64,000 nucleotides of DNA from Oopsacas minuta (GCA_024704765.1 JAKMXF010000318.1:186001-250000); one strand, 5' to 3'. Counted from the stretch's first letter, positions 1 to 64,000 are shown. Program-made: numbers and translations. Notes: generated by a model from the sequence alone, not told the origin.

Positions 1-3000
1 GTTAAAGGAATTTACAATATAAAGCTAGTAGACAAATCTCACTTGATCAGAAATGCTGTCTCCCGAATCGATACTGAAAGCTGAGCCATTTGGTATGAGA
101 TCTTCTTGGAATCTCGTGATTTGTATATTTATGATACATGGACAGTTTTGTTGAAGCAGGAGTGACCAGAAATCAAACATCGTAGTTGATAACGGTTCTT
201 GTGTAACAATAAAGTTATTCTCAAGCCAGTATCCCTATAACAAAATGAAAATGATTGCAGATGTAGTTCGTGTATTTAATGAATTGTAGATTGTACAATT
301 GTGCAAGCCAATTATTGCATGATTTTGAAAGTTCTTTTACATCATAGAAGGAGTATACTCCAGCTTTTGGATTCAACACAGAGAATTAAAGGAGCGCTGA
401 ACGAGAGCGCGTTCCAAGAAATGAAGAGAGCTTAATGCCCTGATTCAACACTGAAAGTAATTTGACGATCAAATAATTTATGGCTATTAATGCGGTAACA
501 TATACTTATACTCATTTATTGAAATTCGATCAAATCCAACCCCCACAGGCTTACTTCTTTATAATTATGATTAATATTAAGCAATATTATAAATGTTAAT
601 AATCAGGCTAACCTGCACAAAACTAGCATTGATATATGAATCTTTAACTGAAACATCAAAGTAGCCTTTTTCGGGTTTATATTGTAGTAATGGAACACAT
701 GTTCGCTGGTCTAGGTAAGGAAATTGAATTGATAAATGTGGTAGTCAATAATTCGTCTATTTAAGAATCATCCAACAATTATAATAAAGTCCCAACTTAC
801 AAGGAATGACTGTACAATCACGATTTTTCACAGAATTAGCTTGTTCGCCAGCAGTTGGGTGGATATATAAATTCTGTGTTTCAGGTAATTTCTAAAATTG
901 AAAGTAATTGTAGCCATTTCTATTCCAAAAAACTGCTATTTAGTGAAAAGCTCTTATACAAATTAGTATATTTAACATGATTGTGCTATATTGGATTGCA
1001 AGCGTAAGTAGCAGTCCCTATCTTGGCATTAATAACGCAAAGATTGTCAAATATATCGATTGTACATAAATGTAAATAGTGGTTTTGGAAAAACACTTTG
1101 TTTTCAATTCTCTATGAATTAACAGTTACTTAACGTATAACATGTACACAATATTAGTATATAAGCAAGTGTTACCGGTAAATGATTAAATAAATAAAAA
1201 TACAAAACAAATGGCAGCCGAAATTCACGAACATTTCAATGATATTAAATCTGAAAGAATGGAGATAGATTTAAAATTAATATATTGTTTTCAACTCAAT
1301 TTGGAAGAAGTTTTGTTTGAAAATGTTGATTGCGTGAGACGAAAAATGGTAAACAATGGCTTAAGTAGGGAACAAATACTGCAATTGAAAGCATTCAGGA
1401 AGCGAGAAAGAGCAAAACTCCGCCGTAAGGAGGAGTTAAAATGTCTAAACAAAGATCTTAACGACTTACAATCTGAGAGAGATGATTTATTAATGGAAAT
1501 GATAGGACTGAAAGAAGAAATCGTGAAATATCAAAAATGGGAAATAATGACCTTTATAGAAGAACTGAATGATCCTACCTCGTACCAAGAAAATTACTTG
1601 TAATTCTGAAATTCTGAATGCAAACGCGGCAAGTAGCAAGTCAATTAATAGCATCCTCGCTTTTTCACGGATACAGTTAACTTGTAATTATTTGCATAAA
1701 ATTTTTTGCTATAATAGCTCAATTAAATTACAATTGCATATTACCGTAGCTAGCTGTTCTAATAGTTGATTATCAGCAGCATATTGAATGCATTTAGACT
1801 CTAAATCTTTAGCTGAAATAACTGTAATTCCACAGAGATAAGCCTCGACAAGAGCATCATGTAGGAATATATATTGTGCCTAAGATATATGTACAAGAAT
1901 TATTAAGTTGGAATGAAATGCTAAAATGCACAAAAATGTGAAAATCGATCTTTTAACCGAAATAATTGGAATTTAGAATTGGATTATTTGTGTACAAGAT
2001 CAGTGATACAGTGCAAGCTCGTTTCTAAGAACACGGTTAATACGAATTTCCAGATAAAGCGAAAATTTTTGACCGTCTGTTGGTGTTCGTATTAACGAGG
2101 TTCCATTGTATATTCTTGAACATACCAAGCTCTGTACCATGTAACCACGTTCCTTTCTAAGCGCTTCTACAGTTTGCCGCACCTCCACACGATTTTCTTC
2201 TGCCATTCTTTGCAGCATTATATCCAGCATTATGAAAGTGCCTGTTCTCCCAACTCCAGCACTAAATATATTAGATAGTATGATTGTAGCGTTAACACCT
2301 AATAAATTAGTTAGGCAGAAATGCTAAAGAGTTACATACTTAATAGCTATTACAAGCACTCATTCAATGTATTATTAGACGCATTGAATAGAAAACTATT
2401 CTATTGCATGAATCATGTATATAGTACATAGCGTGCTTTCAAGGCTGGTACGCTGTATGTTGGATCAAGTCAGTCATAAAAATACACAAATTGAAAGATG
2501 TATATATATATAGGAAGTAAAACTATTCGTTGAATTCATATTGAAACAACGATTACGGAACAAACTAACCTACAATGAACTAGAATCGGTCCATCAGTTG
2601 GATTGACAGCTAATCGCACCTTTCTAACTAAGGTTAAGAGCGGGCTAGCTGAGAGAGGGGCACCAAAATCAGGCCATCCTGTGAACTGAAAATGTGTCAC
2701 TCTCCTCTGTGTGTCACTTGTGACACCTGTCATTTCCTCTGACACCTGATCGGATTGATTGACAGGCGTTAGACTACTGACACTACCTGTAGGAGTTACT
2801 GTTGGTATCTACGGGTTATTATACATAATATTTATACAGGTATATACGTGTATGCGTTATACCAGTGATATATTGAATGTTCTAGTAATGTAGTGAGGAG
2901 TTTTCTGCTTGGAAATTAACTTGACACGAATTCTACCATATTCTTGATACGATTCTTCATCACTAGGCCAATACGTAGCGCATTTTACCTAGGTTAATAC

Positions 3001-4517
3001 AAATATCATAAAGACAACTCTCAGCGTAGCTCAAGGGACAGCGAAAATTTCTTCGATATAACCGATTAAAATATGTTACTTTGACGGTTTGGGACCATTT
3101 TTGTATAATTTCAGACTTTGATATAAGCGGGTATTTCCATTTTGACATATCCATATTCGATGTATGGAAATTGAGTGTATTGGAATTCAATAAATACTCA
3201 CTCTTCCTCCTTCTATTAGGCTACAGGCCATTATAAGCTGTGTAGACTTTTCTTGCCATATCATCCACCAAAAATCTGCTACAGTATCAGCTAATGGACC
3301 TAATATTATTCACATAATAAACAATATATATTTACATAAAATTAGCATAATCAATACCTTGTGCTGCAATATATTCATGTTCTCTATTGTATCCCTATAT
3401 AATATATACCCACAATTCAGGGAATAGTTCTATTACAAATGCGTTGCCATGACAACTGTGGGTGTTGTCAATACATAAGGGCCGCATTTAGGTAAATTTG
3501 TGACAATCAAGACGATAGTTCGCATCCTGAAAATTTCAGGTTTTTCTTGGATTAGCGAGCATCGCCCTTGATGTCGTATAGGCATTTTAAGGGCACTTGA
3601 AAGTATTTTGAATGACATCACGGAATTATGTGGTGTTAATTGTAGGTATCCCTTATTCAAATGGCAAAGCTACACTCTCGTAAAAACTATAAAACTTACG
3701 GAAATATAGTTGGCATTTATGAATCCTGTCTCTTCTACTTTCTCAACTTTAGATCTATTTATCCATACTTCAGGATTCTCATCTTGTATATGTCTCTTCA
3801 AGATTATCCTGCTATGCTCGTCTATACGAAAAATGTTTTTATACAAGCAGTAAAAATTGTGTTAATAATCGCAAATAATGTAGCTAACATGGAAGAATGT
3901 TTTTGTATCTGTTTTTGAGTGCATTTTCAGGCTTGGATGCTGTTACAATTTTACAGTCTTCTATTAAGTCAGCCAGGGCCTAATTGATGAGAAAATACAC
4001 AGAGAATATCTGATAACTTAGAATCTACAACCATAAAATATTTAAAATAACACGAGTATACAAACCTCGTATTCTTCTCTAAACAACTTATCTCTATCTT
4101 TATGCATTGTATAAACTCTGATTAGAAAATCCTCCATTGGGAGAGCAGGAATAGCCTTTATGTGTCCTGTTAATTGTTTTGAAGTACGCACGCATAAACG
4201 TTGTTGATTTGATGCATCTCCTTATATGGTATTGTATAAATTAGGAGGCTATAATGCAATTTCAATAAGATCAGGGCCGTCTGAAACTTACTTGATTTGG
4301 ATCTGTTGATCCTATTGATGAGGTCTTCCTTTGCCATTTCGTCATTATTCATACTGCCCTGCTCTTCATCATAAACATCTCCACGTCTATAGAAACAAAC
4401 ATGTAAACAAATAAAGTAAACAAATTATGGAACAACTCACTTTCTAGTACACAACAATAATAACAAGGATATTACTGGTAAGAGCAGGAGAGAGAGAATA
4501 AGCGCAAATAACAGCAT
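1..4517 (-). CDS. Membrane-anchored receptor-type protein tyrosine phosphatase with tandem D1+D2 domains; multi-exon; 3' end runs off the window start
   Basis: Spliced by eye. TM exon ~4526/4517-4441 (MLLFALILSLLLLPVISLLLLLCTRKR), then wedge PMEDFLIRVYTMHKDRDKLFREEYE, KNRYKNILPYEHSR, GFINANYI, YIAAQGPLADTVADFWWMIWQE, KCATYWP, HFQFTGWPDFG (2786-2570), HCSAGVGRTGTF, MVQSLAQYIFLHDALVEAYLCG. D2 exons: 891-801 (KNRDCTVIP), 710-613 (SYINASFVQ), 234-43 (GYWLENNFIVTQEPLSTTMFDFW). Splice sites checked are GT-AG with compatible phases. Confidence 0.9.
1211..1603 (+). CDS. Small Maf-like bZIP protein with a shortened basic region; nested antisense in a PTP intron
   Basis: 130-aa ORF. GLSREQILQLK...KEELKCLNKDLNDLQSERDDL resembles the Maf extended-homology region and leucine zipper, but the NxxYAxxCR motif is absent. 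Confidence 0.6.
   Translation: MAAEIHEHFNDIKSERMEIDLKLIYCFQLNLEEVLFENVDCVRRKMVNNGLSREQILQLKAFRKRERAKLRRKEELKCLNKDLNDLQSERDDLLMEMIGLKEEIVKYQKWEIMTFIEELNDPTSYQENYL
3011..3140. mobile_element. MITE family A copy (degenerate), in a PTP intron
   Basis: Shares 30 bp (aaaatatgttactttgacggtttgggacca) with 4578-4607 and the same core with the copies at 24718, 36447 and 62470; left end agacaactc resembles the TIR cagtcaactc. Confidence 0.6.
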
Positions 4518-4577
4518 AGCAGATGTCTAATACATCTACGTTAATGGAAAGCAATCAGATATCAATAAATAAGCTCA

Positions 4578-4658
4578 AAAATATGTTACTTTGACGGTTT
4601 GGGACCAGAATTCCAAACTTAGATATAAGCAGGTATTTCGGTTTAACGGGAGTGACCG
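4578..4658. mobile_element. MITE family A copy (5'-truncated)
   Basis: Carries the family A core; the right end aacgggagtgaccg+ta resembles the TIR aacgggagttgactg+TA. Confidence 0.6.
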
Positions 4659-4789
4659 TAAAATCTAAATAACAATCCCATTATACATATGTAGTGTGTA
4701 TTTAAGTTATTAATGTATAAGAGCTGTATATTAGGCGTGGATTATGGATAATGCATTTCTTCTATAAAAAAATATACAGCTTTAATAAG

Positions 4790-5044
4790 TTAACCCAAAA
4801 CAAGTAGATATAGAATAGTAATCAAGTTAATAATAATCAAAGGGCCTCTCATTACAACTCGTATTGAGTGTATTCCAGTAATCAGCTGTCCTTTCATTAG
4901 ATTAGGGTGTTCTTCATTGAAACCAAAGTTTTGATCAGATTTTCTACTCAGTCCAATCCTCTCAAGGAATTCATCATTGAGAATAGCTACAGCATTGATT
5001 AGTAGCAGAGATGCTTCTAAAATACATCCGATAGAAAATGGCAT
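4790..5044 (-). CDS. IER3IP1: Immediate early response 3-interacting protein 1 (Yos1 family), ER membrane protein
   Basis: 84 aa, MPFSIGCILEASLLLINAVAILNDEFLERIG...IHSIRVVMRGPLIIINLITILYLLVLG; collinear with the IER3IP1/Yos1 consensus. ATG at 5044 preferred over the ORF-track start. Confidence 0.92.
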   Translation of the reverse strand: MPFSIGCILEASLLLINAVAILNDEFLERIGLSRKSDQNFGFNEEHPNLMKGQLITGIHSIRVVMRGPLIIINLITILYLLVLG

Positions 5045-5400
5045 CTGAATGCTACTATTAATAATAAATGTTATGTAACACATAGAAATGCAAAATAGAC
5101 ATTATACGGGCATTTGATCTGAAGTGGAAAATGATCAAAAGCACTCTTAAACAGTAAAACTTATATTAAAGCCAAATTATTATACCACAGGGAACTATTA
5201 CCTAATATCTCCAATGATTAGTAAGGCATTTTCGACTGAAAGGGGGGCAATAGTCCGTAAGCATGGGTGTAATAACAGCAATAACAGCAATATTATAAAG
5301 GTTGAATAGAAAATAAAGTAGAACCAGAGATTGAAATATAAACAATTACATCATTAACAATACAAATAGGTACATACTGTGTGCTGTGTCTGTGTGTATA

Positions 5401-8400
5401 TTAATTATTTTGTATCCTATTTCGAGTAACAGAGTCACTACGTTGTGCAGCTCCAGCCATTAACTCCATTAATTGATTTGCACGTACTAAAATCGATTCA
5501 TCTGAGACTTGTGTGAAAGTTAGATCAACTTTGTATACGTTTTCCCATTGAAATGCAAGACAACGCTCGAACCTGCCAAGCTCGTATTCACTGCTGAAAC
5601 AAATAACCCAATCTATCGAGTCGAATTGTAGGATGCAATATGGCTTGCCCTCTTCCACTTGAATCTGGTTCAAATCCATTACATAGCTAAGACTTAGTTT
5701 TTTCAAACACTCTTCATGTTCTAACGTTAAACACAGTATATCAGGAGTTAGAACCAATCCACAGTTCATGACGGTTGATTGAGAATGTGCTTTCGACTCT
5801 TGTATACCTCTACCAAAAACTTCCTCACAAATCCCTTGTTTCCAGCATATCAACTCTTTTTCATTACGCATTGAAATTTTAATACTTATCGCATCACTAC
5901 TTGTAATTTCTAATAAGTGAATCCTATCTCCTTCCTCAGCTAGTGTCCTACATCCAGCGGAACCTCCTTTCAAATCCAGGACCACTTTAGGCTGTTTTTC
6001 CCCCTTTATACCGTATTGAGATAATTTAGAGTTTTTAAGTATAAAGTATCCCTCTCCCCAACTGCTAAATAATTTTTGTTTCTTCCAATTTAGATATCCA
6101 CTTAGACCGATATCATGGTTGTAACCTCCAGGATCTTTCTCGTCATCTTCTGAGGTAAATTTGCCACGGAGCGGGCCGCTCGTCACGATTGAGAAATGTT
6201 TAATTTCCAGATGATCTTTGAGTTCTAAGAGAGCACAAAATTTCTTAATTCGTTTAATATCATTCTCAACAACTTTCAGTGAGAGATCTGAGAATATCCC
6301 TGCTGCCATTCCTTGTCGTATCCCAGCTAGAAGACATTTTGACAACTGCTCATTACCAGTATAACAAGTCAATGTAGTGAAATTCTTCTTGAATATGGTG
6401 ATCAATTGCCAGTTAATCCCAATAGTTATATAGTCTAGATTTGAGAATGTTATTGCGTCTTGTTGACAGAACGTCCCTTGTGCGCCATCTTCTACCATTG
6501 TATATACCGCATGGTCTGTGATAAGAACATATATTATGCTAAACATGCCTAAATATTTGCTGTCGAAAGCGCGAAATACTTTTAGAATTTTCTCCTCGGG
6601 GGATAGAAGGATCTTCACACGTATCATGAGTTGGTTATTCTGCGAAATTTTGACTTCTTCAACAAGCTTAGTTTCGCGATCAGGTCGTTTAATTAACGAC
6701 GAAGAATGGAATTCTTTATCTTCTCCAAACATGCTTCTACTCCTCTCTCTAGCATCGATTACATTCTCAACTTCCCATGGATCATCCCCTCCAATATTTA
6801 AATCGACAAATGATAGAGGAGTAACATTTCTTGGCTCATCAGCTCCATCCCTAACGGACCCCTCCAGGATACTATCAACCCCTTCTTGGCTAGAAGGGTC
6901 AAAGAGACTGATACCAACTACTTTTTCTGTTGTCACACGATCATGTTGATCAAGCGAGTAGAAAGCTGCGAAATTAACTGGTACATTAGTACTTGATTCA
7001 CCTAGTGCTGTATCAAGATAGTTAGATAGGAGACCTTCAAAATCTGTGTTGTCTGAATATGGAGTGAGATTCTCATTATATTCTGGTTTCCTTACCTCAT
7101 CTAACGGCTGCTCAATGCTAGTCTCTAGCTTAATAGGTTTAACGTTAGGAGTATTTTGTTTGCTTTCTCTGGAATGTTGTTCTGATTCAGTATCGGAACA
7201 GTAAGGTGGGGAAATGGGATTGTTTAAGGGGGTCGTGTCCACTACAAGGACTTCTTGTATAGATTCTAGTATAGGAGATGGAGATTTAGATACTGTGTTA
7301 TCGATATTTTCAATCCCTGGTTTACTAGCTTCTAAACGCTCTATAATATGACTGAGTGAAGAATCTGAAGATTCATCCTGTCTATGTGAACTGATTTTAT
7401 CTGAAGAACATGGTGACTCTATTCTCTTCTCACTGGGATGTTCTATAATCGCATCAGAAGATGAAGTATCAGATAATGTTATTTCATTATGTCTGGTCTG
7501 TCTGGGCGTCTCATGGTCTAGACTTACCTCCTCCAGTGATGATATATCTGTTGTGTGCCTACTCCCTTGTGTTGTAGGAGGGTTATTAAGATACACAATA
7601 GATTCACCTGTATGTATATCTTCAGATGAATTATCGCCTCCTAAGATTACCATTTCGCTTGGCGAGGAAGTGGATTTAGTTTCTTCTACGGCAAGATATT
7701 CGTTATCATTTTTCAAAGGTATAGGACTTACCGATTTCTTAGTGAAGCTAGTTTTAGCAGTAAGAGTATTTTCATACTTACTACTACCATAGGAACTATG
7801 TTCTATGTCGAAATCTGCGAAATCTGACACTAGACTCGTGGTATCAGCTATGGAACTATTATCAGCAAGAGAACCACCGTTATCTTCTACCGACCACGTA
7901 CTGTTATCTTTCGATTGACCCAAACGCTGAATTCCGCTATTAATATTCTCTCTTTTCTTATGTTTTCTTTGCTTTTTAACTTTACCTACGTGTGTTACCA
8001 ATCCACCATCTTGATCATTGTAATCATCTCTAAGAGATGATACTTTACGCATTTGGTTAGACACGGATTGACTCCTGGAATTTTCCTGGGAGAAATAATG
8101 ACGTTTGGATTCTATGACAGGACGATGGACACTCATCTGGGTTATGAATGGGTTGAGTTCATCTGGTGTGTCATGACCGTTTTCAATAGTGTTCTTATTC
8201 GGGACATTTCTAGTTATGAAATTATCCAAATCTTCTGTCTGTTCAGACAAGAAAGGGGAGGGATTCGTAACCTGAGGGCTCCTGCGATCAACTGGCGGGA
8301 CGGTTATAGATGAAATAGAGCTTATTGAGCTCTCTAGATCTCTCTCTGATATAAAAGAACCTCTACTTCTATGTGGTTTATTGAACTGCAAATTTTGATC

Positions 8401-8973
8401 AACATATTGTGTAGAAATACAGGGTCTTTTGTCTAAATACTCACAATTCGTATTTAGCTCGAATTTGATAAAATCTAACCCAGACACGTGAGTTTGTAAT
8501 ATTTTCATTCTCTCTGCATCGCGTATAAACGCATCAGGCTTGTAGTAAGAACGAATTGGTTTAGAATCTTCTAGAAACAATCTGAAATAAGATTCCATCA
8601 AATGATCATTCAATGCAATATGTAGCCAAGCTCTTCCCTTCCCAATTGCAGAACGAACTAATGTTAGTTGGTTGATGCAAGTAACAACATTACTATGTGA
8701 GAATGTTTTCAGAAATGGCCAATAACCTCTATCTACTCTATTCAAATTGTGTAATAGTATCATGTCTAGTTGGTAGATCAAAGCTTGAAATGAAGGCGTT
8801 TCATTCGTGATGACGTCAAGATTCTCAAAATCATATGTATGTGCAGTGGGTTGTGTTAAAGTTTCATTTGTATCAGTTTGGATAGAAATGAAGTGGAGAT
8901 GCTTTACACAAATAGAAATATCGTCGAGTAAAATATCTTTTATTTCCGCAGAATTCGTGCCTTTATCATTCAT
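5401..8973 (-). CDS. PLEKHM2: RUN- and PH-domain protein SKIP; single exon
   Basis: N-terminal RUN domain (IKDILLDDISICVK...GKGRAWLHIALNDHLMESYFRLF...VSGLDFIKFEL) matches PLEKHM2. Disordered linker with a W-acidic motif (DDPWEV); C-terminal PH domain (GYLNWKKQKLFSSWGEGYFILKNSKL). Confidence 0.88.
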   Translation of the reverse strand: MNDKGTNSAEIKDILLDDISICVKHLHFISIQTDTNETLTQPTAHTYDFENLDVITNETPSFQALIYQLDMILLHNLNRVDRGYWPFLKTFSHSNVVTCINQLTLVRSAIGKGRAWLHIALNDHLMESYFRLFLEDSKPIRSYYKPDAFIRDAERMKILQTHVSGLDFIKFELNTNCEYLDKRPCISTQYVDQNLQFNKPHRSRGSFISERDLESSISSISSITVPPVDRRSPQVTNPSPFLSEQTEDLDNFITRNVPNKNTIENGHDTPDELNPFITQMSVHRPVIESKRHYFSQENSRSQSVSNQMRKVSSLRDDYNDQDGGLVTHVGKVKKQRKHKKRENINSGIQRLGQSKDNSTWSVEDNGGSLADNSSIADTTSLVSDFADFDIEHSSYGSSKYENTLTAKTSFTKKSVSPIPLKNDNEYLAVEETKSTSSPSEMVILGGDNSSEDIHTGESIVYLNNPPTTQGSRHTTDISSLEEVSLDHETPRQTRHNEITLSDTSSSDAIIEHPSEKRIESPCSSDKISSHRQDESSDSSLSHIIERLEASKPGIENIDNTVSKSPSPILESIQEVLVVDTTPLNNPISPPYCSDTESEQHSRESKQNTPNVKPIKLETSIEQPLDEVRKPEYNENLTPYSDNTDFEGLLSNYLDTALGESSTNVPVNFAAFYSLDQHDRVTTEKVVGISLFDPSSQEGVDSILEGSVRDGADEPRNVTPLSFVDLNIGGDDPWEVENVIDARERSRSMFGEDKEFHSSSLIKRPDRETKLVEEVKISQNNQLMIRVKILLSPEEKILKVFRAFDSKYLGMFSIIYVLITDHAVYTMVEDGAQGTFCQQDAITFSNLDYITIGINWQLITIFKKNFTTLTCYTGNEQLSKCLLAGIRQGMAAGIFSDLSLKVVENDIKRIKKFCALLELKDHLEIKHFSIVTSGPLRGKFTSEDDEKDPGGYNHDIGLSGYLNWKKQKLFSSWGEGYFILKNSKLSQYGIKGEKQPKVVLDLKGGSAGCRTLAEEGDRIHLLEITSSDAISIKISMRNEKELICWKQGICEEVFGRGIQESKAHSQSTVMNCGLVLTPDILCLTLEHEECLKKLSLSYVMDLNQIQVEEGKPYCILQFDSIDWVICFSSEYELGRFERCLAFQWENVYKVDLTFTQVSDESILVRANQLMELMAGAAQRSDSVTRNRIQNN

Positions 8974-9218
8974 CTCAAATAGCTAAATAAATAATATCAT
9001 ATAAAACTTTATAATATTCTAATTGTAAATGGGAGGAAATCGTATTTATAAGCTGAATATAGTGAAGCAGACAATAAAGTGTGAGTTTATGGATATTTAT
9101 TGTTCATATTGTTTCTCTAAAAAAGTAAACAGACAATGGATAAACTGTGTAATATACTAGTCAGGTATTACATAATCCCCAAACAAAATAAGCCACCTTG
9201 TGAGACAAATACGATATA

Positions 9219-9319
9219 CAGTGGAAAGCGCCTGCGAGCAATTCGCATAATAGCAAAATTCGCGTATCAGCAATGAAAATTCTTGTAAAATACGATTCTA
9301 CTTAGGGCGGTTTCCACTG
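9219..9319. mobile_element. 101-bp MITE (Tc1/mariner-pogo type ends)
   Basis: TA|cagtggaaagcgcc ... ggcggtttccactg|TA: ~14-bp TIR with one mismatch and a TA duplication. Confidence 0.8.
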
Positions 9320-9446
9320 TAAAATTATAATTATGAATGCAACAAATATATATATATCATTTCAACAGAATATAAGAGCATAAATACAATTACAACAAAA
9401 ATACAAAAAAGGAAAGCTAATCCTTCATAAATACTGTTATTATTAC

Positions 9447-12070
9447 TCAAAGTATAGCATCTTTAGTAGCATCATTAATTCCACCAGAAGGTTCTGATAA
9501 TCTTCTGTTGGTTAAAACGAGAGAATCTACAGCTGAAATATGCTGTTCATCAGGGGTGGTGGTTACCTCGATTGGAGCTGCATCCTGCTTCTTTTCACGT
9601 TTCTCCCAAATACAATAAATGGTTAGAAGAATTGCCACGAAAAGAATGATAAGTATAATAGCAATGAAAGCGCAAATAGGGATTAGAAAGCAAGCGAGGC
9701 ATGGATCACGTGAAGCTAAAAAGTAGGTGGGATAAACACATGAAGGGGAAAATAATATTATATACTTACAGGTCTCAGATGTAGTGATGATGTTAAAAAC
9801 GGCGAATACTGGAGTAGCTTGCTTCAAGAAAATTGAAATTAACACACAACAATTCTACACGAATAAAATCTGTAAAACTAACCTCATTCCTATCATAGAA
9901 TAGTATATAATAGCTGATCTGGTAATCCGTGTTAGATAGAAGTGGAATATTGTAAGCAATAGACCCATTGAATGTATATACGCTTCCTTCACCTACTATG
10001 AATTGTATGTAGTCAGTCGGTTGGTTAAAATATGTATCATCAAGTATAGCATGAATGCGAATAGTGTCAGCTCCATTCCGTAGAATAACGCCATTTGCTG
10101 TTGTTGTTACAGCATTGTATCTCTGATTATTAGTGTATGTTGAGAAAATTGGAGAATTACCGGATTCAGCAATGATATAGATTACCCTATGAAGTGTTTG
10201 TTAAGAACTGATTCTGAGGAAATGTATGTAGTAAATATATTTACTTACACGATATCTGCAGTTAGGAATAACTGTTGTGTTGGTACATATATCTGTATTG
10301 TAGTAGAGGAAATACTTGGTGCGGCTGTTGTGGGCAGATTGCTGTCAGGAACTTTTGAAATACAAAAAATAAATAGTATTTGAAAGATAGAAAAGTATAA
10401 CCAATCAGGTATTACCCATAGGAAAGGTTACAACTGCAGGTGCTGTTGTAATATCCCCTTGAGCTATTTCATTAACAATAGACACATCTACAGAGTATAG
10501 AGTATTAGGAGATAATCCAGTCACAGTTACTTGGTAAGGTCCTGTACTGTTGATAACATAGTATACAATAGAATTTGAATAGCTTGAAGTGTAGTAGAAA
10601 ATGTTGAATGATCTCAACTCTCCATTCACAGTAGAAATGTCTATACTCCAAGAAACATCAATTTGTTGATATGACACAACTAGCAAGCTCAAATTCAGAG
10701 GAATTCCACTAGGAGCTAATAACAAAGATAAATTACACTATTTCTATATACAATATGTGATATACAAATATACTCACCAGCAGAAGGAAATGTAACCTCA
10801 AGTGTAAGAGGGAGGGTGGATCCTTCAGCATTTCGTGCACTCACATTCAACTGGTAGGAATAGTTTGGAAGGAAATCACATACAGTTATATTGTTACCAG
10901 CAGGAACACTAACTGTATCAACAGAAGTAACATCAAGTATTGTACTCGAGTTTGAAGATTGGAAGAAATCACTACTTGGCAGAGTACCCACATACACAAT
11001 GGTGTAGTCCAGTAGAAGACCGTTCAGGAATGGAATCGTGAGTGTAGGTACCAAGAAAGATATACAAGTAGAAGTGAGTGTAAAATTGGTGATTTCTGAG
11101 AGGTTGAAAGGTACTACACTCGGTGGCGCTAGAAAGGATATTTGTAAAAGATGCAATTGAAATGATTAAGTATTTGTATTTGTATTTGCTTTTACTCACC
11201 AACTACTGGAGTAGTTGCTGATATCGATTCACTAGCTACACCTATACCAGCTCCATTGACAGCTCTCACAGAGACAGTATAAGTTATTCCTTCTTCCACT
11301 ATGAAGTCGTTTGAGAAACCAGTGATAGAAGATATTGGATATGACTCTGTCGTCTCAAATTCCTGTGTATAAGGTCCCAGTATTATGATATTTGAAAAGT
11401 CTATGATAAAGCTAGTGATAGGTCCATTCTGTTCTAATTCTGGAGGAGCGAACCATGACACACGTATTGTAGACGCATTTATAGTGTTAACTGAGCTAAG
11501 ACTTCCTGCAGCAGGGACTATTGGAAAAAATTTCCAAAAATTATTTATAGCAGATACAAGCCTTTTATATGTTACCTGCTTGATCAGTTGTAGCCATTTG
11601 TACACTTGGTGATACCATTGTAGAAAGTAGAATGCCAACAACAGTCACAGTGTACTCAGTGAAGGGAAATAATCCAACTACCTCAAGGACCTGGTCATTA
11701 TAATTCGGGCTCATGCCTATGTTTGTATCTATCAAAACAGAGTCCGTAGTGCTACGTACAGCTGATAATATTGTTACATTGTAAGATAGAACACCAGGTA
11801 CAACCGTTCCAGAAAAGCTGATATTCAGAGCTGTAGAGTTGAGTGCGACAACAGTAAGATTCTGTACTGGCTCACTAACTACACAGTAAAAGTAACTAAA
11901 TATTTTTCTATAAATATAAATTTCAATTCCCCTTACTTGTTGCTGTTGTTTGTTGTATTATCAAATACAGCACCTAAAATACAGAGAATTATTAGCATTT
12001 GAAAATTCTTGTAAAAACGTGCAACCTTGTAACTTACTGAATAGAAAAGAATCAGATATAGTTTATACAT
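9447..12070 (-). CDS. FN3 receptor A: signal peptide, 4 FN3 domains, RPTP-like juxtamembrane domain, TM helix, short tail with no catalytic domain
   Basis: Exons 12070-12038, 11973-11937, 11878-11576, 11517-11200, 11128-10778, 10715-10416, 10351-10249, 10186-9883, 9821-9770, 9715-9447. SP MYKLYLILFYSVLYLIIQQTTAT; FN3 motifs WFAPPELEQNGPITSF and GLSPNTLYSVDV; juxtamembrane VGEGSVYTFNGSIAYNIPLLSNTDYQI; TM CLACFLIPICAFIAIILIILFVAILLTIYCIW. Confidence 0.85.
10452..11523. repeat. Left arm of a ~1.07-kb near-perfect inverted repeat (partner 13433-14498)
   Basis: The reverse complement matched the right arm wherever compared, including two introns. Differences noticed: one synonymous T/C and one 6-bp (aaatac) unit. 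Confidence 0.95.
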
Positions 12071-12653
12071 ATCCTATTTCTGTTGTTAATAACTATTTTC
12101 ATACAAGGCATACCTTTATATTGAGCAGTTCACAAAAACTGCTTGCAAATCTCCAATAATTATGATTCGTAACCAGTAGCTCTAACATTTGATACTATAA
12201 AAACTGTTAATGTACTCAATTACTACAACACTGCATTATTTTGCGAATTATATCCATGATTGCCAATATTCGTCTGCCACTCGATCTAGTGTCACACCCT
12301 ATTCTACTTATCAATTACGTTGGAGTGAAATTATTCTTTTGATATGTCTATTTAGAAACATTGTACGTGGCTTTACAATGCATTCAATAATTAGTTGATT
12401 GTATAACACTGTCTTAATAATTTCCAAATTTGGAAAGGTGATCATTCCTATTCTACAATTGTACAATATTTATTATTATAGATAAATTGGAATGTTATCG
12501 TTTGTAAGAGGATACATTATATTATCCTATTCTACACTTCGTATTTGTTTATGAGTAATAGTATCGTGCGGATTTGTGGTTGATCTGGCAAAGAAATGAC
12601 TTCAACTGAGGGAAATAAATAGATCACAATAATGAGAATATTAGAAAGTTAAA
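12071..12653. promoter_or_regulatory. Putative bidirectional promoter between FN3 receptors A and B
   Basis: 583-bp AT-rich spacer between the divergent ATGs at 12070 (-) and 12654 (+); positional inference only. Confidence 0.5.
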
Positions 12654-15450
12654 ATGTTCAAAAATTCTATGATATTTTCCTGCAGTGTAAGTTGTATAGT
12701 TTATTGACTTATGCCACAATTGCTTGTGTCTCAACCACTTTGAATGGCCATATCTCGAAAACCGTTTTATATCATCAAAATTACAAAAATGTAGGTCAGC
12801 GTGCCATCTTCCCAAAAAGTTGTGTCTCGGGATAATTTGTCTTACCATAAATACAATATACTGGACCTTAATTAAAAATTATCCAGTTCGATGCCTGAGT
12901 CTGAGCGGTGAATTAATCTCCAATTTTAAGTTATATACAGCCTAATATTTACCTTATTACATCAAATTTTAGATACTCTGCTTCCTTCTCCAACTATCAA
13001 CTGCATCAAGTAAGTGATAATTGAAATCTGGAATAATATGAATGATTAACACTATTTTTTACATTTTGTAGTTTTCTCTCAAGTCGTGGATCTAACTGCA
13101 GTTGCACTCAACTCCACCGCTCTCAATATCAGCTTTTCTGGATCAGTTGAGAGTAATGTTGTATCATACTGTGTGACAGTAGCTTCTGATGTGCGTAATA
13201 GTACTGACACAGTCCAAATAACTACAAACATAGGAGTATTCCCGAATTATACTCGACAAGTTCTTGATTTTGGTGGATTATTTCCCTTCACTGAGTATAC
13301 CATAACTGTAATTGGTACCACCTTAACTTCTGATGTATTAGATCCAGCAATTGCGATTGAGACAACAGAACAAGCAGGTAAAGCTTGTAACTGTAAAAAT
13401 GTCAAAAAATATCAATAAATAATTTCTATCTTCAATAGTCCCTGCTGCAGGAAGTCTTAGCTCAGTTAACACTATAAATGCGTCTACAATACGTGTGTCA
13501 TGGTTTGCTCCTCCAGAATTAGAACAGAATGGACCTATCACTAGCTTTATCATAGACTTTTCAAATATCATAATACTGGGACCTTATACACAGGAATTTG
13601 AGACGACAGAGTCATATCCAATATCTTCTATTACTGGTTTCTCAAACGACTTCATAGTGGAAGAAGGAATAACTTATACTGTCTCTGTGAGAGCTGTCAA
13701 TGGAGCTGGTATAGGTGTAGCTAGTGAATCGATATCAGCAACTACTCCAGTAGTTGGTGAGTAAAAGCAAATACAAATACTTAATCATTTCAATTGCATC
13801 TTTTACAAATATCCTTTCTAGCGCCACCGAGTGTAGTACCTTTCAACCTCTCAGAAATCACCAATTTTACACTCACTTCTACTTGTATATCTTTCTTGGT
13901 ACCTACACTCACGATTCCATTCCTGAACGGTCTTCTACTGGACTACACCATTGTGTATGTGGGTACTCTGCCAAGCAGTGATTTCTTCCAATCTTCAAAC
14001 TCGAGTACAATACTTGATGTTACTTCTGTTGATACAGTTAGTGTTCCTGCTGGTAACAATATAACTGTATGTGATTTCCTTCCAAACTATTCCTACCAGT
14101 TGAATGTGAGTGCACGAAATGCTGAAGGATCCACCCTCCCTCTTACACTTGAGGTTACATTTCCTTCTGCTGGTGAGTATATTTGTATATCACATATTGT
14201 ATATAGAAATAGTGTAATTTATCTTTGTTATTAGCTCCTAGTGGAATTCCTCTGAATTTGAGCTTGCTAGTTGTGTCATATCAACAAATTGATGTTTCTT
14301 GGAGTATAGACATTTCTACTGTGAATGGAGAGTTGAGATCATTCAACATTTTCTACTACACTTCAAGCTATTCAAATTCTATTGTATACTATGTTATCAA
14401 CAGTACAGGACCTTACCAAGTAACTGTGACTGGATTATCTCCTAATACTCTATACTCTGTAGATGTGTCTATTGTTAATGAAATAGCTCAAGGGGATAAT
14501 TCATTGACTGATATGGCTCAAACTCTCCCAAGAGGTAAGTATTTATTATTTATTATATCTCAAATGTCTTTTTTATGTGCGTTTTATTTCTAAAGCTCCT
14601 GACAGCGTTATCCTCACAATACCGCCAGAAATTTTCACTACAACGGTACAGATATATATTCCAACACAACGACTATTCCCATCTGCAAATATAGCGTAAG
14701 AACAATTTCATATTAATCAATATAATTTGCTTAGAATCGATTCTTAACAAACTCTCGGTACTTTTTTTATAGGGTAATCTATATCATAGTCGATTCCACT
14801 AATCCTCCAGTATTCTCTACATACACTAATGATCAAAGATACAATTCTGTAACTACAACAAGTGATGGAGTTATTCTGGAGGATGGGACTGCTACAATTC
14901 GCATTCATGCTGTACTTGATGATTCATATTACAACCAACAGACTAACTACTTACAGATTACAGTAGGAAGAGGAGAAGTATTTTCAATCAATTCCTCTGT
15001 GTTTGACAATATTCCCCTGTTATCAGGAACTAGTTATCAGATTAGCTATTATATATTGTTCTATGATGAAAATCAGCGAATTTCTCCTGAATTTACTTTC
15101 TTCGAAAGCTTTACTGCAACTGAAACTTGTAAGTTGAAATATTGAAAAATTTTATTTTGTTGATTTATAAAATTTTATTTTTAGCAATTCCTTATGTTTG
15201 TTTGGCCTGCTTCCTGATCCCCATCTCTGTTATTCTTGCAATCATTGCAGTCATAATACTGGTTATAATTGCAGTATTGATACACTTTTTGGTATGGAAA
15301 AGACGTGGAAAAAAGGAACAAGTCAACGTACGTGTCATTCCAAATGAAAATTTCAGTAAAACAAATAAAAATTCTTTTGTTATTGCAAATCCAGATATTG
15401 AGGCAAAGTCAACTCCTCCACCAGAAGTTTATGGGACAAGTAGTGTATAA
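12654..15450 (+). CDS. FN3 receptor B, inverted paralog of A
   Basis: Exons 12654-12686, 12973-13009, 13072-13377, 13439-13756, 13822-14172, 14235-14534, 14596-14695, 14773-15128, 15185-15450. SP MFKNSMIFSCSILCFLLQLSTAS; TM CLACFLIPISVILAIIAVIILVIIAVLIHFLVW; tail ends EVYGTSSV. Confidence 0.85.
13433..14498. repeat. Right arm of the inverted repeat
   Basis: See left arm. Identity begins at the acceptor before FN3-2 and stops abruptly after aaggggata near the end of FN3-4. Confidence 0.95.
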
Positions 15451-15489
15451 TAATATTATAGTTATTTGTGTGATATTTTGTGTGAGATC

Positions 15490-15524
15490 TCTGTATATTT
15501 CTGTATATTTCTGTATATTTCTGT
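15490..15524. repeat. 10-bp tandem repeat (ctgtatattt)x3
   Basis: Read directly from the sequence, between the convergent ends of receptors B and C. Confidence 0.85.
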
Positions 15525-15860
15525 GAGTGTATACTTTAATAAAGAGAAATTATGGATTCTAAGTTTAATCAATAAAGCTTCAAATCTCAATTAACAATAA
15601 ATCTAGAATCAAAAATATTTTGGATAAACAAAAATAATGAAATAATAACTAAGTATTACTCTAGTTACGAATAAAATGAAGATCTTCTCAGGTTATCTAA
15701 ACGGGAATAATATTAAAATACTCATAAATGCTAAATTCTAATTATTTTATAGATATTTTTGATGATATTCGGTTAATTGGGAGCAAACAATATTTGCATC
15801 CTGGAATAATGGCCCAAAACTTCAAAGAAAACGATTATCTGGTGTCCCTAATAATGGGAT

Positions 15861-18800
15861 CTATTGTAATGATGTATTACAAACCTGACTTTCCTGTCCA
15901 GAGAAGTTGTCACACAAGTGTTCTGATTCTTTATCAATAGGACTCCCCATAAGTTCTGTTAGGACAGGTAATCTCTCTTTACCTTCAATCAACTCCAACC
16001 TAATGCTCTCAGCATCTACTACTGATCCTCTACTTTCATCTCTCACAATATCTCCCATAGATTTTGATCCATCCTTTAGTGTGTTTCCTAATAGATCTGT
16101 TCCTTTCAAAGTATCATCCATTGGCGCTGAGTCATTCATAGATTCTCCTATAGACTTCTGCTCCTTGGGTGTTGAACCATCTGGTGTGCTCCTCATAGGT
16201 TTTGGGACGTCCGTTGGCATAGTCTCAATATCAATAGGGGGGAAATCCAACCTGACTACAATATTATCTCTCCTTTCTCCTTGCGTTGGAGTACCAATAG
16301 GATTCACACAAGAAGTAATTTTATTAGTAGCAGCACTAGCTCCAGGAAACTGGTTTTTACCTATAACAGCGTATATTGCTTCTTTCGGAACTTCCACTTC
16401 TTCCAGCTCCTTCAGACTACTCCTGTTTGAGAATATTGTCCTTGTCTTCATTTCTACTGCTGTACTTTCTATTGCGATAATCTTTTTCTCTCTATATCTC
16501 CTCATGCACAGTAGTAAGCAAGTAATAACATGTGCCAATATCAAGCATATTACACAAAAGACACCGCATGCGCTAATGGAAGATATTACACTTGTGAAAA
16601 CATTAGCCGAATCTCCTATGAAAAACATAGTTATAAAAAATTGTATGAGATTTCTGTATGCAACTTTTTGAAGTAACTGCATACTTACCAACCCATTCCA
16701 ACCAATATCCCTGAATTTTCAAATAATTTAATGTATTTTACGTATTTCATTGATTTCCAAATTTCTCCGGGATAATCAGAATCCCTGAGGTGGTTTACAA
16801 ATATGTAATCGTGTTCATAAATATACTATACTTGCTAATCTTACCAAGTAAAGTCCTTCCTCCAGATATTACATTACTCTTTGCACCTATTCCCTCTTCA
16901 TTTTCAGCAGTTACATGCAAGGTATAAATTGTCTCGAGTGATTGTAGAGGGAAAGTTACATCTAGAGCAATTCTTGAATTAGCTGGGTATATTATAGGAG
17001 TTGATAATTCGTGGATGAATTCATTTTCGATTAAGCTGAGAGTATCTACATAGACTATGTGATATTTTGTAATAGGTCCATTTTGTTCAATTTCTCTAGG
17101 GGGATTCCATCTGATCGTAACTGAAGTTGTTTCCAGTGTAACCGTCAGCAGGACAGGAGCGCCAGGCACTAAATTTATTTATGTGAAAATTCAGAATTTA
17201 TTTTACAAATTTCATGTATTACCTTCTTGTAAAGTTCTTTGCGTCTCGTTAGCACTATCAGGACCAGATCCCAGTGCAGTAGATGCAGATATAGTAAAAT
17301 TATAGACCACATACTCTTCTAATCCTGTAATATTCTGACTATGAGATTCTGTATCAGGATAACTAGAATTGAGAATGAAGGTTAATTCATACGTCCTAGT
17401 ACTGAATAGTGAAGCAGTATACAAGATGGTGTAATGAGTAATTAAACCATTCTGATGTAAAATGGATGGAGGAGTCCAGTAAATTTGCAATTCTGTAGCA
17501 GATGCTGTCAGTAAAATTATATCTGGTGCGATAGTAGGAACTAGAGTAGGATTGAGGTAAATTGTAAAATGTAGAATTAAAATAAAATGGATTTCGCCTC
17601 TTAGCAAGTCATCTTTGCACGAATTTCCCTTGCTTATACAGTAGAACTCGGATAAGACGTACCCCCCCCGGGAAACAGAAATTAGTACGTCTTAACCGAG
17701 TGTACGACTTCCGTACAATGAAGGTTCTATACTGTATATTCCCTGATGCTCATGGTATAGTAGCTTCCATTTGTGTTCCAAAGAATCGTACTATGACCGG
17801 ACAATTTACGCAGATGAATGTTCGACGGAGGTAGAGAATCACTACTATTCGAAGAGACCAAGTCATGGTCTTAAGCCGAGTACGTCTTATCCGAGTTCTA
17901 CTGTACGTGAACTTGCTTTTAGAGGTATTGTTTCCAATATAAATCCTGAAATACTCGCTATTAGGCGTACACCACTGCAAATATTTACCTGATTCATTCG
18001 TCCTCTGTCGTATACTAGCAAATAAGCTATTTCCGCCTATTGTACCAGCACTTACACTGATAGTATAATTAATATAGGGAGATAATCTCCTTATAATCAG
18101 CTGCCCAGCAAGACTATAGTAGGTCAGGTTATCCAATCTTAAGATATCGGATCTCAGTACTGTGTCGAATATTACTCCTCTATATGTGATGTTATAGTAG
18201 ATAATAAGACCATTCTGATTTAGTAATGGGGGAGGTGACCAGGTGAATAGTATACTGGTAGAGTTTATAGATCGTGCTGTAAGGTTTTGTGGAGGTAAGT
18301 CAGGTGCTGTAGAATACAATTATAATACAGTGTAACCTCATAAACGGTGTGTCAGGGATGCTGCCCAGTATTTGCCAATTCTCGGTTTGTGGAGGTTCAG
18401 TTGATGATACTATATTATTACAATACCTCCAATTCCAGTAGTAACATTCACTTCCTGACTAGAAGGCCCTTCTCCTATCGCTGTAACAGCACTAATTATA
18501 ACAGTATAATTATTACTCTCCTCCAATCCAATGATCGTAGTATTGACCATTGCTCTAGCTGGATAGTATGACATGACGTATATAGTCCTGTTCTGTACAT
18601 CGGTATCAAATGGATGACCATATAAGGTAACATAATATGACTCTATTACTCCATTTTGTTCAGTTGCTGGTGGTGGGTCCCAGGTTAATTGTATCATTGT
18701 TGATCCAATAGGAATTCCTGTGATATTTTCGGGCGCAGCATTGGGAACTAGAGTATAAGTTGGTGTAATTTGGATTATTATTATTATTATTTATGACAAC

Positions 18801-20239
18801 ATACCATCTTCTAAAGTTGTTGTATTTATTATTTCAGATGCATTTCCCTCACCAATTGTATTTATTGCACTAATTATAATGGAATATTTAGTGTATTCTT
18901 CTAAACCAACTATTGTAATATTGTATTCAGATTCAGCAGGGTATGTCACAGTTGGTACAATGAATAGAAGAGTGCCAAATTCAATTATTGTGATATCATA
19001 ACCAGTTATAGGACCATTCTGTTCAAGCTCATCAGGAGGTAACCATGATAAATATATTGCAGTAGAGTTGAATGCTTCGCCCGTTATGTTAAGTGGCGGT
19101 GCAGATGGAGCTAAATAGATAGTGTTAGAATTTTGATAGAGTATGAATGGGAAATTGATGGTACCTGATTGAGTTGTGTGTACAGTTATTTCCTCAGAGA
19201 TTCCATCTCTCAATCCATTGTTTGCTATAATTGTAATATTATAGCTGTTGAATTCCTCCAGTCCAGTTAGATTGTAAGGGCCTTGTAATCCAGTGGTAGA
19301 AGCACCATCTTCAACATTTATTTGAATAGTTCTAACAGTTTCATCGAGTGGGAATCCAAAGTAATTCAAAGTGTATGAAGTAATAATCCCTGTAGTTTTC
19401 GGTAAGTACCAGAAAAGTTGTAATCTCGTAGAACTTGTTGCAAGTGTTAAAATACGCTCAGGAGCACAAGCTGGAGCTAGTAGTATAAATACAAATGCAT
19501 GAATTTACTTGCTATTATATGTGAATTTCTATCAACAAATAAATTGATACACCTACCTATTGATACTCTAGAAGTAAATCTTAATATGTTTTCAGTGAAT
19601 ATTGTTACCTCAATATTGTAACCTATAAAGGTGTTGATATCTCTAAAAGTATATTCAAATATGGCAGCATTTTTTGTAGATACGGTATCAGATTGGTCAA
19701 TTTTGTATTGTGACGTTCTGGAGGTTTTAACTAAATCTGAATCATCTGAATCTGAATCTGAATCATCTGAATCTAAACCTGAACCTGAACCTGAACGTGA
19801 ATCTGAATCTGAATCATTTGAATTTAAACCTGAACCTGAACCTGAACGTAAACGTGAATCTGAATCTGAATCATCTGGTTCAAATTTAAATTCGTACCTC
19901 CTTAGCAAGTTAATCGATTGATTTGTTACGACAGTCCATCGGGCAGTGAGGGATGTATCTGTCGAGTTTATGACTGTAAAATTTTCGATTGAAAAATCTA
20001 GAAAATGGAAATTATACATTTTTGCAATTGAACATATTATATTAGTTATAATTACCAGATTTCACCAGATTGATAGCAGCAAATGAGAATATCTAAACAA
20101 CATTCAATACATGAATATAAGTCACTAGAAATAAATATATAATTGAACCCTTGAATAATTACAGGAACATTTGCAAGTTTGTTAGCCCAATAATTTCATA
20201 TTAACTTACACAAACGATTGTAGCTATCCAGATTTTCAT
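15861..20239 (-). CDS. FN3 receptor C: signal peptide, 7 FN3 domains, TM helix, ~200-aa disordered tail
   Basis: Exons 20239-20210, 20092-20056, 19997-19557, 19476-19165, 19110-18805, 18747-18427, 18306-17989, 17540-17223, 17168-16845, 16616-15861. SP MKIWIATIVCIFSFAAINLVKS; repeated WxPP...QNGxIxxY and GLEEYxxY motifs; phase-1 FN3 exons; TM ISACGVFCVICLILAHVITCLLLCM followed by RRYR. Confidence 0.85.
17639..17903. mobile_element. 265-bp MITE in an intron of receptor C
   Basis: Perfect 24-bp TIR cagtagaactcggataagacgtac / gtacgtcttatccgagttctactg with TA on both sides; subterminal gtcttaNccgag repeats. Confidence 0.93.
19735..19875 (-). repeat. Coding hexamer repeat encoding a 47-aa Ser/Asp/Gly tract
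   Basis: gattca and ggttca units; translates as DDSDSDSRLRSGSGSGLNSNDSDSDSRSGSGSGLDSDDSDSDSDDSD in the receptor C frame. Confidence 0.9.
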
Positions 20240-20919
20240 TTTATATAATTGTCCAAATTGTGAAATATTAATTATTATGGAATATTTCTCATTTCTTCTT
20301 TTATTCAAGTACGATTGACATTTCAGAAAACTCAATTGTAAAAGAAGGACTAATTATTTCGGAGCTTTGAGCAATAATTACATTCTTCCTGAACTTGCAT
20401 TCTTCATTTTCCTGGGTTACTAGCTAGATCCTCAAAGTTTGAAATTTCACCATACAACTGTGCTTCCTAAGTTAGATTTTGTAAAAAGGCGGAAATCAAA
20501 CGTATCAAATTTACAGTTACAAGTTGTTTATTTGCAATCAATAATAATAGTCAGATTTATAAATTTCTGATATCTATATCTACGTTTCCAGTTGGATAAT
20601 ACATTAATTCGTAGTACATAGCATATTCATCAGAAATTACCCCTCTAATTTGATTTCTATCAGACTGAAATAATGGCTTATCTAAGCTAAGGATGTCGTG
20701 CTGGTGTAATTACAGCAACTTTCTGAGAATATATATATGCGCTACTTATATTATTCGCTAAGTATCCAATTTGTTTATCTTCTTTCTAGCTATTTCCCTG
20801 AGTAAACAATATTTGTTGATATTTATTCATTGGTTTTCGTTTCTTATTTACTAGTATGATCTCTCGCTTCTTTATAGGATAATCCTTTAATTATAACTGT
20901 TTAAAATCATTTTCATAAG

Positions 20920-23900
20920 ATGTCACTAGGAGATAGAAAATATTTCGAACCTCGAGATGATGACAATCTTACAGGTCTAGCAGAACTCACTACTGAAACC
21001 ATCTTACAGGCCGTGAAAAACCGTTATTTGGATGACAAAATATACACACATATTGGAGAGATATTAATAAGTGTAAACCCATTCAAATCTCTTCCGATCT
21101 ACTCCCAGGATATCGGGATCCTTTGTAACCAAATTGTACAGAACCCTGTCGCAGGCGGACAACTCGTACCGCATATATTCAATGTAGCTTGCAAATTATA
21201 CCACACTATGTACCATACTAAAAAGCAACAGGTTTGTGTTATTAGCGGTGAAAGTGGAGCTGGTAAAACGGAATCTGCGAAATTCGTTATACACCAAATT
21301 GTCAATGAGTGCATTGCTAGTGGTGCTAATGCAGCGACCCTCTCGCATAAGATTTTGATGGTAAATCCTATCCTTGAAGCTTTTGGCAATGCACAAACTC
21401 TTTTCAATGATAATAGCTCACGATTTGGTAAATATATTGAACTGACATTTGACACTAATCGAGTAGTGACTGGTGCAAAAATGGCACAATATTTGCTTGA
21501 GAAATCTAGGATTACATTTCAAGCTGTCGGAGAACGTAACTTTCATGTTTTCTACTACCTTCTAGCTGGAATAGCTAAGAGTAAGAGGAAGGAATTATTC
21601 TCAGAAATTCCAAAATCTTATAATTTTATTTATCTATCAAATTATCGTTTTTCTGATAACGATTTTACCTTAACGGAAAGTTTGGCGAATTTTCACGTTC
21701 TTTGTGACTGTTTGGATGCGATTGGGTTCGAGAAAGGTGAGATTATTGATATATTTCGCGTTTTAGAGTTAGTCCTCCATATTGGTAATGTTTCATTTTC
21801 TAAATCAGATCAAGCAGAAGTGAAAAACTTGACTCAAATTAATATATTGTCAGAACTCCTTGGTATAGAACCCTCCCATATAATCCAAGCACTAACTGTC
21901 TCGGTAAATACCGCGAGAAATGAAACTATCACAATTCCATACAATTCGCGAAAAGCCCTAGATGTGAGAGACGCGACAGCTAAAGCACTTTATGAACGAA
22001 CTTTCGCGTGGATTGTATATCGAATCAATGAGTCACTCTCCCCCTCGCCACAGCACAACATTAACCAAATAGGTATACTCGATATTTTTGGTTTTGAGTG
22101 TTTCCAAAGAAACGGATTTGAACAATTTTGTATTAACCTAGCCAATGAACAACTCCAGCATTACTTCAACCAGTATATATTCTCTATGGAGCTAGACGAG
22201 TACCAGAAAGAAGGTTTAGGAGGAATAGAAGTAAGCTTCAAGGACAATTCAAACATTATAAACCTATTTCTAAATCGTCCTTACGGTTTGATATCTCTTC
22301 TGGATGAACAGACTCGTTTCCCAAAAGGCAATGACAGTGGTTTGTTACAGAAATGTAAAGAGAATATAACTCGCAATAAAGCATTTATTGCTGACTTAGG
22401 AGATGAACCATTTTTCACAATCAAACACTATGCAGGAAATGTTCGTTACACTCTAACTGGTTTTATTGAAATTAATCGTGATACTCTACCTAACAATATC
22501 ATAACTCTATTACAGCAATCTCCGTGTCAGCTGATTTCACACATATTCACCTCAAATCCATCAGAAGTGGACCCAAACACCCTTTTAGCCCCCTCTAGGA
22601 GAGGCAGTAGGTTGTCCATGAGACGAGGATTGAGTGGGATTAGGGGTGGGGGTTCTGTCAGGAGGACATGGGGAGCAGCTAATGATTCGACGAATTCAAT
22701 TGCAGTCAAAGCTAAACCAAATTCTAAGACATCTGTAGCAGGACAATTCAGAAAATCTCTTGAATGGTTAATGGCTAAGCTCTGCTCTGCTAATCCACAT
22801 TTTATCCGGTGTATTAAACCGAATCCTAACAAATTACCGAATACATTTCAGAACGATTTCGTTGCTAACCAGCTCAGCTACACAGGCACCCTAGAGACAG
22901 TAAGAGTTAGGAGGGAGGGCTATTCATATCGACCTCTCTTCTCAGAATTTGTTGATATATACAGTTCTATTGCTTACCCATTCTTAGAGAAAATTAAACC
23001 AAACGCAAACGTTTGTCTTAAGATATTAGCTAAAGTTGGTTTGACAGAATTTAAAATTGGTCGATCAAAGATTTTTCTCAAATACTTCCATCAAGACCAT
23101 CTAAATCGAGTTTTAATAAATATGAATAAACACGCTATAACTCTACAGAAACACTATAGAGGATATATAACTAGAAAACAACTCAAAGGTATTTATACTG
23201 AAAGATCTAAACAGGAAGTACAGCTGACTATATTTCTTAATTCTATAATGAATACTTCTCCGTTTATATTACAGAGACAGCGTACTATGATTGAAGAAGA
23301 TGAGGCTAGGAAAATGAGTAGGATGTTAGCTCTGGAGCCTGCACTTGAGCCTGAGGTTACTCAAGAAGATATAAATTTCGCAGAGGGTATAAAACATACA
23401 GTACTACCAATTTTGAGTAAAAAAGAATTGAAAAAGTTGACAAAGAAGCAGAAAAAAGCGAATAAAACAGCTAAAAAATCGTGTTCCGTTCCGAAAAAAT
23501 CTGAGAAAATAGTAGAACCGAAACCGAAATTATCACACAATACACTACAACCATATATGAAAGAAATGCCACATGGTGAAGTTAATAAGGAACAAATGTT
23601 TATTGCTGTTGACCCTGACTATTTAGATATTTTCCATCAACCAAGTCAATCAGCTGATGAACTCAGTGATAGCACTTCTGAATCAGATTTTTATCTTTCT
23701 GTTATGATACCGCCGACAGCAGCTGGTAATATCCCTAATCCACGTGTAGTTCATATTGGTCAAGTTACTACATTCGATGATGATTACATTCCTATTCTAT
23801 CACCACATGACAATAGTATAGTTACAAATATGTCGGAAGATTTGTATGGGAATGAACCTCAATTCTGCAGGTCTGAATTATTAATTAATGATATTACAGT

Positions 23901-24567
23901 GAATGATAGATTCTATCATTCTGAGGTTCCAACTTCTACACATGAGGAGGCTATTTACTCGAACGTTATACCGAAAAATAAGGTGTCAAATTTGATTAAT
24001 AAATATGAAATTGTTCCACCTATTAAGCCGGGTATTCCACCTAAATCCACTCATGTACGTGCTATGGCTATTAACACATCTCCTGAACAGAGGGAAGTTA
24101 TAGAAGAGAGAGTTATCACTGCACTAGCTAGGGAACAGAGTCTTAGAAGATGGAGGAATAAAGAGATCAAGACTATGCGAGAGGATAATCAACCAGCTGT
24201 GTGGTTTCATGGCATGATACCTCGTGATGTGGCAGAGAATATTCTCCTCCCACTCGAGAACGGGTCCTTTCTGGTTCGACAGAGTGAAAACCGTCTCGGC
24301 TACGCGCTGTCTGTTGGTTTTAATAGAGAAGTACATCATTATATGGTTGAGACATTACCAGGTGGGAGATATAGGCTAAAAGGGTCACAAATTGAGCATG
24401 TTAATCTCCATGAACTTATTTGGTATTATACACATCATATTATAAGTGAAAGATTCCGTGAGAAGCTGTATAAACCAGTTCCAAAGATGGAGGTTATAGT
24501 TACAGAGACGAAGAAGACTCCAAAGTATGTAAAAATTAAAGATCTTTTCAAGCGAAAAAAGAAATGA
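20920..24567 (+). CDS. Unconventional myosin with an IQ motif and a C-terminal SH2 domain (class XXVIII-like); single exon
   Basis: P-loop GESGAGKT, LEAFGNAQT...NSSRFGKY, switch II DIFGFE, FIRCIKPN; IQ LQKHYRGYITRK; SH2 WFHGMIPRDVAENILL...GSFLVRQSE. Confidence 0.92.
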   Translation: MSLGDRKYFEPRDDDNLTGLAELTTETILQAVKNRYLDDKIYTHIGEILISVNPFKSLPIYSQDIGILCNQIVQNPVAGGQLVPHIFNVACKLYHTMYHTKKQQVCVISGESGAGKTESAKFVIHQIVNECIASGANAATLSHKILMVNPILEAFGNAQTLFNDNSSRFGKYIELTFDTNRVVTGAKMAQYLLEKSRITFQAVGERNFHVFYYLLAGIAKSKRKELFSEIPKSYNFIYLSNYRFSDNDFTLTESLANFHVLCDCLDAIGFEKGEIIDIFRVLELVLHIGNVSFSKSDQAEVKNLTQINILSELLGIEPSHIIQALTVSVNTARNETITIPYNSRKALDVRDATAKALYERTFAWIVYRINESLSPSPQHNINQIGILDIFGFECFQRNGFEQFCINLANEQLQHYFNQYIFSMELDEYQKEGLGGIEVSFKDNSNIINLFLNRPYGLISLLDEQTRFPKGNDSGLLQKCKENITRNKAFIADLGDEPFFTIKHYAGNVRYTLTGFIEINRDTLPNNIITLLQQSPCQLISHIFTSNPSEVDPNTLLAPSRRGSRLSMRRGLSGIRGGGSVRRTWGAANDSTNSIAVKAKPNSKTSVAGQFRKSLEWLMAKLCSANPHFIRCIKPNPNKLPNTFQNDFVANQLSYTGTLETVRVRREGYSYRPLFSEFVDIYSSIAYPFLEKIKPNANVCLKILAKVGLTEFKIGRSKIFLKYFHQDHLNRVLINMNKHAITLQKHYRGYITRKQLKGIYTERSKQEVQLTIFLNSIMNTSPFILQRQRTMIEEDEARKMSRMLALEPALEPEVTQEDINFAEGIKHTVLPILSKKELKKLTKKQKKANKTAKKSCSVPKKSEKIVEPKPKLSHNTLQPYMKEMPHGEVNKEQMFIAVDPDYLDIFHQPSQSADELSDSTSESDFYLSVMIPPTAAGNIPNPRVVHIGQVTTFDDDYIPILSPHDNSIVTNMSEDLYGNEPQFCRSELLINDITVNDRFYHSEVPTSTHEEAIYSNVIPKNKVSNLINKYEIVPPIKPGIPPKSTHVRAMAINTSPEQREVIEERVITALAREQSLRRWRNKEIKTMREDNQPAVWFHGMIPRDVAENILLPLENGSFLVRQSENRLGYALSVGFNREVHHYMVETLPGGRYRLKGSQIEHVNLHELIWYYTHHIISERFREKLYKPVPKMEVIVTETKKTPKYVKIKDLFKRKKK

Positions 24568-24717
24568 ATATTAGTACAATTTCTTTATTTTATCCTGTTT
24601 TCTGCTTGCTTTTACCCATTCTGTATAAATTGGTAAACTGTGCTTCTTGATTGTAAATTATGGATTTGTATAATTACGTTGATTTCTTGAACAAAATCTT
24701 CCCAATTTATAGTTTTA

Positions 24718-24867
24718 AAGTCAACTCCCCGTTATATCTAACACGGATATATAGAAGTATTAAATTGTACAAATATGGTCCCAAACCGTCGAAGTATCAC
24801 AAATTTGATTTGTTATATCAAAGTAATCATCGCGGTCCCTTGAGCTTCGATATACGTGAGTTGACTG
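24718..24867. mobile_element. MITE family A copy (opposite orientation)
   Basis: agtcaactccccgttatatc ... gatatacgtgagttgactg TIRs; internal tggtcccaaaccgtcgaagta is the reverse complement of the family core. Confidence 0.75.
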
Positions 24868-24940
24868 TGTTTCATTGTTATATTATCTATTTATACTTGC
24901 AAATAAGAATTCGTATATATATAACTAGAATATCAATACA

Positions 24941-27001
24941 ATGGGAATAGAGATGTCAACCAGCTATGTATCTCTTAGAGAGAACTCTCTATTGAAAGTA
25001 CTAGTTGGTAATATTGCTATTTCAGAAGGGGAAAGTTTTTGGAATGAATTATTGAACTTTTCATTCTCACCTCCTGCCACGATATCTGACAGTAGACTTC
25101 TGACAGATGTCTTACAAGAGTCTCTCTGTTTATTCATGCAAAATGACACACACACGAAACATTTTCTAAGAATTACGAATTGTTTCCTACAACGTGCTCC
25201 TTCTCTTGCTGATGACGTCATGTCTAGAAATGAAATTTATATGCAAAAAACTTTAAATGCGCTTTTTCTAACTAGAATTTTCCTACAATTCTTCATACAA
25301 AACCAGTCACATGCTGAAGTGATAAAACACTTCACTTCTACGATATTACAATCGAAACCCAGTCATAACAGATCGAAATCTGACACCTGTAGGAAAACAA
25401 TCAACTCGGAACCTGCATTTTCACTTCCCCACTTATCACCTGTCATTGCCATACGTCACACGTCACACGTCAAAGCTCAAACAAGCATATACTCGTCAGA
25501 TGAATCATTGCATGTAAAATATACAGAAACTCTATACGAAAAATTAATACAAAGTCTCTTCATTATTATAACAGAAGTGGAAATAAAACCAATCACAATG
25601 TCAATACATTTAGAAGCTCTTAGATTCTCACTTGTTATCCTTGGTACACAGTTATTCTCTAATGACCTCAAATCTGACAAAGATATGTTTATTAAGACTT
25701 TCTTATCTTTGAAGAATTCTATTATTATCGAAGTTGTTATACATTTATTGGAGAATATTACTCGATTTTCTAACAATACGAATGTAATACAAAATGAGCC
25801 GAATTCGTATTTATCTTTTCTCCCTGGATATTCATGGATATTTGGTGGAAACGCGGAAGATAACACTTCTGAGATAGCTCGACCTATACCAAATACAGAA
25901 GAATTAATTAGCAAACTTAGTACACATCTTTTATTAGTATTAATATTACAAAATCCTCTCTCTAATTGTACAGTAAATTCTTATAGGAAAATATTCTCTA
26001 ATTTTAAGGATTTCTCAGATTCTCCTTCAGTTTCTAATCCAGGTTTAGTGACAAGTTATCAACGATTATACATATCTATCTGCGGTTATTTACACCAAGA
26101 AGAAGCGGTCTTATTGCTGTATCAAACTCTACTTAGACATTCTGCAATGAAAAGCTTTATTTGGTCAAAGACAGAATTTTCCCCTTTGTTACTGCCTCTA
26201 CTCGAAACCCTCTATTCTGCGGAATCCACAAGTTTACACCACATATACATGATATCTATAATTATCCTTATGCTCTCACAAGACACTGGTTTCTGTTCAT
26301 GCATCCACACACAAATAATCAGTCACATACCTTGGTATAAGGAGAAGAAATTAGTTAATATTTCTCTCGGAAGCTTGTTGGTTTTGAGCTTATTACATTT
26401 ACTGATTACAAATATAACTCATTTGAAAGACCAATATATTCATACCAATTGTTCTGCTATTCTTGCTAATATCGCTTCTAAGATACAGAATATACACAAT
26501 ATACCCTCACAGAAATTAATCAATGTTTTTGAAGCTATCGCGAAAAAGTATCTATACAGTAAGAATAGCGATGGTATTTCATTGTTAGAGGGAATATTAC
26601 GGATTATACTGGCTCTTATTAACTCTATACTCGCGAATAATTTCACTTTGAATACTCAGCTAGTATATACTCTTATCTATAGGAAAGAAGTTTTCTCGAA
26701 TTTCCGTACACATCCAGAATTCTGTATGTTAACTCAAAATATATTCTCTGTGGTTGATTTCTTTGAGTCTCAACTTAAGATACACGCGGTTTTTAACACG
26801 TCAGAGGAAGGGTTAGAGATTTTAGGTGATTTATCGCGAAAATGGCCGGCTGATGGTCTACGTCGCTTTCCAGAACAAAAGTATAAATACTGTGAAGAAC
26901 AAGAGCCTGACGAGTTCTTTATTCCTTATATTTGGACTTTGATTTATAGAAATTCTGGTTTATATTGGCAGCATTCTAAAATCAAATTGATGGTTAATTA
27001 G
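24941..27001 (+). CDS. DYM: Dymeclin
   Basis: MGxxxS myristoylation-type start; FWNELLNFSF...NALFL; SLHHIYMISIIILMLSQDTGF...WYKEK; DQYIHTNCSAILAN; LVYTLIYRKEVF; KYCEEQEPDEFFIPYIW. Confidence 0.93.
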   Translation: MGIEMSTSYVSLRENSLLKVLVGNIAISEGESFWNELLNFSFSPPATISDSRLLTDVLQESLCLFMQNDTHTKHFLRITNCFLQRAPSLADDVMSRNEIYMQKTLNALFLTRIFLQFFIQNQSHAEVIKHFTSTILQSKPSHNRSKSDTCRKTINSEPAFSLPHLSPVIAIRHTSHVKAQTSIYSSDESLHVKYTETLYEKLIQSLFIIITEVEIKPITMSIHLEALRFSLVILGTQLFSNDLKSDKDMFIKTFLSLKNSIIIEVVIHLLENITRFSNNTNVIQNEPNSYLSFLPGYSWIFGGNAEDNTSEIARPIPNTEELISKLSTHLLLVLILQNPLSNCTVNSYRKIFSNFKDFSDSPSVSNPGLVTSYQRLYISICGYLHQEEAVLLLYQTLLRHSAMKSFIWSKTEFSPLLLPLLETLYSAESTSLHHIYMISIIILMLSQDTGFCSCIHTQIISHIPWYKEKKLVNISLGSLLVLSLLHLLITNITHLKDQYIHTNCSAILANIASKIQNIHNIPSQKLINVFEAIAKKYLYSKNSDGISLLEGILRIILALINSILANNFTLNTQLVYTLIYRKEVFSNFRTHPEFCMLTQNIFSVVDFFESQLKIHAVFNTSEEGLEILGDLSRKWPADGLRRFPEQKYKYCEEQEPDEFFIPYIWTLIYRNSGLYWQHSKIKLMVN

Positions 27002-27315
27002 CTATTGATATGCTCTATAAATTATTGTTCTATATTAATTTATACGTATCAATTAATGCATGTGATTCCAGCTATATGATTTCGAATACTGTGTAGCCTC
27101 AATAAACGGGATGCTTGAGACGCCGAAAATGATACCCCATTCCCCGTTTCTGCGAAATTTCCCGCTTGTGGAGGCTCATTTGTATGGGACTAGGAATTTG
27201 CTTTTTTTTGCAATTTTGGGGAGTTTAACACTGTATTTGGTTAAATATCCATGGTCCAACATTCTATAATTATTTTCTACTTTCTAATGAATCTAATCAT
27301 ACTTACTTTAGCATT

Positions 27316-27690
27316 ATGGCAAGCAAACAAGTGAAATCTAAGGACTACGTCGATAGTTCAGACGACTCTGAAGTTGAACCTATCTCAAAAGTTGATAAGA
27401 GGAAGAGAAAAGTTGCACAGACAAAGAATCCTGCAAAGCCTTCAAAGAAAGCCAAAAAAGATTCAAATTCTGAGGATGAATCTTCAAGCGTAAATTCATG
27501 GCCCCTTAGTGCCAAAAGGAATGTCACTATAAGTGAATTCCGCGGACAGATGATGGTTGATATTCGCGAATTTTATTTGAATGACAGTGGTGAACAGAAA
27601 CCAGGAAAGAAAGGGATAAGTCTAAGTATTGAACAGTGGGAGAAACTGAAGGAAGTTATACCAGTTATTGACGCTAAATTGGCTGTATAA
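27316..27690 (+). CDS. SUB1: Transcriptional coactivator PC4
   Basis: Ser/Lys-rich N-terminus; KRNVTISEFRGQMMVDIREFY...KPGKKGISLSIEQW. Confidence 0.95.
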   Translation: MASKQVKSKDYVDSSDDSEVEPISKVDKRKRKVAQTKNPAKPSKKAKKDSNSEDESSSVNSWPLSAKRNVTISEFRGQMMVDIREFYLNDSGEQKPGKKGISLSIEQWEKLKEVIPVIDAKLAV

Positions 27691-28058
27691 TTCTTAATAT
27701 CTTGTTACATATGTCATCCTTAAATTCAGAATTATTCAGTTTCTATTGGAAATTATAATTAAAATAGATTCTTTATTTCGTAATAAAAGCAACGTATCTA
27801 CTACTAATTATACTACCTATGATATCACGTAATCTCAGCATGAATATGTGTAATGCACAACATATGTAATTAGGTATTATTTACAAATACTCACTTAGTT
27901 GGGCGATTATCCGACCAAGAGACAAATATGCAGTATATTCCGCTCAATACGGTCACATCATCTATTTTTATGATGTCTAAAATTAATATTATATAAATAT
28001 GTTCAACTATTCTAATGTTATTCATTGTTTTTAGCTATTTTGAAGGAATACAGTAATT

Positions 28059-31000
28059 ATGAGGGAAATTCTTTACACAGTTTTAATCCTGCTGTCACTT
28101 GTTATAACAACAGAATCCACTTACATAACAGCTGGAAGATGGTTAGATGAGTTCACATTCAACCCTAAATACAGTACAAATAAGATTGTTAAACACTCTC
28201 TTACGATAGCAGCTGGATCTACAGTCAGTTGTATTTATTATTTAATAATTCTAATACACAACTAATGAGTTAGTATTTATAATTATTGCTACTGAGGACC
28301 TTGAAATGGGAACTGAGCTGTAATATCTGGTGACATGTTCTGCTGGAGCTCTCTATGTGTTGAAAACTGGTTTGGAGATATTGCTGGGAAATGATCTGTA
28401 GGGGAGTAGAGAGTATAAGCACCAGATTCTTGGGCACAGGGATATTCAGTGTCCATTGAGAATGAATGTCTTTGTGAGGTCATAATCTTCAGCTTAAAAT
28501 GGTTTATTATCCCAAGTTTTTGGCAGAACTGTCTAGTTTGTGGATTTTCGTTTGGTCTGTATGCCATGTCAAACGGTTCAACTGTTTTCACGAAATTCTG
28601 CGGTATAGTCAGATCATGATTAAATAGTTTTCGTATATCCTCCATTTCTACATCAGTTGGTGTGAATATCCACCTGTCTCCTAATCTTTGTGTCGGTTTA
28701 ACCCACTTGACCTCTGTCACTGGGTAGAACTCATGTGTAGATTTTAAAATGGAAAGCCATTCCGCATCATAGGTTAATATTTTATCACCTTCACTGCTGG
28801 GTAGGGTTAAAACTTGTAAGAAATGTTTTCCAGGTAGACATTTACTGAGTGCGAGGAATTTTGTGAATTTTTGCGGTTTGTCTGTTGTTTCTACTTTTTG
28901 CCTTTTCGCGTCGGACAAATTATCGCATTCTTTAGAAGACACTGGTTGTTCGTGAGGTACTAAAGCCGCGAATTTACAATGTAAATGAGCTGCGAACCAA
29001 TAATCCGGTTTGAGTGAGTATATCAGCTGTTCACTATGTGGATTCCCTAATTCTCCTTTCTCTATGTCTGAGTGTAAATATGGTTTAAATCTGACCAGTT
29101 TATTTCTATCTCCAAAATCTGTGATATGATTCGGCCAGTCATGAGTCATAAATACCTCAATAGGTCTCCTAACTTGTTTCAACTGAAAAATCTCGAAATT
29201 TCGCGTATGATAAAAACTCCTCTTCGTGCTTTCATTGAATGGCGGTGCTTCAAAATGTCCTTTATAGAAATCGTGATAACCATAAATACCTGATAGACCT
29301 CCAATACGGATTCCACCGAAATTCACAACACCCGCAAATCCCAAATAATAAATATTAGGTGCTGCCCATCCACCATGACCTAGCTCCCAAAGGTAGTTAG
29401 CTGCTTCATGATTCCCTCCGATAAATATAGTCAATACGGGAGCTACCTTCTCTCCTGTATAATATTTATAGAATGTTCCCATGTTTCTGTATTTAAGAGG
29501 TACAGACATTGAGTCTAGGTCAGCTGGACATCTGACTGCTTCAAAGTCTCCACAACATAGTAGCAGGTCTATTTCTATGTTATTCTCCTTCTGTATGTAA
29601 TCTATAGTGGAGTATATATTGTCTAGCTCTCCATGACAACAGCCCTCAATAGCTATAGTGAGTGACATCTGTGACATAAAAATCAATTAGCAAACACGAA
29701 TAAAAATTTAGAAATAAATTTTTTCTGAAAACAGTGGTTGCCTATATGCTTTTAGATATATAACCATGGATGGTGGATTTAGGATACTTCATATTATATA
29801 GAAATCCCGCCCTCCAAGCAGATAAACTAATCTACCATCCATGGTTAATATCTAATAACCATAGAGGGAGACAGTTTCGTCATAACGAAGCACCTTAATG
29901 TATAAGTACCAGCAACTAATTTTCGCGAATTCCGTAATAGATATTTATGATTATTTCATTTCAGTATTATTAGCATAGAAAGACAAACAATGTGTAGTTT
30001 TATAAATATATGAATGAAAATATAATTATCAATCCCCCCACTAAAGTATCTTTACATACAATAAGATACAATGAGGATTATGTGAATTAGATAAAATTCA
30101 AACTTGACTAGTCTCAATACCAGCGCTGTCACTGGGTCGTAGTTGCCCTGTTGTTGAAGGTGTTATTGGTCGCGAGCCGGTCTCTTTGGTACGTCGCTTC
30201 ACGACAATGTAGCGCTCTCGTTTAGTAAATTGGATTAACCATATGATTATTCCAATCACAATAATAACAGCAATTCCGGCAACAACACCTGCTATTATTG
30301 GGAATATTAGGATACACTGCTCAAGGGTGGCTTCCGGAAATATGTAAATTTTCTGCGAAATATCAGCTGTATTTAATGTCCCAAGTGTTACTTTTGGAAT
30401 TTCTGGGATTTTCAGGTAGCCTGTCGGCTCAAAAAGGAGAGAGTTTGGAATACGAACTTCTGAACCCAGAGTGAATGAAGAAGCTATAGAGATATACGTG
30501 TTAGAATTCGCGCGTAGCAACTGAACTGTACACACAATTGGCAGACAAATGGCAGTTTGGTTGCATAACTGGAACGAATTGAAAGTTGAAGAGTTATCGC
30601 TTGGTGGTGGTGGTAAGGTTTCGTTTAATCTTCTTGGATTTTCACAGATGAACGACTGTGTGATGTAAGAAATTGAGTTAATTAGAATATCAATACTATC
30701 TTCTGGATCAAAATTAACGCTACAATAACCGCGAATACAGAGTGGCCAGAATATTACAACCCTCATTGACTCACTTGGTAACCAACTTGGTCCACGGTTA
30801 CCCACACGGAATGTGACTTGAAAATCTACACCCGCATAACTACCATCATCCATTTCCTGTAACGTAACACGATCATTACTAGATTTTACTTGGAAAAAGA
30901 GGTCTGATGATGCGTTCAAGTTTATTACTGGCAGAATTTCATTGTTAGCAGGATTCACGTCTATTGATTTTGGGGAAGAAATGTTGAATCTGAAAGTTAC

Positions 31001-34000
31001 AGCTGTTAAATCGAGCTGGAAATCAAATGTGAATTTAAGTCTGTATGTTATTAGAACTGGGTCTAGACCTTTTGTTGACATGAATGGATTGGGCTGAAGT
31101 GTACAAATTTGATGACGTGATGTCTGTGAACAGCTGTCGCCAGATAGCTCGTTTGTATCGTTAACCTGTCGTTGTACAACTTCAATATTCTCTGGGAAGA
31201 GAGCAGTGAAATATGTTTGTAGCGCGACGTCATCTTCATTATTCGTTACTTTTATACTAATCGTGAATATATCTTCAGAAATATTAAGTTGAGTTAGAGG
31301 TAGGAATTCTAAGGCTAAATCTACATTACATACACCGTCACTACAAGGATGTTCTAACAGTAGATCCCTCATAGCGTAGCCTTGTTGGTAGAGAAGTTCA
31401 GGACTAATATCAAGTGTAGGGATAATTGTAGAGAACATTGTATCGTTAGATATAATATTCTGTAATTCAGGTGGCGATGAGTGTACATCTAGTGTCAGAC
31501 TTACAGGTGATATATCACCGAAATTACTCACGAAATATGCTGTGAAATTTCGTGGGGAACATATTCTCTTGTTCACTTGTAGCTCAATACGATCTTCAAC
31601 TCTACTCTGCTTTCCTTGATCTATGAAGTATACACGTTGTGTATCATTCCTCCCTAAATCTAGATCAATGAAATAATCTATAGAGAATACATTGATCTGT
31701 CCTTGCTGTACAGAAGTCAGGTTAAAGCAAGCACGTACTTGAAAGCAAAGAACTTGAATACCAGCTCCTTCAATCGTACTCTCACAGGTGGGATTAGTGA
31801 CGTCAAACATACCATCCACGGGTACCAGCTCTCCATCTTCTGTAAATACTTCAAACACAGCCTCTATTCTAACTAGAGGGCTACCTGCTAGAACTTTAAC
31901 CTTTTCAATTGTAGGGTCACTGAATGCTATATCTGCGTACCCATCTCCGTTAAAATCTACACCTCCATGCAATGCGTATATTCCAGTAAATCCATACTGA
32001 GAAGTATCAATGTATTGTGCGAATACTAATTCAGCTGAGGGCGTGCCCAGATATACATATATATTGGGTGTGTTCAGTCCACCTACAGCTATATCTGGTA
32101 CTCCATCGCGGTTAATATCACCTAGATCCGTTATACTACCGCCTAACCTATCATACGGCTCTCCTTTTAAACTGTCCACATAAAAAAGTTCACACACACC
32201 ACCATTATTAATCCCCTTATAAACCGTGATTTGTCCTCTGTCTGGGGAAAGCGGTGCGAATGTGGTCTGTAGTGGACTCCCTACGATCAAATCGTCACAA
32301 CCATCGCTCGGGTCAAAGTTCACTACGAGCATAGAATACCCATAATAACTTCCTATAGTATCACCAGAGGCTATAACGGTAGGAGATAAAGTACCGCTTG
32401 TTGACTCACTGAATGCTATTATAGCTCCTTTATGGTTATTATACCTAGGAGCAGATGCTATAACGTCCTTTTCAATAGCTGTATCACCGGGTACTGAGAA
32501 ATAACCGTAGTCTACTGCATAGCCTACGTATGAGGAAATTGAACCAATTTTAAGCTCATTTACGTTCCCTGCTAGTCCACTAAGTCTCCCACCGAAATCA
32601 AAACTTGTGTTTGTGTAATGGATCTGATCAACACTGCCGATTGAAAACCCAGCTGTATCGCGATTTGTTAAGGGTGCGCCTGCTATTATTCGGAACGTGT
32701 CTTCTGTCTCTTTGCGGATTTTAACACTACTCCCACTGGCGAATATTCCCTTATCCCCATAGCTTAAATATGCCCTGAACATCGTTTCATTGAGATCCTG
32801 AGCCAAACCTACACAACTCCCAAATGGGAGATTATCCAACAGGTGTAGAGGAGCGCATGCAGCTGCGTGACCTGCTTCATCATTAGAAGTGACTGAGAAT
32901 CCCATTAGAGATCCGTTTTTAGCCTGATTGAAATCATCCACTGTATTGTAAACGAATGACTCACCAGGGATAATTTGTGGATCACTTGCACTAGCGCTTA
33001 GTGTACCGTTATGCTTTCCAACATCTAACTGTGCGCATGTACAGACTAGATTATCTTCTAGTTTACAAGAATACACAGTACCTTCTCTACTTGAACCTAT
33101 CATTGCTTTTGGAGCTCCAACCAGGAGAACTTTGCTGTCATCTGGAAGTATGTGAGCTGCTAGTGAGAATCCGAATAGATTGCCTTCTTTAGAGCCCAGT
33201 TGACAAATAGAAACTCCAGATCCGTTAACGAAACTAAAAGCATCTGTGTAAGAGAGTACTGATGCGAGGAAGAAAAGTACTAACACTCTGTGAGAGTGAA
33301 TTATCATTGCAAATAAAATATAGCTAAGTTGAATAAATAAAGTCAGTGAAAATTTAATGAAAAGTTGTGACAATGTACTCATTATATATGTACGTACGTT
33401 CAAATTATTTAATTAACCTACGTATTAGCCAAATAACCTCAGCTTTCACTCACTATTATTATTAATTGTCAAAGGTTTATTGCGTATAATGCCTAATGCG
33501 AGTACTTAGAGATTATAATTTAGAGTTATAGAATATATAAGGTAAGGAATTAATTGAAGGGATTCCGCTATGGAGAATGTACAAATTCCGTTATAATTCT
33601 ATTAATAAATTAATATTTATCATTTTGTAGATTCATTTTGATATAGAATGGCATGCTGTTCAAAAAACGAAAGACAGTAGAGCAGCAGATACCCACACGT
33701 TAATGGAACTCAGATATGTTATTCTAAAGACTCCATGTTCTGACATATTACTGACTAATGATAACGATACGATTCTAGAAGGTTTTTTCGATGAGATCTA
33801 TCAATGGACTGTTCTAGGTCATGTTATTTACAGTGGACAAGCTATGAATCCTGATACCGGCTACAATATTACAAAGAGTGTTAATGCTACTGGAAATTAC
33901 TATGTATTGCTTTCTATTGCTAACCAGGATGAGAGCCCAGGAGTAAAGGTTTGTTGCTAGATCATGAACCTTTAACTGAACTTCTGCATAAATATTCTTC

Positions 34001-35398
34001 ACTAAATTCACTTACCTGAAATTATATTGTATATAGGGAAGAGTTGTAACGAGTATGTCAAGCTGGTATGGCTATCTGTCGATTAAGCATTATCCTTTCC
34101 TTATATTCTACGCTCTAATGGTGGTGGCCTATCTAATACTGAATCTGGTGTGGTTAATTCTAATCCTAATTTCAATTAAAAACTTAATTCGCCTACAGTT
34201 CGTCATTCTAGCTGTATTGCTATTAAGCTATTCAGAACAATTCCTTTTCCTTCTGGACTATGCATACATGAATATAACTGGTAATGATCCAAAAGGCTTG
34301 ATTTATGTAGCAGAGTTTGTTTCAGCATTTAAAAGGACACTAGCTAGAGTTCTTATAGTCATTGTGTGTCTCGGATTTGGGACAGTTAAGCCACGTCTTG
34401 GTACAGCTAATATTCGTCTGTTGGTAGCTGCTTCTTTAATATATTTCTCCGTAGCATGTGTAACAAGTGGAATCAATGCGATTAATGATTATGAATATCA
34501 GAATATTTGGTATCTCCGTATTTTATTGATTATCTTTGATATTGCTTGGTTCTATTGGATATTTTATGCCTTAGTTAACACGAGACGTGCACTGAAGTTA
34601 CGTAGAAATACAATCAAACTTGCTTTGTATAACTCGTTAGGAATTGTGTTGATATTCGCAGCTATTGCCTCATTCGCTTTAATCCTGGTCTATGTGTATA
34701 TCTTCCTTATTAACGATTGTGATTCTAACTGGAATGAGCGTAGAGCAGATCTCATTTTCTGGCCCTCTCTATTCTTAATTCTCCAAACAGCTATTATGAT
34801 CATTTGGAGACCGAGTAACAATGATAAGAGGTTTGCTTTTGTGCCTCTGGGAGATGGGGGTGATGAAGAGGGAGCTCTTGATAAACCACTTGAATCTGAA
34901 GAAGGAATTGTGTATAGGTAAGTCAGTACAGTAGACCCTCACTAATCCGAACAGGACTGGATAATGTTCTAAAATTTCAAAAAAGACCTAATAATTGTAT
35001 CCAATACTACTGCAGACAAATACATAATGCTATATTACACATGTTGGTAGCCTTTTCATCATTTGTACAACTGTACTCCTAGATCCTATGGTATTGTTTC
35101 AATGCATTTCGCTAATTCACATGAATCATTTTCCAATTGGAACAGTGCTGAACAGATTAGCGAGGGTGTATTGTATATTGCTGCGTAGCAAAATAATTAT
35201 TTATATAATAGGAACATTTCTATGGCGCCATTACTAAAGAGATTAGATGATGATGAAGATCTAGAGTGGGCTGAGCAGAACATTCCTAAAGGCAAGAACG
35301 ATACAACCGAATCCACAGTAGATACAGTGCTGAATACGTTTATACCGTCTGACGAGGAACGAGAAGAGAAAACGAGAGAAATTTCAAAACTTCATTAG
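28059..35398 (+). CDS. TMEM87: TMEM87 (GOST/lung-7TM family); exon 1 assignment tentative
   Basis: Exons 28059-28223 (signal peptide; tentative), 33631-33948, 34037-34918, ~35212-35398. 7TM region GYLSIKHYPFLIFY...SAFKRTLARVLIVIVCLGFGTVKPRLG...IWRPSNNDKRFAFVPL; C-terminus EDLEWAEQNIP...SDEER...ISKLH is typical of TMEM87. Confidence 0.8.
28289..29668 (-). CDS. DBR1: Lariat debranching enzyme
   Basis: IAIEGCCHGELD, LLLCCGDFEAVR, FIGGNHEA, THDWP, WFAAHLHCKF, TKFLALSKCLPGKHFLQ. ATG at 29668 fits the homolog start. Confidence 0.96.
   Translation of the reverse strand: MSLTIAIEGCCHGELDNIYSTIDYIQKENNIEIDLLLCCGDFEAVRCPADLDSMSVPLKYRNMGTFYKYYTGEKVAPVLTIFIGGNHEAANYLWELGHGGWAAPNIYYLGFAGVVNFGGIRIGGLSGIYGYHDFYKGHFEAPPFNESTKRSFYHTRNFEIFQLKQVRRPIEVFMTHDWPNHITDFGDRNKLVRFKPYLHSDIEKGELGNPHSEQLIYSLKPDYWFAAHLHCKFAALVPHEQPVSSKECDNLSDAKRQKVETTDKPQKFTKFLALSKCLPGKHFLQVLTLPSSEGDKILTYDAEWLSILKSTHEFYPVTEVKWVKPTQRLGDRWIFTPTDVEMEDIRKLFNHDLTIPQNFVKTVEPFDMAYRPNENPQTRQFCQKLGIINHFKLKIMTSQRHSFSMDTEYPCAQESGAYTLYSPTDHFPAISPNQFSTHRELQQNMSPDITAQFPFQGPQ
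29753..29854. repeat. Palindromic element (~28-30-bp inverted arms), probable MITE
   Basis: tagatatataaccatggatggtggatttag ... ctaatctaccatccatggttaatatcta with a ~44-bp spacer. Confidence 0.8.
30098..33307 (-). CDS. Integrin alpha chain without an I-domain; single exon
   Basis: SP from ATG 33307; FG-GAP repeats (FGFSLA, LLVGAP, YYGYSM, LIVGSP); Ca-binding loops DINRDGVPD and DFNGDGYAD; thigh/calf region; TM IFPIIAGVVAGIAVIIVIGIIIWLI. Confidence 0.9.
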   Translation of the reverse strand: MIIHSHRVLVLFFLASVLSYTDAFSFVNGSGVSICQLGSKEGNLFGFSLAAHILPDDSKVLLVGAPKAMIGSSREGTVYSCKLEDNLVCTCAQLDVGKHNGTLSASASDPQIIPGESFVYNTVDDFNQAKNGSLMGFSVTSNDEAGHAAACAPLHLLDNLPFGSCVGLAQDLNETMFRAYLSYGDKGIFASGSSVKIRKETEDTFRIIAGAPLTNRDTAGFSIGSVDQIHYTNTSFDFGGRLSGLAGNVNELKIGSISSYVGYAVDYGYFSVPGDTAIEKDVIASAPRYNNHKGAIIAFSESTSGTLSPTVIASGDTIGSYYGYSMLVVNFDPSDGCDDLIVGSPLQTTFAPLSPDRGQITVYKGINNGGVCELFYVDSLKGEPYDRLGGSITDLGDINRDGVPDIAVGGLNTPNIYVYLGTPSAELVFAQYIDTSQYGFTGIYALHGGVDFNGDGYADIAFSDPTIEKVKVLAGSPLVRIEAVFEVFTEDGELVPVDGMFDVTNPTCESTIEGAGIQVLCFQVRACFNLTSVQQGQINVFSIDYFIDLDLGRNDTQRVYFIDQGKQSRVEDRIELQVNKRICSPRNFTAYFVSNFGDISPVSLTLDVHSSPPELQNIISNDTMFSTIIPTLDISPELLYQQGYAMRDLLLEHPCSDGVCNVDLALEFLPLTQLNISEDIFTISIKVTNNEDDVALQTYFTALFPENIEVVQRQVNDTNELSGDSCSQTSRHQICTLQPNPFMSTKGLDPVLITYRLKFTFDFQLDLTAVTFRFNISSPKSIDVNPANNEILPVINLNASSDLFFQVKSSNDRVTLQEMDDGSYAGVDFQVTFRVGNRGPSWLPSESMRVVIFWPLCIRGYCSVNFDPEDSIDILINSISYITQSFICENPRRLNETLPPPPSDNSSTFNSFQLCNQTAICLPIVCTVQLLRANSNTYISIASSFTLGSEVRIPNSLLFEPTGYLKIPEIPKVTLGTLNTADISQKIYIFPEATLEQCILIFPIIAGVVAGIAVIIVIGIIIWLIQFTKRERYIVVKRRTKETGSRPITPSTTGQLRPSDSAGIETSQV
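34929..35173. mobile_element. MITE family B copy in the last TMEM87 intron
   Basis: TA|cagtagaccctcactaatccg ... cagattagcgagggtgtattg|TA; the interior aligns with 59587-59881 (aattgtatccaatactactgc, ttccaattggaacagtgc). Confidence 0.85.
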
Positions 35399-35640
35399 AT
35401 TTCCTTATTATATTACAAACAAGCTGCATTGTTCATAAGTAAAGTCAAATAATTTGATGTCTATTGTATTGTAACTTCTTTTCTGCTAAGACTTCTCCTG
35501 TATCATAGTAAATAGATTAAGATTGAAGTTATTAGATTATTATTATAACTAATGTATTTCTTATAATTGTAATGAACACTTTATACTCTTATAAAGAAGG
35601 CCGTATGTGTATTATCGGAGTATATTTGTTATAAATAGCA

Positions 35641-36360
35641 ATGAAGTTATCTGCATTATGCCAACGTCAATGTAAAGACACTGCAAAGTTTCGTTTCTTC
35701 AGTAATTCAGAACATAAAAATATTAAGAAATCAACAAAAGTTACATGTTGGAAGTGTCAAAAATGTATAGTGTTAAACCCATCACATACATATTCTAGGA
35801 GATACTTCTGTCCTTGTGAACGGAGAATTATACTACCTTATACGAAACATACGAATTATTTTGAAATATACGATTCACTTCCAACTTTCAAAATTGATGT
35901 TTCGAAATTAAAATCAACTTACCTGAAGCTACAGTATCAATTCCACCCAGATAGATTTAGTACAAGTTCACAAAGGGAACAGGATATGGCAGCTGAGCAT
36001 TCTGCGGTTGTTAGCACCTCTTATAAGACAATCTCTAACACATACTCGAGGGCTTTATACCTGCTTTTATTAGAGGGAATTGATTTAGAAAAAACTGGAA
36101 ATACATCTGAGATTGCTCCAGAATTCTTAATGGAAATGTTTGAAACGAATGAGCAATTAGAAGATGGATTAAATGATAGAGATTTGATTGAATTGAAATT
36201 AAAAACACATAAACAAATTTCAAAATGTTATTCAGATCTAATACCAGCATTCTGTAATAGGAATTTCGCGAAAGCTAAATCTATTGTGGCTCAATTGCAA
36301 TACTACAGGAATATTCTTAACAAAATTGGAGATATTTTGGATGCAAACACGAATTTATAG
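35641..36360 (+). CDS. HSCB: Iron-sulfur cluster co-chaperone HscB/Hsc20
   Basis: Mitochondrial-type leader; CWKC...FCPC zinc knuckle; J-domain LQYQFHPDRF; C-terminal EFLMEMFETNE. Confidence 0.93.
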   Translation: MKLSALCQRQCKDTAKFRFFSNSEHKNIKKSTKVTCWKCQKCIVLNPSHTYSRRYFCPCERRIILPYTKHTNYFEIYDSLPTFKIDVSKLKSTYLKLQYQFHPDRFSTSSQREQDMAAEHSAVVSTSYKTISNTYSRALYLLLLEGIDLEKTGNTSEIAPEFLMEMFETNEQLEDGLNDRDLIELKLKTHKQISKCYSDLIPAFCNRNFAKAKSIVAQLQYYRNILNKIGDILDANTNL

Positions 36361-36446
36361 ATCTACATATATAGCTATCAATGTTATGGCAAATACTCAC
36401 TTACTTATATTTTGTAGCCGAAATATTAACAATTAAACTTAATATA

Positions 36447-36610
36447 CAGACAACTCCCCGTTATATCGAAGAAGCTTAATGGACCGCGAAAATAATCAGA
36501 TAAGCGATATAGTCCGTGTAATTTATATTACTTTTGAAGGTTTGGGAGCATATTTTTACAATTTTAAGCTTTGATATAATCGTGTATCTCGATATAACCG
36601 GAGTTGACTC
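36447..36610. mobile_element. MITE family A copy immediately upstream of CFAP74
   Basis: TA|cagacaactccccgttatatcg ... cgatataaccggagttgact. The ORF-track TTG start at 36604 lies inside this TIR. Confidence 0.8.
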
Positions 36611-36669
36611 AAGAAATTATTAAATTAAACAAAGATTTCGTATTAGAAAGCCGAGAAATATATATTTAT

Positions 36670-39600
36670 ATGGCCGAGGAAGATATAGCAAGGAATTTCT
36701 TCCATCAAACACTTGACAAGCTCCGTGAAGAGAAAGACAAAGAAAGAGAAGTTGAACAGAAGAAGAAGGACAAGATGACGTCAGCATATGCATCTTTGCA
36801 TCAAAACATTATAGAGAATAGAGGTGTATTGAATGCTATACAGGATGTTAAGATGTATGAGAAAATTCAAAAGGATAATGAGAGAGAAGAAAGGCGAAAA
36901 CACTTGCTAAAACTGGATAAAGATCCTAATGAACAGTTTCTTATGGAAGAGAGATTTGAAAAGTATAAGGATAGGAAAAAAGCTTTTGAAAAGAAAACAG
37001 AAGAAGGTAAGGAAATGATTTTAGAGCGAATAATTCGGGAAGAGAAAAATCGCAAAAAGCAAGAAAGGAAAAACTCAAATTTACACTGGATGGATAAGTA
37101 TGATTCACAAGCTATGAAGAGGAATGCCAGCAGGAAACTGCCTAGAGTTAAGTTACATAAACGATCTCATACCAGTGCTAAGAAATATATCAAAGAATCT
37201 GAAAGAGAGAAAGAAAGGGGAAGAGACAGTGCAGGAGAGGTGGATAAGAACAGTGGTAGTTCTGGAGAGGAGATCCTTCCCGAGCCAGAATACAGAGGGC
37301 TTTGGGAGATATATTCTAAACAAAAACCGCCCAAACAAGAACCGAAATTAATATCAGACGAATCCATGCAGAAAGCTATGGAGAAACTTAGGACTGGAAT
37401 TGTTAGGAAACAAGTCGCAGCTGGGAGAGAGTTCAAAGGTCTACCCTTTCGATCACAACCTGATACTGTCCTTTTCAAAGACTTTGAAATTAATAAGCCT
37501 TACCTCAAAAAAGTTCAGCTTACAAATGTATCTTATACAGTCAACTATTGTAAGTTTGTAGAAGTCACTGATAATCTGAAAGACTTCTGTTTCGTAGAAT
37601 TCGACCCTCCTGGCTCCCTTTCAGCCGGATTGACTTGTTGGTTCCAAATCAAATTCATCCCTAAAATTGATATAGATATTGAAGGGGCAGTTTGTTTCAT
37701 GACTCAATCCGGTCCCTTTGAAATACCAGTCAGCTGTTGTATGAAGAAATGTATTGTTTCTTTAGAGAAAGAGAGAATTGATTTCGGAAGAATTTGCAAA
37801 GGTGAAAAGGCGAGAAAATGTATTGAACTGAAAAACGAAGGAATAATTCCAACAGATTTCACCATAGGAGATATAATACAAACTGAGACAACTGAAGAAA
37901 TACAACTTGAGGAAGTTGAGCAATCACAAGTACAACTGGATGAAAACCAAGGATCAGGATTAGAGATTATGAAAACAGAGCTAATAGAAACTAGCTATAT
38001 AAAGTGTTTGAAATCTAGTGGGTGTTTAGAAGGGTACTCTGAAACAGTTGTTGAATTCGAGTTTACACCGCATGAAGCAGGCGTAGAGGTGAGAGATTTC
38101 ACGATTAGATTCAGTCATAAAGGGATAGAACCAGTCATTTGTACAGTCTGTGCAGAGAGCGTAGATCTTCCTATTTTCCTTGAAAAAGAATCACTCGATA
38201 TGAGAATATGTACAGTAGGCTATTTCTATCAAGATTCAATTGTAATACAAAATCAAGCTACAAACTCAATGAATATTTCAAATGATATACCGAATTCTCT
38301 CAACAATATTATTCAAATTCTACCCAAAAACGCGTTAGTTCAAGGCCAAAATAAGCTCAATATACAGCTACAATTTACTCCAAATCTAGAGCTCTGGAAT
38401 GAAATGTATAATCTGTATTTTGATTCAGAAAATGGAGAGTTTCAGGTTAAATTCAATTTCCTTGTAAAAGGACAGACTCTCCCGCTTCCATTCACACTCT
38501 ATGCAACCGTCACTCGTGCGGAAATAATCTTCGATAAAACGCAAATTAACTTCGGAACTTGTCACATGCAAGAGTGTATTACATCAACAGTACAACTCAC
38601 AAACAATTCATTATTGCCACAGAAAATAGGATTCATATCAATGCCAGATTTTATAACTATTAGCCCAGAAGACGGCTTCATAACCTTAGTACCGAAGGAA
38701 GAATGTACTCTACGTATTACATTTACTCCTGATAAGATTAGATTTAACGAGTTCTCTCTCACATGTAAGACTCAATACGATAGAGATTATATTATCCACT
38801 GTACAGGAAAGGGAGTACAATCAGGACTACAGCTGTCACACACGAAAATATCATTCAGGTCCACGATTATTGATGATTTTTCGTTCGCGAAAATTCATAT
38901 TTCAAACCCTAGAATTGCTCGTCTCTCAAGTGCGAAGGTCCGAGGAGTAGCCCCTGTGAATACTAACAGGATATTCCAGTTTGAAGTACCAGATTCCGCG
39001 AATATAAGAATCACACCAGAAGCAGGTAAACTAGAGCCTGGAGATGAACTTAAAATTTGCATAGAATTTTCTCCTATTATCCCTATACAAGATATAATAG
39101 ACCTTGCTAGAGAGAATACAAAAGAAGAAGTGACGTCACTTGAAGGCGGTACGAATTCGAAAGTTTCTATTCTCGAGAAGAAAGGTAGTAATGTTATGTT
39201 AGGGAAGAATTCTAAGCTCAATATGGATGTTCCTGTCAAAGAAAAGATAAAGGAAGATTCTCCAGCATGGTGTGAGGCTAGGGAGAAACTTATTCAAATG
39301 TTTGAGGACAAATTAGAAACATTCCGTATACCATGTTACGTTTCCATAGCAACCCAATCACCTACAGTTCTCCCGGATGAGACACTTCACCTTGAAGTAA
39401 CGCTACCTTCAACCAAACCAAAATTGAAAGTAAATTGCTTGCAAGGAAAATGTGTTGATTTCGGCGAATGCTTGATCGGAATGAAAATCGTTCAAAAGTT
39501 GGAATTAGAAAATATCTCCAATCAGGAAATAACATTCAAAGTCAATCCATTGAATGTCAACGGCCCTTTTGAGGTTATAAATACTCCAAGGCCGATTCCT

Positions 39601-40512
39601 CCTGGAAAATTATTTAATTTGGTTGTAAATTTCGTTCCTGAAACGAATGAACTGTGTCATGAAGAATGTATCATATACTACGATGAATACAACAGAATAT
39701 CTTTCTTTCTAACTGCTAAAGGGGTAGAACCTGAAATAGACTTGTTGGATTCACAAGATAATCTGATGGGAGATGAGCTTGCCTTAGGTGATGTTGTATT
39801 GAATGAGAGTTTAGAGTACATTTTCGCGATTTCTAATAAAACAACAATCGCTATCGACTATTGGTGTGAATTATCTGATCTCGATACAGGGAATAATTTC
39901 ACCGGATTGCCTGCATTCAATATAACACAATTCCATGGAGTGGTTGAGGCTAATTCTAAAAAAGATATAACTATAATTTTCACACCGGATCGACCATCAC
40001 TCCATTTTGCGGAAAAAATCAAAATTCGAATAAACAAAAAACAAAATTACTTTACTTTCAAAATAACAGGCAGAGGCCATGAGATGAATCTCTATCCTCA
40101 TCATGATTATATTCACCCAAAGGATATTATGGTAGATCCTTACCCGAAAAGGTATCATGACATCATCAAGGTGATAATATATAGGAAAATAGATGATGAC
40201 GTCACGACTGCACATGACGTGTTAAAGATAACTAATATTAAACATAGGACAACTGGGCATAAACCGAATGGTGATTTCTTGCTTGAAATGATAGAGCCTA
40301 TTCCTACGAGAAAAGCGTTTCTATTAGAACCAATGAAGTCTGTTGTAGAGGCAGGTACAACTTTTGAAGTTAACATCACGTTTGATCCGAAACAGCTGGA
40401 GGCAGGAGAGATCAGACAGCTGGCTTATTACAAGCTCACATTGAAAGGAGATGTAGTGAAGCAGTACTGTCTGTTACTGCGAGGGGTAGATGCTACACAC
40501 ATGCTAGTATAG
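36670..40512 (+). CDS. CFAP74: Cilia- and flagella-associated protein 74; single exon
   Basis: Coiled-coil N-terminus, then PFRSQPDTVLFKDFEINKPYLKKVQLTNVSYTVNYCK...FDPPGSLSAGLTC, matching CFAP74, and repeated ASH/Ig-like DFG modules. True ATG likely 36670. Confidence 0.88.
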   Translation: MAEEDIARNFFHQTLDKLREEKDKEREVEQKKKDKMTSAYASLHQNIIENRGVLNAIQDVKMYEKIQKDNEREERRKHLLKLDKDPNEQFLMEERFEKYKDRKKAFEKKTEEGKEMILERIIREEKNRKKQERKNSNLHWMDKYDSQAMKRNASRKLPRVKLHKRSHTSAKKYIKESEREKERGRDSAGEVDKNSGSSGEEILPEPEYRGLWEIYSKQKPPKQEPKLISDESMQKAMEKLRTGIVRKQVAAGREFKGLPFRSQPDTVLFKDFEINKPYLKKVQLTNVSYTVNYCKFVEVTDNLKDFCFVEFDPPGSLSAGLTCWFQIKFIPKIDIDIEGAVCFMTQSGPFEIPVSCCMKKCIVSLEKERIDFGRICKGEKARKCIELKNEGIIPTDFTIGDIIQTETTEEIQLEEVEQSQVQLDENQGSGLEIMKTELIETSYIKCLKSSGCLEGYSETVVEFEFTPHEAGVEVRDFTIRFSHKGIEPVICTVCAESVDLPIFLEKESLDMRICTVGYFYQDSIVIQNQATNSMNISNDIPNSLNNIIQILPKNALVQGQNKLNIQLQFTPNLELWNEMYNLYFDSENGEFQVKFNFLVKGQTLPLPFTLYATVTRAEIIFDKTQINFGTCHMQECITSTVQLTNNSLLPQKIGFISMPDFITISPEDGFITLVPKEECTLRITFTPDKIRFNEFSLTCKTQYDRDYIIHCTGKGVQSGLQLSHTKISFRSTIIDDFSFAKIHISNPRIARLSSAKVRGVAPVNTNRIFQFEVPDSANIRITPEAGKLEPGDELKICIEFSPIIPIQDIIDLARENTKEEVTSLEGGTNSKVSILEKKGSNVMLGKNSKLNMDVPVKEKIKEDSPAWCEAREKLIQMFEDKLETFRIPCYVSIATQSPTVLPDETLHLEVTLPSTKPKLKVNCLQGKCVDFGECLIGMKIVQKLELENISNQEITFKVNPLNVNGPFEVINTPRPIPPGKLFNLVVNFVPETNELCHEECIIYYDEYNRISFFLTAKGVEPEIDLLDSQDNLMGDELALGDVVLNESLEYIFAISNKTTIAIDYWCELSDLDTGNNFTGLPAFNITQFHGVVEANSKKDITIIFTPDRPSLHFAEKIKIRINKKQNYFTFKITGRGHEMNLYPHHDYIHPKDIMVDPYPKRYHDIIKVIIYRKIDDDVTTAHDVLKITNIKHRTTGHKPNGDFLLEMIEPIPTRKAFLLEPMKSVVEAGTTFEVNITFDPKQLEAGEIRQLAYYKLTLKGDVVKQYCLLLRGVDATHMLV

Positions 40513-40698
40513 TATATGTATTACTGATCAATATACGTTTATCGAATATATAGCCGAATTATAGTATATTAATTTAATGGGATTTGTATACATTCGAAAT
40601 CGCACGTATTACGCACATGCAAGGAGGCAAAAACAGCGAAAAAATTGGGAAATGTAACATTATTTCGTATGTATTCATAAAGGTGTGAAAATATACAC

Positions 40699-41937
40699 AT
40701 GGCAGATGAGGTTTGTGATGACAGCTCAAGTACAGATGACGTTACAACTCCTCCAAAGAGTAATTCAGATTCGGAAGACAGTTCAGAATTCAATATATCA
40801 TTAGCTGGACAACACACGTATTTATCTGGTGATGTTCAAGAGCTATATGGTTGTACTGTATTACCAGAGACCGAGAAAATGAAGATCCCTATCTTGTTAT
40901 GCGAGTCTGTATTATTTCCATTGAAAACACTACCTCTATCGTTTGAAGGAAATGAAATAACATTCATAGAGAATCATTTAATAAAGTCTAATGCTATTGT
41001 GGTAGCAGCTGTTACAATGACGTCATCAAATCGTGTTGATATTGGCTGTACAGCTGAAATACATAATAAGTCTTATAACAGTATTGGTGAAGAGTTAACT
41101 ATAACAACTGTAGGGAGGCAGAGGGTCAAAATTGTATACGATTGGGGACCTAAACCCGCCCCTATATCATACAGGTTATGTATAGGACAGGTACAAGTAC
41201 TCCCTGATTATCTCCTCCAACCAATTCCACCTCAGATATTTAACTGTCCCGATACTCTGTTAAGAAGCGCGACTTGTGCTATGCAATTCGTTAAAGAAAA
41301 TAATTTAGATTTAAATAATAAAGAAACGAAAAACATATTAAAACCCTACACCAAGTTTAAAAGATATGAGACAATGATTGCATTCAAAAGATGGACATTA
41401 AGATTATTTGAAGAAGATGAGCTAATGCAACAAGCAAAAAGTCTGTTCATTGAGAAACTAGGCCAATTACCTTGTGAAATGACTAACGACTTCACTGATT
41501 TTACTTACAAATTCGCTGGCAGTCTTCCATTCGCTAACAAAGTCCTATTAGATATCTTAAAGATAGATTCACCTCACCAGAGACTACGCTATATACTCAA
41601 ATGTCTATCTCACACAACAGAGCTACACTGTATACGCTGTGATTCTGTTATAACACATTCTAAACACATATTTAGTATGTCACAGGATGGACCACTTGCT
41701 AACTATATAAATCTGCATGGATTTGTTCATGATACATTAACTGTTAGTGAAGTCTTGAATACGCTCTATATAGGGTCACCAACTAGTGAGCACAGCTGGT
41801 TCCCAGGGTATAGATGGACTATGATGAACTGTGCACATTGCGGTACACACTTAGGATGGAAATTCCAAGCTTCAAAGCTTATACCGAAGATGTTTTACGG
41901 ATTAACGAGACGAGCTATGAAATGGGAAGTTCCATAG
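40699..41937 (+). CDS. CRBN: Cereblon
   Basis: Lon-N-like domain (VLFPLKTLPL, VGRQRVK); CULT domain CIRC...HGFVHDTLTV...EHSWFPGYRW...CAHCGTHLGWKF. Confidence 0.95.
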   Translation: MADEVCDDSSSTDDVTTPPKSNSDSEDSSEFNISLAGQHTYLSGDVQELYGCTVLPETEKMKIPILLCESVLFPLKTLPLSFEGNEITFIENHLIKSNAIVVAAVTMTSSNRVDIGCTAEIHNKSYNSIGEELTITTVGRQRVKIVYDWGPKPAPISYRLCIGQVQVLPDYLLQPIPPQIFNCPDTLLRSATCAMQFVKENNLDLNNKETKNILKPYTKFKRYETMIAFKRWTLRLFEEDELMQQAKSLFIEKLGQLPCEMTNDFTDFTYKFAGSLPFANKVLLDILKIDSPHQRLRYILKCLSHTTELHCIRCDSVITHSKHIFSMSQDGPLANYINLHGFVHDTLTVSEVLNTLYIGSPTSEHSWFPGYRWTMMNCAHCGTHLGWKFQASKLIPKMFYGLTRRAMKWEVP

Positions 41938-42453
41938 CTATATATTATATTAGCCCTTTCAATGTTGTGTATTCTATATTTGAACATTGGTTTATTACAT
42001 ATTTTTGCTAGTTTGCTCAATTTAATAAATTGGATCTATCGACCCCTGGAAATATTTGAATTTAATTAGTTCTGGTAGGATGTAGGATGTGATAGGGTGG
42101 AATAGTGAACTCGATAATTAACCAGAAAATACTTTTGTAACGATACTTCTATTATTGAATCTCAGGTACGATTTAGATTAGTGCTAGAATACTTATCAAA
42201 CTCACCAGCCATACAAGTAGTGCTAATAATTACTGATTTAGCTATAGTGCACAATATAGTTCCAAGCTGAACAAATACTAAATTTCGAATTGTTTACGTT
42301 TGCAGTTTATTATTCATTGTTGAAACATTTTACGTTCAAATCGACAAACCAAATAAATTTTGTGAAGTTTTGTTTGCATGTTTACAAAAATATAAAAATA
42401 GATTGGCATAATTTATTAATTAAAACATAATAATAGAGTACAAGAATAATGTG

Positions 42454-43749
42454 TTAGAATATTTGTAAGAGTGCATTTCTTTTGTTGAACACACAGACTG
42501 GATTATTTCCACTCCGCACAGCAATACCAGTAGGGAACACAAACTCAACCTCACCAGCACTCCCTCCTAGAGTATTTATGAGGTCTCCTTCAGGTGAGAA
42601 TATGTTGATAACACTCTTACTCGAATCTGTCATGGTTATAACTCCATTGCAACCTATGTCGAAAAAGCATGGATTGGTCAGTTGGCTAACTATACCACGA
42701 GTCAACATACTTCGCATAAAATCGCCACTAGCATTGAACACATGCAAACAAGCTATGTTACTGTCTAAAACAAGTATTTCTTTATTCTCGTTTGTTTTGA
42801 CATCCAATGGCCCATCAAGCAGTCCGTTACCAATAGTGCTGGAGTATTTAAGGTTTGTTGTTAGAGCTTGTAGCCTATTGTTACCATAATCACATACGTA
42901 TACTATGTTATTTGATCCAACTGTTATACCGTATGGTGAGCTAAATTTAGTTTTGTCGTTACCCTTTCCGCCTATCTTCTTCAACAACTTCCCTTCACTG
43001 GTGAAATGATGAACTGTATGTGTGCTTACAATTGTTACGAATAATGAATTCTGATGGAAAGCCATGCCATATGGTTTGTCATGTTTGTGTATGTGATCAG
43101 TAAAGTTTGAAATGTATTCTCCATCATAGTTGTAAACTTGTATTCTGCTATTACCGTAATCAGCTATGTAAATCATACTCGTAGAATCGTCAACCGCTAT
43201 CCCCCTTGGGTTATTGAGCTCTCCAGGTTTATTGCCTTTACTGCATACAGTTACACAGGGCTTTGGTTGTGAAGATGGAATTGATAAAGGAGCCAATAGG
43301 TTTTCACAGGACGAGTTGAAATAGTTCATAGAATCTTTCCCATTATCTCGTTCTAATACAGACACGTCTATCCTGATTTGTTCTAGGATATGCGCTAATG
43401 AATTGAAAATGTATTCTTTGCATGAATACTTTATTTCAAATTCTATAGTTTTATTCAATTCCTGAATTTTCGCATTTACGTCAGTCAGCTGTCTATCTTT
43501 AAACTCCATCAGGTGATTGACTTTAAGAGAATCATCAATCTGCTGTTTTAGCTTTAAGAGATCAGCCAATGCATTTTGAGCGGGGATAGAAATTATTTTA
43601 TAATCTACTTCCAGCTCATCGAGTTGTTGTAATAAATAATTTCTCTTCTTTTCTACCTCCTCTATTAGTCTATTGAAAGATTCTGTGATCAAATCTCGTG
43701 TATAATTCAACTGGTTATTAAAATTCAAGTTCTCAGTTTTTTCTGCCAT
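42454..43749 (-). CDS. Coiled-coil + NHL-repeat protein (TRIM-NHL-like; no RING/B-box seen)
   Basis: N-terminal heptads; NHL repeats GELNNPRGIAVD...IYIADYGNSRIQV, FSSPYGITV...YVCDYGNNRLQ, FVFPTGIAV. Confidence 0.85.
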   Translation of the reverse strand: MAEKTENLNFNNQLNYTRDLITESFNRLIEEVEKKRNYLLQQLDELEVDYKIISIPAQNALADLLKLKQQIDDSLKVNHLMEFKDRQLTDVNAKIQELNKTIEFEIKYSCKEYIFNSLAHILEQIRIDVSVLERDNGKDSMNYFNSSCENLLAPLSIPSSQPKPCVTVCSKGNKPGELNNPRGIAVDDSTSMIYIADYGNSRIQVYNYDGEYISNFTDHIHKHDKPYGMAFHQNSLFVTIVSTHTVHHFTSEGKLLKKIGGKGNDKTKFSSPYGITVGSNNIVYVCDYGNNRLQALTTNLKYSSTIGNGLLDGPLDVKTNENKEILVLDSNIACLHVFNASGDFMRSMLTRGIVSQLTNPCFFDIGCNGVITMTDSSKSVINIFSPEGDLINTLGGSAGEVEFVFPTGIAVRSGNNPVCVFNKRNALLQIF

Positions 43750-43849
43750 CTCTTCAGTCTAGGTCTTTAGTATAGTTTGTTTAATTTCTAAGCACTGTTG
43801 TGTTCTATTTATACTCATTATCCTCTAAACTGAGACAGATAAGTTATGT

Positions 43850-43920
43850 AAAATATTGTTATACAATGATCAGTGATGTTGGAGTTTCTAAAAATAAATA
43901 TATCTTCTATACAAGTTTCT
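43850..43920 (-). pseudogene. Possible LINE (CR1/L2-type) endonuclease relic
   Basis: Minus frame TCIEDIFIFRNSNITDHCITIF resembles the EN C-terminal TxIDxIF...SDH motif; short match only. Confidence 0.3.
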
Positions 43921-44224
43921 AAACTTAAAACCCAAAATCAGTTTACGTTCTTGTACTAACTCTGATAGAATAAATATATTAATCCTGACGAATATCATAT
44001 TCTGGATATTGTCAGCTTTTCCAATTTTCACTTTCATAGATCAAACCCTATATGAAATGATATATTTCTGCAGTTTGGCTGCGATCTCCAAACTTGGACT
44101 ACATTCATGAAACAACATAATTTTGGTTGTATTAATGGCACGCTACATATATTATCCAATCTAAACCAGATTTCTAACACAACTAACATTAACTCTAACT
44201 CAGCTAATATATCTCCTTATATGT

Positions 44225-45034
44225 CTAAGTAATAGGTTTATCTTTAAGTCCTTTAGTCTTATCGGCTTGCTTTTCTACTTCAATCAGAGCATCGTGCTCT
44301 TCAATTAAAATCTTCAGCTCCTCTTTATCCATCATCTTAACCTTTGTAACCGGTTCCTCATCTCCTACAGCATCAGATCGCTGGAGTGTAGCAATTTCTA
44401 CTGTATCTACACTGAGCTTTGCTGCGTCTATTGTTTTGCTAAGAACTTTAATAGCTAAAGCTTTAGCTTCTTGTAAAGTGGGCAGCTGGTCTTCTTTATA
44501 CTCCTGTCTAAGCTGTGACATAGCTTGCTGTTGATTCTTACCGATACATGTAGCTTTCCATCCGCTATAATTTCCACTAGGATCAGATTGATACAGCTGG
44601 TATTTGTAGTGCTTATCCCATCCCATGTAAAGTATTGAAACACCAAACGGTCTGAGACCACCGAATTGTGTGTAGCGTTGTTTTACGTCAGCAAGAGACT
44701 GTACTAGTTGTTCTACTGGGATTGGCTCACCGTACTTTATAATGTGTTTCTGCGCTGTTGTGCGTAGGTACTCAGTGAGTACATTGGCATCCCCGGTTAT
44801 ACCAGCTACACTACATGCTACGTGTTTATCCAACCGGTATATTTTCTCTGAGAAACCGGCTTCGTCAAGGAGTGGTGTTACAAGTCTGTATTCAGCTGCT
44901 AGAAGGATACCATCACTGGCTAACAGACCGAGACAGTTACCAGCATGGTTAATAGCCTCCATAGCATACTCTACTTGATAGAGTCTGCCTTCTGGACTGA
45001 ATATGGTGGTCTTTGTGTCGTATTGACGTGCCAT
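44225..45034 (-). CDS. PSMA4: Proteasome subunit alpha type-4 (alpha3)
   Basis: [28 protein letters not shown]...[23 protein letters not shown]...[17 protein letters not shown]. Confidence 0.97.
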
Positions 45035-45187
45035 AGCTAATTAGTATATAAACGAACAGGTGTAAAAACCGCGGTCGTTAAATCCGAAGTTTACTGTAGA
45101 AGAAGTAAATATGTCAGTTAAAAAGAGAAACTTACAAATGTAATAAGATAATTATTAAACTAAGTTAATAGGATTGCAGCAAATACA

Positions 45188-46330
45188 TCACAATTTATCC
45201 CACCTCCAAATAGTACTATCATCACATGCGACTATTAACACCTTTGCATCTGGACTCAAGCATACCTGTCGTACAGCGGAATTACATGCAGGGTGTGATA
45301 AACGCTCTGCTCGCGGTTTTTTAGCAACTCTAAGACTGTATAGAAACACGTTACCTATCTGGTTGCCGGCAACTAGAATATTAAAATCCATATCCATACT
45401 GAATCGTATATACCATATTGTACTATTCGGGACTGTATATGTGTAGAGAATTAATGCTTTTTGCTCTGTAATTATTGAGCCTTTCTTGAAAATGTCAGGT
45501 TTCCAACACACTATAACATTTTCACATGATTTAGATAAAACCAGTTCTCCAATCCATCGTACGCAATCTACATAATTCGTGTGTATATCACGTGTAGAGA
45601 ATTTAGCTGAATACACATTGAGTGTATTGAAAGACTTAACTTTATCAATAGGACTATGTGAATAGGATCTGGCATGAATAGCCTCGCTTAGCGTTTCTTC
45701 CTCCAAGTCCCATATTTTAACAGCATGATCCATACCACAAGACAGTAACAAGCTCCCGTCATGATTAATATCAACACCTAACACTTCGTCTCTATGTCCA
45801 TCCATGCCAGCTAATATCGCTACACACACAACAGTGGCAATATTCCAAATACGAATAGAATGATCTTTGCTAGCAGAAAAGAGTATCTCAGGTTTAGAAG
45901 TATGAAACTTAAGATCATTAATAGAATCACCATGTCCTAATAGAGATCTATACGGTTTACCATTAGTAACATTCAGTATATGAATACAAGCTTTAGCCCC
46001 AGCAATAGCTAATAGAGACTCGTATTCAGATGTATATGTCCAAACACAGGAATAGAAATTTTCGTCTGAATTAGGATCCACGTATACTTGTATTGGAGTT
46101 ATACTCCCTACCTCTGTACAGTCATATATTGACGCTCGGTTACTGCCGACACTAGCTAGTATCTTCTGGTTATCTTTACCAAAGTGATTATTGAATTGGA
46201 CACAGTATATTGGCTTTTTATGATCCTCTTTGATGTATTTAGTGTATTTAAACTTAGGAAGAGCGAAAGAACTGGATGTCACGTCCTCCAGTTCGAAATC
46301 AGATGCAGAACTTGTTGGTAAAGAATCCAT
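45188..46330 (-). CDS. EED: Polycomb protein EED/ESC (WD40)
   Basis: KEDHKKPIYCVQFN, DENFYSCVW, GHRDEVL, DIHTNYVDCVRW, CENVIVCWKP, IWYIRF. Confidence 0.95.
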   Translation of the reverse strand: MDSLPTSSASDFELEDVTSSSFALPKFKYTKYIKEDHKKPIYCVQFNNHFGKDNQKILASVGSNRASIYDCTEVGSITPIQVYVDPNSDENFYSCVWTYTSEYESLLAIAGAKACIHILNVTNGKPYRSLLGHGDSINDLKFHTSKPEILFSASKDHSIRIWNIATVVCVAILAGMDGHRDEVLGVDINHDGSLLLSCGMDHAVKIWDLEEETLSEAIHARSYSHSPIDKVKSFNTLNVYSAKFSTRDIHTNYVDCVRWIGELVLSKSCENVIVCWKPDIFKKGSIITEQKALILYTYTVPNSTIWYIRFSMDMDFNILVAGNQIGNVFLYSLRVAKKPRAERLSHPACNSAVRQVCLSPDAKVLIVACDDSTIWRWDKL

Positions 46331-46564
46331 ACAGACAGTTATATGATGCCTAAGAATGATTACTCAATTACTAGAATTTGATTGAGAATGTCATGTATTT
46401 GTACTATCAATAAATTTCTATGTATTTTTTAACTAAGGATTCCCGAAAAAAGACTCAGAAAATTATGAAAAGTGAACAGAACTAGGATCAGTGACGTACG
46501 CATTACTAATCCGCCAGTGCTCCACTGGATTTCAAAATTCGGTCTGCAGTTTATGGGAGAAACA

Positions 46565-46579
46565 GGTTGAGAACCACTG
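46565..46579. mobile_element. Solitary hAT-like terminal repeat
   Basis: ggttgagaaccactg is the reverse complement of CAGTGGTTCTCAACC, a common hAT/Charlie end; the partner end is not convincing. Confidence 0.3.
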
Positions 46580-46731
46580 CATTACCCTATCCGATCCTCT
46601 ACCCGTATATTTCCATATGCTTATTGGTTGTATCCACGTATAACTATCAAAAATATTTACTAATACACACACAAGAGTATACACATATATTATTAATACA
46701 CGTAGTTAAATTAATAACCCATGAGTAGGCA

Positions 46732-47508
46732 TCATATTTGTGCATAAGAAGCACTTCTCTTTGAGAGATTATCTCTCGCGCATTGGCAAATAGGAGCTCC
46801 TACTAGATAAAACCCGTCTAAGAAAAGGAGAGGAGTTTCCTTCCAAAACACGAAATTCGGGATTGCTTCGGTACCTTTCGCTCCTTTAATTTGCCAATTA
46901 ACAATGGCACCGATTATAAAGTATAGTCCAAAAGCTGTTAGACCTAACAGAACTAATATCAACAGAACAGGGACAGTTGCTGAAGCTTCTCTGTATCCAG
47001 GGCATCCATATTTTGTGTGTAACGCAAATTCAGCATGTCTATTATACACACCCAGTAATGATAGAGTCGCTACTGTTGATTCATCGCATCTAACATTTAC
47101 AGTAGTATTACGATCTGAATCTCCAAATCTATACAGTATCTCTATCTGTAGAGGGTATGGATTAGATACTGAGAACTCTGCTGTGTACTGCCTGCCCCAA
47201 TTGTAATAGATATGTATACCCTCTGCAACGGAGAGGTCTTGACAGATAACTACGTCATTTTCTTTATTACAAGTACTTGTATCATCTCCGTAATCTCTTG
47301 GGTTACACATAAACAGGTGAAACTCAGAGTTCTCTCCTGCAGCTACCATTTTTGTGTACATTAACGGACTCAGGTCTACTACCTCACCATTTGAGAGTTT
47401 ACAAGAACAAGAATTTATTTTGTCGCATGTAAGATACCCTTGTGTAGTGAATATGTTATGTGATAAAGTGAAAATAATAAACAACAATTTTCTAGACAAA
47501 TTCGCCAT
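46732..47508 (-). CDS. Cation-dependent mannose-6-phosphate receptor / ATG27-like protein
   Basis: SP, Cys-rich MRH-like domain, TM, then GAKGTEAIPNFVFWKETPLLFLDG (family motif). Confidence 0.85.
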   Translation of the reverse strand: MANLSRKLLFIIFTLSHNIFTTQGYLTCDKINSCSCKLSNGEVVDLSPLMYTKMVAAGENSEFHLFMCNPRDYGDDTSTCNKENDVVICQDLSVAEGIHIYYNWGRQYTAEFSVSNPYPLQIEILYRFGDSDRNTTVNVRCDESTVATLSLLGVYNRHAEFALHTKYGCPGYREASATVPVLLILVLLGLTAFGLYFIIGAIVNWQIKGAKGTEAIPNFVFWKETPLLFLDGFYLVGAPICQCARDNLSKRSASYAQI

Positions 47509-48274
47509 TAGTTTCGTAATATAAAATAAACATAACAGACGTATTTGTAGTAAAAGAGAATATTCGAGTGACTAACTGTTAGGAGAACGAATTAAGGGAA
47601 ACCTACATTCAACGATTCATATGCTCATACCATAAGCCCTTACAAAACGATACATGAAGCATCTTAAATACATAATGAAGACAAGCTAATAAATCCCTTT
47701 CTTTCTCTGATATTGACTCTTATTGGTAAGAAGCATGCTATGAGCTTCTAATATCGAACATATGCTCATAACTTATATGGCATACAACATTTGAGGAGAG
47801 AAGCAGTCTTGTGATTGATTAGGAAGCATATCAATGGTATTAGGCATAATCAGTTTAGGTAGAGACACACGTAGAGATAAAACTAAGTGCTTCACTCCCA
47901 ATTATATATATAGTGAAGGTGTATACATATATGAAAATACAAATATTTTCACCTCGGGTAAACTGAGTTTCTTAACCGATGTATTAAGTCTATAGAGGGT
48001 CCACACATCCATGGTTCGAAAGGTTCATAACACAAAATAATTTATTAAATAAACTCACTTTGTTTTTGTGAAATATTCCAAGAAATATCAGTTCAATCCA
48101 AGAATATAACTGATTGAGAACGAATATAGACTCCCTTATTAATTCATCACAAGAATTAGCTGTGTGAGGAGAGCTACGTAAAAGAGAGAAGTATCATACA
48201 ATAATACAATACTCATAGTATGATTAGAAAATATGAGTGATTATGCCATAATAAGTATAATTATTCGCTTAAAT

Positions 48275-49879
48275 CTATTCAAATTTGATTCCTTGTGCTA
48301 ATGGTAGCTCATCACTATAATTGATAGTACAAGTTGATCTCCTCATATACTGCTTCCAAGAATCTGATCCTGCTTCTCTACCCCATCCCGTCGCTTTGTT
48401 ACCACCAAAAGCTCCTCCTATCTCAGCTCCACTCGTTGGAATGTTAACATTAACTATTCCACAGTCAGAGCCATGTGGTCCTAACCATTTAAACAATTTA
48501 CCAACATCCTTGGTGAATAAGGACGACGTTAATCCTTGGTCCACTTCATTATTCCAGGATATAGCTTCATCAAGAGAAGAGAACTTACTCACATATGTGA
48601 TTGGTACGAATGTCTCCTTACATACAATTGGAGCATCATGCGCTATTCCAGTTATAAGGGTAGGCTCTACGAAGTTACCAGGACGGTTTATTCTCTTTCC
48701 ACCATAAGAAACCATCCCTCCTTGTTCAACAGCCTGTTGTACAGCTGATTCATACTCCCCTACAGCTCTATCGCTATGTAAAGGACCGTATAATACGCCG
48801 TCCTCAAGAGGATCACCAATAGGAACCTGTTGGTAAGCTTTTACTAAGCGTTCTACCATTTCATCGTGAATAGATTCGTGTAGCATTACTCGTCTTGTAG
48901 TTGTACAGCGCTGTCCTGCTGTACCAACACAAGCAAATAACATAGAGCGTAGTGCCATTTCTAAGTCAGCATCTTCATTAACAATCAGAGCATTGTTCCC
49001 ACCTAGCTCAAGCACATGTCTACCAAATCTGGCCTGCACCGTGGTACCAACTTGTCTTCCCACCTCGGTACTACCTGTAAAGGAAACCAGATCGATACGT
49101 CTATCTTTGACCATCTCCTGTCCGATATCAGCTCCCCCAGAAACCAGTGAGCATATGCTAGCTGGGTATCCATTAGCTTCAAGAACAGATTGAATTATGC
49201 GTGTGATAGCAATAGAAACGAGTGGAGCTGTTGGAGCACCTTTCAGTATTGTACAGTTACCACAGACCAGGGATAGCGTATGATTCCAACCAAATACTGC
49301 AGCTGGGAAATTGAATGCAGTTATTATACCGACTATACCGAGAGGATTCCAGTTCTCTATCAACATGTGTCCTGGACGTTCTGATGGCATGACACTACCT
49401 CCTAACATTCTACTGAGACCAACAGCAAAATCACACATATCAATATACTCCTGTATTTCTCCTATACCCTCCAGCAGAATCTTACCTACCTCCAAGCTCA
49501 AGAGTTTTCCTAGGTCTGTAAGATTCTCACGGAGTGCTTCTCCAACTTGTCGCACAACTTCACCTCTCTTGGGCCCGGGGATCAAACACCACTGTTTCCA
49601 AGCTTCTTTTGATTTCTCAACAGTCTCACTGAAATCCTGAACACTTCCAAAGGTTACTTGAGCAATTGGTTCGTTAGAAGTTGGAGAATATGACGTCACC
49701 TTCTCGCCTCTCCCTCCCCACGTACCATTGAACACACCCGGGTTACTAGCCTCTATTCCAAGACGTTGTAAAAATGCATAATTGCTATTGTCTACCAGGT
49801 ATTTGGAAAACCTGCGGAGGTTAGACTGTTGGAAGTTATTGTGTTGGATTCTGAGTGTTGAGGTAAGGATGCGGAACAT
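48275..49879 (-). CDS. ALDH7A1: Alpha-aminoadipic semialdehyde dehydrogenase (antiquitin)
   Basis: Mitochondrial-type leader; [54 protein letters not shown]. Confidence 0.97.
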
Positions 49880-50599
49880 AACTAATAAGTTACAAACAAA
49901 TTCATTTAATATAAATACAGTCGGTTATCTCTTAAGGATGAGGAGTAATCATGGTCCCTCACTACCTAATAGATGGAAAGACAAGTTGTGGAATGTTAGT
50001 ATGATGTGAAATAATATTGTTCATTTATTATCCGTAGTTCATCAGTTTATTATTACAATATTGAAATGATTATTTGAGTTGTGTGGGCTTATAGTTATGG
50101 TTATGGTGGGATGTAGAGTGCATTGAGCACCACAATTTTTACGGGTTACAGGCGGACATGATAATACATGACTAATAAATGAAATGTTTATTACTGGAGT
50201 AAATATAGTACCGTGATCGTGAGTCAATGCATATCCCAATTATCCCATGAGTTAATGATGTTGCAATAATGTATGTGAACGATATTTCATTGATCAGTGG
50301 TTGGGGATAAGTTATTTGTGTGATAAACACGGTTCAACGGACAAATATCAATTTCTTGCTTTCAAAAGCCAATTTGAATATTTATTAACCAAATTGAACG
50401 CGGGAATATTTTTGTGACATCATATATATATATATTGCCTTGTTTCTAAGGTAAAGACAATTCCGTAAAATTATACTCTATAAAGAAGCTGGCTATCCAC
50501 TAGCTGTAGATACTTCACATGCTTCAGTAACGAGAAGGCTTCATAGTCTCTGACTGACTGCTCGATTCGACACGTTTGATCCAAGCCATACACTCTATT

Positions 50600-50760
50600 A
50601 CCTATACTGCTGTACATACTATACTCAGACTGTTTTCACTGAGGATTTTGGGTTATATGATAATTACCTGAAGCATATAATAGTAATTGGTGACTTCAAG
50701 GCTACACACATGCAATTCTATAGCTATCACTTGTCAAACTATGTTATGATGTGTAGGATA
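50600..50760 (+). pseudogene. Possible LINE endonuclease relic
   Basis: Frame KHIIVIGDFKATH resembles the APE/EEP motif IIxGDFNA; flanking frames are interrupted by stops. Confidence 0.3.
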
Positions 50761-50941
50761 TACTTTTCAATATTTGTTACAATTCGATAATTTTAGTGTA
50801 GGATAATTAACTTTTTTGATGACTTTTTCATTGATTTGTAGTATGGATAATATTAATATTTATATTTATGCTTGCTTGATACCTCAACTAGACTAAACAA
50901 ATATTATATACTATCACCACATAACTATTAGGTTAATTTGG

Positions 50942-51319
50942 ATGTTGTTTAACGGAATTGTTTTGTCTTCAATAGCTGGAGGATTTGCTGCATTAGCTGC
51001 AGTCTTCTCAAAAATTGCTTTTGACTCTGGGCGGAGTGACCAGGAGTGGGATTATATAGTCAAAATCTGTTTAATTGCTATGGTTATTATTTGTAACGTA
51101 TTTATGTGGTTGCTATTTGTACGCAGTCTCCATTCAGCTCCTTCTGTCGTTATCGCAATGATTTTCAATACAACAACCAACTTCATTACAACTGGATTAC
51201 TTGGTCACTTTATCTTTCAAGAAGAAGTAAAGTTTACTTGGATTTTAGGAATATTTTCTATGATGGTAGGAATCATTTTCTTGAAGCTAGGTATCATCGA
51301 AAATAGAAATAGTATATAA
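50942..51319 (+). CDS. TMEM42: Transmembrane protein 42 (EamA-like)
   Basis: AGGFAALAAVFSKIAF...NVFMWLLFVRSL...TNFITTGLLGHFIFQE, matching TMEM42. Confidence 0.85.
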   Translation: MLFNGIVLSSIAGGFAALAAVFSKIAFDSGRSDQEWDYIVKICLIAMVIICNVFMWLLFVRSLHSAPSVVIAMIFNTTTNFITTGLLGHFIFQEEVKFTWILGIFSMMVGIIFLKLGIIENRNSI

Positions 51320-52758
51320 ATGTAAATTCATATATGGTGAATAATTATTTTTATTCAGAAATAATTATGAAAGTGTATGTCTAACAAAATTGAAATAATT
51401 TAAAGCAGAACTAAAAGGAACTAAAAGCATTTGATTGTATTTATTCGTAAACTTTCAATTTAACATTCATCAATTCTGTAATTCTGAGGTAATTATATAA
51501 TATTGAAATTGAAATTTCAACAATTCTAAGATTTTTTAAATAATTTTTTCCCAAAATACAATTATGTTTTTACCATTAAAATCAGCATTAATGTGCAAGT
51601 AGCAATAACATTGGCAATGATTTGTATACTTCCATAAATACACATGTTACATCGCGCTATAATGAGATAATATACGTAGGATTTACTAATTAATTAATTA
51701 TACAAATATTACCCTAAAATTGTTTAACAAGGCTAAATTATAAAATTGCTAGATTTCACTCATTTCCGTAAGAATGACAATATATGTAATGAGCATCTTA
51801 ACCGCCAAAACAACTTAACCTCATTACCAACTCTTGATAAGATTCTATTGTAATTTCATTGACCTTATGCTGTTACACGTTCTGAGAAGGTTTAATACAC
51901 TTGGTTTCTTTATCTATCGTTAGCTTCTATTTGCATTATTTAATAAGAATTATTCCATAAGAGTGATAACATTTTGGCTGTTCGTTATTATATCCATTAT
52001 AGATATTGCTTGAGTATTTAATCAAATATTTATTATGATTATTTCAAATCTTGGGGGAATAATTGCGACTAATCACTTGCTATATTTTTGCCATTGAATG
52101 TTTGAGATGATCAGACACAAGCCGCGCTTTTACCGTCAGTAGTGCTTAGATTAAACTGAATCCTTATATCTCTTAATATCACATCAATTTCACTCTAAAG
52201 CTTCGATAAATTGTCAGCTTTACGGACGGCTACACGAATGGAAACATGTATTATGAGATACCTTATATTTTGATAAGAATAAGCTCCTAATTTCACCATT
52301 CTATTCTGAATTAGGGAAGCATTGTAATGAAGATATTCATATTCGACGAACCACAATAGGAGTTTATGTGTAATTTTATGGTTTAAAGTACATGCTTTGG
52401 AGTTTTGGAAATAACAATAGTTAAATTCAACAATTGGATACCAATAAAGCTGAATAAAATCCTATTGTTAAGTAGAATAGTGTGTATTGTCTTTTCACAC
52501 ATGATAAGATCTTCATGTTTATCAATATATACCTGCGTATTTTGTTATAACAGCTATTTATATGTAGCGTGCGTTACATTAGTGTTGCATAATAATAATA
52601 CTCAGCAAAAATGCAAAATTGAATATTTTGTTATGAAAATAGTCGTCGCTAGTCTACCAGTATTACTTTCATTGCAATCACTAGATTGCTATTTCTACCG
52701 TGTTCGTAATATCTATTGTATATTAAAACTTATTGGGTACAGTTTGTCTTTGGGGATC

Positions 52759-52777
52759 AGATGTGTATAAGAGACAG
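52759..52777 (+). other. Tn5 mosaic end / Nextera adapter sequence (probable assembly contamination)
   Basis: Exact 19/19 match to AGATGTGTATAAGAGACAG. Confidence 0.93.
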
Positions 52778-53150
52778 TCTAGAATTTTACGTCATATTAT
52801 TTTCTTGAAATATTAATATTATCAATTCTAACCTTACCATCTGCTTAACATTATTATGTGTTGCTAAGTAAAATTACGGACTCATTAGTTCAAGTTTCAT
52901 CTGCCATTTGTATTATTTTATCAATTTATCTCAGTTGTTACTTATAACCTTCTAGCCACAAATTACATATTTCAAATTGAGCTGGAATTTGATCAAACAC
53001 TTACACTACTGAGATACCACTATACTGATTTGCACTTAGTAGTATTGCATTGTCTACTATTGCTCCACACGTATAAATACTGTGAGGTTAAGTTGTAATA
53101 TTAACTGACAATATATACAACGAACTAACCAATTAAATTACATAGCAAAA

Positions 53151-54074
53151 ATGCATTCACCAAGCGGAAGTCAAGCTCGTATTTCACAATTGATTCGTGA
53201 AGAGAGGACAAGTGATCCCGACGCAGATCAGAATTTACATGTCATGCATCTGGCGTCATTATGTGAGACCTTTGATTTGGGGGAAGGGTCGCTAAATCGA
53301 ATTCGTATTGATTCAGAAGAAACTGCATCCATAGATTCCTCAAATCCCGGATCGCCATCTTCTCCAAATCCATTCAAATCTCGTCCTTCTAACATTTATA
53401 TTCACATCCCGAAATCTAATTTACGACACACTCCTTTGCAAAGAACTTCATGTATACCTGACCGGAAACGAAAGAGTGAGAATCTTTATGAGGAAGATTT
53501 GGACAGAATCTCAGCCCTTAGAGGAATCACAAGATCAATATCTCCCTGTCATTTATCACCACGTAGTCTGAGTCCAATGGGGGAGTGTAGGAGTGCACCT
53601 CAATCTCCTCTTTGTCGATCAGCAAATTGGTATCCATCACCAAGTTGTAGTTCACTCAAACGGCCACAAAGCACTAAATCTATAACTGAGAGAGAGTCTT
53701 TATCAGGATCAAATATATCTATATCTAGTCCATCTCCTTACAATTCTACGGAAAACCTAATTCAACCAGCCAAACTAATAATCCCATCACATTATCAAAC
53801 AGAAAGTACCTCCATTTCATCGGGTAGTCCCAACACATTTACTCCATCAACTAACGATACATTTGTTTATCCAGATAGACCATTGCCTGAAGAATCAAAA
53901 GAAATTCCAGCAATTACATATGAACCTCGAACTTTACGTAACAGGAAAAGACTTGAGAGATTTCCAAAACACAAATATATTCGAATGAGAGGTTCGCAAA
54001 CTGTAAATCTTGAATCAAATCCCTCAATCGAAACAACACAATATACTCCTATAAAGAAGCGGAAACTTGAATAG
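53151..54074 (+). CDS. Ser/Pro-rich disordered protein with a C-terminal basic NLS-like motif; function unknown
   Basis: 307-aa ORF in AT-rich surroundings; many SP/TP sites; ends PIKKRKLE. Confidence 0.7.
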   Translation: MHSPSGSQARISQLIREERTSDPDADQNLHVMHLASLCETFDLGEGSLNRIRIDSEETASIDSSNPGSPSSPNPFKSRPSNIYIHIPKSNLRHTPLQRTSCIPDRKRKSENLYEEDLDRISALRGITRSISPCHLSPRSLSPMGECRSAPQSPLCRSANWYPSPSCSSLKRPQSTKSITERESLSGSNISISSPSPYNSTENLIQPAKLIIPSHYQTESTSISSGSPNTFTPSTNDTFVYPDRPLPEESKEIPAITYEPRTLRNRKRLERFPKHKYIRMRGSQTVNLESNPSIETTQYTPIKKRKLE

Positions 54075-57000
54075 GAAAGACAAATTTTATATGTCTCAGA
54101 AATCGAGTTTTATCTTCATAGTTTCTACCAATGAATATGTATAATATATTCTTATCGCTATAGGGCACAGTTACAATCCTATTCACTTATTTGAATTAAA
54201 CGAACTCTGTTCTTATTGTATAATTTTGGAGTTAGTGCAGAATGGTATTGAGCTGTTGGTTACATTTTCCTCATCAAATTCATCCAAATAAGTAAATTTG
54301 CATTATTTTAGTGACAACAATGTTTAACATTGTGATACGTTGTTGATATCCTCAAAGATAGGAGAGCTGTCTTTACCATAGATTTCATTTTCTTCCCAAC
54401 TACGTGCACTTTTAATTTTGTTGTCTTCCACATATGATTGCGCAATGTTATTGTTTAGTTTTCAAATGAATATTAATTGAAGTTATATATTACTCTAATT
54501 ACTAAAAACAATAGCCAGGTTTACATCGCTTGTTGAGCTAATGAGAATTCATCTACGTGATCAATGAATATTTCTCTTTGACTACCGTAGACAATAATAT
54601 TAATTCTTTGAAAGAGTGCAAAAATTCATTAATCCGTTTAACATCCACCTGAACTTATCTATATTCATCTTGAATACCTCAATTATTCAATTTACCTTAG
54701 TATTAACCATATGGGAATGATTTAAGTCAATTTTAATCCTCACTGATCTTGCAATGAGATATTTTATTGGAATTATTCGTGCGGAAAATTGAGCTATTGC
54801 TATTGTCACAACTTTTGTCTTAATTAATGCTGCATTAATAAGCATTATCTAATGCAAATAGCAATTGTAGCATCAAATCTGGTGGAGAGGACAATTTGTA
54901 CGAAGCTGCATAGAAATATCGATAATTAAAATGAATATACGTAATATTGATTCCTTAGACTATTCTTTGTTCACCTCCGTCAACTAATTGAGAGTTCACT
55001 CCATAAATATATTTCTTCCGTATTTGTTAAGTCAATGTAGTATCTAATCAAATTTCTCTTTATTTGTTACTAAATAATACATTACTTGAAATATTAATTA
55101 GCTTAAATAATGCAAGTTATATCATAATTTGTGAAGTGTTTGTAACAGACAGTTTCTGTATTATTTCAGTATCAACCTCACTCTTTATCGTTTATCTGGG
55201 TTACAGTGTATGTATGCTGTAGGCAATATGTTGCTATTATTGGGAGTTTAAGAGTAAATTATGATGGTGTTTCGCATCTGATGAAAATTGACTTTTTGAT
55301 CAATTGCAACAAGTTTTGAACTAATGTATTCACTAGCATAGTTCCATTTCCCTAATTAGCATAATTAACCTTTACGATATACTTTAGATAATCTATTGAC
55401 TTGGTATCATGTTTGTTATCGGAAACCTCAATAATACATTGTAAAATGATGTCTCATTCATATATTATGTGGGATAGGGTATTGGTTATACAACTACCAG
55501 TCAGCTGTTGAGGTTACGCAAACATCAAGTTCATAGTATATTCATTATGGGACTTCTTATCCCAATAATACAGGGAAATATTTACCATCCAATAATATGT
55601 AATTCAACTGTTTATTTGTTTTTAAGCAAATAAAGTTTATTTTTCAAACCACCATGCAAAGATACCCTACTATAATTCTTTTGCGTATTCATTATAACTT
55701 GTTTTGTATAATCGGGATGTGCTGTAAATCAATGTGTTTATGTATTATCAGTATTTGCATACACAGTATTTTCCAGTTGAATGATAATGCTGAGTTGCTT
55801 ACATCATATAAATATATATGATCTATTGAATAGTAGATTTATGAACTTCTTGAGAATATTTTTTGTGAAAATCCTCTATTTCAGCTTTTTTGGTAATTTA
55901 TTTGTAATAATATCCAAGATTATTTCCTTATAAGTTATAAAGTTTATCAGCTGTAATAAAATTATTAAATTAATACATACGTCATACTGTATTTCTGCGA
56001 CACATAATCTCTTATTACAACCTAAAATACGCTTACAATAATTATAACTATAATAACCTTAATGAATTTTTTCACTGGCAGTATACTGGAAGTTGATAAA
56101 ATATCGATACGCTGTATATTGCAGAACTTTCCTATCTAATCGATACCACATTATGACTTAATAGTGAATGATTGGAATCTAGGAATTGGGAACACAGTTG
56201 AAATCAGTAATAGGAATTTATTATGTCTTGTAGATGTCTCTCTTTTCAGGCGTAGAACAATCCTTTTAGATAGGACGATTATCAAAAATATCTTGAGATT
56301 TATTTTACTCAGTAAACTAATGTTAATCACTCAATGATATCTTTCCAATAGGACTTTTACATAATTTCTATATACATTCAAATAGTATTATCCAGGTTAA
56401 TCCCTGCAATATTTAATATAGATTACTCAATCTACTCTAGCAGTGTGTTCTAATCGTCCCGTATTTCAATATTATTTTTCCCTCTTTCAATTTCCATACT
56501 ATATCATACAACATATGATTATTCTAATATGCTGATTTACAGAATTAAGTTATACCCTGTATATCCAGATAGGTATATAGTACAACTTTCAAAGCAGTAC
56601 ATAACAACACATGATTATACTTCTATAGGAAAGGTTGCATAAAATATCCAGTAAATTGGTTCATAAATCATATAGTTTTAATGGAATTCGTTCTGTATTA
56701 TGACTGAATCACCCTTCCTGTAAGTTTGCCCTGAGGCCCATTCTTGCGTATAATATTGTCATATGATGCTATTGAATAACATTGAATAGTGTAAAACAAG
56801 GCATTAATATAGATAGGATAATTAAGAGTAATTCAATATATTGTCTGGTGAAGTATTTGATAGCTTTGCCAATGTTTGTGTTTGCCTCTTATGGATTATT
56901 GTCCAGATTCGTGTAGAGTGATAAGATTGTATTTCATCGCTAGTGAGTCTTTTGGACCGAAAATACTGTTTCGGGAATAATTGCATTATATCAATATTCC

Positions 57001-58386
57001 AATATTATTCAGCAATTTTCGTGATAAATATTTAATTATAACAGACAGTAGGATGCAATATTTTTAGTATTATTTATAACAAATGATTTGGTAATTTATC
57101 TTTAAAATTCTTTAAATAATTTCCAAATTGGTAAAGTAATTCTCTTCATTTAATAATAATAAACCTGCAAATATTTATGGGTTGAACTTTGTGGGATGAT
57201 AAATTCTAACTTAACTTTTAAGGTTTTTTGTATAATCCTTCGGATCTGTAAACATATTTGCTCAGCATACTCCGTAATATAATCGTCCCGAACTAAGAAA
57301 CCAACGTATAGCTACGCTATGATTTAATAGGAAGGGGCTGTCACTGTTCTTATCTCAAACTTTATTAAATTAATCTAGTTTTGCTGGATAATAATGTAAT
57401 GTCCTTCATTGTAATTATAGGATTGTTGATAGACAAAATAATTATATGAGGATTATCTCTACCAAAATCTATGCTACTAGTAATTATATTAATAAATGCG
57501 TGATAATTTGTCTAGGAGAATTGGAATAGTTATTTTTGTTGTTGCTTCTTTATACAGAAATTATCGACTTTTTGTGTGTTATATTGGAAACTTTAAAATG
57601 TAACAGGCAATATAAGTATTCAAATGTTTGCTACTAGACATAAGTAAATAGGAATCAAGGGTATTTGCACTTTTTTGGGTGAAGAACTTGAGAATCACAA
57701 CATATTGAAGGCTAAGTCACGTCGAAGTTTCTGCCATTCAGGGCTTCAAATTTGTATTAATTAAAATGACGATAAATGGATGATTTTACAGCAATCTCGT
57801 ATTCACTGATGAATTCCACTCAACCATGTTCTAAAACCATACGTATCTCAGGTTATAAGAAATACCCATCACTTTATAATTATTAGATTAAGATATCATA
57901 ATTCTGTAAAGATTAACAAATCGTTTTTAGACTTATCAGATTATTAATTAAACACAATTGAAAATGATCCTGTTAGAAGCAAATACGTAGTCACTTTTCG
58001 GTTTGTCGAGTAGTTGTGTATTACCTGCCTACTGCATTGCTGTTGGTTAACAATTATGTAAATGTATTATTCAAAGGATTTATACGTCTTTCTAATTAAA
58101 TTTTCGATTCATTCATTATTCTGTTGTTATGATTTTAAAATGAAGTTGATATCCTTGAATACACATTGAATGAATGTTTTACACATTTGTACGGACATTT
58201 GTTCCTTGTACACAAATCTACACAGATTGATTTATCTTACAGATTAAAAGAACTCAGTTTACTTTGAAATTAATAAGTAGAATTCTAGATATCCTAAATA
58301 TCCACTAATTTGTAATTTTATCAATTAATGGTTAGGAATATTATGATTTCTAATTATTCAGCGAATTTATTGCTTAGAAATATAGC

Positions 58387-59520
58387 ATGGACGGGTTCGG
58401 GTTTATCGCTAACCAGCCAATCGTGATTGACAATGGTAGTGGTATCATAAAAGCCGGTTTCGCGGGGGAAGATCAGCCGAAATTCCGGTTTTGTAATTAT
58501 ATCGGTTTCCCGAAACATGTGCGAGTTATGGCAGGAGGCTTGGAGGGAGAGAGCTTCATTGGACCCAAGGCAGAAGAACATAGGGGATTATTGAGTATAA
58601 AATATCCGATGGAACATGGTATCGTGAAGGATTGGAGAGCTATGGAACAGGTTTGGCAGTATTTATACTCTAAGGAACAGCTACAGACAACACCAGAGGA
58701 TCATCCTGTTCTCCTAACCGAAGCACCACTCAATCCAACTGCTAACCGCATGCAAGCAGTTGATTTCTTCTTTGAAACTCTCAATGTTCCTGCTCTATAC
58801 ATTTCTATGCAGGCTGTATTGAGTTTATACGCTACTGGTAGAACTACTGGGGTAGTACTTGATTCTGGGGATGGAGTTACTCACTCTGTGCCGGTATATG
58901 AGGGGTTTGCTCTGACTAACTCTATTTCACGTTCTGACATAGCTGGTAGAGATATCACTGGATTTCTACAATCTTTACTCCGTAAAGAAGGCCATATTTT
59001 CAAAACTACTTCTGAGTTTGAAGTAGTAAAAACTATCAAAGAGAATGCTTGTTTTATTTCACTGAATGTTCAGAAGGAAGAACAGCTCTTTGCTAACAAA
59101 GGAGGAGAGTATGTGTTACCAGACGGTACCAATATTATGATAGGCAGGGCTAGATTCCGAGCCCCTGAATTGCTATTTCATCCTTATCTTATCGGAGAAG
59201 AGACAGAGGGAATACACTCTGTACTAAGCAATAGTATACGTAAATCTGATCTGGATATACGTAAGGTACTGTATACCAATATTGTACTATCTGGAGGGTC
59301 TACTCTATTCAAGGGATTTGGAGATAGATTGTTAGCTGAGATGAAAGAGATTTCACCCAAAGAAATAAAAATACGAATATCCGCACCAGCAGAGAGACTA
59401 TACTCCACCTGGATGGGAGGATCTATTCTAGCATCGCTGGAAGCTTTCAAAAGGATCTGGATAACTAAGAAAGAGTATTCAGAAGAAGGATATAAAGTTG
59501 TGGAGAGGAAGACGGTGTGA
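58387..59520 (+). CDS. ACTR1: Centractin (Arp1, dynactin)
   Basis: [32 protein letters not shown]...[40 protein letters not shown]. Confidence 0.95.
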
Positions 59521-59586
59521 TTGTTGTTATAATTGTTTATGGCAATTATTAGATTATTTATATATATATATCTAGTTAATAGTATA

Positions 59587-59881
59587 CATTAGTTAATCCG
59601 AATCTCGCTTATCCGCACCCTCGCTAATCTGTACAGGTCCTAAAGGTACTTCAACCTTTGAAAACGATCTAAATTTCAAAGACTTAAGAATTGTATCCAA
59701 TACTACTGCGGACAAACACATAATACTATATTACACATGTTAGCAGCCTTTTCTTAGTTTGTACAGATTTCGAAAAAATGTGCTCCTAAAGTATTGTTTC
59801 AATGTTTTTCAGTAATCTGAAAGAATTACTTTCCAATTGGAACAGTGCAGTGCTTTTTTTCGGATATGCGAGGATTTACTA
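59587..59881. mobile_element. MITE family B copy
   Basis: Interior homologous to 34929-35173; ends carry cctcgctaatc / cggatatgcgaggatttact subterminal motifs. Confidence 0.75.
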
Positions 59882-60100
59882 TAATTGGGGATAATTTATA
59901 CTTTTGATAGCGTGGGTTAAGATAAATTACTAGACATTAAATTCTATGATATTAATTATAACCGCTATCTTCTTCCTTGCCTAGAAATTTCTAGATTTTA
60001 ATATATTTAGTCTGAATGATAATTACATCATAATTGGTGTAATAGCATTTTCATTTTATTTATTTCAGATTGATCGAGTAATTAATATTATTCTATAGCT

Positions 60101-62292
60101 ATGCTGTTAAGAGCCTCAGCAGCCACTGATCCTATTTACCCATCGGATAAGACTCCAGAGCATGTGCAGACATCTAGACGTAGATTTGTTACGAGTGATA
60201 GTAGAGATATCACTGATAGTAGGGAGGGAGCTACTGTGGCTCCTGATGGTCTCAGATCTATGCACTATTATAAGGTAACCAGCTATTATGTCCATATTTA
60301 CCAACCCCTATTTCCCTAGATTTCTTGTAAACCCTAGAGGATTGTATTGAGCATTATTATATTGTTTAGAACTGGGCTAATGGATTATTGCTATCACAAA
60401 ATAAGGGACATATAGACAGCTTAGTTGAAGCATTCTCAGAAGGGAGGATGGTTCTAATACTCACACAACTAGTAATGGGAGACAAGATATCTGGAGCTAG
60501 AAACGATCCAGCTCTCTTGAAACACAAACTCGCCAACACCCATAAATGTATAGAGATGGTATCTAACCATGGTATTGTATTGGAAGGAGTTACACCAGAG
60601 GAATTGGTGAATGGGAAGAAGATACCTATCAAGATGTTCTGTCAGGCTCTTGAGAAAGAACACAAAAAGCGGTTATCTGGCGGAGTAAGCACATCACATA
60701 CAGGGACTATCATAGTGAATAAGATTAATTCAAGCAACCCACCCACTTCTGTTCCTGATGAGAAACTAGAATATTCTAGAAATATCAACATAAATACAAC
60801 AGATAAGAACCTTAGGTTAGAAGATATAGCTATAGAAACTCCTATACAAACAGAATATCACTTACAAAATGAGGATACATTAGTTGATAATACAAAAGAA
60901 GTTAGCTTACCAACTGAAAACAAAATACAGAATATCTCAGAGAGTGATAAAGTCAAATTGAATAAGAAACCGCATTTAGAAATTCCCTCACATAAAGCTT
61001 CTAACAAATTCCTGCCCAGTCCTCCTAGGAAGCATGTGGATACTGATGAGAGGGAAATTTGCAAATCTAAGAAGAGTGATAATAACACGGAAATTCTACG
61101 AATAAAAGAGACCAAATCTAAGGAAGAGACAATTCAAATTTCTCAGAAGCAATCTCAATTGAAACAGAGAAGATATTCTCCTTTAGACATTACTAAACTA
61201 GCTGGTAAGCTATTTGATGCTTTCAACACTTTCTCAAACAACGATCTTCCAGATTTAGCTGAGGAGACTACTGAAGAGTCTATCAGTATTGCCACTGATG
61301 AAACCATGGATGCAGGGATAATTTCTACACAGCGAAATAAGGATACTTTAGCAAATGAAACAGTTAACAGAGAGAATGTGAAACATATATCTGACGTCAC
61401 GCAGGATTTGACGACTGACAACTTGACAGTACTCCCACCTCTGTCACTGGATGATCTATCACCAGAAGTAGGTGACGAGGCCATTAAGAAAGATACAAAG
61501 CGTATTTTACGTAAAACAAAACGACAAGCCACTTCAATAGACTCTGCTGACGTAATACATGCCCGAAATGAAGATGACGTCACTCAAGAATTAAATCTAG
61601 ATTTAGCTCCGTTACAGAGTGATTTATTGCTAGTGCAAGATTCCGTTAATTCAGATATAAAATCTACTGAAGCAATGGATAGAATACCAGTAACAGCTAA
61701 TACAATAGAATCTAATACAAAGCATCGTAAAAAGGATAAAAATATTACAAAAGAAAATCACCGATTGAAATCTATCGGTGTGACAGAAGCACACTCAGTT
61801 GAAGACATGTGGTCAGAATTACAGAGACTGAAAACCACTGTACGTACACACCATGCTATAGCTTCTAGATTTGCACAAGACTATCCAGTCATGCGTAGAT
61901 GCTTTGAATCCCAGAATCAAACAGTGCGTAAATTAGAGCGTGTACAGCATACACGTAGTCGTAATATTGAAAAAGAGCTACAGGATAAACTGGCTCTTAT
62001 GGAAGGATATTTAGTGCAGACTATGAGAGAGAATGCTGACCTTAGAAGCAAGGTTTGGGGGCTGACTACTCGACTCACTCAGCTTGAGAAATCTGGTTCG
62101 TCTAGGCCTAGCTCAATACTCAGTTTATCTGAAGTACAACATAAGGAACATCCTAGAATTCAAGATATTTCAAAGATTAAACGCTCACTGAAACTAAAGA
62201 AATTCTTTGGAGAAGAACCTCCCCCTTTGTTAGAAGAGATTCCTACCTCTTTTACACACGATACCTCTCGAGAAGATGATGAGGTTGTATAA
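60101..62292 (+). CDS. Calponin-homology domain + low-complexity linker + coiled-coil protein; two exons
   Basis: Exons 60101-60274 and 60370-62292 (phase 0) give HYYKNWANGLLL...IDSLVEAFSEGRMVLILTQLVMG...GIVLEGVTPEELVNG, a CH-type domain; C-terminal heptads follow. Confidence 0.75.
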
Positions 62293-62469
62293 GTTAATTG
62301 ACTCCACCCCAAATGTACTCTTACTGATTGCTTTCATTGTGGCATCATAATATTGATATTTTTACATTCATATCCCTGTATTTATCTCGGTTTAATTTCT
62401 GTATCTTCTGTCAATAGAGATACTAGACTACTGTACGTGACTCTAACCTATATTTTATGTTCTTATATA

Positions 62470-62604
62470 CAGTTAACTCCCGCGATAAGTACTTCGAATT
62501 CGATAAAACCGATGAAGTTTATCTTACTTTGGCGGTTTGGGAACATATTTGTACAATTCAGACTTTGATATAAACCAGTATTTCAATATAATGGGAGTTG
62601 ACTG
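62470..62604. mobile_element. MITE family A copy
   Basis: TA|cagttaactcccgcgata ... tataatgggagttgactg|TA plus the family core. Confidence 0.85.
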
Positions 62605-62654
62605 TACTTTTATTTCTCGATTAATAAATTCCTAATACATTTATTGGTGTCTAG

Positions 62655-64000
62655 ATGGCTAGTAGCTCATTCTCGCCCCTGAAACAGAAACAAAGCTCCA
62701 GCATCACACAAGAAGGATTCCACCAACTGGGATTAGAAGCTAATACAATTCTAAGGGATTATCAACTTGTTGGAGTTAATTGGATAATTGATTGTCATAA
62801 TAATAATCATGGGTGTATCCTGGGTGATGAGATGGGCCTAGGTAAAACCATACAATCTATTTCATATTTGTTGTACTTACGCAGCAAACTATCTACATTT
62901 GCGTTCTTGGTTGTTTGTCCACTTTCTTTGGTGCAGAATTGGCGGAAAGAATTCGAAACCTTCGCTCCAGATCTCAAAGTTATAACTCTGGTAGGTGACA
63001 AGGGATCCCGCGAAAATACACTAACAAAAATCAAACATTCCAATACCCTCGATTCCGTTGTCATTACAACCTCAGAATATGTCCTTATAGAATCTGATCT
63101 ATCCTTGTTAAAGTGGTCTTGTATAGTTTTTGATGAAGCTCATAGATTGAAGAATCACGAGAGTAAGTTACACACGAAGTTACAAACTAAATTTAAGATC
63201 AATTTTACACTTCTTCTAACGGGTACTCCCATACAAAACAATCTCCTTGAGCTGTACTCTCTACTATCTATAATTCATGTCGATGCCTTTCCTCTTGCGA
63301 ATATTGATAAGTTTGTGGGAGAATACAAATCAATAATTGATAAGGATAATAAAGACGAAATATCTGAGCTACATTCTCTATTAAAACCTTACCTTTTACG
63401 GAGAACTAAGGAGGAAGTTCTATCTTCTCTTCCCAAGTGTTCCCAAGTACACATATACATCCCTATATCTGATATCCAAAAAAAAATCTATAGAGCTGTG
63501 TTATATAAGGATTTAAGCGCGTTTGGAGAGGCAGGTAACAAAACACGTCTCCTTAATGTACTCATGCAGTTAAGGAAGTGTGTGAACCATCCATACCTGT
63601 TTAATGGAGTAGAACCTGAGCCATTTGAGATGGGAGAACATCTCGTAACTGCTAGTGGTAAACTAGTTATACTAGATAAAATACTAAAACACTTGAAGAA
63701 GACCAAACACAAAGTTCTGCTGTTCTCTCAGATGACACACATGCTGGATATTATACAGGATTATCTTACCTATAGGAATTATACATATGAACGATTGGAT
63801 GGCTCTGTTAGGGGAGAAGAGCGTTATTTAGCTATCAATAGCTTTAACAAGAATGAAGATACTTTCGTGTTTTTACTGAGCACAAAAGCTGGAGGTGTTG
63901 GACTAAATTTGACAGCTGCTGACACTGTCATATTCTATGACAGTGATTTCAATCCTCAAAATGACATACAGGCAGCTGCTAGAGCTCATAGAATAGGACA
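62655..64000 (+). CDS. CHD1L: SNF2-family chromatin remodeller CHD1L/ALC1 (3'-partial; missing from the ORF track because there is no stop in the window)
   Basis: LRDYQLVGVNW...GCILGDEMGLGKTIQ, DEAHRLKN, LLLTGTPIQNNL, KCVNHPYLFNGVEPEPFEMGEHL, LDGSVRGEER, QAAARAHRIG. Confidence 0.93.
   Translation, partial: MASSSFSPLKQKQSSSITQEGFHQLGLEANTILRDYQLVGVNWIIDCHNNNHGCILGDEMGLGKTIQSISYLLYLRSKLSTFAFLVVCPLSLVQNWRKEFETFAPDLKVITLVGDKGSRENTLTKIKHSNTLDSVVITTSEYVLIESDLSLLKWSCIVFDEAHRLKNHESKLHTKLQTKFKINFTLLLTGTPIQNNLLELYSLLSIIHVDAFPLANIDKFVGEYKSIIDKDNKDEISELHSLLKPYLLRRTKEEVLSSLPKCSQVHIYIPISDIQKKIYRAVLYKDLSAFGEAGNKTRLLNVLMQLRKCVNHPYLFNGVEPEPFEMGEHLVTASGKLVILDKILKHLKKTKHKVLLFSQMTHMLDIIQDYLTYRNYTYERLDGSVRGEERYLAINSFNKNEDTFVFLLSTKAGGVGLNLTAADTVIFYDSDFNPQNDIQAAARAHRIG

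Follow-up and report, generated by a model that had tools for sequence, protein, structure and literature searches.

Recent gene conversion as the probable origin of a near-identical inverted core in a head-to-head pair of putative FN3 receptor genes from a glass sponge, Oopsacas minuta

The locus described here lies in a window of 64,000 nucleotides from Oopsacas minuta (GCA_024704765.1, JAKMXF010000318.1:186001-250000), and all positions are counted from the first letter of that window. Two paralogous genes are arranged head to head: LOD99_6526 (gene A) on the minus strand and LOD99_6527 (gene B) on the plus strand. The genes and their parts are as follows:

9447-12070, minus strand: gene A (LOD99_6526), 10 exons, open coding sequence of 2070 nt, 689 aa, identical to public protein P0018
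12070-12038, 11973-11937, 11878-11576, 11517-11200, 11128-10778, 10715-10416, 10351-10249, 10186-9883, 9821-9770 and 9715-9447, minus strand: exons of gene A (exon model)
12654-15450, plus strand: gene B (LOD99_6527), 9 exons, 688 aa, identical to public protein P0001
12654-12686, 12973-13009, 13072-13377, 13439-13756, 13822-14172, 14235-14534, 14596-14695, 14773-15128 and 15185-15450, plus strand: exons of gene B (exon model)
12071-12653, no strand assigned: intergenic region of 583 bp between the start codons (12070 on the minus strand, 12654 on the plus strand), presumed to contain divergent promoters
11576-11878, minus strand: FN3-1 exon of A, encoding the membrane-distal domain (Pfam fn3, E=1e-4)
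13072-13377, plus strand: FN3-1 exon of B (Pfam fn3, E=7.5e-5)
9770-10351, minus strand: juxtamembrane region of A, exons 7-9, a linker and a fifth FN3-like domain resembling PTPRM FN4
14596-15128, plus strand: juxtamembrane region of B, exons 7-8 (no Pfam match)
9447-9715, minus strand: transmembrane (TM) and cytoplasmic tail exon of A, a hydrophobic span followed by a tail about 55 aa long
15185-15450, plus strand: TM and cytoplasmic tail exon of B (read from the exon model)
9822-9882, minus strand: 61-nt intron, within the pair found only in A; also present in the copies of related species and precisely absent from B

All introns of both exon models have GT-AG borders, and the proteins derived from the models match the independently annotated P0018 and P0001 exactly; with their open frames, the two genes are the intact paralogs that a first-pass annotation of this DNA had described. 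That annotation had also given them the same exon layout, which holds for the signal peptide exons (33 nt and 37 nt), the four FN3 exons and the juxtamembrane and TM regions, but not for the number of exons, because B lacks the 61-nt intron of A. Homology searches were run exon by exon, the full-length queries being the public protein entries, and exons were joined in scripts for frame checks and for dN/dS.

Judged from their sequence, the products of LOD99_6526 and LOD99_6527 are type-I membrane proteins, each comprising a signal peptide, four FN3 domains (Pfam fn3 matches in four exons), a fifth, membrane-proximal domain, a single membrane span and a short tail, about 55 aa long; the function of both as receptors is putative. 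The juxtamembrane exons gave no match in Pfam and no significant match with Foldseek against the PDB. However, when a structure model built from exon 8 of B was compared with solved structures by an exhaustive structure aligner, the best match was FN4 of human PTPRM (8a16_A, residues 620-723; Z 7.2 over 90 residues), and the Atlas features gave Fn3_PTPRU (score 0.93), with an Atlas fold TM of 0.61-0.62. The modelled fifth domain thus appears most like FN4 of the phosphatase PTPRM. As in the R2B phosphatases (PTPRM/K/T/U; Fn3_PTPRU, PF23144), a run of FN3 domains appears to end, next to the membrane, in an atypical FN3 that has a helical insertion; the sponge proteins have neither a MAM or Ig head nor an intracellular phosphatase domain. 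Pfam recognized no domain, tyrosine phosphatase included, in the tails of A and B, and at a distance of about 6 kb there is, in O. minuta, a distinct phosphatase gene, which shares the strand of A. When tails and spans were read by eye, neither protein had an ITIM- or ITAM-type motif or a charged residue in the middle of the membrane; apart from the tyrosine of the membrane-flanking YCIW, none occurs in the tail of A, and that of B has one (EVYGTS), outside the ITIM pattern.

Within this pair of genes, one segment differs from everything around it. Its parts are:

10452-11523, minus strand: core arm of gene A, 1072 nt, covering FN3-2, FN3-3, most of FN3-4 and two introns; 99.7% identical, in inverted orientation, to 13433-14498
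13433-14498, plus strand: core arm of gene B, 1066 nt (base-level alignment)
11183-11188, minus strand: 6-bp CAAATA repeat unit in the intron of A between the FN3-2 and FN3-3 exons, missing in B; the only indel of the core
11524-13432, no strand assigned: spacer of 1.9 kb between the arms, with both FN3-1 exons, both pairs of signal peptide exons and the intergenic region

The inverted, near-identical core in the gene pair is confirmed as real: the self-complementary arms align as 10447-11190 with 13760-14503 and as 11176-11523 with 13433-13780, each 99% complementary. Three substitutions separate the arms (11450/13506, 11324/13632 and 10974/13976), all of them exonic and synonymous, so that over 310 codons the encoded protein is 100% identical between A and B; the two core introns are identical apart from the one 6-bp unit. 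The early description of FN3-2 to FN3-4 as near-identical, introns and 6-bp unit included, was therefore right, except that it counted one synonymous SNP where there are three. The core begins 6 nt upstream of the acceptor of the FN3-2 exon and stops 36 nt short of the 3′ end of the FN3-4 exon. These edges are sharp to within a few bases, and outside them identity falls to 45-81% per 100-nt window; the abruptness noted at the outset is thus borne out both by the identity per window and by base-level alignment. The two halves of the spacer are 45-73% identical to each other, and near-random around its centre. In the whole assembly of 61.5 Mb the core sequence occurs twice, both times here, and each FN3-1 exon is likewise confined to this locus.

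Chance cannot reasonably account for a run of 1.07 kb at 0.3% difference when the flanks on either side differ by about 30%. The sliding-window comparison of identity and dS that had been proposed as a check sets a high-identity core, with a dS of 0.013 between A and B (3 of about 230 synonymous sites), against diverged flanks, with a dS of 0.83 in FN3-1, 0.67 in the juxtamembrane region and more than 2 in the tail. At the protein level, FN3-1 is 59% identical between the two (dN/dS 0.40), close to the 58% estimated by eye, the juxtamembrane regions are 62-66% identical, and the TM and tail exons, already described as strongly diverged, are 32-33% identical.

A contrast of this kind might in principle arise without any conversion, either from a very recent duplication or from purifying selection of extreme strength on FN3-2, FN3-3 and FN3-4, and the complete identity of the core protein and the synonymous nature of all three differences would fit the latter; under random placement the chance that all three would be synonymous is about 0.015, which suggests constraint on both copies. 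Selection on the protein, however, does not preserve introns and about 230 synonymous sites, and the identity of these rules out selection alone. A recent duplication of the whole gene is incompatible with homologous flanks at a dS of 0.7-0.8 or more, and if the core alone had recently been duplicated, into a paralog that was already there, the event would amount to gene conversion under another name. Taken together, an origin without conversion is extremely improbable.

The two cores and the orientation of the spacer rest on a hybrid assembly of 2023 (SPAdes, SSPACE, Pilon, GapFiller), whose de Bruijn graphs (k no higher than 99) and scaffolding, GapFiller and Pilon steps can blur near-identical repeats; such a pipeline could under-call small differences between them. 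It might thus be supposed that one core had been collapsed, gap-filled or polished from the reads of the other copy, the true copies differing as much as the flanks do. Yet three SNPs and an indel are retained between the cores, which shows that the copies were resolved separately; the window is free of Ns; and frames and splice sites are perfect in both genes. A misplaced, diverged core that would betray a misassembly was searched for in the assembly and is absent: no orphan contig carries core exons of about 70% identity, and the next best matches are 40-48% identical in amino acids. The same mosaic is moreover present in contigs of two other samples. An assembly artefact is accordingly quite unlikely.

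These contigs, apparently from long-read metagenome assemblies (judged by the naming of the contigs) at 188x and 197x coverage, represent the orthologous locus in two related sponges, where the comparison recommended in the first-pass annotation reveals the same mosaic homogenization. On L012/L013, a gene order of PTP, Yos1 and PLEKHM2 (70.6% amino acid identity) precedes the receptor cluster. Here a head-to-head pair (alpha and beta) has arms that are 93-100% identical from the FN3-2 acceptor onward, around a spacer with 36-56% identity per 100-nt window; in alpha, the inverted partner, FN3-4 is absent and so is most of the juxtamembrane domain. The same species also has three direct copies, with homogenized ectodomains and older, diverged tails. 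L011 carries three or more direct copies, which over about 3.3 kb show 93-100% identity in most 100-nt windows, and the next gene is colinear with the neighbour of the O. minuta pair. Among the copies of the related species, ectodomains cluster by species and tails by orthology: in FN3-1, beta is 92% identical in amino acids to gamma vs 68% to c1, while in the tail it is 88% identical to c1 vs 67% to gamma. In the tail tree, beta, c1 and c2 form a clade (support 97/98); grouping the tails by species instead is disfavoured in a post hoc test (p-AU 0.03). The core introns differ between species.

Taking into consideration the identity that runs through introns and synonymous sites and the mosaic homogenization at the related loci, the identical core is probably the product of recent ectopic gene conversion within a small cluster of receptor genes under concerted evolution, and the conversion tract proposed in the first-pass annotation agrees with both the dS contrast (0.013 vs 0.67-0.83) and the mosaic of the related loci. 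One gene copy would have served as the repair template for the other on the same chromosome, the converted tract comprising the FN3-2, FN3-3 and FN3-4 exons together with their two intervening introns. Its two ends, in the intron before FN3-2 and in the last strand of FN3-4, probably mark the points beyond which divergence between the partners already prevented pairing. The conversion is probably one episode of an ongoing concerted evolution of the cluster, in which ectodomain exons are homogenized repeatedly within species, while the tails, and FN3-1 of the head-to-head pair, retain older differences. Since A and B pair as sisters within O. minuta in every segment tested, albeit at different depths, the case for conversion is drawn from the contrast in divergence rather than from conflict between trees. 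GC-biased conversion was considered and rejected: GC3 of the core is 0.29, vs 0.26-0.31 elsewhere, i.e., not raised, and there is thus no sign of long-running GC-biased conversion. A third copy of the core exons with intermediate identity was not found in the assembly.

The first-pass annotation had gone further and read the arms as a potential flip-flop cassette, in which crossing over within the core would invert 11.5-13.4 kb and yield four receptors from two genes. In its full form, this reading would have such crossovers recur, perhaps somatically or under regulation, with 11524-13432 as the inverted segment. The geometry stands: inverted arms of 1.07 kb, a spacer of 1.9 kb, identical in-frame cores and intact genes would all allow it, since the exchange would join the promoter, signal peptide and FN3-1 of each gene to the tail of the other while both frames stayed open, and the head-to-head pair of a second species has the same 5′ edge of homology. 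Actual flipping and a designed cassette are supported by none of the evidence examined. The assembly holds one arrangement only, with each unique part present once, although one assembly does not by itself show that the other orientation is absent, and a search of it for an alternative haplotig with a flipped spacer returned the core and each FN3-1 exon at this locus only. An exact look-up of protein P0018 for a further O. minuta record, in a collection that may leave out near-identical genomes, gave no match. Among 5.8 billion protein clusters only the two parental proteins are on record, and full-length chimeras are not. Genes for a recombinase or transposase were not found among the window's ORFs of at least 130 aa or among the neighbours scanned with Pfam, although this is a weak test; Pfam on eight neighbouring genes gave a PLEKHM2-like protein, an FN3 receptor, an SH2-myosin and an integrin alpha, and no recombinase. 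Most copies in the related species are direct repeats, so that a crossover between them deletes or duplicates and does not invert, and these are homogenized as strongly as the inverted ones; homogenization thus needs no inversion. Moreover, an alpha without FN3-4 and most of its juxtamembrane domain is at odds with a cassette maintained in both directions. Evidence of a past swap was also sought in the orthology of FN3-1 of A and B to that of alpha or beta, but this comparison is uninformative because A and B are sisters and alpha is on a very long branch (a look-up of alpha FN3-1 returned only its own contig). Recurrent inversion at this locus is consequently very unlikely.

Bacterial shufflons and invertons are flip/flop inversion switches. 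Regulated inversion between inverted repeats also has a eukaryotic precedent in the mating-type locus of Ogataea polymorpha (PMC5720833), where, as here, inverted repeats bound a segment whose inversion would re-join modules to fixed parts. The sponge locus differs from all of these in having no observed second orientation, recombinase or regulation, and the resemblance is geometric only. Another analogy is the human Y palindrome P6, which shares with the sponge locus inverted copies about 99.7% identical in coding and non-coding sequence alike, an unhomogenized spacer and inversion by crossover as a possibility; in the Y palindrome studied, arm-to-arm conversion is established and inversions are rare next to it (PMC3723533). 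In contrast to such palindromes, with arms of tens to hundreds of kb, the arms of the sponge locus measure only 1 kb, and old homology extends into its “spacer” and outer flanks. The arms lie inside two genes, and so only the middle of each gene has been homogenized.

Concerted evolution is also known from paired immune receptors of vertebrates, such as Siglec-11/16 (PMC5701461), NKG2 and other opposing pairs (PMC3210942) and CEACAM (PMC7042247). The likeness to these suggested by the first-pass annotation is a loose one. In both cases, the extracellular exons of neighbouring paralogs are homogenized within species while TM and cytoplasmic parts stay distinct, and at the orthologous loci of the related sponges the tails predate the ectodomains. 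The sponge domains, however, are FN3 rather than Ig or lectin; in O. minuta it is the stalk (FN3-2 to FN3-4) that is identical and the membrane-distal FN3-1 that has diverged (59%); and neither an ITIM or ITAM nor a charged residue in mid-membrane was recognized by eye.

The gene pair is probably a case of ordinary gene conversion, a known kind of process, and DNA flipping to swap receptor parts is unsupported. That the core is kept as a substrate for recombination, the inversion of 11524-13432 providing a shufflon-like diversification of receptors in a glass sponge, is highly improbable; if it were true, the FN3-2 acceptor edge conserved in the second species would mark a maintained cassette boundary, and both spacer orientations, or chimeric transcripts, would greatly raise the significance of the gene pair. 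As gene conversion, the locus offers a clean, well-bounded example of a partial tract between inverted paralogs in an early-branching animal, and for annotators it means that domain-by-domain trees of these receptor genes will disagree. More broadly, a cluster of phosphatase-like FN3 receptors restricted to the glass sponge lineage evolves in concert, with ectodomain exons homogenized and tails not; this being the pattern of vertebrate paired receptors, its members are reasonable candidates for sponge recognition or adhesion receptors.

Gene A (LOD99_6526, protein P0018, minus strand) and gene B (LOD99_6527, protein P0001, plus strand) lie head to head, with 583 bp from start codon to start codon. 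Both gene models were assembled exon by exon, with GT-AG at every intron; gene A has ten exons and encodes 689 amino acids, and gene B has nine exons and encodes 688. The models are letter for letter the public proteins P0018 and P0001, listed in the protein collection as NCBI 'hypothetical protein LOD99_6526' and 'LOD99_6527 [Oopsacas minuta]'; thus, independent annotation agrees with them. The FN3 exons of both genes are all phase 1-1, and Pfam fn3 matches all four (two over the curated cut-off, two slightly under).

A repeat search of the window returned two adjoining inverted pairs that are 99% complementary, flanked by weaker pairs of 71–75%. Base-level alignment places the arms of this near-identical core as follows.

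Core arms
10452-11523, minus strand, core arm in gene A
13433-14498, plus strand, core arm in gene B

The core starts 6 nt upstream of the FN3-2 exon acceptor and stops 36 nt short of the end of the FN3-4 exon. The first-pass annotation had described a near-identical inverted core with one 6-bp unit between its copies, which the repeat search and the alignments bear out, and a single nucleotide difference, of which there are in fact three: the arms differ by three substitutions, all exonic and all synonymous, and by one intronic CAAATA unit. The sliding-window and dS comparison which that annotation had proposed gives, when the two halves are aligned globally, 99–100% identity per 100-nt window over the core (94% where the 6-bp indel falls) and 45–81% outside it; the dS values are as follows.

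Synonymous divergence between genes A and B
Core: dS 0.013 (310 codons; three synonymous and no non-synonymous changes)
FN3-1: dS 0.83
Juxtamembrane domain: dS 0.67
Transmembrane segment and tail: dS >2

The core is real, and the mechanism is most probably an ordinary one, gene conversion. Selection at the protein level cannot yield identical introns, and the two core introns are identical bar one repeat unit; a young duplication of the whole gene cannot leave old flanks. Arm-to-arm conversion within inverted repeats is a known mechanism, which the one proposed here matches (PMC3723533). Given random placement, the chance of all three core changes being synonymous is about 0.015, which hints at constraint on both copies. 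Raised GC3 was looked for in the core and was not found.

The assembly searched, that of the glass sponge O. minuta (61.5 Mb, 365 contigs; the published genome has 365 scaffolds, about 61 Mb and 36% G+C, PMC10280926), was produced by hybrid SPAdes with k up to 99, followed by SSPACE, Pilon and GapFiller. Such a pipeline could under-report small differences where repeats are nearly identical, and the orientation of the spacer rests on long reads or mate pairs. A gross artefact is unlikely: four differences between the two cores were retained, the window is without Ns, the core is present exactly twice in the assembly, moderately diverged core exons are on no contig (the next best matches have 40–48% amino acid identity), and the same phenomenon is seen in contigs of two other samples.

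These two contigs, from the ENA metagenome assemblies ERZ25069837 and ERZ25071281, carry the family (loci L011 and L012/L013); judging from their naming, they would be metaMDBG long-read contigs with 188x and 197x coverage, and they are taken to come from two different related sponges, presumably hexactinellids. The comparison of orthologous loci, also proposed in the first-pass annotation, revealed a homogenised head-to-head pair in L012 and homogenised direct copies in L011. L012/L013 come from a 689-kb contig with the order PTP, Yos1, PLEKHM2, cluster, as in the window, and PLEKHM2 has 70.6% amino acid identity between the two. Between PLEKHM2 and the next gene of the contig, L012 has four receptor copies: alpha, which is on the minus strand, and three plus-strand copies, beta, gamma and delta. 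Here too, then, a head-to-head pair, alpha/beta, adjoins PLEKHM2. From the FN3-2 acceptor on, alpha and beta are 93–100% identical (88% in one window, which holds an indel), and over their spacer (FN3-1 and promoter) 36–56% identical per 100-nt window; the edge of homology is where it is in O. minuta, at the AATAG/exon junction. In alpha (L012:4210-6250, minus strand), FN3-4 and the greater part of the juxtamembrane domain have been lost and FN3-1 is highly diverged; the remainder is 93–100% identical to the neighbouring copies, and alpha may be decaying while conversion keeps it fresh, or may act as a conversion donor. L011 has at least three direct copies; over about 3.3 kb, most 100-nt windows of these are 93–100% identical, and the gene that comes next is colinear with the neighbouring gene at 16.3-20.0 kb of the window.

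Several further insertions and repeats were seen in these clusters: in L012, two 98% identical copies of a 92-nt repeat that is internally palindromic (4416-4507 and 14815-14906) and a nested hairpin-like inverted repeat between beta and gamma (12336-12962); in L011, about 330–360 extra nt within the intron of copy c2 that follows the FN3-4 exon (L011:7640-7970). They have the look of small mobile elements inserted into the cluster.

The first-pass annotation had also suggested that the inverted core could serve as a flip-flop cassette. The geometry of this idea is right: inversion of 11524-13432 by a crossover within the core would produce two chimeric genes, both intact. No defining feature of a switch was seen: the assembly has a single arrangement, no chimeric A/B protein is on record, and no recombinase gene was found near A/B, either among ORFs of at least 130 aa in the window or by Pfam in eight neighbouring genes. 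Moreover, direct copies in the relatives are equally homogenised, and a crossover there would give deletion or duplication, not inversion; the inverted partner, alpha, is truncated in one relative; and the best-studied palindrome shows frequent conversion and rare inversion (PMC3723533). A programmed cassette is very unlikely, and the likeness to the mating-type flip/flop of Ogataea (PMC5720833) is one of geometry only. Occasional inversion polymorphism of the spacer is plausible and compatible with gene conversion as the main reading. The one feature keeping more interesting readings alive is the edge at the FN3-2 acceptor, common to O. minuta and the L012 species. Selection for a difference between the two distal domains could account for it; so, equally, could a barrier that reinforces itself, because sequence that has already diverged is closed to conversion. 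FN3-1 as a whole, with dN/dS of 0.40, shows no sign of positive selection.

The exon layout of the two genes, previously described as the same, is so except in one place: a 61-nt intron of gene A (9822-9882) has no counterpart in gene B, whose 356-nt juxtamembrane exon equals the 304 and 52 nt of gene A with the intron precisely gone.

Site of the 61-nt intron
15048-15136, plus strand, intron-loss site in gene B
9762-9912, minus strand, intron-retaining counterpart in gene A
L011:3885-4057, intron-retaining counterpart in a relative
L012:10360-10530 and 19335-19500, intron-retaining counterparts in the other relative

As the intron is kept in gene A and in copies of both related species, gene B has lost it precisely; the loss looks clean and lineage-specific, and it affects only one paralog, near its 3′ end. 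The signal peptide appears, by eye in the repeat listing, to be on one 61-nt exon in the related species (L012:8229-8311) and on two in O. minuta (in gene A 12038-12070 and 11937-11973, minus strand, 33 and 37 nt).

Neighbouring genes in the window
About 2000-5083, minus strand, stretch with catalytic exons of a tyrosine phosphatase (ORF 2536-2745 has the WPD and HC motifs)
4790-5083, minus strand, within that stretch, Yos1-like gene
5401-8973, minus strand, PLEKHM2-like gene
15861-20019, minus strand, convergent to gene B, multi-FN3 membrane protein with a long cytoplasmic tail and an acidic Ser/Asp/Gly-rich stretch, colinear with L011:9830-14050
20920-24567, plus strand, intron-less 1215-aa myosin with C-terminal SH2 (Pfam Myosin_head, IQ, SH2)

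The first three are on gene A's strand, downstream of that gene, in an order matched in L013:12640-18702; thus, phosphatase-like ectodomain genes without a catalytic domain are a few kb from a phosphatase gene.

C-terminal to the four FN3 domains is a juxtamembrane domain of about 120 residues, for which there is no Pfam match. Run against 1.84 billion cluster representatives, a profile built from five O. minuta paralogs matched only 17 proteins, mostly exon-sized fragments (15 of the 17 with E no higher than 1e-7), so in sequence the domain is lineage-restricted. Its AlphaFold model (mean pLDDT 75.6) gave nothing significant in Foldseek against the PDB. The top match of an exhaustive structure aligner was FN4 of human PTPRM (8a16_A residues 620-723, Z 7.2, 90 residues), about 2 Z units over a long list of ordinary FN3 domains; the Atlas feature search returned Fn3_PTPRU (score 0.93), and the Atlas fold search LAR-type and SUSD1 proteins carrying Fn3_PTPRU (TM 0.61–0.62). 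We read A and B as receptor-phosphatase-like ectodomains with a single membrane span, short tails and no catalytic domain. By eye, the tails have a loose common layout ([D/N]S[L/F]V motif and hydrophobic C-terminus), and no ITIM/ITAM-type motif or mid-membrane charge was found in A or B. At least three other O. minuta genes have the juxtamembrane domain at about 40% identity, some with long FN3 arrays.

O. minuta relatives of A and B, by contig
C15:34607-37190, juxtamembrane-domain gene
C103:6460-16352, juxtamembrane-domain gene
C319:46065-56241, juxtamembrane-domain gene
C188:566975-568366, FN3 exons only, 40–48% identical to core exons

Together with A and B these make up a small family that, as far as sequence goes, is limited to these sponges. 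The O. minuta genome paper mentions neither fibronectin nor gene conversion nor LOD99_6526/LOD99_6527.

Within the cluster, beta and gamma, of the same species, have 92% amino acid identity in FN3-1 and 67% in the tail, whereas beta and the L011 copy c1, of different species, have 68% and 88%. A tree of tails places beta, c1 and c2 together (support 97/98), and a clade that groups the tails by species is disfavoured (p-AU 0.03, post hoc, the group having been chosen after seeing the data). Thus, ectodomain exons have been homogenised within species and tails keep older identities. A and B are sisters within O. minuta in FN3-1, FN3-4 and the juxtamembrane domain, at depths about 50-fold off that of the core, which is consistent with conversion in several layers, the most recent event having probably covered the core only. 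The evolutionary pattern is the same concerted evolution as in vertebrate paired receptors (PMC5701461, PMC3210942, PMC7042247), and the setting of the A/B core is a modestly interesting receptor family.
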